The translations under genes were made by a program, and so were the position numbers. Below, piece after piece: positions 1 to 41,176 of a stretch of 41,176 nucleotides of DNA (positions within the stretch are counted from its first letter, which is position 1; every line of letters begins with the position of its first letter). The stretch is from Promethearchaeota archaeon (GTDB lineage Archaea > Asgardarchaeota > Lokiarchaeia > Sigyniarchaeales > SOKP01): NCBI GenBank assembly GCA_048938895.1, contig JBHLLU010000035.1:1-41176 (forward strand), given 5' to 3'. A model generated the notes under the pieces. It was not told the origin of the DNA. It did not search any database and saw only the letters and a list, made by a program, of their open reading frames with translations.

Positions 1-2
1 TT

Positions 3-764
3 ATACATGTAGCCGCAATTATTCCTCCTCTTGCTGATAAGAAACCTAAATTTGCTAAGGCAGTTAATGTTGGAGGTACCGCTAATATTATCGAAGCTAT
101 GAAAAAACAACCCCTAAACCCAAAACTCATATTCACCTCCTCGGTAGCTGTATATGGTGATAGAATTAAGGAACCATTGATTCAAATAACTGATCCTGTT
201 AATCCTAATGATGATGATGAGTATGCGAAACAAAAAGTGAAATGTGAACAGCTTATTAAGGACTCAGGTTTAGATTGGGTAATATGTCGTCTAACTTATA
301 TTGTTTCAATTAATAAGCTTCAAATGGATCCTCTGATGTTTGAAATGCCACTTGATACATGTATTGAAATTTGTGATACAAAAGATGTTGGTTTAGCTCT
401 TGTAAATGCTGTGGAGAATAATGAGATTTGGGGTAAAATGATACATATTGCAGGAGGAGAACGATGTCGAATTTCATATCGGGCGTATCTTAATGAAATG
501 TTGGATATTTTTGGTATTGGTCATGAATTCTTACCTGAAGAAGCTTTCAGGCAGGATCGGGGTTTTCATTGTGGATTTATGACCACGGACAAAAGCCAAG
601 CACTTTTGAATTATCAAAGATATACACTTGAAGATTATTTTAATGCAGTTAAGAAAAAAGTTGCTATTTCAAGATATTTTACAATGATGGTAAGACCATT
701 TGCTCAAAGATATCTTTTAAACAAATCCTATTATTACAAACAGTATTTAAGTAACATTAAATAA
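3..764 (+). CDS. NAD-dependent epimerase/dehydratase (extended SDR), 5'-truncated by the window edge
   Basis: Frame is open from base 3 (IHVAAIIPP...VNVGGTANIIEAM), upstream of the listed ATG at 99. Contains FTSSVAVYG and the catalytic YxxxK (EYAKQK). Confidence 0.85.
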   Translation: MHVAAIIPPLADKKPKFAKAVNVGGTANIIEAMKKQPLNPKLIFTSSVAVYGDRIKEPLIQITDPVNPNDDDEYAKQKVKCEQLIKDSGLDWVICRLTYIVSINKLQMDPLMFEMPLDTCIEICDTKDVGLALVNAVENNEIWGKMIHIAGGERCRISYRAYLNEMLDIFGIGHEFLPEEAFRQDRGFHCGFMTTDKSQALLNYQRYTLEDYFNAVKKKVAISRYFTMMVRPFAQRYLLNKSYYYKQYLSNIK

Positions 765-863
765 TTTTAAAGCTATTTCAAATTCTCTTGATTTTCTAAT
801 TCTTGATAATAAATCTAAGTTATGTATCTAAGATTTATGTGACAAATTTCTTTTAGATAATTA

Positions 864-885
864 TATTGAAATTTGTGATACAAAA
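864..885 (+). repeat. 22-bp exact direct repeat TATTGAAATTTGTGATACAAAA (other copy at 362-383, inside the SDR gene)
   Basis: Identical 22-mer read at both positions. Confidence 0.8.
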
Positions 886-1108
886 AAAGTGACTTATTTC
901 AAAAATGTCTTATTTTTATTATTTATATGTTAGACTTTGATCGTTATTGTCCAATTTCCTAATATTTTCACAAATTTAATATCGAATTATCTTCATTCTA
1001 GATAAGAATGTTTTAATGTTGTTACCCCTTTAGAAAAAATTGCATATATAGACAAACAGTAAGAATTAAAAATATTGAAAATGAATAAATTTTAAAAAAA
1101 AACATTTA

Positions 1109-1136
1109 ATATTGATCTTGACAAAGAGATCAATAT
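1109..1136. promoter_or_regulatory. Perfect 10-bp inverted repeat ATATTGATCT-N8-AGATCAATAT, candidate operator upstream of the Sec-hdrA operon
   Basis: Dyad seen directly. It lies about 35 bp upstream of a TATA-like TTTATTAG (about 1173-1180) and about 90 bp upstream of the ATG. Confidence 0.45.
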
Positions 1137-1223
1137 CCGAACATAAATATATTCTAAAAAAAGCCTAAGAACTTTATTAGTATACACTTTTGTAAAAGCA
1201 CGAGGTGGATGTGAAAAAACAGA

Positions 1224-3167
1224 ATGATTAGTAATGAAAATCATCGGATTGGATACTATGCATGTCAATGAGGTGTAAATATCAAAACTAAAGTAGATTG
1301 TGATGAGTTAGTAGATTACGTTAAAAATCTTGGTGATGAAATTGTTATATCAAAGAAAAATTCATTTCTTTGAACTGATAATGCACAAAATGAAATAATT
1401 GAAGATATCGAAGAAAAGAACCTAAATAGAATAGTTGCATCGGCTTGAACACCCCGAACACATGAAGTAATTTATAGGAGCACTATTAGTAAAACAAATC
1501 TAAACCCCTATTTCTTCCAAATGGTAAATGTACGCGAACACTGTTCTTGGTGTACAGAAAGTAAAGAAGAAGCTACCGAAAAAGCAAAGAAATTAGTGAA
1601 AGGCGGTATCGAGCGAGTCAAAGTCCTAGAACCCGTTCCTATTAAAACGGTTCCGGTTACCAAAGCTACATTAGTAATCGGAGGAGGGATCGGTGGGATG
1701 AATGCTGCACTTGATTTAGCCAATCAGGGTGTCAAGGTTTATCTAGTAGAACAAAAAACCACAATTGGGGGAAGAATGTCTCAATTAGATAGAACTTTTC
1801 CCACAGATGATTGTGCAATATGAATTTGCGGGCCAAAAATGTTAGAAGTCAATAGGAATGAGAATATCGAATTACTTAGTTATAGTGAAGTAAAAAAAAT
1901 TGAGGGTTATGTAGGGAATTATAAGGTAACAGTCGAGAAAAAACCAAGATACACAACAGATGAATGTAATGGGTGTGGAGCTTGCGCAGAAGTATGCCCT
2001 GTATATACAACTAATTACTTTGATGAGAATCTTGGAGCACGAAAAGCTATAGACATTCCATTTGGTCAAGCAGTCCCTTTCCTATATGACATTGATAGAG
2101 ATGCTTGTGTAGAATGCTTTTCATGAGTTGATGCTTGTGAACTGGATGCTATTAACTTTAGCCAAGAACCAAGTGAAATAGAATTTAAAGTAGGTACAGT
2201 TATAATAGCTACAGGGTGGGACATTCATGAACCATTTGGTGAGTATGGTTATGGTGAGTTTGAAAATGTGATAACTCAGGCTCAACTCGAAAGAATGTTA
2301 GCTCCTAATGGCCCTTTGGAAGGACACATGAGAAGAATCTCAGATGATAAAAAACCCAAAGAAATTGTGTTCATCCAATGTGTTGGTAGTAGAGAAACTG
2401 AGAGAACATATTGTAGTGGAGTTTGTTGTATGCTTGCTTTAAAGAATGGGCGACTACTTTTGGAAGAATTCCCGGATGCTAAGATTACCATTTGTTATAT
2501 CGACATAAGAACTCCCGAAAAGGGATTTGAGGAATATTATGAGCGAGCTAAGGATGCAGGTATTAGACTGATTCGGGGAAAAGTTGGTGAAATTTCAGAG
2601 GATCCTGAAACAAAAAACATAAAAGTTCGAGTATATTCCACATTAACAGACAAAATCGTTAGGATTGATGCTGATTTAGTGGTATTATCTACAGCAGCAT
2701 TACCATCAAAAGGAACTCAACAAATTGTAAATGTTTTAAATCTTGATACAAATACGTATGGTTTTTTAACAGAATCACATTTCGGTTTAATGCCCCAAGA
2801 AACTAAATCAAAAGGAATTTTTATTGCAGGTTTCGCCCAAGGACCGAAGAATATTGCTTATTCCGTTTCTCAAGCTAGAGCTGCAGCTAGTAAAGTCGCT
2901 GAATTAACAGCTCCGGGAGAGATTGATATTGAGTTAATTACTGCTGAGGTTGATGGAGAATACTGCATCTTTTGCAGACGATGTGAAAAAGAATGCCCTA
3001 AGAATGCTATTAAGATTGATAAGGAGATTGGGGCATTTATTGATGAAATAAATTGTGATGGATGTGGTATATGTGCTGCTTGTTGCCCAACTCAAGCTAT
3101 TGATATAAGATATTATAGAGACCATCAAATTTTTGCTCAAATTGATGGATTGCTAGGAGGCGGTTAA
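1224..3167 (+). CDS. hdrA: Heterodisulfide reductase subunit A, selenoprotein with five predicted Sec (647 aa)
   Basis: One frame joins ORFs 1521-1823, 1839-2126 and 2268-3167 with an unlisted N-terminus. TGA at 1269, 1371, 1446, 1821 and 2124 gives ACQUG, SFLUT, SAUTPRTHE, DCAIUI and CVECFSUVDAC. Paralogues have CHCG, LYTCS, ASCTPRTHE, DCAICI and CxxCxxCxxxC. GGGIGG FAD motif, QCVGSR/YCSGVCC and a C-terminal ferredoxin are present. Confidence 0.92.
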
Positions 3168-3170
3168 ACA

Positions 3171-3644
3171 ATGGATAACTATAAATATAAGATTATTGCT
3201 TTTGCTTGTTTAAAATGAGGCTATAGCGCTGCTGATCTAGCGGGAGTATCTCGATTAAAATATCCCTCTTCTGTAAAAATCATTAGAGTACGTTGTACAG
3301 GGAGAGTTGATTTAAAGCATATACTTTATAGCATCAAAAGTGGAGCAGACGGTGTAATGGTTGTTGGATGACGACCTAATGAATGTCAGTTTAAAAAAGG
3401 GAATTTTACAGCTCAGAAACATATCGATTTAGCAAATAGGATTTTAGAGTCAAGAGGTTTCGGGAATCAAAGAATAAATATGTACTGGTTGAGTGGAGCA
3501 GAATCAGAAAAATTTGTAAAAAGTGTCGAAGATGCTATTGAAAAAGTAAAATTACTAGGTCCGAGTCCGCTTAACCTAATTGATAAGGAAGCAGAAATAG
3601 AAACCGAAGACACCAAACAGGTAATAATTGCCCCTATAGAATGA
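3171..3644 (+). CDS. mvhD: MvhD/VhuD-type [2Fe-2S] subunit, selenoprotein with two predicted Sec (157 aa; 160 aa ending at 3653 if the last TGA is read through)
   Basis: Absent from the ORF track. Reads MDNYKYKIIAFACLK-U(3216)-GYSAADLAGVSR...RCTGRVD...GADGVMVVG-U(3369)-RPNEC...LSGAE. Aligns with CCNWCSYAGADLAG and GCHIGDC in the Cys paralogues. SD GGAGG at 3156-3160. Confidence 0.9.
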
Positions 3645-3676
3645 TTCTCATAAAAAAATTCTAGTTATGAGATAAC
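3641..3676 (+). promoter_or_regulatory. Candidate SECIS-like hairpin with a non-canonical core
   Basis: AUGA-U-UCUCAUAA-(AAAAAUUCUAG loop)-UUAUGAGA-U-AA: an 8-bp stem with an A-rich 5' loop, directly 3' of the selenoprotein genes. The 3' core is AA, not the canonical GA. Confidence 0.35.
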
Positions 3677-3756
3677 TAACCTTGCGGAGGAAGGGGTCTT
3701 AAATTAGTATTCAATTCAAGAAATAAATTGTTTTTATAATAATAAATTAATCCAGA

Positions 3757-5265
3757 ATGGTTGGACATATGGTTCAAATTTCAAAAGGACTAAATTTTAA
3801 TGGGATTTCACCAAAAAATTTAATGGATGCTACCTATAATGCGCTTGAAAATTTTCAGATTAGAGCAATTTTTGAAGCAAAAGATGAAATCTTGAAAACG
3901 GGTAAATATTCCGAAGAAGAATTTTATAAATTATTAGATGCCATGATTGATGCTGAAACTGAACGTAAATTAATCCTAGAATCATTAAAAGGGAAAGAAC
4001 CATTATTTTTGGAAGAAATTGCGGAAACTATAAATGAATTCCCCTCTGAAAATGTCATTCGTGATGTACTGTACCTCAAAGAACAAGGATATATTGAGGA
4101 ACAAATTGAAATTAAGACTAAAACTGTTATAAAAAAAATTAAAGGAGAAGAGAAAGAAGTTGAAGAAAAAGAATATTTCTATCGATACCAAGTGAATGAT
4201 ATCCTTGAAAATTTTATGGAACATTTTTTTGAACCTGTTTCTATTGTATTTAATTCTGAGGTATGTTGTCAATGTGGTTGGTGCTCATCAATCTGTCCTG
4301 TTAACGCTATAATAGTAACAGCAGATACTTTAGAGATTGATGAGACTGCTTGTATGAAATGTGGTTTATGCTATTCTGTCTGCCCGAGATCATTTTCAAT
4401 TGAACAGGCAGGTAAAAGTATAAAAAAAATTGATAAATCTCTAACATTTTCAGAGATGATTAATGGATATATTAATACATATTCAGCTTCTACCACTAAA
4501 GATGAAATTAAAAAAGTCAGACAAGATGGAGGAATTGTTACTTCTCTACTTGAGCACTTACTCAAGAGTAATTTAGTGGATGCAATCATAGCTGTAAAAC
4601 ATTCAGAGAATCTATGGAAACCTGAACCCGTAATAATAGATAATGTTAATGATTTATATAACACTAGTGGTACCAAATATGCAAACGCCTCAACCTTAAG
4701 TATTCTAGATAAAGCAAGATCTTACAAAAACATCGCTGTAGTAGGTGTTCCATGTATGATGAATGCCTTAGAAAAAGGTAGTTTGTATCCAAGTGGTCAA
4801 CCTTTCTTCGATAATATAAAATATCGAATAGGTCTTTTTTGTATGGAGTCGTTTCCTTATGAAGGCGTTCTTAACTTAATTAAGGAGCAATTTCAGGCAG
4901 ATTTCAAGAAAGTAACAAAAATGGACATAAGTGGGGGAAAATTCATTATATATCTAGATTCCGGAGAGGATTTAAATGTTCCATTGAATGCTGTTAAATC
5001 TTATGCCCGTCATAATTGTCACTATTGTGAAGACCTAACTGCTGATTATGCTGATATCTCTGTTGGTTCTATTGGTTCTCCTAGTGGTTGGTCTACGGTA
5101 ATTACTAGAAATAAAAAAGGTGACAAAATCTTTAAAGATGCAGTTAAGGCGGGATTAATAGAGTTTAAAAGTTTAAAGGAGGTAAAACCAGGACAAGCTT
5201 TACTTGAAAGGATTGCTGGTACAAAAAGAAAAAATTGCAAACCTATTTTGTTACATAAGGATTAA
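3757..5265 (+). CDS. FrhB/FdhB-family F420-binding subunit with N-terminal helical/winged-helix region and 2[4Fe-4S] ferredoxin domain
   Basis: CCQCGWCSSICP and CMKCGLCYSVCP, plus FrhB motifs QDGGIVT, GTKY, VGVPC, IGLFCMESF and CHYCEDLTADYADISVG. Alternative start at 3769. Confidence 0.85.
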   Translation: MVGHMVQISKGLNFNGISPKNLMDATYNALENFQIRAIFEAKDEILKTGKYSEEEFYKLLDAMIDAETERKLILESLKGKEPLFLEEIAETINEFPSENVIRDVLYLKEQGYIEEQIEIKTKTVIKKIKGEEKEVEEKEYFYRYQVNDILENFMEHFFEPVSIVFNSEVCCQCGWCSSICPVNAIIVTADTLEIDETACMKCGLCYSVCPRSFSIEQAGKSIKKIDKSLTFSEMINGYINTYSASTTKDEIKKVRQDGGIVTSLLEHLLKSNLVDAIIAVKHSENLWKPEPVIIDNVNDLYNTSGTKYANASTLSILDKARSYKNIAVVGVPCMMNALEKGSLYPSGQPFFDNIKYRIGLFCMESFPYEGVLNLIKEQFQADFKKVTKMDISGGKFIIYLDSGEDLNVPLNAVKSYARHNCHYCEDLTADYADISVGSIGSPSGWSTVITRNKKGDKIFKDAVKAGLIEFKSLKEVKPGQALLERIAGTKRKNCKPILLHKD

Positions 5266-5294
5266 TGAAGATGTGAGAAAATTAAAACAAGGTT

Positions 5295-6566
5295 GTGAAT
5301 TCAATAACTGAGTCAAGAAAAGTAAAAAAGGATAAACCAACGGAACAATTTTTATCTTTAAACAAGATTTACGAGCCAGATTTAACTGAGTTCTTAAAAA
5401 AATGCTATCAATGTGCTCGTTGCTCAGGTGTATGCCAAATCAGTAAAGTTCAAAAATTTACACCTAGTAGAATAATCCAAATGATATTAGAAGGTTTTGA
5501 AGATGAGATAATTAACAGTCAGGTTTTATGGGATTGTTTAATGTGTAATAGTTGCTTGAAGCATTGTCCTAAAGATATAAATTTCGCTGATATTGTCAGA
5601 AATGCTAGATATAAAATGCGATTAAATAACATTGAGAATCCTGCTCGTGCTATTGCTCATAAAGGTATTTATCCTCTTATGTCCGAATTAATGATTCAAG
5701 ATAAGATGTCTATTGAAAAACCATTAGATTGGATTCCAAAAGGATGTAAGATTTCAGAAAAAGGAGATATATTATATTATGTTGGTTGTTTACCCTTCTT
5801 TAATTATGAATTTGAAGGTTCATATTCTATAGCAGAAAGCACATTAAAAATTATGTGCAAATTGGAAGAAGATCCAATTGTAGTTCAAAAAGATGAAATC
5901 TGTTGTGGTCATGATTTATATTGGGGTCAAGCAAAATTCGAAGAATTTATTGAATTAGCAAAAAGAAACATCAGTAATTTTGAAAAAGCAGGTATCCAAT
6001 CAATAGTTACAGCTTGTGCTGAATGCTACAGAACTTTTAAAATTGATTATCCAAATATTTTTGATGATTTTAACAAAAAATTTAAAGTTACACATATAAT
6101 TGAATATATTTTTGATAAATGGAAGCAAGGAAAAGTTCAATTTAAAAATCCTACTAAATCAAATGAAGTAATACCATTTACTTATCACGATCCCTGTAGG
6201 TTAAGTAGATTTTTGCCAAAAGATAATAAAATAACTGAGAAAGTCCGAGAGATTTTTACCCATTTGAAAACAATAGGATATCGCTTTAAAGAAATGGAAC
6301 ATAATAAAGAAAATTCCTATTGTTGTGGGGTAAATTCTTGGATGAATTGTAATGAAAAATCAAAAGCCTTAAGATATAAACGCCTTTTGGAAGCTAAGGC
6401 TGTTGGCATAAAGATGATTACTTCTTGTCCAAAATGTCGAATGCATTTAAATTGTTTAAAGAAGGATTATGAGGACTTTTCTGAAATTGAAATTTTAGAT
6501 TTTTCTGAATTTTTAGTAGATATGATTGAAATAGTTAATTCTAATCAAAATGAGGAAGAAAAGTAA
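5295..6566 (+). CDS. HdrD-like (HdrC-HdrB fusion) Fe-S oxidoreductase
   Basis: Two CxxCxxCxxxC motifs, then two CCG domains (VGC..CCG..CAEC; HDPC..CCG..CPKC). GTG start. Stop overlaps the next ATG (TAATG). Confidence 0.85.
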   Translation: MNSITESRKVKKDKPTEQFLSLNKIYEPDLTEFLKKCYQCARCSGVCQISKVQKFTPSRIIQMILEGFEDEIINSQVLWDCLMCNSCLKHCPKDINFADIVRNARYKMRLNNIENPARAIAHKGIYPLMSELMIQDKMSIEKPLDWIPKGCKISEKGDILYYVGCLPFFNYEFEGSYSIAESTLKIMCKLEEDPIVVQKDEICCGHDLYWGQAKFEEFIELAKRNISNFEKAGIQSIVTACAECYRTFKIDYPNIFDDFNKKFKVTHIIEYIFDKWKQGKVQFKNPTKSNEVIPFTYHDPCRLSRFLPKDNKITEKVREIFTHLKTIGYRFKEMEHNKENSYCCGVNSWMNCNEKSKALRYKRLLEAKAVGIKMITSCPKCRMHLNCLKKDYEDFSEIEILDFSEFLVDMIEIVNSNQNEEEK

Positions 6567-9500
6567 TGGAAAAAATTGGAGCTGTTTTAGTTATTGGTGG
6601 TGGTATTGCAGGTATTCAAACGTCGATAGATTTAGCAGATTCTGGCTTTAAAGTTTATCTAGCAGAATCTACAACAAGTATTGGTGGGGTAATGTCTCAA
6701 TTGGATAAGACTTTTCCAACTAATGACTGTGCAATTTGCATACTTGCCCCCAAATTAGTTCAAACTGGTCGTCATGAAAATATAGATATTTTGATTAATT
6801 CTTCAATTGAAAAAATTGATGGGAAACCTGGAAATTTTCTGGTTGACCTAACACAAAAGACCCTCCGACTGGATCAAAATAAATGCACTGGATGCGGCTT
6901 ATGCGCACAAGAATGTCCAATAGAGGCTATAGATTATTTTAATGAGAAATTTTCTAATAAAGCAGCAATTTCCGTAAAATTTCCCCAAGCAGTCCCATTA
7001 GTATATTCTATTAACAGAGAAAAATGTATTGGCTGTGGAATATGTAAAGGAATTTGTAAAGCCAAAGCTATAGATTATGAACTTCAAAATATAGAATTAA
7101 CTCTCAATGTGGGTGCAGTAGTGGTGGCAGTTGGATTTGATGAATATGATCCTACTCCATTAAAACAATATGGCTACGGAAAATACCTAAACGTGATTAC
7201 TAGTATTGAATTTGAGCGTATTCTTAGTGCTAGTGGACCACATTCAGGTTTAATACTGCGCCCTTCTGATGGAATTATTCCCAGAAAAATAGCTTTTTTA
7301 CATTGTATCGGTTCAAGAGACAGAAAACAAGGTATTGAGTATTGTTCCTCAGTATGTTGTATGTATACTACAAAAGAAGCAGTAATCGCAAAAGAACATA
7401 TGAATATTGTAGAGCCAACTATTTTTACGATGGATATAAGGGCGTTTGGTAAAGATTTCGATAAATATATTGAGCGAGCGAGAGATGAATATGGAGTAAG
7501 ATATATTAGGCGCAGGATTTCTTTTTTAAAAGAAGATCCCAACACAAAAAACCTTAAAGTCTATTATGAAATGGAAAATGGTAGAATAGTAGAAGAAGTT
7601 TTCAATCTAGTAATTCTTTCTGTAGGGATGCAACCTAATAATCAAGCAAAAGAATTGGCAAAGAAGTTAAATTTTGAATTAAATGAATATGGATTTTGTA
7701 AAACTGATACATTTTCTCCAGTAGAGACTTCAAGACCCGGGATTTATGTTTGTGGCGCTTTTTCATCCCCGAAAGATATTCCAGAAACAGTAATTGAAGC
7801 TAGTGCGGCTGCAGGACGTGTTAATGTTCTTTTATCAGAAGCAAGAAATAAACTAATCTCAAAGAAAGAACTACCAGCAGAAATTGATGTTAGTCATCAA
7901 CCTCCACGTATAGGAGTATTCATTTGTCATTGTGGTATAAATATTGGGGGTGTGGTTGATGTTCCTGGTGTGGTGGAATATGTTAAAACATTACCAAATG
8001 TTGTTTATGCAGAACATAATTTATATACTTGTTCTGCAGATACACAAACCAATATTAAGGAAAAAATAACAAAAAACAATCTTAATAGGGTTATTGTTGC
8101 CTCATGCACTCCAAGAACACATGAACCTTTATTTCAAGCAACTATAAGGGAGGTTGGTTTGAATAAGTATCTTTTTGAAATGGTTAACATCCGAGATCAA
8201 TGTTCATGGGTTCATATGCATGAACCAGAATTAGCAACAGCAAAATCAAAAGATTTGCTGAGGATGTCAATCGCAAAGGCTAGTCAATTAATTCCTTTGC
8301 AGGAACAAGAAATTTCCGTTATAAACAAAGGATTGATAATCGGTGGGGGTGTTTCTGGCATGTCCGCAGCATTAAATCTTGCCACTCAAGGATTTGAAGT
8401 GTTTTTGATAGAGAAGGAAGATTCTTTGGGTGGAATTGCTAAAAATCTATACATAACGTTAGAAAAAGATGATATTCAGGAATATATTAAAAACTTAATA
8501 GAAGAAGTTGAAAATAATCCACTTATCCAAGTATATAAAAACACACAAATTAATTCAATCTCAGGATATATTGGTAATTTTACTACTAATATCAGCTACC
8601 AAAATAGGAAAAAAAGTATTGATCTTGACCATGGAATAATAATTGTAGCAACTGGAGCAAAAGAATACCATCCAACAGAATATAATTTCGGGAGTGATCA
8701 AAGAATAATAACTCAAACTGAATTTGAGAAACTAATGTATACTACAGATAAAATAAATGGATTGAAATCAATTGTTATGATTCAATGTGTAGGATCACGA
8801 AATGAAGATCACCCATATTGTAGTCGAATTTGCTGTTCAGAAGCGATTAAAAATGCTTTGAAGGCAAAAGAGATCAACCCTGACATTGAAATTGTGGTTT
8901 TATATCGTGATATTAGAACATATGGTTTTAAAGAAAAATATTACAACTTAGCACGAGATAGAAAAGTCATATTTGTGAGATTTGATGAATCAAATCCCCC
9001 AGATCTTAAAATAAAAAACAAACAAGTGAAAATAATTGTAAACAACCCCGATCTTGGAGAACTTGAATTAAATCCAGATCTAATTGTATTAAGTACTGGA
9101 TTGGTTGCACCCATAGAGGAAAACGAAGACCTAGCGAAGATGTTAAAGGTTCCACTTAATGAAGACAAGTTCTTCTTAGAAGCTCATGTTAAATTAAGAC
9201 CAATTGATTTTGCAACAGACGGTATATATTTATGTGGATGTGCCCATTCACCTAAAAATATTAGAGAATCAATAGCGCAATCCTATGGTGCTGCTGCTCA
9301 AGCAGTCAAGATTTTAAGTGCTGAAAAAATTGTAACCTCTGGACTCGTTGCTGCGGTGATAGAAGAAAATTGTATTGGTTGTGGAAGTTGTCTTGAAGTT
9401 TGTCAGTTTAATGCCATTGAATTAATTGAAAAAGAAAAGGATTTTGAGGACTTTACATTTGTTATAAAAAAATCTCATATCAACCCTGCACTTTGCAAAG

Positions 9501-9607
9501 GATGCGGTACTTGTGGAGCACAGTGCCCTAATTCCACAATTGTTATTAAACATTTTGGATTTGAACAAATCCATGCTATGATCTCTGCATTATTAACCCC
9601 TAGTTAA
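6566..9607 (+). CDS. hdrA: Long double-FAD HdrA-like protein (Cys form)
   Basis: Two GGGxxG motifs, DKTFPTNDCAIC, internal CHCG..SCTPRTHE domain, two CxGSR/YCSxxCC modules and ferredoxin motifs. Confidence 0.9.
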   Translation: MEKIGAVLVIGGGIAGIQTSIDLADSGFKVYLAESTTSIGGVMSQLDKTFPTNDCAICILAPKLVQTGRHENIDILINSSIEKIDGKPGNFLVDLTQKTLRLDQNKCTGCGLCAQECPIEAIDYFNEKFSNKAAISVKFPQAVPLVYSINREKCIGCGICKGICKAKAIDYELQNIELTLNVGAVVVAVGFDEYDPTPLKQYGYGKYLNVITSIEFERILSASGPHSGLILRPSDGIIPRKIAFLHCIGSRDRKQGIEYCSSVCCMYTTKEAVIAKEHMNIVEPTIFTMDIRAFGKDFDKYIERARDEYGVRYIRRRISFLKEDPNTKNLKVYYEMENGRIVEEVFNLVILSVGMQPNNQAKELAKKLNFELNEYGFCKTDTFSPVETSRPGIYVCGAFSSPKDIPETVIEASAAAGRVNVLLSEARNKLISKKELPAEIDVSHQPPRIGVFICHCGINIGGVVDVPGVVEYVKTLPNVVYAEHNLYTCSADTQTNIKEKITKNNLNRVIVASCTPRTHEPLFQATIREVGLNKYLFEMVNIRDQCSWVHMHEPELATAKSKDLLRMSIAKASQLIPLQEQEISVINKGLIIGGGVSGMSAALNLATQGFEVFLIEKEDSLGGIAKNLYITLEKDDIQEYIKNLIEEVENNPLIQVYKNTQINSISGYIGNFTTNISYQNRKKSIDLDHGIIIVATGAKEYHPTEYNFGSDQRIITQTEFEKLMYTTDKINGLKSIVMIQCVGSRNEDHPYCSRICCSEAIKNALKAKEINPDIEIVVLYRDIRTYGFKEKYYNLARDRKVIFVRFDESNPPDLKIKNKQVKIIVNNPDLGELELNPDLIVLSTGLVAPIEENEDLAKMLKVPLNEDKFFLEAHVKLRPIDFATDGIYLCGCAHSPKNIRESIAQSYGAAAQAVKILSAEKIVTSGLVAAVIEENCIGCGSCLEVCQFNAIELIEKEKDFEDFTFVIKKSHINPALCKGCGTCGAQCPNSTIVIKHFGFEQIHAMISALLTPS

Positions 9608-9625
9608 ATTTGGAGGCATTAGTTT

Positions 9626-10057
9626 ATGTCAAAATCAAAAAAGAAAGCAATCAAAAAGGATTTTCACCCAAACATCTTAGGTTTTTGTTGCAACTGGTGT
9701 AGTTATGCCGGAGCAGATTTAGCAGGAGTTTCACGATTTCAATATCCGGCTACTATTAGAATAGTACGTGTAATGTGTTCTGGTAGAGTAGATCCTGCTT
9801 TCATTTTAGAGGCGTTTAAAGATGGTATTGATGGGGTAATTGTAACCGGTTGTCATATCGGTGACTGTCATTATTTAAAAGGAAATGAATTTGCACGAGA
9901 CAGATTCGAACGTTTCAAAGATGTTTTAAAAATTTTCAATCTTGAGAAACGTTTTAGACTTGAATGGGTAAGTGCCTCTGAAGGAAAGAGATTTTCAGAA
10001 GTGATTACAGAATTTACTAACCAAATAAAGGAACAAGGGCCTTTAAAAACACTTTAA
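9626..10057 (+). CDS. mvhD: MvhD [2Fe-2S] subunit (Cys form)
   Basis: CCNWCSYAGADLAG, MCSGRVD, GCHIGDCHY, WVSASE. SD GGAGG upstream. Confidence 0.92.
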   Translation: MSKSKKKAIKKDFHPNILGFCCNWCSYAGADLAGVSRFQYPATIRIVRVMCSGRVDPAFILEAFKDGIDGVIVTGCHIGDCHYLKGNEFARDRFERFKDVLKIFNLEKRFRLEWVSASEGKRFSEVITEFTNQIKEQGPLKTL

Positions 10058-10283
10058 CATATGAATAATTAAATTAATTTCTCATTCTATAAAGATATGA
10101 AAAGGTAAATTCAGCGTCTGATTTCAATGAAAATTCCTTTGAAAAAACTAAACTGAAACTAATGGTAATGAAGGTACAATGAAATATTAAAGATATTTAT
10201 CATAAATGAACTTATGTAAATATATTAGTCAAACTCATTTGTCAGGGTAAGAACAAATATTAACAATAAAAAGGTGAAACAGA

Positions 10284-10982
10284 TTGGATTTAAATGAAGA
10301 AATTCATCATAAGTTAATCTCTAAAGGCGCTTCAATAGTAGGTTTTGCAGATTTAGAAAATGTATCCTATCAAATAAGAAATGATCTAAGGTATGGTATA
10401 GTCATAGGAATAAAGTTAAATCCAAAGGTTATAAAAAAAATTAATCCAGGACCAAGCTTGGAATATTATAATGAATATTGCTATGTAAATGAAAGATTAA
10501 ATGAAATTGGTGATTATACGGAAGTACTTCTAAAAAGTAAAGGATATGATGCCTTTTCTAAAAGTCAAAAAAATATTTTTATAGATCAAAATACTAAAAG
10601 AACAGATTTACCTCATAAAACTGTTGCTACAAGAGCAGGTCTTGGATGGATTGGGAAATGTGCTTTGTTAATTACAGAACAATTTGGTGCTGCAATTCGT
10701 TTTACTACTGTATTAACAAATGCTGAGATAAAGGTAGGGAGACCAATAAATAGTTCGAAATGTGGTGAGTGTGAAGAATGTAAAAAGATCTGCCCTGCAG
10801 AAGCAGTTAGAGGATATAATTGGGATATAAATCTGGAGAGAGATACCTTTTTTGAAGCCTTAAAATGTCGAGATAAAATCATTGAAAGGGGAGAAAAATT
10901 AAAATTAAGAGAGGGTATGTGTGGTTTATGTATCTATATATGTCCATGGACACAAAAATATCTAAAGAATATTGAGGATTAG
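10284..10982 (+). CDS. QueG/reductive-dehalogenase-like cobalamin-FeS protein (epoxyqueuosine reductase family)
   Basis: HKTVATRAGLGWIGK..LLIT..FG..IR..TVLT, CGECEECKKICP and CGLCIYICPW. TTG start after AGGTG. Confidence 0.75.
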   Translation: MDLNEEIHHKLISKGASIVGFADLENVSYQIRNDLRYGIVIGIKLNPKVIKKINPGPSLEYYNEYCYVNERLNEIGDYTEVLLKSKGYDAFSKSQKNIFIDQNTKRTDLPHKTVATRAGLGWIGKCALLITEQFGAAIRFTTVLTNAEIKVGRPINSSKCGECEECKKICPAEAVRGYNWDINLERDTFFEALKCRDKIIERGEKLKLREGMCGLCIYICPWTQKYLKNIED

Positions 10983-11023
10983 ACATAGGGTTCAAGATCT
11001 TATTTTTCTATCGTTTTTGAGGA

Positions 11024-11032
11024 TTTTTTTTT
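11024..11032 (+). terminator. Oligo-T archaeal terminator candidate
   Basis: T9 run about 40 nt after the stop at 10982. Confidence 0.35.
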
Positions 11033-11387
11033 CCTTTATTTTAAAAATGGAAAAATCTCTATGAATTCAGTTTCTGGTAGAATGAACCTACATTTTGCAA
11101 ATTTTCGTAAATTTCAACTTGATTATTGATCAATTCTGATCATTTTAAAAATTATATAATAGGTTTAAACAATAATCCTCTCATTTCTTATCATTAATTA
11201 ATATAATGTAAATGATAGAAAATAAATGACTTTGGAAAGTATCTAAATCCATTATTCCAATATTAAATAACTATCGAGATCGATCCCCTCTACAAAAAAA
11301 ACTATCAGAAACAAGCAAAAAGTAACAAATGACCAGAAAAAACTGTTAAACATGACCAATTACGAAAAAACCAAATTGGTAAACATT

Positions 11388-11405
11388 TGAGAATGATCAT
11401 TCACA
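11388..11405. promoter_or_regulatory. Palindrome TG-A-GAATGATCATTC-A-CA, candidate operator upstream of the third hdrA
   Basis: 12-bp perfect core at 11391-11402, about 45 bp upstream of the TATA-like TTTATATA (about 11447). Confidence 0.4.
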
Positions 11406-11536
11406 AAGTTGAAAATGCATGACCTTGATCATTTCTCATAAAAAAATTTATATAATTTTATATCCTTATTATTTATTCAACAGAGAAAAAGATACAGATA
11501 ACCAACTCTCGTCAAAAAAAAAAGAAGTGTTAAATT

Positions 11537-14500
11537 ATGGAAGGATCAGTATTAGTTATTGGTGGAGGGATTGCTGGGATTCAAACGTCTTTAGATTTAA
11601 CTGAATTAGGTTTTAAAGTTTATTTAGTGGAAAAAACACCTTCAATTGGAGGAAGGATGGCTCAACTTGATAAAACATTTCCTACAAATGATTGTAGTTT
11701 ATGTATACTTGCTCCTAAAATGGTGGAGGTATTTAGAAATCCAAATATTGAATTGATGACATATCACGAGGTCCAAAAGGTTTCTGGAAAGCTTGGAAAT
11801 TTTGAGGTTTCAATTCTTAAGAAACCTCGATATATTGATGAAACTAAATGTAAGGGATGTGGGGAATGTGCAACTAAATGTCCAAAGATAGAATTTCCTA
11901 ACATTTTTGATATGAATTTAAGTAAAAGGAAGTCTGTGTATATCCCTTTTCCTCAAGCAGTTCCTCCTGTTTACTTAATTGATCCGGAATTATGCTTAAA
12001 GCTTACTAAAGGAGTGTGTGGGGTTTGTGAGAAAGTGTGCGAGGCGGAAGCAATTAATTATGAACAGAAACCTTTAGAAATTAAAATAAATGTCGGTGCG
12101 ATTGTTGCAGCCACTGGATTTGATATGTATGGCCAGGAATTAAGCTCAAGATGGGGTTATAAATTTAAAAATGTAGTAAATGCATTAGAATATGAGCGTA
12201 TGTTATCTGCTTCAGGACCATTTGGGGGTCATATTCTGCGTCCCAGTGATGGAAAAGAGCCAGAAATAATTGCATTTATTCAATGTGCAGGATCGAGAGA
12301 TTTACGTGAGGGAATTCCTTATTGCTCTAGTGTATGTTGCATGTATACAGCAAAAGAAGCAATTATAACTCGAGAGCATTCAGAAAACTCAAAATGTTTT
12401 GTGTTTAGACATGATGTTAGAGCTTATGGTAAAAATTTCTATGAATTTACTCAAAGAGCTCAAGAAGAATATGGTGTAAAATATTTCCAGACTAAAGTAA
12501 GTAGAATCATAGAAGAACCACAGACAAATGACTTAGTTATACATTATGAAGATCTTAAAACAGGTAAATTCAAAAACTTTCATGCAAATTTGGTTGTATT
12601 AGCTTCACCACTTATCCCGTCAGTAGGAACCACAGAATTAGCTAAAATATTAGATATTGAATTGGATGATTATAATTTCTTTAAAGAAAAATCATATTTT
12701 AATAAATCTTTATCTTCTAAAGAAGGAATTTATTTAGCTGGTTTCTGTCAGGGTCCAATGGATATACCAGAAACCGTAGCTGATGCCAGTGGAGTTGCTT
12801 CACAGGTGGCAACCATGCTTAATTCTTATAAATTTACTGAAACTAAAAAAGAAATTTATAAAATCCCTGAAAAAATGGTTCAAGAAGCAGATCTACCAAG
12901 AATTGGGGTTCTCATCTGTCATTGTGGCATCAATATTGGAAAATATATTGATATCCCTCAAGTTATTGAAAATATAAAAAAATTGCCTAATGTAGTTTTT
13001 TGTGAAGATAATATGTATTCTTGTAGTTCAGATTCTCAAGAAAGAATCAAAGAAGTAATAAGTGAATACGATTTGAATAGATTTATTGTAGCTTCTTGTA
13101 CACCAAGAACTCATGAATCTTTATTTCAGGAAACTTGTCAAGAAGCAGGATTAAATAAGTACTTATTTGAGATGGTTAATATTCGAGATCAATGTAGTTG
13201 GGTTCATATGACCGAAAAGGAGCTTGCAACTGAAAAGGCAATTGATTTGATAAGAATGGGTGTGGCTAAATCTAGGTTACTCAAACCACAAGAAGAGAAG
13301 GCATTACAAATCACTCAAACTGCATTGGTAATTGGTGGAGGAATCTCTGGAATGACTGCCGCCATAAATATTGCAAATCAAGGATTCTTAGTATATCTTA
13401 TAGAAAAAGAGCAATATTTAGGTGGGAATTTAAAGTATTTAAATATGCTTTACCCTACTCAAGAAGATGCATCAATTTTATTAAATAAAACTATAGAGAA
13501 GGTTAAGAAAAATAAACGAATCCAAATCTTTACAAATTCTAAAATAAAAGACGTAAAGGGATATATAGGAAATTATAATGTGCAAATTCTAGATGTAGAT
13601 AAGCAAATCCATGATTTAGAAATAGGTACTATTATTGTTGCTACAGGAGGTAAAGAATTAACTCCTAATGAGTTTTTTGATTATAAATATTCAAATCATA
13701 ATGTTATCACTCAATTACAACTAGAAACAAAATTAAAAGATGAGGACAATTCATGGCTTGACAATCTTAATCATATTACAACACTTCTATGCGTTAATGC
13801 AAGACAAAATGATGGAATAACTTATTGTTCAAATATTTGTTGTGAAAGTGCTATTAAAAATATTAATCTTCTTAAAGAATTAAAACAGGATCTTAAATTG
13901 ATAGTTTTATATAGAGATCTCCAAATGGCAAAAAAGGAATTTGAAAAATATTATCGTGAACGACGAAAAGACGCTATGTTTTTAAGATATGATTTAAATG
14001 ATCCCCCTATAATTAAAGAAAGAGATAAGGGAAAGAGTAAATTTGAAATTCAGGTTTTTGACACTAACCTACAGGATAAAATTAAATTTAACACAGATTT
14101 AATTGTATTATCGACACCAATGATTCCTGCTGATAATTTAGATGAGCTTGCCAAAATGCTTAAAGTCCCCTTAGACAAAAATGGATTTTTTCTTGAGGCC
14201 CATGTGAAATTAAGACCTTTAGATTTTGCTACAGAAGGGATATTCTTATGTGGGTGTGCACATTGGCCAAAAAATATACAAGATTCGATATCACAGGCAA
14301 ATGGCGCTGCAGGGAGGGCCTGTAGGTTTTTAAGTGCTGGGGAAATCACAACATCTGGATTAATAGCAGAGATAAATCAAGAATTATGCATCGGATGTGG
14401 AGCTTGCCAGGATACATGTTCCTATAATGCCATAGAACTTTCTAGTTCTCTTAAAGAATTTGAAGAAGTTAGTTTGCCTATTAAAAAATCTTCTGTTAAT

Positions 14501-14617
14501 TCGGGATTATGCAAAGGTTGTGGGACCTGTGCTGTTAATTGTCCAGTTGGAGCAATTTCTATCAAACATTACAATTTTGAACAAATTAACGCTATGATTA
14601 GAACATTAGCAATGTAA
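11537..14617 (+). CDS. hdrA: Long double-FAD HdrA-like protein (Cys form)
   Basis: Same architecture as 6566-9607: DKTFPTNDCSLC, QCAGSR, CHCG, SCTPRTHE, EAHVKLRP and a C-terminal ferredoxin. Confidence 0.9.
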   Translation: MEGSVLVIGGGIAGIQTSLDLTELGFKVYLVEKTPSIGGRMAQLDKTFPTNDCSLCILAPKMVEVFRNPNIELMTYHEVQKVSGKLGNFEVSILKKPRYIDETKCKGCGECATKCPKIEFPNIFDMNLSKRKSVYIPFPQAVPPVYLIDPELCLKLTKGVCGVCEKVCEAEAINYEQKPLEIKINVGAIVAATGFDMYGQELSSRWGYKFKNVVNALEYERMLSASGPFGGHILRPSDGKEPEIIAFIQCAGSRDLREGIPYCSSVCCMYTAKEAIITREHSENSKCFVFRHDVRAYGKNFYEFTQRAQEEYGVKYFQTKVSRIIEEPQTNDLVIHYEDLKTGKFKNFHANLVVLASPLIPSVGTTELAKILDIELDDYNFFKEKSYFNKSLSSKEGIYLAGFCQGPMDIPETVADASGVASQVATMLNSYKFTETKKEIYKIPEKMVQEADLPRIGVLICHCGINIGKYIDIPQVIENIKKLPNVVFCEDNMYSCSSDSQERIKEVISEYDLNRFIVASCTPRTHESLFQETCQEAGLNKYLFEMVNIRDQCSWVHMTEKELATEKAIDLIRMGVAKSRLLKPQEEKALQITQTALVIGGGISGMTAAINIANQGFLVYLIEKEQYLGGNLKYLNMLYPTQEDASILLNKTIEKVKKNKRIQIFTNSKIKDVKGYIGNYNVQILDVDKQIHDLEIGTIIVATGGKELTPNEFFDYKYSNHNVITQLQLETKLKDEDNSWLDNLNHITTLLCVNARQNDGITYCSNICCESAIKNINLLKELKQDLKLIVLYRDLQMAKKEFEKYYRERRKDAMFLRYDLNDPPIIKERDKGKSKFEIQVFDTNLQDKIKFNTDLIVLSTPMIPADNLDELAKMLKVPLDKNGFFLEAHVKLRPLDFATEGIFLCGCAHWPKNIQDSISQANGAAGRACRFLSAGEITTSGLIAEINQELCIGCGACQDTCSYNAIELSSSLKEFEEVSLPIKKSSVNSGLCKGCGTCAVNCPVGAISIKHYNFEQINAMIRTLAM

Positions 14618-14777
14618 TCCTAAATTTTATAAAATTAACCTTTTTCATATTACTCAAGATAGGATCTTCTCACGTGACAATTGGATTATGAAACCTAATC
14701 AGAAAAAATAAATGGTTTCCTTTTTTTTCCTATGCAACCTAGGTTCAAATTATTAAGTCTCGAATAAACTTAAAAAA

Positions 14778-16058
14778 GTGAATGATATTACTGAGATTGA
14801 AAAAGTAGAAGATTCAAAAGAACTTAGTAATGAAAATAAATCCTATCTTGAAAAAATTTATGAACCAGATATAAGAAAATTATTATATCGTTGCTATCAA
14901 TGCGTTCGTTGCAGTGGTATTTGCCAACTTAGCCGAGTCCAAAGTTTTGAGCCAAGCAAGATAATTCAATTGATTTTAGAAGGATTTGAAGATAAAATTA
15001 TTGATAGTGGTATTTTGTGGGATTGTCTTACATGTAATGCATGTCTTCAGAACTGTCCTGAAGGAATTAATTTTGCAGACATAGTAAGAATGGCAAAATA
15101 TAAAATGAGAACGTCTAAAGGACAAAATCCAGATGAATATATAGCACATAAAGCAGTTTATACAACTATTTCGGAGATTATGAGTGATCCTCATATAAAG
15201 CCGCAAAGATCGCTCGAATGGGTCCCTAAAGAATGTAAAATCTCAGATCAAGGTAATATTTTATATTATGTTGGTTGTTTACCATATTTTAATTTCGAGT
15301 TCGAAAACTCAGATTCAATAGCACAGAGTACCTTAAAAATTCTATGTCAAGTCGAAAATGAACCAATTGCAGTTCTTAAAGATGAAATTTGTTGCGGGCA
15401 TGATTTATATTGGGGTCAAGGAAAACTTAACACCTTTATTGATCTTGCCAAAAAGAACATCAAAAGAATTGAACAAACTGGAGCTACTACAATTGTTACT
15501 GCCTGTGCTGAATGCTATCGAACGCTTAAAGTGGATTATCAAGATCTATTTGATGATTTCAACACAAAATTTGAAGTTAAACATTTGATTGAATATATCT
15601 ACGAGAATTGGAAGAATAACAAGATTGAATTCAAGAATCCCAGTAAACAAGAGGAACCAATTCCTTTTACTTATCATGATCCCTGCCGTTTGAGTAGATT
15701 CTTGCCTAAAGATAGTAAAATTATTGAAAACGTACGTGAAATATTCTCACATTTAAAAGATTTGGGTTATAAATTTAATGAAATGGCTCATAATAAGACC
15801 GAAGCTCTATGTTGTGGAGTAAGTTCTTGGATGAATTGTAATGATCGCTCTAAAGCCTTGCGATACAAGCGATTGTTAGAGGCAAAAGATGTAGGAGAAA
15901 TTATGGTTACTTCATGCCCAAAATGTAAAATGCATTTATCCTGTTTACAAAATGATTATGAGGATATTTCATCAATTGAGATTGTAGATTTCTCAGAATT
16001 TTTGGTAAATTTAATAAGTTTAAAAGACCCCGAAGTAAAAGAGGAGGAAGACCAATAA
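14778..16058 (+). CDS. HdrD-like (HdrC-HdrB fusion) Fe-S oxidoreductase, paralogue of 5295-6566
   Basis: Shared blocks CYQCxRCSGxCQ, KDEICCGHDLYWGQ, IPFTYHDPCRLSRFLPKD and SWMNCN. TAATG overlap with the next gene. Confidence 0.85.
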   Translation: MNDITEIEKVEDSKELSNENKSYLEKIYEPDIRKLLYRCYQCVRCSGICQLSRVQSFEPSKIIQLILEGFEDKIIDSGILWDCLTCNACLQNCPEGINFADIVRMAKYKMRTSKGQNPDEYIAHKAVYTTISEIMSDPHIKPQRSLEWVPKECKISDQGNILYYVGCLPYFNFEFENSDSIAQSTLKILCQVENEPIAVLKDEICCGHDLYWGQGKLNTFIDLAKKNIKRIEQTGATTIVTACAECYRTLKVDYQDLFDDFNTKFEVKHLIEYIYENWKNNKIEFKNPSKQEEPIPFTYHDPCRLSRFLPKDSKIIENVREIFSHLKDLGYKFNEMAHNKTEALCCGVSSWMNCNDRSKALRYKRLLEAKDVGEIMVTSCPKCKMHLSCLQNDYEDISSIEIVDFSEFLVNLISLKDPEVKEEEDQ

Positions 16059-19000
16059 TGGAGGGTTCAGTTTTAGTAATTGGTGGAGGAATCGCAGGTA
16101 TTCAAATCTCTTTGGATTTAACAGAGTTAGGATTTAAAGTGTATTTAGTTGAAAAGTCACCTTCAATTGGAGGAAGAATGGCTCAGTTGGATAAAACTTT
16201 TCCAACATTAGATTGTTCATTATGTATCCTCGCTCCCAAAATGGTTGAGGTTTATCGTAATCCTAACATTGAATTAATGACGTATCATGAGGTTCTTCAA
16301 CTTGAGGGTCAACCAGGAGATTTTACTGCTAAAATCCTGAAAAAACCAAGATACATTGATGAATCGAAATGCAAAGGATGTGGAGAATGTGCAAACAAAT
16401 GCCCAAAAATCCTAGCACCTAATCTCTTTGAAATGGATATTGGAAAACGAAAATCTGTATATATTCCATTTCCCCAAGCTGTACCTCCTATATACTTAAT
16501 TGATTCAGAGATGTGTTTATATTTAACAAAGGGAGTATGCCAAGTATGTAAAAAAGCATGCCCTGCTGATGCCATAGATTTTGAACAAAAAGCAGAAGAA
16601 TTTGAAATTAAAATTGGTGCCGTGGTTGTCGCAACAGGATATGAAATGCCTGCTGAAAAGTTATCTTCTAGATGGGGATATCGATTCGAAAATGTTGTAA
16701 GTGCTCTTGAGTATGAAAGAATACTATGTGCATCTGGTCCTTTTGGGGGTCATGTTAAACGATTAAGTGATGATAAAGAACCAGAGATTATTGCTTTTGT
16801 TCAGTGCGCCGGTTCTCGAGATCTTCATGAAAATGTCCCTTTTTGTTCTAGCGTTTGTTGCACATATACCGCAAAACAAGCAATAATAACCCAAGAACAT
16901 TCAGATAATTCACAATGTTATGTATTTCGGCATGATATAAGAGCTTACGGTAAAAATTTCTATGAATTTACTCAACGAGCCCAAGAAGAATATGGTGTGA
17001 AATATTTTCAATCTAAGATAAGTACAATCGAAGAAGATCCTGAAACAAACGATTTAATTATACGATATGAAGATCTTAAAACAGGAGAATTTAAAGATTT
17101 TAGAGCCAATCTTGTTGTGTTAGCATCACCACTTGTACCATCCAAGGGTGTTAAAGAATTAGGAAAAGCTCTTGATATCGAGTTAGATAAATATAATTTT
17201 TTCCAAGAGACATCATATTTTGATAAATTAAAATCTACTAGATCAGGGGTGTACTTATGTGGATTCTGTCAGGGACCAATGGATATTCCAGAAACAGTTG
17301 CCGATGCCAGTGGTGTTGCAGCACAAATAGCTGATTTACTTAGTTCTGTTAAATACACTCAAATGAAGGAAAAAGTTTTTGATGTACCTGAAAAAGAAGT
17401 AAAAATTACTGATGAACCCAGAATTGGTGTAATGGTTTGTCACTGCGGAATAAATATAGGAAACTATGTTGATGTACCAAGAGTTGTAGAATATGTAAAA
17501 AAACTTCCAAATGTAATAGTATGTGAAAATAATCTTTATTCTTGTTCTTCAGATTCCCAAATTAGAATTAAGGAACTAATTGCTGAACACAACTTAAACA
17601 GATTTATTGTAGCCTCATGTACTCCAAGAACGCATGAATCTTTATTTCAGGAGACATGTCAAGAAGCAGGGTTAAATAAATACTTATTTGAATTAGTGAA
17701 TATTAGAGACCAGTGCTCTTGGGTTCACATGAACGAAAAAGAAGCTGCTACAGAGAAAGCTATAGATCTAATCAGAATGCACATTGCTAAATCTAGACTA
17801 TTAAAACCCCAAAAAGAAGATAAAATTGATATTACTCATACAGCATTGGTAATTGGTGGGGGCATATCTGGAATGACTGCTGCCTTAAACACAGCAAATC
17901 AAGGGTTTAAAACTATTATTGTAGAGAAAGATAGTGAGTTAGGTGGAAACTTAAGGTTTTTAAATGTGCTTTATCCTGTTCATAAAAATGCGGTAGAATT
18001 GTTAAATGAAACAAAGGAGACAATAGAAAAGCATAGTCTCATTCAAGTATTCCTTAATGCTAAAATTGCTGATATCAAAGGGTATGTTGGGAATTATGAT
18101 GTTGTAATTAATGATTCTAACAATGAGTCTCACAATACAAAAGTAGGTACGATTATTGTCGCCACTGGAGGTCAAGAACATAAACCAAAAGGACTTTTTG
18201 AGTATGAGGAAAAAAATAAAAATGTATTAACTCAATTAGAGTTAGAACAAAAATTAAAAGATAAAGATACTTCTTGGCTAGACCAAATCAATCGAGTAAC
18301 TATAATTTTATGTGTTAATGCTCGACAAAAAGAAGGGATAACTTATTGTTCCAACATATGTTGCGCCACCTCACTTAAAAACGTAAGAATTTTAAAGGAA
18401 CTGAAACCTGATTTAGAAATTGTCGTCCTTTACCGAGATCTGCAGATGGCTAAAAAAGAGTTCGAAGAATACTACCGTGATCGTCGAAAGGATGCAATTT
18501 TTCTCAGATATGACTTGGATAAACTACCAGAAATAAAGAGGAAGAAGGGAACTCCAGAGAAGTATCAGATAAAAGTATATGACACTAATTTAAAAGAAAC
18601 TATTGACCTTGATACAGATTTTTTAATTCTTTCAACACCAATGGTTCCTTCAGATAATCTAAAAGAATTAGCCATGATGCTGAAAGTTCCATTGGATAAG
18701 AACGGTTTCTTTTTAGAAGCACATGTTAAATTGCGACCTTTAGATTTCGCTACAGACGGGATATTTCTATGTGGTTGTGCTCAATGGCCAAAAAACATAC
18801 AAGATTCAATTTCACAAGCAAATGGTGCAGCTGGTAGAGCAAGTAGATTCCTTAGTGCTGATAAAATTACCACATCTGGATTAGTAGCAGAAGTTTCTGA
18901 AGAGAAATGTATTGGTTGTGGAAAATGCGAAGAAGTATGCCCTTATAAAGCAATTAGCTTAGTAGAAATAACTAAAGAATTCGAAGATATTAAATTGATT

Positions 19001-19165
19001 GTCACAAAATCATCCATCAATGCTGCCGTATGTAAAGGATGTGGAACTTGTGCTGCAACATGCCAAGTTGGAGCTATTATGGTGAAACATTATGATTTTG
19101 ATCAGATTAACACTATGATTGATTCTTATTTATTAGAAAAGGAGGAAATTAAAAACGGATTGTAG
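16058..19165 (+). CDS. hdrA: Long double-FAD HdrA-like protein (Cys form), close paralogue of 11537-14617
   Basis: Near-identical N-terminus MEGSVLVIGGGIAGIQ and the same motif set. Confidence 0.9.
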   Translation: MEGSVLVIGGGIAGIQISLDLTELGFKVYLVEKSPSIGGRMAQLDKTFPTLDCSLCILAPKMVEVYRNPNIELMTYHEVLQLEGQPGDFTAKILKKPRYIDESKCKGCGECANKCPKILAPNLFEMDIGKRKSVYIPFPQAVPPIYLIDSEMCLYLTKGVCQVCKKACPADAIDFEQKAEEFEIKIGAVVVATGYEMPAEKLSSRWGYRFENVVSALEYERILCASGPFGGHVKRLSDDKEPEIIAFVQCAGSRDLHENVPFCSSVCCTYTAKQAIITQEHSDNSQCYVFRHDIRAYGKNFYEFTQRAQEEYGVKYFQSKISTIEEDPETNDLIIRYEDLKTGEFKDFRANLVVLASPLVPSKGVKELGKALDIELDKYNFFQETSYFDKLKSTRSGVYLCGFCQGPMDIPETVADASGVAAQIADLLSSVKYTQMKEKVFDVPEKEVKITDEPRIGVMVCHCGINIGNYVDVPRVVEYVKKLPNVIVCENNLYSCSSDSQIRIKELIAEHNLNRFIVASCTPRTHESLFQETCQEAGLNKYLFELVNIRDQCSWVHMNEKEAATEKAIDLIRMHIAKSRLLKPQKEDKIDITHTALVIGGGISGMTAALNTANQGFKTIIVEKDSELGGNLRFLNVLYPVHKNAVELLNETKETIEKHSLIQVFLNAKIADIKGYVGNYDVVINDSNNESHNTKVGTIIVATGGQEHKPKGLFEYEEKNKNVLTQLELEQKLKDKDTSWLDQINRVTIILCVNARQKEGITYCSNICCATSLKNVRILKELKPDLEIVVLYRDLQMAKKEFEEYYRDRRKDAIFLRYDLDKLPEIKRKKGTPEKYQIKVYDTNLKETIDLDTDFLILSTPMVPSDNLKELAMMLKVPLDKNGFFLEAHVKLRPLDFATDGIFLCGCAQWPKNIQDSISQANGAAGRASRFLSADKITTSGLVAEVSEEKCIGCGKCEEVCPYKAISLVEITKEFEDIKLIVTKSSINAAVCKGCGTCAATCQVGAIMVKHYDFDQINTMIDSYLLEKEEIKNGL

Positions 19166-19174
19166 GTGATACTC

Positions 19175-19609
19175 ATGTCAAAATCAAAAAATAAACCAAA
19201 AGTAGAAGGATTTGAACCAAATATTTTAGTATTCTGCTGTAATTGGTGCAGTTATGCCGGGGCTGATCTAGCAGGCGTTTCACGATTTCAGTATCCTCCT
19301 AACATAAGAATAATAAGAGTTATGTGTTCTGGTAGAGTCGATCCATCATTCGTTTTAAAAGCTTTGAAGAATGGTGCCGATGGTGTTCTGGTAAGTGGAT
19401 GTCACATTGGAGATTGTCATTATATTACGGGAAATGAATATACGCAAGAAAGATTCAAACGACTTCATACTATTTTAATTAAACAATTAGGAGTAGATCC
19501 TAAACGAGTGCGATTAGAATGGGTAAGTGCGTCTGAAGGGAAAAGATTTTCAGAAGTAATCACTGAATTTACTAATCAAATCAAAGAATTGGGACCCTTG
19601 AAATATTAA
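19175..19609 (+). CDS. mvhD: MvhD [2Fe-2S] subunit (Cys form)
   Basis: CCNWCSYAGADLAG and GCHIGDCHY. ATG 19175 preferred because it follows AGGTGA and gives MSKSK, as in the paralogue at 9626. Confidence 0.92.
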   Translation: MSKSKNKPKVEGFEPNILVFCCNWCSYAGADLAGVSRFQYPPNIRIIRVMCSGRVDPSFVLKALKNGADGVLVSGCHIGDCHYITGNEYTQERFKRLHTILIKQLGVDPKRVRLEWVSASEGKRFSEVITEFTNQIKELGPLKY

Positions 19610-19901
19610 AATGAATTTTCAAAAATACGTTTTTATTCATCTAATATATCATTACATATTCTAATGTTTCTTTTTCTCTAAAATCTTAATGATACATAAT
19701 TTACAGTCTTTTTTTCAATTTTAATATCAATTAATTATATCACCATAAGAACAATCCTCATTCTCCTCCTGTTCTCTTATGCTGAGTTACTAAATAAATT
19801 TGAGGATCAAATAATTGCAAAATTTGCCCTCATCTTTAAAAATAATTGTACATCCATAACATAAATTTAAATTAATAATTATAAGAAGAATAAAGTGGAA
19901 A

Positions 19902-20444
19902 TTGATGAAAATTAGTAAAATACTGATCCTTGTAGGCGCTATTCTAACTCTTTTCTCAACATATTTCCTTTCTTTTGCTCAAACCAATGGTGCTGATGGA
20001 CGTACATATGCCTCAGGTATTGGCTTTCTATTCAATCTCCCTAGTATTATAGGAGATCTAGCATACTGGGAGGGATTCAACGGTGGAGAAGCGGCGGTCA
20101 TTAATATTGTAGCAATTGTATTTATCGTTTTCTTACTTGCTGGAATAATACAATTAGTAGGATTAATAAACAAATATATTGAATTGATAGGATCAATTAT
20201 TGTGATAGGTATGAGTATCGCAATTATTTTAGCGGTTATGATTGATATTTCAGGATGGGGTATGAACAGATATTCAAGTTTACTTTGGGAACAACCACTT
20301 GCAGAGGGTGTTTGGCCTCTTGACGTAGCTATAGTGGACGCATCTGGGGTTTTTTATCAGCATCTTTCTTTAGGAACTATTACATTAGTAGTTGGTGGTG
20401 GATTAGGATTTGCTGGGGGAATATTAAGTTTTAAGGATTTATAA
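19902..20444 (+). CDS. Hypothetical membrane protein (about 4 TM helices)
   Basis: 180-aa ORF with four hydrophobic stretches. No family recognised. Start may be ATG 19905. Confidence 0.7.
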   Translation: MMKISKILILVGAILTLFSTYFLSFAQTNGADGRTYASGIGFLFNLPSIIGDLAYWEGFNGGEAAVINIVAIVFIVFLLAGIIQLVGLINKYIELIGSIIVIGMSIAIILAVMIDISGWGMNRYSSLLWEQPLAEGVWPLDVAIVDASGVFYQHLSLGTITLVVGGGLGFAGGILSFKDL

Positions 20445-20571
20445 TATCCCTATTTTTGAATACAAAAACTATCAATTTAAAATTAAAATACCATTTTTTT
20501 CAAATAATATTATATTTTTTGAACTCCCAGAAGATTGGATAAATTTTTGTTTTTGTAAAAGTCGAGCAGAT

Positions 20572-21153
20572 TTAAACGGATTTATTATAATTTCTTCCAA
20601 TCTTCCATGCTCTTCCTATACCTTTTCCCAAACTCCAATACATCCTATTTGATGTTGCAAAGATTAAAGGATTAATCTTTGCAATATCAGGTATTTCTTT
20701 AGTTAAACAATCTTCGCTTACATAAGTATCAATTATATGTCCAATATACAGATCCCTCCTATCACGAATCTCTACTATTTTTTCAACTCTACATGCATGG
20801 TTTATGGGAGTATCAGATATTAACGGTGCGTTTTTCAAAGTTCCATAGAAAACATCAAAAAGTTCTGATTTATCTACTTCTGCTCCTGATTTAATTCCAA
20901 TGTAATCTACAATCTCCATCATATCAACTGAAGGAATATTAATACTAAATTCCATATGTTCTAATATCCCTTTTGTAGTATGATGCGATGGACCACATTC
21001 TATAGAAATCATAGGAGGGTTGAGGTTTACTACTCCACAGAATGCGATGGTACAATAGTTAGGTTTACCCTCTACAATCGCACCAACAATAACTGCCGGT
21101 AAGGGATAAAGTAGAGTTCTTGCTTTTGGTAATTTTCTTTTTATCTGACTCAT
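20572..21153 (-). CDS. Flavin reductase family protein (flavoredoxin-like)
   Basis: LYPLPAVIVG..GKPN, FSINIP, G..SG..VDK, APLI and KINPL motifs. Confidence 0.85.
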   Translation of the reverse strand: MSQIKRKLPKARTLLYPLPAVIVGAIVEGKPNYCTIAFCGVVNLNPPMISIECGPSHHTTKGILEHMEFSINIPSVDMMEIVDYIGIKSGAEVDKSELFDVFYGTLKNAPLISDTPINHACRVEKIVEIRDRRDLYIGHIIDTYVSEDCLTKEIPDIAKINPLIFATSNRMYWSLGKGIGRAWKIGRNYNKSV

Positions 21154-21459
21154 GCTTTTATAATATTTTTTAAATCTATTTAATAATTTTCAAAATTCTT
21201 TTAATTTTATTTTTGAACTCATTCTTTTCTTGACCAACTTATAATATATTTAAGATCCTTACCAATCTGAATTCTTGGTTCAATATGTTGCCAATATCGC
21301 TTAAGATTTAGACATTTTGAGGTAAAATCGCTAAATCCTCACCACATACTTTGCATATAGGAGGTTTCATGGTCTTAATTCAAAATTATGATGGATCTAA
21401 TATTTTGATCTCAGATTAAAAGTTTTTAAAATTTTTAATCTTATAATACTAAGTCTTAT

Positions 21460-22458
21460 TTGAGGAGAATAAAAATTAAAGTAGCTATTTTAGAAGAAAT
21501 TGGCAAAATTGTATATAAAGAGGATTATCCTACACCAGTTCCTGGACCAGATGACGCTTTAGTTAGGGTTAGATATTGTGGAATATGTGGCAGTGATATT
21601 ACACATTTCAAATACAAAACTTATCAGATACCAATTATTATGGGACACGAATTAGTAGGGGAAGTGGTGGAGCTCGGAGAGAATATTTCTAAGGTAGAGG
21701 TGGGGGAAAAAGTAACTTGCCTTAACGTTGCTCTTGATTTTAGTGAAGGAAAATTAGGAGGATTGGGAATGTTTCAAGATGGAGGTTTTGCTGAATTTGT
21801 AAAAGTTCCAAAAATTTCATTATTTAGAGTTCCTGAAAATGTTCCAATAAGAGATGCTGTTATGATTGAGACTTTTGCTTTAGCAATGAGAGCATTCAAA
21901 TTGTCTGGAATTGAGCCTAATCAAAATATCGTTATTTTTGGAGGTGGGAATGTTGGATTAGCTTTTTTAAAAGCGCTCTTAATTGAAAAAGATCCAAATT
22001 ATGTTATTGTTGTTGAACCCCTTGAATACTTACGGAATAAAGCTTTAGAATTAGGAGCTACACATGCAGTTCCTCCAGGGCGACCTAAAATAAAGAAACA
22101 TATAAGAAACCTCGGTACGCCTTCTTATATTTTTGATTGTGTAGGAAATGAACAAACAATATCAGATGGAATTTTTCTCATTAAAAAGGGTGGTACAATA
22201 TTAATTGAAGGAATGTATAAAGGAAGTGTATCAGTTCGTATATTTATGGTAAATAATAAAGAGGTTACAATAAAAGGATGCTTGGGACATGATCGTGAAG
22301 ATATTTTGAACGCAATTGATCTATTTGTAAAAAATAAAATTGATGTTAGTGAATTTATTTCAGAGGAAGTACATCTTGAGGATTTACAGAAAACTTTCGA
22401 GCGATTTCTAGACCCTTCAAATAGAAATTTTGTTAAAATCATAGTCAATCCTTCATAG
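21460..22458 (+). CDS. Zn-binding medium-chain dehydrogenase (MDR, threonine/sorbitol dehydrogenase-like)
   Basis: CGICGSD, GHELVGEVVELG and the Rossmann motif GGGNVG. Start is uncertain (TTG). Confidence 0.85.
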   Translation: MRRIKIKVAILEEIGKIVYKEDYPTPVPGPDDALVRVRYCGICGSDITHFKYKTYQIPIIMGHELVGEVVELGENISKVEVGEKVTCLNVALDFSEGKLGGLGMFQDGGFAEFVKVPKISLFRVPENVPIRDAVMIETFALAMRAFKLSGIEPNQNIVIFGGGNVGLAFLKALLIEKDPNYVIVVEPLEYLRNKALELGATHAVPPGRPKIKKHIRNLGTPSYIFDCVGNEQTISDGIFLIKKGGTILIEGMYKGSVSVRIFMVNNKEVTIKGCLGHDREDILNAIDLFVKNKIDVSEFISEEVHLEDLQKTFERFLDPSNRNFVKIIVNPS

Positions 22459-22496
22459 TATCTAACAATAACTTGATTCAGTTAACTGATTAAAAA

Positions 22497-23798
22497 ATGG
22501 ATGAGAAGCCAAATATTATATTATTTATAACTCATGACCAAGGACAATTCCTTGGATGTTATAATACACCACAAACTCCTAACTCCCTTCACACTCCAAA
22601 TCTGGATAACTTAGCTGAAAATGGAGTAAAGTTTACAAATTATTTTTGTACTGCACCTCAATGCAGTCCAAGTAGAAGTAGCATTCTAACTTCTATGTAT
22701 CCACACCAAAATGGGTTAATGGGATTGGTTAATCTTGGATGGACTTTACCAAGAAATAATAAAACATTACCAATGTATTTAAAGGAAAACGGTTATTCCA
22801 CACATCTAATTGGATTACAGCATGAAAGTCAAGATCCTCACACTTTGGGATATGATACAATTAGTAAAAGAGGTAGGGAATTTAAATATTCATGTCGGAA
22901 TATGGAAAAACAATATCGACAATTCTTATCTGAACATAAAAATGATACAGTACCGTTCTATGCTTGTTTTGGTGTATGGGAAGCTCATCGACCTCTGAAA
23001 GGGTGGGCAGATCCAGTGAATTCAAATAAAGTGAAAATCCCACCATATTTGCCGAATCATGAGATTATAAGAGAAGATTTAGCAGAGTATTATAGTATGA
23101 TCCATGTAATAGATAAAACTATTGGAAATCTAATGGGCTTTTTAGAGGAAAATAGTTTAAAAGAAAATACATTATTCATTTACACTACAGATCATGGCGA
23201 ACCTTTCCCAAGGGCAAAATGTACACTTTATGATCCTGGGATTAAAACTAATCTCTTAATGTCACTACCAAATTCGGAGTTATTCAGTAATGGAAAAGTA
23301 TATAATCAAATGATAAGTAACGTTGATATGCTTCCAACTTTATTAGACATAGTGGGAGCAGATATTCCTAAAAATATCGAGGGTAGGAGCTTCTTAACCT
23401 GTTTACAAAACGACAATCCGATATTTAGGGAAGAGATTTTTACTGAAAAATCCTTTCATGAAATTTATGATCCAATAAGGAGTATAAGAACGAAAAAATA
23501 CAAATATATCCTAAATTTTGAGAAATTAGAAAAAGAATACCAAATTGACGAGTTTACAGCTCGAGATTCTATTGGGGCTTATATCAATCAGTTTATTAAT
23601 TCTCCAAGAAAAGAAGAAGAACTTTATGATCTTAATAAAGATCCCTCAGAGATGAATAACTTGGCTTATAATCCAAGTTATAAAGAAATTAAAAAGAATT
23701 TGAAAGAAGTTCTATTTGAATGGATGAAACGAACAAAAGATCCTCTCCTTAAAGGGAGAATTAAGGATCTTAGAGGTAATCCGGTTACACATTATTAA
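22497..23798 (+). CDS. Formylglycine-dependent sulfatase
   Basis: KPNIILFITHD, CSPSR (CxPxR), TDHG and ELYDLxxDPxEMNNLA. Confidence 0.9.
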   Translation: MDEKPNIILFITHDQGQFLGCYNTPQTPNSLHTPNLDNLAENGVKFTNYFCTAPQCSPSRSSILTSMYPHQNGLMGLVNLGWTLPRNNKTLPMYLKENGYSTHLIGLQHESQDPHTLGYDTISKRGREFKYSCRNMEKQYRQFLSEHKNDTVPFYACFGVWEAHRPLKGWADPVNSNKVKIPPYLPNHEIIREDLAEYYSMIHVIDKTIGNLMGFLEENSLKENTLFIYTTDHGEPFPRAKCTLYDPGIKTNLLMSLPNSELFSNGKVYNQMISNVDMLPTLLDIVGADIPKNIEGRSFLTCLQNDNPIFREEIFTEKSFHEIYDPIRSIRTKKYKYILNFEKLEKEYQIDEFTARDSIGAYINQFINSPRKEEELYDLNKDPSEMNNLAYNPSYKEIKKNLKEVLFEWMKRTKDPLLKGRIKDLRGNPVTHY

Positions 23799-23865
23799 TA
23801 ACCTAAATACTTATAATTCCATAAAGATTTTAAAAAAATAGCTAAGAAATTATAAATTTACCAAT

Positions 23866-24831
23866 ATGTCATTTGAGGAAATTGAAGAAGCATTTTCAAG
23901 CATCCAACACATAGTTAATAAAACCCCAGTTATGACTTCAAGGACATTAGATTCACGTTTGAAGGCAAATATATTCTTCAAATGTGAGAACTTCCAAAGA
24001 GTTGGTGCATTTAAATTCCGTGGGGCATATTATGCCATATCTTCGCTATCAAAAGAAAAAAAAAAGAAAGGAGTTATTACACATTCAAGTGGTAATCATG
24101 CTCAAGCCGTTTCACTAGCAGCATCACTATTAGGCATTCATGCTACTATTGTAATGCCTAAGGGAGCACCTAAAAATAAAATTAATGCTACAAAAGATTA
24201 TGGTTCTCAAATTATTTTTTGTGAGAACACACTGGAATCTAGAATTCAAACTACTGAAAAATTAATTCAAGAACATAACTATACTCTAATACATCCTTAT
24301 GACAATGATGATGTTATTTCTGGACAAGGAACGGCTGCATTAGAATTAATAAAGGAAGTTGGAAATCTTGATATGATTATTGCACCACTTGGAGGTGGGG
24401 GATTATTAAGTGGTACAGCTCTTTCAACAAAAAATTTATGCCCAAATGCCCTAGTTATTGGAGTAGAACCTTCAATAGCAGACGATGCTTATAGATCTAT
24501 CCAAGCGGGATATATAATCCCAAGCACTTATCCAGATACAATCGCAGATGGATTAAGAACCTCTATTTGTGAAAGAACATTCAAAATAATACAAAATCTT
24601 GTTGATCAAGTTGTAACCGTTTCTGAAAATGCAATTATAGATGCAATGAAATTTCTTTGGGAGAGGATGAAAATTATAGTTGAGCCTTCAGGAGCAGTTC
24701 CTTTGGCAGCATTACTTGAGAAAAAGATTGATGTAAAAAATATAAAAGTTGGAATTATAGTCAGTGGTGGTAACATTGATATTGAACCTTTTTTTACATT
24801 ATTAGAAACAAGAGTAGGTCAAAATGATTAA
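23866..24831 (+). CDS. PLP-dependent serine/threonine dehydratase (serine racemase-like, no regulatory domain)
   Basis: KCENFQRVGAFKFRGA, SSGNHAQ, LGGGGL, EPSGA and SGGN. Confidence 0.88.
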   Translation: MSFEEIEEAFSSIQHIVNKTPVMTSRTLDSRLKANIFFKCENFQRVGAFKFRGAYYAISSLSKEKKKKGVITHSSGNHAQAVSLAASLLGIHATIVMPKGAPKNKINATKDYGSQIIFCENTLESRIQTTEKLIQEHNYTLIHPYDNDDVISGQGTAALELIKEVGNLDMIIAPLGGGGLLSGTALSTKNLCPNALVIGVEPSIADDAYRSIQAGYIIPSTYPDTIADGLRTSICERTFKIIQNLVDQVVTVSENAIIDAMKFLWERMKIIVEPSGAVPLAALLEKKIDVKNIKVGIIVSGGNIDIEPFFTLLETRVGQND

Positions 24832-26098
24832 AATTTTGCATGAAATATTTAGTAAAATAGAGCTCGATTGGATTGACACTAATAGTGATCTTTCTGAGTC
24901 AAATGAATATTCCCAACTAATCTTAATTTTTCCTAATTTAACAAAAATTTTTGATAATGGTCGAATAGAAGATAAAGAAGAATTTCGAAGAACATTACAG
25001 CACATATTTAGGCTCTTTAAGGTTTTTTTTCTCATATTAGATGGTAAATTTGTACATGAGAGTCTATCAAACGGATCAATTGAGTTAATTAGAGAAAAAG
25101 TCATAAATCAATATTCCCTAAATGAGTTACTTCTTCCACTTGTTTTAATGTATCATGATATCGGTAGGTTTGAAAATAAAAAGGACCACCCTTATTACAG
25201 TTATTATTTAATCACAGAAGAAAAGCTACTTGAATTATTTGAACTTTCAGATATCGAAAAACTACTAATCAAGAAAACTATCCAATATCATCTATTATTT
25301 GCAACGATATACACTGGAGAATCTACCTTCTACGGATCATATTCCCTTTTAAATGATACTGAATTCAAGGAGCTCCTAAATAATAATCAGAACATTAAGA
25401 AATTTATAGATTTATTAGAAATTTTTACCTATATTGATATCCTAGGTTATTCATATGCGCGAATCTATGATCATTACATAAAATATTATAGTGAAATAAA
25501 CGATAAACTAAACAATATTTTATCTTTATGGCCAGATAAAGATAAAGCTTTAAATTTAGCTTTAGATTACTCTCAAGAATGGTTGGAATGGAGAATTGCT
25601 GGTGCACTTCGAATTTTTCAATATGTTGGAACCAAACCATATTTAACAAAAGATTTTTATTTTAAAAAAATCTATGAAAGTGCGGATAAGAATATAGAAC
25701 AACTTTTTAACCTAACTGGGTGGCAAGCTATCAATGAATACTATTTAATAAACTGCTCTAAAATTCAAATGAAATATGGACTTGCTATGGTGATGTTATT
25801 AGCATTTGGGACATTTTTCAGAGGGCCAATTAAAGAGGATGCAAAAATTTCTAACAATCTACTAATATTTTGGATTTTGCTCTCTGAAGAAATCAAAAAG
25901 AAATCTTCCGAAGATCAAGGATATTTGTGGAATATACATTTCTTAGGTCTCCCTAATTGGGGGAAATGGGATAGGAAATTCAAAAATGAACTGAATTATC
26001 ATACCCTTTCAAAAATAATAAAAAATTCAAAGCAAGAATTTGATATTCTAAAAAAAGAATTCAATGTTTACTTAGATTTTACATCAGTTTTTAACTAG
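24824..26098 (+). CDS. Hypothetical protein with an HD-domain-like motif
   Basis: 424-aa ORF with LMYHDIGR, a downstream HP, YHLL and YIDILG. Overlaps the upstream gene by 8 nt. Confidence 0.65.
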   Translation: MIKILHEIFSKIELDWIDTNSDLSESNEYSQLILIFPNLTKIFDNGRIEDKEEFRRTLQHIFRLFKVFFLILDGKFVHESLSNGSIELIREKVINQYSLNELLLPLVLMYHDIGRFENKKDHPYYSYYLITEEKLLELFELSDIEKLLIKKTIQYHLLFATIYTGESTFYGSYSLLNDTEFKELLNNNQNIKKFIDLLEIFTYIDILGYSYARIYDHYIKYYSEINDKLNNILSLWPDKDKALNLALDYSQEWLEWRIAGALRIFQYVGTKPYLTKDFYFKKIYESADKNIEQLFNLTGWQAINEYYLINCSKIQMKYGLAMVMLLAFGTFFRGPIKEDAKISNNLLIFWILLSEEIKKKSSEDQGYLWNIHFLGLPNWGKWDRKFKNELNYHTLSKIIKNSKQEFDILKKEFNVYLDFTSVFN

Positions 26099-26104
26099 TT
26101 AATC

Positions 26105-26112
26105 TTTTTTTT
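26105..26112 (+). terminator. Oligo-T terminator candidate
   Basis: T8 run 7 nt after the stop at 26098. Confidence 0.35.
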
Positions 26113-26413
26113 GCCAATTTATGTTTGATATATATTTCAATATCACATTTGTTTTATAAGGAACACACGTGAGTATAATTAAGTTATCAACTATATTCAA
26201 TGGTTCAAAAAAACGTGAATTTCATTAGAAATTTGATAAAGTCGCTTTTGTCAAATGAAATTACCGACAAATCTGTTGTTTTAACTACTAACACGTACTA
26301 AGATAATAAGGCTTAAATTAAAAATCAAAGGTGAATAACTCTAGTATATCTACTTCCTTGGTTGGGGATAACTTTTCAACATTTAATTTAATATTATAAT
26401 AGGTGTATTTTAT

Positions 26414-27016
26414 ATGGGGAAATTATCTCAATTTTTAAATAGAGTTAAGAAATCAAGAAAATTAGTTCGTATGACTGTTGTAGGGGATGGTGCAGTCGGA
26501 AAGACGACATTAGTACAAGCCCTTATTCAAAAAACCACACAAACTATCAATGGTTCAAACGGCAGTAAAGTTATAGATAATAGAGAAATTAGTCGAACTC
26601 CATTCATGGAAATTGAATCTTGGACATATAAAGATTTACAATTTCAGTGTTATGATTTAGCAGGGCAAAGAACTCCAGGTGGACATCCACTAGATATAAT
26701 TAAAGATCAGGTAATCAAATCTATAGACATCTATATGTTTGTATTTTCGATTGATAGATATGAGTCATTTGAAAATCTTAATAATTGGATGGAACTAATG
26801 GACCTTGATCATAAATCTAAAAATGGGAAAGCAGGATTAATTCTTGTTGGGAATAAAATCGATTTAGAAAGAAATATCTCAAGTGAATTAGTTGAATCTG
26901 TAGTTGGAAAAAGGAAATATTTTCAAAAATATGTAGAAACATGTTCTCTAGATGGAAGAGGTATTGATACATTATTAGATGAGATTACAGATTTGGGCAA
27001 AAAACTCCTTAATTAA
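26414..27016 (+). CDS. Ras-superfamily (Rab-like) small GTPase
   Basis: G1 GDGAVGKT, G2 T (RTPF), G3 DLAGQ, G4 NKID and a G5-like ETCSL. SD AGGTG. Confidence 0.9.
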   Translation: MGKLSQFLNRVKKSRKLVRMTVVGDGAVGKTTLVQALIQKTTQTINGSNGSKVIDNREISRTPFMEIESWTYKDLQFQCYDLAGQRTPGGHPLDIIKDQVIKSIDIYMFVFSIDRYESFENLNNWMELMDLDHKSKNGKAGLILVGNKIDLERNISSELVESVVGKRKYFQKYVETCSLDGRGIDTLLDEITDLGKKLLN

Positions 27017-27088
27017 AAATTTTAAGGATGGTATATAACAAAATCGAACCTCTCATCTTCTAAATATTAATTAAGATGAGGTGTTTAA

Positions 27089-29308
27089 ATGACTGAGATT
27101 AAATGTAAGATATGTAATCAAAAGATCAACTTTAACCTTGATAAACCCAATACCTATATCAATAAATCTGAATCAGGCAATCCAATGATTGGTAGACTCT
27201 TTACGATTCGAGTAGGACATCCTACGGACTCAGATTCACTGCATATAAATGTGGTTGTTATTGATGAAAATGGAGCATATCGTGCTCATAAAGATTATTA
27301 TGAAGAGAAAAAGGGGAAGAAAGGTGCGCCTGACCTATGGAACGCCTTTCAACGTTTAATTCCCTTAGAATTACGAGTCTACTTATCCTTAGCAAATGAA
27401 GAAGAAATCAAAATTCTTACCTCTGATTCGGGAATAAAATCAAAAAGCATAATAGAATGGTATGAATTCTTCTCAAAATTACGAGTTACTAATCCTGATA
27501 ATCAATTACTTACATTTCTAGCAGTTAAGTGGGGGTTTATAATTGGAAAGGGGAAAGATCTTCTAAAATATAATTATGAACCCCATTCATGGAGTTATCC
27601 AATATATTTAAGATTACAAGCAAGATTTGAAACTTCATCAGAATTACTTATAATAGCTAAACGGATAGATTTTCAATCCGCACCTGAAATAATTCAATTG
27701 GAGGCTGCTATTGCCAAAGCAGAAGTGTATCTTCGTTTAAGTGCATATGAACTTCTAGAGGAACTATATGATAATTGTCAAAAAAAATGGGGTGACCAAA
27801 CGTCTATAGAAATGAGAACTGGATTAATGCTATTACAGGGGTATTATGGATTCAGATTATACTTTTTAGGTAAAATAAACGATGCCTTAGATCTAATAGA
27901 GCCTGTTTTTAATTTTGGACAATTACTTGAAAACAGAGAGATAATAAGTGTAGTAGGGAATTTTTATGCAGCCGTTAACCAATCTAGTGGAGATTTAGAT
28001 AAAGCACTTAAAATCTTCGAGATTGTACTAGATGTTAGTGAAGAATTGGGGGATGAAAGAACTAATGCGGTGATCTCATCAAATATGTCGGTATTAGAAT
28101 CTAAAAAGGGATTGTATGATCAAGCTTTAAAGCGTCAGCAAGCCATTTTAGAACTACCGATTGTACAAGAAGAGTTTTTTATAAGAAGCTCCCTTTTAAG
28201 TCAAATCGCTGAAACCCTTTTTATTTCAGAACGTTATAATGAATCAAAAGAATTATGCCAAAAACTTCTGCTTGAAGAGAATATTCCTACATATTATAAA
28301 CTTGATCTCCTTTCTACTCTTAAAAGAATAGCTGGAAAAACTGATTCTCTGAAATTATTAGAATATGTAAAAAATAATTTACCAAATGATCCAGAATTTA
28401 TAGAATCCCCGGTAGGAAATATTTTTATGCATGATCTACAAGCTATTGAAGGTGAATTACGAGGAGATTGGCCAGAATTGATTAATCATTTGATTGAAGA
28501 AAGAGAAATTATGTTTAATAATCAATCGATTGAAGATGCTAGTGATATTGAAATTAGACTTGGTGAAGGATATTTTAGGTACTTCCAAGAGAGTGGAAAT
28601 TTAGAACATTTAAACCATGCATATAATCATTTAGATCTGGCAAAAACCATTGCGATAGAAAATCAAAGCTATCTAGATCTCTGTAGATTAGTTATTCTTA
28701 AAGGCTTATTAGCAGCTGAAAGTAAATTATCAGAACAAGCAAAGCTCTTTTTTGAAGAAGCTTTAAAAATTGCCCAAGATTTTGACTTATCTGGTCTTGA
28801 AAACGAGATTAACTTAAATTTAGATCAATTAAATACAGGGATGATAGAAAAATCGGCAGATTCGGTGTTAAGAAGAATGTTTCAAAGATTAACATTTAGA
28901 AAATCAGAAGAAACTAAATCGAAAAAGAAAAGTGTGGTATATACAATTTTAGTTGGAACGCAAGATTCTGCATGGGAACTAATGTTAAAAAATGAAAAGA
29001 GAGCCTCACCTCAAGATGCGATCTATCTTAGAGGATTTCATGATCTCTGGCGAAATATAAAAAAAAAATTACTGCAACGACAAGTAAATTATTTTACTGT
29101 AAGTAAGGGTGCGGTTCTAATAGAAAATTCTTCTCATTTTCAACTAATTGCTTTATGTGATCATTTAGACTATCTAACTAGATTAACTCTCCAGAATCTT
29201 TTACCTGATCTCGAGAATTTTGCATTTAGGCATATCCCTGAAGAATTAGAAGAAGAAACATTAAAAATTCTCGGAAAAAATGTAGGGAAATTTGTTAAAG
29301 TTGAATAA
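27089..29308 (+). CDS. TPR-repeat protein with N-terminal CxxC/His Zn-binding domain and putative C-terminal longin-like domain
   Basis: CKIC...VGH...HINVVVIDENG at the N-terminus, TPR-like helical repeats in the middle, and a beta-beta-alpha-beta-beta-beta-alpha pattern in the last ~120 aa. SD GAGGTG. Confidence 0.7.
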   Translation: MTEIKCKICNQKINFNLDKPNTYINKSESGNPMIGRLFTIRVGHPTDSDSLHINVVVIDENGAYRAHKDYYEEKKGKKGAPDLWNAFQRLIPLELRVYLSLANEEEIKILTSDSGIKSKSIIEWYEFFSKLRVTNPDNQLLTFLAVKWGFIIGKGKDLLKYNYEPHSWSYPIYLRLQARFETSSELLIIAKRIDFQSAPEIIQLEAAIAKAEVYLRLSAYELLEELYDNCQKKWGDQTSIEMRTGLMLLQGYYGFRLYFLGKINDALDLIEPVFNFGQLLENREIISVVGNFYAAVNQSSGDLDKALKIFEIVLDVSEELGDERTNAVISSNMSVLESKKGLYDQALKRQQAILELPIVQEEFFIRSSLLSQIAETLFISERYNESKELCQKLLLEENIPTYYKLDLLSTLKRIAGKTDSLKLLEYVKNNLPNDPEFIESPVGNIFMHDLQAIEGELRGDWPELINHLIEEREIMFNNQSIEDASDIEIRLGEGYFRYFQESGNLEHLNHAYNHLDLAKTIAIENQSYLDLCRLVILKGLLAAESKLSEQAKLFFEEALKIAQDFDLSGLENEINLNLDQLNTGMIEKSADSVLRRMFQRLTFRKSEETKSKKKSVVYTILVGTQDSAWELMLKNEKRASPQDAIYLRGFHDLWRNIKKKLLQRQVNYFTVSKGAVLIENSSHFQLIALCDHLDYLTRLTLQNLLPDLENFAFRHIPEELEEETLKILGKNVGKFVKVE

Positions 29309-29319
29309 TCTTATCAATC

Positions 29320-29328
29320 TTTTTTTTT
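29320..29328 (+). terminator. Oligo-T terminator candidate closing the GTPase-TPR pair
   Basis: T9 run 12 nt after the stop at 29308. Confidence 0.4.
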
Positions 29329-29427
29329 AAATCTATTCTTATTCAAAAATATCTAATATAAAGATTATAATAAGATCAAATTCAACTATTATTATTTAAA
29401 AGACTATCTTGTGGTTCTAATTGAATT

Positions 29428-30801
29428 ATGAGTAAGATCTATCAAATTAAAAGAAAGAAGACCTTTCTTATAATGATTCTCATGTATTTTATGATCTTCT
29501 TTTGTACGGGTATTTTACCTGTCAATATAGAAAATCTGCTTAATTATCTCCCCAAAACAACAAATTTTGGAATCTTTGTGGTTTCGGCAACTTCAATGAC
29601 TATGAGTATAATCAGTATATTGGTGTTTGGATATTATAGCGATAAAATTTCCAAAAAAATGTCAAGAAAAAGGTTATTTATTTTTACCAATTTTATTTGG
29701 ATTCTGTCATTTGGTTTAACCTCAATTTCAATTAACTATTTCTATTATTTTTTTTTTATGATTATAAGTGCTATTGGTACTGGTGCTTTCGTCCCGCAGG
29801 CATATTCAATGATTGGTGATTTTTTTTCTCCAAAAGATAGGGGAAAGAAGTATAGTGTAATGCAAATTGGTTTAATTTTAGGAAGTGGGATGGGAATTAT
29901 TTTTGGGGGATTATTTGGTAGCTATTTACCTTCTAACTATAGCTATTTAGGATGGAGAATCGCTTATGCTATTGGTTTTTTTTTAGGTCTCACCTCATTA
30001 TTTCTCTATGGTTTTATTGCTATAGAACCTGAAAGATTACGCTCAGAGCCGGAATTTGAATATTTTAATGGAGAAATAGAATATAACTATAAAATAACTT
30101 TAAAAAACCTAAAAGAAATATTTAAAAAGAAATCTATAGGAGCAATTCTAATTTCTGTTCTATGCGGGGGAATTGCAAATTCCACACTTGGAGTTTGGGC
30201 GATTTATTATCTGAGTACTAAGATTGAGGGTTCTGAGGCATTATTCATTGCTACAACTCTTTTCATATTAGCAGGAAGCGGAGCACTTCCGGGAAATATC
30301 ATAGGAGGGAGAATAGGGGATAAATATTACAAGTCTGGAAAAGTAAAAGGAAGAGTAGTAGTTTCATTTGGTGGGCTTATTTTTGGAATTTCTCTTCAAA
30401 TCTTATTTTATATGGTGCCTTTCTTTACTAAATCAATAATTCAAATTATATTTTCATGGGCTTTTTTCATTATAGTAGGATATTTTGGCTTCTTATTCGT
30501 AGGATTTTCAACAGGTAATCAGTTTGCAATATATTCAGAAGTTGCACTTCCTGAGGTTAGAAGTACAGTAAATGCCATGAATGGATTAATGGTAAATATA
30601 GGGGGTATAATAGGCAGCTTTTTAATAGGTTTTATGATCGAAAATAATTTAACTTTATTGCCTTTAGCAGTTCTAATAGTTTTATTAATTTGGTTTTTGG
30701 GGACTTTTTTTTGGATTATTCCCTATTATTATTACCCACGAGAACTAAAAGATTGTAGAGAAATATTATTAGAAAGGAGAAATGAATTAGAAAGTAAATA
30801 A
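29428..30801 (+). CDS. MFS transporter
   Basis: About 12 TM segments, motif A GYYSDKI..RKR, DFFSPKDRGK and GGRIGDK. Confidence 0.9.
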   Translation: MSKIYQIKRKKTFLIMILMYFMIFFCTGILPVNIENLLNYLPKTTNFGIFVVSATSMTMSIISILVFGYYSDKISKKMSRKRLFIFTNFIWILSFGLTSISINYFYYFFFMIISAIGTGAFVPQAYSMIGDFFSPKDRGKKYSVMQIGLILGSGMGIIFGGLFGSYLPSNYSYLGWRIAYAIGFFLGLTSLFLYGFIAIEPERLRSEPEFEYFNGEIEYNYKITLKNLKEIFKKKSIGAILISVLCGGIANSTLGVWAIYYLSTKIEGSEALFIATTLFILAGSGALPGNIIGGRIGDKYYKSGKVKGRVVVSFGGLIFGISLQILFYMVPFFTKSIIQIIFSWAFFIIVGYFGFLFVGFSTGNQFAIYSEVALPEVRSTVNAMNGLMVNIGGIIGSFLIGFMIENNLTLLPLAVLIVLLIWFLGTFFWIIPYYYYPRELKDCREILLERRNELESK

Positions 30802-30833
30802 CAATAATAATTTCAAAACATTTTGTGTAGATT

Positions 30834-32795
30834 ATGGATATAGAAAAGTACCTTAATGCAATTTTATCTGAAGTTGATGGTCAAAGAGCATGGGATTGGG
30901 TTGCGAAAATTTCTCAATATAGTAGAATCCAAGGTTCAAAAGGATACCATGAAGTTGCTGAAATTATTAAGAAAGAATTATCCCGTCATGGTTATACCGA
31001 GATTGAGCATTTTACATCCCCGGCTGACGGGAAACATAATATCTGGGGTTATATTGCCGCATACCAATGGGAGATTGAATCTGGTACACTCATGATAACA
31101 GAACCAGAAAAGATTAAACTTTGTGATTATGATATTATCCCAACTTCTGTTATTACACATTCAAAACCGTGTGACGTGATAACTGAAATTGTAGATATAG
31201 GAAAGGGAGATAAAAAAGAAGATTATGAAAACAAGGACATTGATGGAAAGCTTGTATTGATGTCAAGTTCGACATATATGTATCATTCTTATGTTGAAAA
31301 CTCAAACGCTTTAGGTGTTATTTACTATCCAGATTTGAAGAGAACGGGAGATCAATTAGATAAACGAATTTATAATAGTTTTTTCACCACCCAAGATCGA
31401 CTCGAGAAAGCAAAATTTGGATTTAGCATCTCTTACAAACAAGCTATTAAATTAAAAGAATTGTTAGAAAAGGGAACTGTAAAAGCTCATGCCAAAATAA
31501 ATGCTGAATTTTTAAAAGGCAAATTGGAAGTAATTAGTACCTCAATTAAAGGCAAGGAAAATCCTGAACAAGAAATAATTATTGTTGCTCATTTATGCCA
31601 TCCATTTCCTGGTGCAAATGATAATGCAAGTGGTGCCGCGGGATTATTAGAACTAGCGAGAGCATTGAAGTCTTTAATTGATAATAACGAAATTGAACCT
31701 CCTAAAAAGACTATTCGCTTTTTATGGGTTCCAGAATTCAATGGTACGGTGCCATGGATGAAATATCATGAAGATAAGATGAAAAAGGTATTGGCTTGCC
31801 TTAATTTAGATATGATTGGAGAGCATCGACTCAAGATTGGGCTTCCTTTAGAAGTTAATTTAGCGCCTCATTCTACTCCATCCATTGTTAATGATATAAC
31901 CTCCTTTTTTGTAAAAAATATAGCTGATCACCCTAAGGGTGTTGCAATTAATGGAACAAAAGTTCCAATGAGTTATCGGATAACAAGTTTCGAGGGTGGG
32001 AGTGATCACGTCCTCTTTTCTGATTTTTACTTCGGAATACCTTCCCTTATGTTTGGTCATGCAGATCCTTATTATCATTCATCGATGGATACTGTAGAGT
32101 ACTGTGATTCTACAGAATTGAAAAGAGTTATTGGAATGAGTCTTTCTATTGCTCATACAATCTCAATATTGGATGAACATATTCTATTAGAATTTTGGCC
32201 AACTATGCATCAAGACTTATATAAGAGATTGGGTAGAACAATCAAACTATTAGGAGATTTATTAATCAATATACCTAACCAAGAGGAGACCTCTAATGAT
32301 AAAAATCCTATTGAACTAGTTTTATTAGGAAAAGAGATCCTTCAAACCTCGTATGATTACGAAGTCGATTTATTATTGTGGATTGAAAACATTTCTCCAA
32401 CTCCAAATATAATCAAAATGATAGGACTTTCAAAAAAAGAAATTTCAGAATTTTTCTATAATCACAATAGTAGATGGAATAATAATATTAAGGATTTTAA
32501 ACTTGAATCAGCAACAGCAAAATTTAATAAGAGTTATAAGCCAAATTTCGGTGGTCCCCTTGTAGTGGATAAATTATTTCCCTTATTTGAAAAACCTGCC
32601 TTTAAGCAATTTTGCAAAAGTTTGAGATCTGAATATATGGGCCCTATGAGTGAACTTGTAAATTTGATTTGTAAAGGATTGAATATTTTGAGAGTGGCAA
32701 GCGTTTTATCTTTAGAGTATAACAATATTGTTCTTCCTAGTAAAATTGAAGAGCTTGTAAGCTATTTAGAAGAACATGAAATTATTAGAAAATAA
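30834..32795 (+). CDS. M28-family metallopeptidase with PA-like insert (DUF4910-like)
   Basis: AHLCH, GANDNASG, PE, LNLDM, GSDH and YHSSMD metal-binding motifs. Confidence 0.8.
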   Translation: MDIEKYLNAILSEVDGQRAWDWVAKISQYSRIQGSKGYHEVAEIIKKELSRHGYTEIEHFTSPADGKHNIWGYIAAYQWEIESGTLMITEPEKIKLCDYDIIPTSVITHSKPCDVITEIVDIGKGDKKEDYENKDIDGKLVLMSSSTYMYHSYVENSNALGVIYYPDLKRTGDQLDKRIYNSFFTTQDRLEKAKFGFSISYKQAIKLKELLEKGTVKAHAKINAEFLKGKLEVISTSIKGKENPEQEIIIVAHLCHPFPGANDNASGAAGLLELARALKSLIDNNEIEPPKKTIRFLWVPEFNGTVPWMKYHEDKMKKVLACLNLDMIGEHRLKIGLPLEVNLAPHSTPSIVNDITSFFVKNIADHPKGVAINGTKVPMSYRITSFEGGSDHVLFSDFYFGIPSLMFGHADPYYHSSMDTVEYCDSTELKRVIGMSLSIAHTISILDEHILLEFWPTMHQDLYKRLGRTIKLLGDLLINIPNQEETSNDKNPIELVLLGKEILQTSYDYEVDLLLWIENISPTPNIIKMIGLSKKEISEFFYNHNSRWNNNIKDFKLESATAKFNKSYKPNFGGPLVVDKLFPLFEKPAFKQFCKSLRSEYMGPMSELVNLICKGLNILRVASVLSLEYNNIVLPSKIEELVSYLEEHEIIRK

Positions 32796-32808
32796 AAAAG
32801 GGAATTGT

Positions 32809-33897
32809 TTAATTAAGAATATTTTCTTCGAACGTTTTCTTATTAATTTCTACACCTAATCCTGGTTTTTCTAAAGCTTTTACGATTCCATTTTCAGCCT
32901 TGATAGGTTCTTCTAAAAGCTGGTATTCATCTGGTATAAATGGAAATTCGCACCATTCACATCTGGTCGACATTATAAAATGAAGATTAGCTGCTAAAAT
33001 ATGTCCGAATCCAAAGATATGGGGAATACAACGAACACCTTTCACTTCTGCCATTGCATCAATTTTTTTCATTTGTAAATATCCCCCACTTCGAGTCACA
33101 TCTGGTTGGATGATATCAAAACAATCTTTAGATAGAATATCTTCAAATCTAAACATTCCCATGTCGTTTTCTCCTCCCGCAATTTGAACTGGGGATCTTT
33201 TTCTAATCTTAGCAAGCCCATTAAGATTATCGGTTGGAATAGGTTCTTCTAACCAAGTAATATGATATTTAGCACAAATATTTGCAAGTTTAAGGGCTTC
33301 ATTAACAGAATTATAAGCTGAATTTGCGTCAACCATAATCTCAATATCAGGAAAAGTATCTCTTACTTCTTTCATTAATTCCTCATCTTTATTTAAACCA
33401 TTTCCAATTCTCAATTTAACTGCTTTAAAACCTCCTAATTCTGGTTTCATAATCGAATCAATAGCACCTACTGCCGCTTTAGGCTTGTAACCTCGAGGCA
33501 TAGAAGCATAAGCTCTTACTTTTTGTTTTCTACCTCCAATCAATCGATAAATTGGTTGTTTTGTTGCTTTGCCAATAATGTCCCAACATGCAACCATGAG
33601 GGCAGAAGTAGATTGTGGAATTCCAAATAAAATTCTATTGCTTGAGTTATATAATATGTTAAAAATATCTTCAGTCATAAAAGGATCTTTCCTAATTAAC
33701 AATTTCTTAAGAAAATCATCTATGAAAACCTTTTGGGAAGCATTACTCAGATTCCAGTGACTTAATGCCCAACCATCTATTCCTTCATCTGTTAGTATGT
33801 TTATGTATAAGCCAGTTGCCTTAAACCTTGGCATTGAACCCAATTTAAGTTTGAAATCAAGTTCTAGTAAATGTGTTTTAACATCTGTAATTATCAT
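32809..33897 (-). CDS. Mandelate racemase/muconate lactonizing enzyme family (enolase superfamily)
   Basis: WDIIGK...PIYRLIGG, KLR, DAN, EEP, GEN, QPD, PH and PGLGVE. ATG 33897 preferred over TTG 33909. Confidence 0.88.
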   Translation of the reverse strand: MIITDVKTHLLELDFKLKLGSMPRFKATGLYINILTDEGIDGWALSHWNLSNASQKVFIDDFLKKLLIRKDPFMTEDIFNILYNSSNRILFGIPQSTSALMVACWDIIGKATKQPIYRLIGGRKQKVRAYASMPRGYKPKAAVGAIDSIMKPELGGFKAVKLRIGNGLNKDEELMKEVRDTFPDIEIMVDANSAYNSVNEALKLANICAKYHITWLEEPIPTDNLNGLAKIRKRSPVQIAGGENDMGMFRFEDILSKDCFDIIQPDVTRSGGYLQMKKIDAMAEVKGVRCIPHIFGFGHILAANLHFIMSTRCEWCEFPFIPDEYQLLEEPIKAENGIVKALEKPGLGVEINKKTFEENILN

Positions 33898-34021
33898 AAT
33901 TAATTTCAACTATGGTGATTTTATTATATCTTAACTTTTTTTTTCAGTTAAATTTTTAGAATAAGGAGGATTTAATTCAATTGAAGAAGGACTTATTATT
34001 TTCCTTTAAATTTTTGTTGGA

Positions 34022-35071
34022 TTGGTCGTAGTGTCGGATATTTTTAATGGATCAGTGGATAAGAACCCAAATGAAGATTTATGTGTTGTCTATGTACTGT
34101 ATTTTGACGAAAAGAAAGGTCAAATTCCCCTGTTGATGTATCCTAATGATAAATTTCGAAATGATAGGCGATATATGCGGCCAATTAATTATCATCCCGT
34201 CTGGTTTTTGGAAACAGAAGATCTTGACCATATCGACCTTGAATATAAAGGGTATACCTTTTTCGGTAAAAAATTTCAAGTAAAATCCGAAAGACCAAAA
34301 AGAAGAGCCGGACTTGAAGAAAAAACCCCAGAAACTATTGTTATTATTGTTTCTTTACCTATAGAATTAGACATTTTTGGAGACGAGCTAATTCGTAAAT
34401 TAACAGACGAAATTAGAAGCAAATTTGAAGATCAATTCTTTGAAGTAATTGAATGTGAAATTGCAAATGAAAATGTAATTAAAACACCTAAAATGCAGGA
34501 GCGCATAACTCAGGGTAATAAAATTAAGGTTTTTATGAGAGAATTGATCGACAACACAGTTAAAAATTACTTTTCAAATGCAATTCAGACGAAAACTGAA
34601 TCTCCTTCCCTCAAGACTCAAAAAGCTATTTCTTATTTCTCCTTAAAGGGATTTGATTCTTCCCCTCTCGGGAATTTAAAGAGAAATGAAACATTTTCAA
34701 ATATAGAATTATTTGATCCTTTGAAAACTACCAATGAGGGGATATCTACAAAACTTCCGGTTTCAATAACTAATATCAATTTTATTGAGAATAGCCAGGA
34801 AATTGAAATCACTGTTCAGAATAATACTAATGAGGAACTAAAAAATATTTCAATTATTATGACTCATGTAAAAGAGTTTTTTGAAAAAGAAGTAATGAAC
34901 TTAGATGTGGAGTTTTGGTTTCCCCAAGAAGAACTTTTATTTGTCTCACCAATTGTACCTCATGTTGACGAATATTTATTTTCAGTAAATCACCAAAAGG
35001 GTAATGGGGATGATACAAAAATGATTACTCAAAGAATCGATTTAAAGTTAATTAATAAAATATCAAATTAG
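34022..35071 (+). CDS. Hypothetical protein with uDENN/longin-like N-terminus and Ig-like C-terminal domain
   Basis: VYVLYFDEKKGQIPLLMYP resembles the uDENN FD..xG(P/Q) start. The C-terminus is beta-rich (IEITVQNNTNEELKNISI). Start uncertain (TTG/GTG). Confidence 0.6.
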   Translation: MVVVSDIFNGSVDKNPNEDLCVVYVLYFDEKKGQIPLLMYPNDKFRNDRRYMRPINYHPVWFLETEDLDHIDLEYKGYTFFGKKFQVKSERPKRRAGLEEKTPETIVIIVSLPIELDIFGDELIRKLTDEIRSKFEDQFFEVIECEIANENVIKTPKMQERITQGNKIKVFMRELIDNTVKNYFSNAIQTKTESPSLKTQKAISYFSLKGFDSSPLGNLKRNETFSNIELFDPLKTTNEGISTKLPVSITNINFIENSQEIEITVQNNTNEELKNISIIMTHVKEFFEKEVMNLDVEFWFPQEELLFVSPIVPHVDEYLFSVNHQKGNGDDTKMITQRIDLKLINKISN

Positions 35072-35087
35072 TAAAAAGTGTATTAAA

Positions 35088-35564
35088 ATGTCAGATGAGC
35101 AATTAACCCAAGAAGATATAATTATTAGAAATTATAGAACCTCCGATTATAAAGCAACATTAGAGATTCTAAAAACACTCAATGAACTTTTTGATATAGG
35201 CTTTGATGAAAATCAATGGAGAGAATCCTCAGGATTAAGACAATTCAAACCCAACTTAAAACGAATCACTTTAATTGCAGAATTAAAATCTAACGGTGAT
35301 GTAGTTAGTATGGGAGTTATTGAAGCTCAAAAGAATACATTGGGACAATATGTTGGATATCTTGATAATTGGGCTACCAAAAAAGGATTTATTGGTAAAG
35401 GCGTAGGTAAACTCTTAGCAGATAGAGCTATTCAAATTCTACAATCATGGGGATGTGATTCAATAAGGATAAACCTCGCCTATAAAACGGATAAAAAATT
35501 ACTTGATGTGTTTGGAAAAACAGGTTTTCACCCAATACTTACAGTACTTGAAAAAAGATTCTAA
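35088..35564 (+). CDS. GNAT-family N-acetyltransferase
   Basis: IIIRNYRTSD start, acetyl-CoA motif FIGKGVGKLL, and C-terminal FGKTGF. Confidence 0.8.
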   Translation: MSDEQLTQEDIIIRNYRTSDYKATLEILKTLNELFDIGFDENQWRESSGLRQFKPNLKRITLIAELKSNGDVVSMGVIEAQKNTLGQYVGYLDNWATKKGFIGKGVGKLLADRAIQILQSWGCDSIRINLAYKTDKKLLDVFGKTGFHPILTVLEKRF

Positions 35565-35908
35565 AATTCTTAAAGCTAAAGCTATGTAGCCAAATCTAGA
35601 AAAATCTTAGATTTATTAAATCAATCAATAGTTTCAATCCTAAGTGTATGACCTAATTTTAACCTAGTGCATGATCTATTTTAACATAAAGACATTTTTC
35701 TCTTGTATATAGGTCATCACACAAGAATTGGAAACATAGTAAATTTATATTTTTTAAAAACTCCTTTTAAGAGTAAAAAACAAATATTTTACGTTCGGTT
35801 AGAACACACAATAACTTCACTATATAATCATTTAAAATTGTAATAAGGTATAACATTGTTATATAAAATTGATTATACAAATCTTAAATACAAATCTTGG
35901 TGATTTAA

Positions 35909-36463
35909 ATGAATACTAAGGGAATGTCATTTATCCATATAAAAGAAGCTCATATGTCATTATTTGGACAAGAAAGATGGAATAATTTTTTTCAAGAATT
36001 TAAAATGCAATGTCCTGAATTTCCGAATGACCCCTTAGTTACAACTCAAATTCCTGTAGATATATTTCTACTTTTTATTGATGAATTGACCAAAGAATAC
36101 TACAATGGTAATCAGAGAGTATATTGGGGTTTCGGTGAAAGTGCCGCTCAAACTTCCTTGAGTGAGGATGGTTACTTTAATATATTTGTTAAAAATACAC
36201 AAAATCCCAAGAGTTTTATTAAATTTGTTTTAGCTCGGATTTGGCATAACTATTTTGACATGGGGAGAGAAGAATTTGAATTGGAAGGGAATCTTTTACA
36301 TGCTCGACTATTAGACTTACCAAGGTATCACCCCTATATTGAATTAACAACTATGGGTTATGTAAAAAAAGCATTAGAAATTGTTGGAGTCAAGGTTAAG
36401 GAGACCAAAAAAATAAAAAGTTCAGCAAAAGAAACATATTATCAATTTCTATTGGAGTTCTAA
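35909..36463 (+). CDS. Hypothetical protein, possibly HNOB/V4R-like ligand-binding fold
   Basis: N-terminal KGMSF...FGQERW pattern, then FGESAA and IWHNYFDMG. SD GGTGA. Confidence 0.55.
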   Translation: MNTKGMSFIHIKEAHMSLFGQERWNNFFQEFKMQCPEFPNDPLVTTQIPVDIFLLFIDELTKEYYNGNQRVYWGFGESAAQTSLSEDGYFNIFVKNTQNPKSFIKFVLARIWHNYFDMGREEFELEGNLLHARLLDLPRYHPYIELTTMGYVKKALEIVGVKVKETKKIKSSAKETYYQFLLEF

Positions 36464-36649
36464 CTGGGAACAATCCTGTTCTATAATTTTTCAAATCGAG
36501 CTTGAAAAAATCTTAGATACTCTGGTTCATACACAATTTTTAATCCTAGATTGTTTCTCTTATTTCATATAGACGGATAATTGATTCATGATTTACTCCA
36601 ATAAAAAGCATAGAAAATAAGACATTTTTAAATAATGAAAATTATAATT

Positions 36650-38185
36650 TTATCTGAAATAATCAATAGCTGATTTTTGTAGTAGAGTGAAGGGGAGAGA
36701 AAGTAAAATGATAAAGCATGCAATAACAACTAATATGATCAAAATTTCTTTCTTATTTTCCGGAAATTTCTTTTTAATTAATTTTTTAATTGGAAAATTT
36801 AAAGCAGAACTTAGTTTTTTTGGAAGGGGAAGTAGAAAAGGAGTCTTTTGTTGGTATTTCAGATATTCAACACCAAATTTTCGTTTCATTTTTAGCTCTT
36901 CATTGAGAGCAATCCCAATTATTATTAAAACTGATATAACCCAAAAAAAACTCGAGCTCATCGAATAGCCACCACTTGCATACCCACGAGGGATAAATGT
37001 GAAGGCATAACTCCAAATTATAAATCCCAAATACTGGGGATGTCGTGATATTTTGTAGATTGAAAAATCTACGATCTTCTTTTCTTTGAAATGACCATAA
37101 AACCAAGTAGCAGCCCCTAAACTAAAAATAATAAAACCCAAGTATAAAAGTAGATAAATTAAAATATTGAAATAATTCCAAGCATAATTACCAATTATTA
37201 CATCTAAAATGTTAAAAAGAGAATAAAGATATCCCATAGGTAAATACACAATATCTCCTAAATCAAGCCAAGGTAAAGACGATCCCGTCAATGGAAGCCA
37301 GATAACTTGAAAAATACCTATACCATATAAGAAAAACATTGAGGTATTAAATTGTGAAAAATTTGGAAGAAAAATCAAGAACGCCCCCCCTACTGCTGGT
37401 TCTTTTCTTTTGACGAAATATCCTACTATAATCATACTGATAATAATAATAATGAAAATCCAACCTACTACTCGTAAAAATGCAATATAATCCTCTGGTG
37501 TAGTAAGAGGATAATATGGAGTTATTTTACGGAGATTTTCATCAATAATAAGTGGAAATACTAAAAAAAAGAAGGATAAAATGACAGTAAATATCAAAGT
37601 TAAAAGAATTAGAGTATAATAATAATTGGTCTTGGATTTAATGGTAGTATCCTTTAATACAATTTTGTTACGATCCTTTAGTTTAAAATAACCAGTTAGG
37701 CTTAGGAAAGCCCCTAAAAGGGGAAGTATTATTCCTATACCAGGTGAGATTTCATACCAAAAGCCAAAATTGAGCTCATTCGATATATAGTAAGCGATTT
37801 CTGCAATTATCGCCCAAATAATTATAGCAGAGATTAATAAAATTGTAGTATTTAGCCAAATTCTTCTAGTTTTTTTGCTAATTTCTTTATTCTTCTTTAA
37901 TCTATAAGCCAGTAAAATTAAGACTGACCCGCACAATAATATGATAACTGTACAGATAAATGATGTTACTTGAATGATTTGATTATCAATAAAACTCAAT
38001 CCTTCTTCATAGATACTAAATTCATCTGATAAAACTAAACCGCATATCCAGAAATAAGATGAATAATAATCGTTAATATCATGAGCACAAGGTAATAAGA
38101 GTGAAAGTAAAGCAAAAAATCCTCCCAGAATTGGAAAAATCCATATATCTCTTGAGAAATTTGGAAATTTGATTGATCTCTTCAT
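36650..38185 (-). CDS. Polytopic membrane protein with C-terminal ICMT/PEMT-family methyltransferase domain
   Basis: YKISRHPQYLG and EE..M...FG.EY..Y...TP motifs after many TM helices. Confidence 0.75.
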   Translation of the reverse strand: MKRSIKFPNFSRDIWIFPILGGFFALLSLLLPCAHDINDYYSSYFWICGLVLSDEFSIYEEGLSFIDNQIIQVTSFICTVIILLCGSVLILLAYRLKKNKEISKKTRRIWLNTTILLISAIIIWAIIAEIAYYISNELNFGFWYEISPGIGIILPLLGAFLSLTGYFKLKDRNKIVLKDTTIKSKTNYYYTLILLTLIFTVILSFFFLVFPLIIDENLRKITPYYPLTTPEDYIAFLRVVGWIFIIIIISMIIVGYFVKRKEPAVGGAFLIFLPNFSQFNTSMFFLYGIGIFQVIWLPLTGSSLPWLDLGDIVYLPMGYLYSLFNILDVIIGNYAWNYFNILIYLLLYLGFIIFSLGAATWFYGHFKEKKIVDFSIYKISRHPQYLGFIIWSYAFTFIPRGYASGGYSMSSSFFWVISVLIIIGIALNEELKMKRKFGVEYLKYQQKTPFLLPLPKKLSSALNFPIKKLIKKKFPENKKEILIILVVIACFIILLSLPFTLLQKSAIDYFR

Positions 38186-38428
38186 AATAAAGTTAATTCT
38201 AATCGTTTACTTAGCATTAAATATCAATTGATTGATCTTATGAAATAAACACCTAGAGCATTTCTAAGACTTTATCCTATCTTGAATTTTCCTTATATTA
38301 TTATTAGAATATTATAGGATTTAAACATAATTTAAAATCAGAAAGAAGAGCAAAAAAGAAACATTAAAACATTTAAGGGAATAAGATAGTTTTTTACAGA
38401 TATAACTTTTTTTTTCTATTTTTGAAAT

Positions 38429-39799
38429 TCATATTTTTTCGAATCGAGATTGAAAGAATCTAAGATACTCGGGCTCGTATACCATCTTTAAGCCGCGGAT
38501 TGTATCTCTTTTTCTATAAAGATGGATAATTGAATCTGCTGTGTATTCCATATGTGAATTTGTGTAAACTCTTCTTGGGATTGTTAACCTCACTAGCTCT
38601 AAAGAAGGGAAAATATTTTCTCCTGTATCCTTATCTCTTCCTTTAGATATTGCACCACGTTCCATACTTCTTACAGCCGAATCCTCATAAATTGCTGCAG
38701 CTAATGTTTGAGCAGGCCAATTTTCTCTTTCAATATGGGGAAGAAATTTTAAAGCATCAAGAAAAACAGCATGACCACCAATAGGATGTACAATGGGAAC
38801 ACCTGCTTCTTTTAACATCTCACCTAAATATCTAACTTGATTAATCCTATACTTTAGATATTCATATTGAGCACCTTCTCTTAAACCACGTGCTACAGCT
38901 TCCATATCTCGCCCCGCCATTCCTCCATAAGTATGAAGACCTTCATAAACTACTACCATATTTCGAGTAGCTTCAAATATATCTTTATCATGAGTGGCAA
39001 GAAAGCCACCAATATTCACAAGGCAATCTTTCTTTGCGCTATAAATACAACCATCAGAATAACTCATCATCTCTTTCAGGATGTTAATAATAGGAGTACT
39101 TTCATAACCTTTCTCACGTTCTCGAATAAAATATGCATTTTCGCTTGAGCGTGTTGCGTCGAATATGATTTTTAACTTGTAGTCATTACAGAATTCCCTT
39201 AATTTTCGTAAATTTTCCATCGAAACTGGTTGGCCTCCCGCCATATTAACATTTTGTTCGACATTTACAAAAGCAATCTTATCTAAACCATATTCATCAA
39301 TGTAACCCTGCAATTTTTTCAGATCTACATTACCCTTGAATGGATGCTCATTTTCAGGATCATGAGCTTCATCAATAATTACATCCACCATCTTTCCACC
39401 AGGGAGTTCAACATGTAACTTTGATGTGGTGAAATACATATTCCTTGGAACAATTTGCCCTTGTTTCACAAGATGACTATACATCAAGTGTTCAGCACCT
39501 CGTCCTTGATGGGTTGGGACTACATATTTATAGCCTAATACCTCCTGGATAGCTTTTTCAAGATGGTAAAAATTCTTTGCCCCTGCGTAAGCTTCATCAC
39601 CTAAAAGCATACCGCTCCATTGGTAATCAGACATAGCAGAAGTACCAGAATCAGTTAACAAATCAATAAACACATCTTCAGACTTTAGTAAAAATGTATT
39701 GTAACCTGCTTCTTTTATTGCTTCCTTTCTCCTCGTTTCATCTGGCATTCCAACATGTTCAACCATTTTAATCTTAAAAGGTTCTACGGGGCCCTTCAT
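38429..39799 (-). CDS. tpl: Tyrosine phenol-lyase (beta-eliminating lyase)
   Basis: 456 aa, with EAGYNTFLL, DLLTDSGT, GDEAYAG, THQGRGAE, SAKKDCLVNIGG (PLP Lys), and TPL-type SKGR and LRFF rather than tryptophanase LRHF. Confidence 0.82.
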   Translation of the reverse strand: MKGPVEPFKIKMVEHVGMPDETRRKEAIKEAGYNTFLLKSEDVFIDLLTDSGTSAMSDYQWSGMLLGDEAYAGAKNFYHLEKAIQEVLGYKYVVPTHQGRGAEHLMYSHLVKQGQIVPRNMYFTTSKLHVELPGGKMVDVIIDEAHDPENEHPFKGNVDLKKLQGYIDEYGLDKIAFVNVEQNVNMAGGQPVSMENLRKLREFCNDYKLKIIFDATRSSENAYFIREREKGYESTPIINILKEMMSYSDGCIYSAKKDCLVNIGGFLATHDKDIFEATRNMVVVYEGLHTYGGMAGRDMEAVARGLREGAQYEYLKYRINQVRYLGEMLKEAGVPIVHPIGGHAVFLDALKFLPHIERENWPAQTLAAAIYEDSAVRSMERGAISKGRDKDTGENIFPSLELVRLTIPRRVYTNSHMEYTADSIIHLYRKRDTIRGLKMVYEPEYLRFFQSRFEKI

Positions 39800-40088
39800 A
39801 TTATCATCATGCTGTAAAAGTATTTAGAATATTTAATTAAAATTAGTATTTATATATTGAAAAAGATTCTTGTTAATCTCTCCCATACTTTTCCCATTTT
39901 GCGAATATCCTAATGGAGGTTAATTATTTATAATGTATAGTAAAGATTTCTTAGATAATTGATTATTACACTGTAAAAATTTGTAGTAGAAAAATAAAAG
40001 CGACGAAAATTAGATGAAATATATTAATTGTAAAATATTCAAAAACATATAAAAAATCAAAATAAGAATTAAAGAGAGATAAAATTAA

Positions 40089-41176
40089 ATGATTGGAATT
40101 AAATCTTATGGTGCATACTTACCAAAATATTTATTGCCCCGTGAGCTGATTGCTCGAGCATGGGACTTTCCAGCTGTTCCGGGCACTAAAGCTTTTGCTA
40201 GTATAGATGAGGATAGTATTACAATGGCAGTTGAAGCTGGATTAGATTGCCTAAGTGGAATTGACCCAAAGAGTATTGATGGCTTATTTTTTGCTTCCAC
40301 CACCCAAGTATATACTGAAAAAGATTCAGCCTCATTTATAGCTACTGTATTAGATATGAGAGAAGATATCATTACTGCTGATTTTACAGATTCATTAAAA
40401 GCAGGAACAACAGCTTTAGCTAGAGCAATGGATACAATTAAAGCTAATAAAGATATCGGGAGTATACTTATTATTGCATCGGATACAAGAGAACCAGAAC
40501 CTGCAACAATGTGGGAATTTGGATTTGCTGATGGTGCTGCCGCTTTTTTGGTTTCAGAAGAAGATAATCTACCTCTTGTTATTGATGATTATTATTCTAT
40601 TTCAGTTAATGTTACTGGTCCTTGGAAAAGAACTAAAGAAGATAGCTTTATTAGGACTTTTGAGGCTAAGATGGACAATCAATTTTATGCTCAGACGATT
40701 ACAAAAGTAATGTCTGAAATAATGAAACGAAATAATTTAAAACCAGAAGATATTGATGTAGCTGCGTATTATTACAATAATCCTAGAACTCATGCTCGAA
40801 TCTCTAAGAGAATGAATTTTGCGCAAGGTGTTGCACAGGATGGCTTATTTTTTCAAGTTGGTGATCTTGGGACCCCAATGTCTTTTATGTTGTTAATCTC
40901 AGCCATGAAACGCCCTAAAGAAGAAGCAAAGGTAATTCTAGCTGGATTTGGTGATGGGGGAGATGCCTTTTTGATGCATGTTCAAGATAGAAAAGCATTG
41001 AGAGACCTTTCTAAAAACCATATGGGAATAACTGGACACCAAAAGACAATGAAAGCTATAAAGAACTATAGTCTCTATATTGAGAATAAGAAATTACTTG
41101 AAAAAGATAGATATGTAAGAAAAAGTTCAGCTGTGACTATGTGGCGTGATACTCCTTCAGTTTACAAAATGTATGG
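40089..41176 (+). CDS. HMG-CoA-synthase-like thiolase-fold protein, 3'-truncated by the window edge
   Basis: Not in the ORF track. Open frame MIGIKSYGAYLPKY...DEDSITMAVEAG...FASTT...GAAA...VGDLG...GFGDGGDA runs off the end. Confidence 0.8.
   Translation, partial: MIGIKSYGAYLPKYLLPRELIARAWDFPAVPGTKAFASIDEDSITMAVEAGLDCLSGIDPKSIDGLFFASTTQVYTEKDSASFIATVLDMREDIITADFTDSLKAGTTALARAMDTIKANKDIGSILIIASDTREPEPATMWEFGFADGAAAFLVSEEDNLPLVIDDYYSISVNVTGPWKRTKEDSFIRTFEAKMDNQFYAQTITKVMSEIMKRNNLKPEDIDVAAYYYNNPRTHARISKRMNFAQGVAQDGLFFQVGDLGTPMSFMLLISAMKRPKEEAKVILAGFGDGGDAFLMHVQDRKALRDLSKNHMGITGHQKTMKAIKNYSLYIENKKLLEKDRYVRKSSAVTMWRDTPSVYKMY

Follow-up and report, generated by a model that had tools for sequence, protein, structure and literature searches.

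A predicted hdrA-vhuD selenoprotein operon in an Asgard archaeon, with seven in-frame UGA codons and one shared SECIS element

Introduction

Genes for HdrA that encode more than one selenocysteine (Sec) residue were reported from Lokiarchaeota by Mariotti in 2016 (PMC4989117), where up to four Sec residues are described at five possible positions. In the same account the Lokiarchaeota hdrA gene stands in tandem with vhuD, and one shared SECIS element serves up to six UGA codons (PMC4989117). The multi-Sec arrangement of hdrA and vhuD with a shared SECIS has therefore been in print for Lokiarchaeota since 2016, and the general phenomenon is not new.

Concerning the function of the residues involved, some information can be drawn from studies of solved Hdr complexes. 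A relay formed by a Cys and Sec197 has been proposed (PMC13518236), while Cys197 has elsewhere been described as a ligand of the N-terminal cluster of the partner subunit (PMC9012536), the Cys pair has been regarded as 'additional' cysteines that hold an unknown ligand (PMC13580544), and the cluster HA3 has been placed at the C terminus (PMC12350162). The last three descriptions disagree on the role of residue 197 and on the location of HA3. Two cryo-EM papers present the flavin-side Cys pair, together with Cys16 of MvhD, as an electron-entry step that is as yet unexplained (PMC13518236, PMC13580544).

In the current study we analysed a window of 41,176 nucleotides, the whole stretch of DNA considered here, from the 174-contig assembly of a Promethearchaeota archaeon (estimated contamination 7.5%). 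A preliminary description of this window had proposed a hidden hdrA gene with five in-frame UGA codons and had named HdrA as a known selenoprotein family in Lokiarchaeota; that the multi-Sec pairing of hdrA with vhuD had already been published for this group (PMC4989117) was not noticed there.

Results

The hdrA reading frame and its product

The hdrA gene (1224..3167, + strand) comprises 647 codons and a TAA stop, and encodes an HdrA-type flavoprotein with five predicted Sec codons. Translation of 1224-3167 with TGA read as U yields 647 residues with U at 16, 50, 75, 200 and 301 exactly, and the frame is free of TAA, TAG and frameshifts, while stops occur throughout the antisense strand in the matching register. 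Under translation table 11 the same frame falls apart into ORFs of 100, 95 and 299 aa.

The NCBIfam HdrA2 profile matches the product with 778 bits over profile positions 1-639 of 777, and five HdrA sequences from solved PDB structures match residues 2-647 with E values of 6e-199 to 8e-162, the best of these being 9sfi_A (E 6e-199, residues 7-645). Pfam assigns residues 146-243 to Pyr_redox_2/FAD domains and residues 233-310 and 574-631 to Fer4 domains, and the order of domains is that of HdrA, namely an N-terminal FeS domain, a thioredoxin-reductase-like FAD domain, an inserted ferredoxin and a C-terminal ferredoxin domain. The scores lie below the curated NCBIfam cut-offs (778.5 bits against 1100 for HdrA2; 613 bits against 1400 and 1300 for HdrA), these models being 762-777 positions long and the matched part running from 1 to approximately 650; judged by the NCBI thresholds, the predicted product is a homologue of HdrA but no equivalog of the enzymes from methanogens.

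When the product was compared with the conserved Cys columns of HdrA, each position was found to be filled by Cys or Sec. This applies to positions 14, 16, 50 and 75 of the N-terminal domain, the flavin-side CxxC pair (197, 200), the inserted ferredoxin (248, 251, 254, 258, 295, 298, 301 and 305), the cluster motif of the FAD domain (386, 397, 401 and 402) and the C-terminal ferredoxin (581, 584, 587, 591, 611, 614, 617 and 621). An HdrBC-like partner gene, encoding a CCG-domain protein, is located nearby at 5295-6566. Three long paralogues in the window (6566-9607, 11537-14617 and 16058-19165) carry Cys opposite each of the five TGA codons; these paralogues are fused, the Cys equivalents are distributed across both halves, and the half that retains C14, C16, C50, C75 and H80 has lost C197 and C200 jointly. 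The preliminary description had recognised a single 647-codon HdrA frame with TGA at these five codons, its fragmentation by gene callers and the Cys residues of the three paralogues, and the translation, the NCBIfam, Pfam and full-length PDB matches, the table 11 ORFs and the alignment bear it out on each of these points.

The five predicted Sec codons

All counts per codon given below refer to 81 distinct hdrA orthologues. Three of the codons are situated in the N-terminal domain. Codon 16 (1269..1271, + strand), part of a CxU motif, and codon 75 (1446..1448, + strand) are each TGA in 77 of the 77 orthologues that cover them, and Sec occupies position 16 in all five Sec-type HdrA paralogues of the genome. 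Codon 50 (1371..1373, + strand) is variable, being TGA in 55 orthologues, TGT in 18 and TGC in five, with three not covering it. At each of these three positions all five solved HdrA sequences have Cys, so that the placement of three Sec residues in conserved Cys columns of this domain, as originally suggested, holds.

Codon 200 (1821..1823, + strand) is TGA in 81/81 orthologues and encodes the second residue of the C197-x-x-U200 pair by the flavin. It aligns with X197 (Sec) of 9sfi_A, Cys197 of 5odc_A and Cys205 of 8rvu_a, in keeping with its earlier designation as the classical Sec site. Codon 301 (2124..2126, + strand) belongs to the inserted ferredoxin domain, where it takes the place of the third Cys in the second CxxCxxCxxxC motif to give CxxCxxUxxxC, and its location inside a ferredoxin motif had been stated at the outset; Cys is present at this position in the five solved HdrA sequences, and among the orthologues TGA occurs in three (the present gene, L035 and L044), TGT in 59 and TGC in 19.

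The exchange of UGA and Cys codons among relatives, which the preliminary description had suggested as a check, was thus observed at codons 50 and 301. At the variable sites of hdrA, TGA is exchanged among orthologues for TGT or TGC only and never for Trp or Gly codons. Sporadic TGA codons were also encountered at 298 and 614 (one orthologue apiece) and, in HdrA paralogues of relatives, at 248, 401/402 and 617, the 401/402 case constituting a Sec-Sec doublet.

The neighbouring vhuD gene

Three nucleotides downstream of hdrA and on the same strand lies vhuD/mvhD (3171..3644, + strand; Pfam FlpD family), a gene of 157 codons with Sec codons at 16 (3216-3218) and 67 (3369-3371), which very probably terminates with the TGA of 3642-3644. 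The product matches Pfam FlpD PF02662 with 151 bits over residues 8-130, and U16 and U67 align with the two X residues of 9sfi_K; orthologous vhuD genes have Sec at both sites in 76/76 cases. Neither this gene with its two Sec codons nor the shared SECIS figured in the preliminary description.

BLASTP aligned the HdrA N-terminal domain with VhuD in a stretch of 42 residues confined to the vicinity of the C-terminal helix (E 2e-4), and hhalign of the two alignments gave no significant relationship (probability 0.2-1.4%). On the basis of motif likeness, positions 16, 50 and 75 of HdrA may be equivalent to positions 16, 42 and 67 of VhuD.

The SECIS element

A Lokiarchaeota-type SECIS element was delineated at 3630..3697 (+ strand) by folding, an alignment of 28 loci, covariation and a covariance model. 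Its lower stem is formed by 3630-3635 with 3692-3697, and is followed by the AUGA core (3641-3644), which supplies the vhuD stop codon, an upper stem of nine positions (3645-3653 with 3665-3673), an apical loop of 11 nt that starts with a run of A (3654-3664), the 3' core AA (3674-3675) and a small extra hairpin (3680-3690). The features of a lokiSECIS, i.e. an AUGA...GA/AA core, a stem of approximately 9 bp, an A-rich loop of 11 nt and a position at the gene end, were accordingly all found at 3641-3675. Rfam searches at gathering thresholds gave no match anywhere in the window.

In the alignment, counted by eye, AUGA is invariant in 28/28 orthologous loci; the 3' core reads GA in 22 of them and AA in the other six. 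Pairing in the upper stem stands at 94%, with eight of nine pairs changed on both sides, and the covariation score was reached by none of 500 shuffles; RNAalifold recovers the identical upper stem. The element of the present locus has a U-U mismatch at the base of the upper stem and AA rather than GA in its 3' core, and its fold taken alone is unexceptional (z = -1.43). In 30/30 orthologous loci hdrA is terminated by TAA or TAG.

A genome search with the covariance model (R1), which scored 150 of approximately 7551 first-look candidates, returned at least seven strong copies, each located just 3' of an ORF with an in-frame TGA. An eighth match, on contig C95, was weak (E 0.006) and, having no AUGA core, was taken as false, and no match was obtained among the 150 scored candidates for the Sec-type hdrA on contig C115. 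The genome holds at least five Sec-type hdrA genes, three of which are separated from the SECIS by a Sec-type vhuD. The nearest relatives are MAGs labelled Promethearchaeota or Promethearchaeia.

Selenocysteine machinery

A search of the genome for the Sec machinery, as proposed in the preliminary description, identified tRNA-Sec (61 bits, above the Rfam cut-off), an adjoining SepSecS gene (500 bits), EF-Sec on the same contig as tRNA-Sec (243 bits, barely above the cut-off), two SelD genes with one in-frame TGA each, and a PSTK-like gene (151 bits, E 5.5e-44) that scores below the NCBIfam cut-off of 290.5 bits. Four of the five components are above curated cut-offs, with PSTK sub-threshold, and the machinery resides on contigs other than that of the hdrA-vhuD operon.

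Selection and sequence reliability

Relative to the close orthologue L024, dN/dS in the consecutive inter-UGA segments after codon 16 is 0.099, 0.013, 0.046, 0.019 and 0.033, whereas codons 1-15 give 0.61, a value that is founded on four differences; purifying selection across the UGA codons, the subject of another check proposed earlier, thus holds in every segment after codon 16. Contigs of run X2 cover codons 16, 50 and 75 (record 1), 200 (record 4) and 301 (record 5) with one, zero and zero differences, the sole difference lying at window position 1538 and outside the TGA codons, and contigs of run X5, from a separate study, cover codons 200 and 301 (records 19 and 20) without difference. 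Since contigs from other samples carry identical letters across the TGA codons, these cannot be put down to faulty assembly of this genome. The runs compared consist of DNA contigs throughout, and a search for sequencing runs that contain the stretch listed none of RNA. TGA terminates 233 of 1956 long ORFs genome-wide, and the other 26 listed ORFs of the window contain no in-frame TGA; TGA is otherwise an ordinary stop codon in this genome.

Discussion

Employing a combined analysis of reading frames, orthologues, RNA structure and genome content, we consider it highly probable that hdrA and vhuD make up an Asgard selenoprotein operon in which seven UGA codons are decoded as Sec via one shared lokiSECIS. 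In the proposed scheme the five UGAs of hdrA and the two of vhuD would be translated as Sec by the archaeal/eukaryal-type pathway (tRNA-Sec, PSTK, SepSecS, SelD and EF-Sec), and decoding in both genes would be directed by one eukaryote-like lokiSECIS, which overlaps the 3' end of vhuD. HdrA would terminate at its UAA, which is not recodable, and the UGA within the AUGA core would act as the vhuD stop, escaping recoding because it is too near the SECIS element. Since a SECIS of this kind would act on UGAs anywhere in the transcript, even remote ones, one TGY to TGA change could be enough to turn any Cys of either protein into Sec, and such free conversion would produce the observed pattern of sites that are fixed (HdrA 16, 75 and 200; VhuD 16 and 67), polymorphic (HdrA 50) or sporadic. 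The sporadic Sec residues would fall on iron-sulfur ligand positions, i.e. 301 in the present gene and 248, 298, 401/402, 614 and 617 in relatives.

It is very improbable that hdrA is a pseudogene, or that its TGA codons are sequencing or assembly errors, so that no full-length protein is made. The split into three ORFs under table 11 and the in-frame TAA of the orthologous locus L027 (G041) might be taken to indicate such decay, but the present frame is intact apart from TGA, each of the five TGAs occupies a conserved Cys column, four are common to most of the 81 orthologues, each segment beyond the first UGA is under purifying selection, independent contigs carry the same letters and a covarying SECIS follows downstream. 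We attach just as little weight to the notion that TGA is a sense codon throughout the genome, whether for one of the standard amino acids (Trp or Gly, following tables 4 or 25) or for Cys, giving a selenium-free protein. The frame is indeed open once TGA is taken as sense, but the number of long ORFs that end in TGA, the absence of in-frame TGA from the 26 other ORFs of the window, an exchange with TGT and TGC that never involves Trp or Gly codons, and the presence of a Sec pathway with a gene-specific SECIS all oppose it.

The status of codon 301 is a matter of finer balance. Its UGA could be a recent, neutral or mildly harmful change of a Cys codon that is tolerated because the SECIS recodes every UGA, that confers no adaptive gain of selenium, and that may lower the yield of full-length protein; we regard this as a serious possibility, if the less probable one. 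The rarity of TGA at 301 (3/81), the Cys codons of all the nearest relatives (88-90% identical), the similar lone TGAs at 298 and 614 and, in paralogues of relatives, at 248, 401/402 and 617, and the single base change by which TGT or TGC becomes TGA are in line with mere tolerance. The three carriers, by contrast, share 75-80% identity with each other's group and belong to three genera (g1 for the present genome, g6 for G049 and g2 for G054), which indicates that TGA-301 arose or persisted more than once; furthermore, the segment past codon 301 is constrained like the rest (dN/dS 0.033 against L024), and the second-study contig (X5, record 20) bears the same TGA.

Returning to the selenoprotein operon, HdrA is predicted from its sequence to be a flavin-based electron-bifurcating subunit that docks the [2Fe-2S] protein VhuD/MvhD. 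Sec200 and Cys197 would form a redox pair beside the FAD, and Sec16 of VhuD may be situated en route from the [2Fe-2S] cluster to this pair. The N-terminal [4Fe-4S] cluster would have at least two Sec ligands, and probably three, the lower bound being given since the structural papers disagree. In the ferredoxin-output branch, one [4Fe-4S] cluster would be bound directly by the selenolate of Sec301. We lean, by a modest degree, towards the view that this HdrA contains natural selenolate-ligated FeS clusters, one at Sec301 and the other being the N-terminal 'shuttle' cluster, in which Sec would provide two or more, probably three, of four ligands (16, 50 and 75, with Cys14). If this is true, then together with Sec200 and with Sec16 and Sec67 of VhuD, selenium would be found at nearly every station into and out of the bifurcating flavin, and the sporadic Sec residues at ligand sites would make the Asgard HdrA family a natural mutagenesis series for the tuning of cluster potentials by Se-for-S exchange.

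The electron-entry sites highlighted by the cryo-EM papers are always Sec in the Asgard enzymes, which provides a useful pointer for experiments. The locus also has implications for annotation, as standard callers split or truncate hdrA and vhuD, and the fragmentation of Sec-type genes leads to an under-calling of energy metabolism in such Asgard MAGs.

With regard to the described systems, the Asgard survey (ISME J 2024, PMC11227280) found hdrA and frhD/vhuD always as neighbours with one shared eukaryote-like SECIS, as at the present locus. It also reports an AUGA_AA core variant in some Lokiarchaeia hdrA/frhD genes, to which the AA of our element corresponds, and two selD genes in some genomes, as in the present one. 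The number and position of Sec per HdrA are not mentioned in its main text, and its supplementary tables may list genes of this kind.

HdrA with Sec197 and a two-Sec VhuD are known from Methanococcales (9sfi/9t1s; Nature 2026, PMC13518236), and the full-length fold family is shared (E 6e-199). Sec is found there, as here, at the equivalent of codon 200 and at both VhuD sites, and the functional coupling of methanococcal hdrA and vhuD is a further trait that we count as common with the Asgard pair (PMC13518236). The methanogen SECIS is of the GAA_A archaeal type (PMC4989117), unlike the eukaryote-like element described here. The methanogen enzyme reduces CoM-S-S-CoB. Methanococcal HdrA has one Sec, against the predicted five of the present protein.

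Vertebrate selenoprotein P is an unrelated protein that relies on a pair of SECIS elements, and its Sec residues function in selenium transport and not at metal-cluster or redox-relay positions. As predicted for the present operon, many UGAs of one message are recoded by distant 3' SECIS elements in this and other multi-Sec proteins (PMC4989117).

The closest resemblance is to the Lokiarchaeota pairs of Mariotti (PMC4989117). In both, a multi-Sec hdrA is followed on the same strand, after a tiny spacer, by a two-Sec vhuD, and the sole SECIS lies 3' of vhuD with a stem of nine positions, an A-rich loop of 11 nt and an AUGA core; the stop codon of hdrA is UAA or UAG, and the SECIS may overlap the coding end, with AUGA possibly giving the stop. 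The five Sec positions of HdrA in that report would map, as we infer, to 16, 50, 75, 200 and approximately 620 of the present protein. The one Sec described there within an FeS motif belongs to the last of these motifs and has a spare Cys beside it, in contrast to Sec301, which lies in the motif of the inserted ferredoxin with no neighbouring spare Cys (PMC4989117); in the accessible portions of the literature, that C-terminal site was the only Sec put forward as an FeS ligand in an Asgard HdrA. What sets the present locus apart from those pairs is a fifth predicted Sec of HdrA, rare among orthologues, which would replace a Cys at a canonical [4Fe-4S] ligand position, and the association of seven UGAs with one SECIS. 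Compared with up to four Sec residues in HdrA and up to six UGAs per SECIS in the Lokiarchaeota pairs (PMC4989117), the present operon has five and seven, respectively, by which the published record for an archaeal SECIS would rise from six to a predicted seven recoded UGAs, spread over approximately 2.4 kb.

Results

The five-UGA hdrA frame and its neighbours

Translation of positions 1224-3167 (+) with TGA read as selenocysteine (Sec, U) yields a 647-residue protein with U at residues 16, 50, 75, 200 and 301 and no other stop inside the frame, as the preliminary description had read it; the terminator is TAA and the complementary strand is closed. The fragmentation by standard gene calling that was also claimed there was reproduced, as table 11 splits the frame into ORFs of 100, 95 and 299 aa. 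NCBIfam, Pfam and PDB matches identify the product as an HdrA homologue along its entire length: five solved HdrA sequences match it with E-values of 6e-199 to 8e-162, Pfam assigns FAD/pyridine-nucleotide and 4Fe-4S ferredoxin domains, and the NCBIfam HdrA2 model scores 778 bits, below its curated cut-off of 1100.

Three bases past the hdrA stop begins vhuD/mvhD (3171-3644, +; FlpD family, Pfam 151 bits), translation of which places TGA at codons 16, 67 and 158. The first two align opposite both Sec (X) residues of methanococcal VhuD (chain 9sfi_K), and codon 158 is the UGA inside the AUGA that starts the SECIS hairpin. The gene that begins 59 nt past the SECIS (3757-5265, +) is FrhB/FdhB-like, includes a ferredoxin domain and may be the electron-input module of the HdrA-VhuD pair.

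Selenocysteine machinery and genetic code

The genome comprises 4.65 Mb in 174 contigs (31% G+C; completeness 98.7%, contamination 7.5%). A search for Sec machinery, proposed in the preliminary description as a check, recovered tRNA-Sec (ARAGORN and Rfam, 61 bits), a SepSecS gene (500 bits) 180 nt downstream of the tRNA, an EF-Sec gene 5 kb off (243 bits, barely above cut-off) and two adjoining selD/SPS genes with one in-frame TGA each (C140:31987-34167, +); a PSTK-like gene scored 151 bits, under the cut-off. TGA ends 233 of the 1956 ORFs of at least 300 codons in the whole genome and is absent in frame from the other 26 listed ORFs of the window, which indicates that it is an ordinary stop elsewhere.

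A covarying SECIS element

The hairpin that starts at the AUGA of vhuD codon 158 matches the architecture published for the Lokiarchaeota SECIS. In the element at 3630-3697 (+), the core and a small extra hairpin sit within a lower stem (3630-3635 with 3692-3697), while fold and alignment place an 11-nt apical loop opening with a run of A at 3654-3664 and the 3' core AA at 3674-3675; the upper stem spans nine positions (3645-3653 with 3665-3673), which in this copy form eight Watson-Crick pairs and a U-U at the base.

Thirty orthologous loci were fetched, two of which ended short of the SECIS region, and in the 28 aligned the AUGA is invariant and the 3' core varies, with 22 GA and six AA (counted by eye). 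The full structure as written has 87% of cells paired and 14 of 18 pairs changed on both sides, a covariation reached by none of 500 shuffles and by no slid register, the latter being the safer control since related sequences may outdo shuffles without any structure. Taken by itself, the upper stem is 94% paired, eight of its nine pairs covary, and RNAalifold recovers it independently. A covariance model detected seven strong copies in the genome, and one weak match without AUGA; no strong copy is more than about 20 nt from the end of an ORF containing in-frame TGA, and the genes concerned are three hdrA-vhuD pairs (the present one included), one lone hdrA and three short membrane-like ORFs.

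The extra hairpin (3680-3690), between the 3' core and the lower stem, occurs at the same place in L024-L051 and thus in all 28 orthologous elements, as well as in six of the seven copies of this genome (own-genome loci L133, L134 and L136-L138). It is closed by two nearly invariant C-G pairs, its loop often resembles a GNRA tetraloop and only one of its pairs covaries; a text search found no mention of it in the main text of either SECIS paper. The three short ORFs (about C102:8486-8651, +; C51:52051-52384, +; C144:55513-55708, -) are about 55-110 codons long, each with one in-frame TGA and a hydrophobic stretch and each stopping right at a strong match of the SECIS model. In two of them the TGA lies in a UxC or CxxU motif, and all three may be small membrane-anchored selenoproteins.

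Conservation of the UGA codons

Each of the 61 genomes sampled from the family (our own included) has HdrA matches, the closest of which contain three to five TGAs; where a relative is named, it is a MAG under the label Promethearchaeota, Promethearchaeia or another Asgard name. The orthologue pool comprised 110 loci, 109 with a usable frame and 81 distinct, all 74-90% identical to the query. Codon 200 is TGA in 81/81, and codons 16 and 75 are TGA in all 77 orthologues covering them. Codon 50 is TGA in 55, TGT in 18 and TGC in five (three not covered), codon 301 is TGA in three (our own, L035 and L044), TGT in 59 and TGC in 19, and codons 298 and 614 are TGA in one of the 81 each. Only TGT or TGC thus replace TGA, and the UGA/Cys exchange sought in the preliminary description is evident at codons 50 and 301. 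Four Sec residues are the commonest pattern (49/81); five occur in five orthologues. The hdrA stop is TAA or TAG in 30/30 loci, vhuD comes next wherever the locus reaches far enough and both VhuD sites are Sec in 76/76. One orthologous hdrA (G041:C91:666-2642) has an in-frame TAA besides four TGAs, which may point to a pseudogene or to an error of assembly.

Purifying selection continues past the UGAs, as the five segments beyond the first UGA have dN/dS values of 0.099, 0.013, 0.046, 0.019 and 0.033 against the close orthologue L024; codons 1-15 give 0.61 on only four differences. For more distant partners synonymous sites are saturated, with pN of 0.02-0.27. Contigs assembled from other samples carry the same letters across all hdrA TGAs; run X2 shares its study, though not its sample, with the likely source, identity in runs X3 and X7 holds among the matches listed, and run X5, from a second study, agrees across codons 200 and 301.

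Paralogues

The genome encodes five Sec-type HdrA paralogues with five, three, two, two and two Sec residues, sites 16 and 200 being Sec in all five. Among five paralogues fetched from relatives, Sec is present also at ligand positions 248, 298 and 617 and at the adjacent 401 and 402 (own numbering), the loci with Sec at other cluster-ligand cysteines being L140 (G017:C12), L141 (G019:C125), L142 (G002:C124) and L143 (G027:C1). L141 also has one TGA opposite a Leu of the FAD-binding region, which may be erroneous or mark a Sec site that does not replace Cys.

Three fused double-HdrA genes lie in the window (6566-9607, 11537-14617 and 16058-19165, all +), each with a CCG-domain gene before it (5295-6566 and 14778-16058) and an MvhD-like gene after it (9626-10057 and 19166-19609). 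The Cys that had been noticed opposite each TGA is indeed present, the first half supplying those for sites 200 and 301 and the second those for 16, 50 and 75. The halves have complementary Cys patterns, with C197/C200 and the inserted ferredoxin domain both retained in the first, and the half with C14, C16, C50, C75 and H80 lacking both C197 and C200. This arrangement has also been described in ANME and Moorella HdrA fusions (PMC9012536).

Discussion

The findings of this study support the preliminary interpretation of a real five-UGA hdrA, and Sec decoding of seven UGAs served by the element at 3630-3697 is very probable. Based on the parts of the locus and on Mariotti 2016 (PMC4989117), the single SECIS 3' of vhuD would serve every UGA of a bicistronic hdrA-vhuD message, the UGA adjoining it would be too near for recoding and act as the vhuD stop, and UAA or UAG would be obligatory as the hdrA end. 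Any TGY-to-TGA change in either gene would then give Sec immediately, in agreement with the coexistence of fixed, polymorphic and sporadic sites.

The roles of the Sec sites can be suggested from homologues. The N-domain cysteines kept in all five solved HdrA are 14, 16, 50 and 75, residue 26 not being conserved, and three of them are Sec here, as had been proposed; at least two ligands of the N-domain [4Fe-4S] cluster would be Sec under any published ligand scheme. Site 301, correctly placed in a ferredoxin motif by the preliminary description, corresponds to the third of the four cysteines in the second CxxCxxCxxxC motif that the inserted ferredoxin domain contains; it is Cys in 5/5 solved HdrA and presumably, as is usual for ferredoxin motifs, a [4Fe-4S] ligand. 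Site 200 was likewise recognised as the classical Sec site, aligning with Sec197 of the Methanococcus structure, Cys197 of 5ODC and Cys205 of the M. marburgensis enzyme, whose Cys202 is opposite site 197 and whose MvhD Cys16 corresponds to our VhuD Sec16. These three have been described as conserved extra cysteines that hold an unknown ligand, with the MvhD [2Fe-2S] cluster on one side of them and the flavin on the other (PMC13580544). A Cys-Sec197 selenylsulfide relay has been proposed (PMC13518236), whereas Cys197 has instead been assigned to the N-terminal cluster of the partner as one of its ligands (PMC9012536); the joint loss of C197 and C200 from the half with the N-domain cysteines agrees with the pair working in trans with an N-domain.

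The multi-Sec HdrA-VhuD phenomenon is itself already described. A 2024 Asgard survey (PMC11227280) confirmed the shared SECIS and its AUGA_AA variant and recorded duplicated selD in 51 Loki-/Thorarchaeia organisms; how many Sec each protein contains is not taken up in its main text, and a 2026 review contributed nothing further to that question. A limited search of open-access literature found no paper that draws on the post-2017 structures to connect the Sec sites of Asgard HdrA with cluster ligation. The tandem arrangement given in the papers as invariable is departed from by a two-Sec hdrA of this genome (C102:50785-52882, +), where the SECIS lies 3 nt past the gene's own stop with no vhuD between. 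Mariotti 2016 (PMC4989117) reported for Lokiarchaeota up to four Sec in HdrA, at five possible positions, and two in the tandem VhuD, with one SECIS shared by up to six UGAs, in contrast to the five HdrA Sec and seven recoded UGAs per SECIS of the present locus. The single Sec of the last FeS motif described there has a spare Cys adjacent, whereas the rare Sec301 occupies a canonical cluster-ligand position with no spare Cys beside it.
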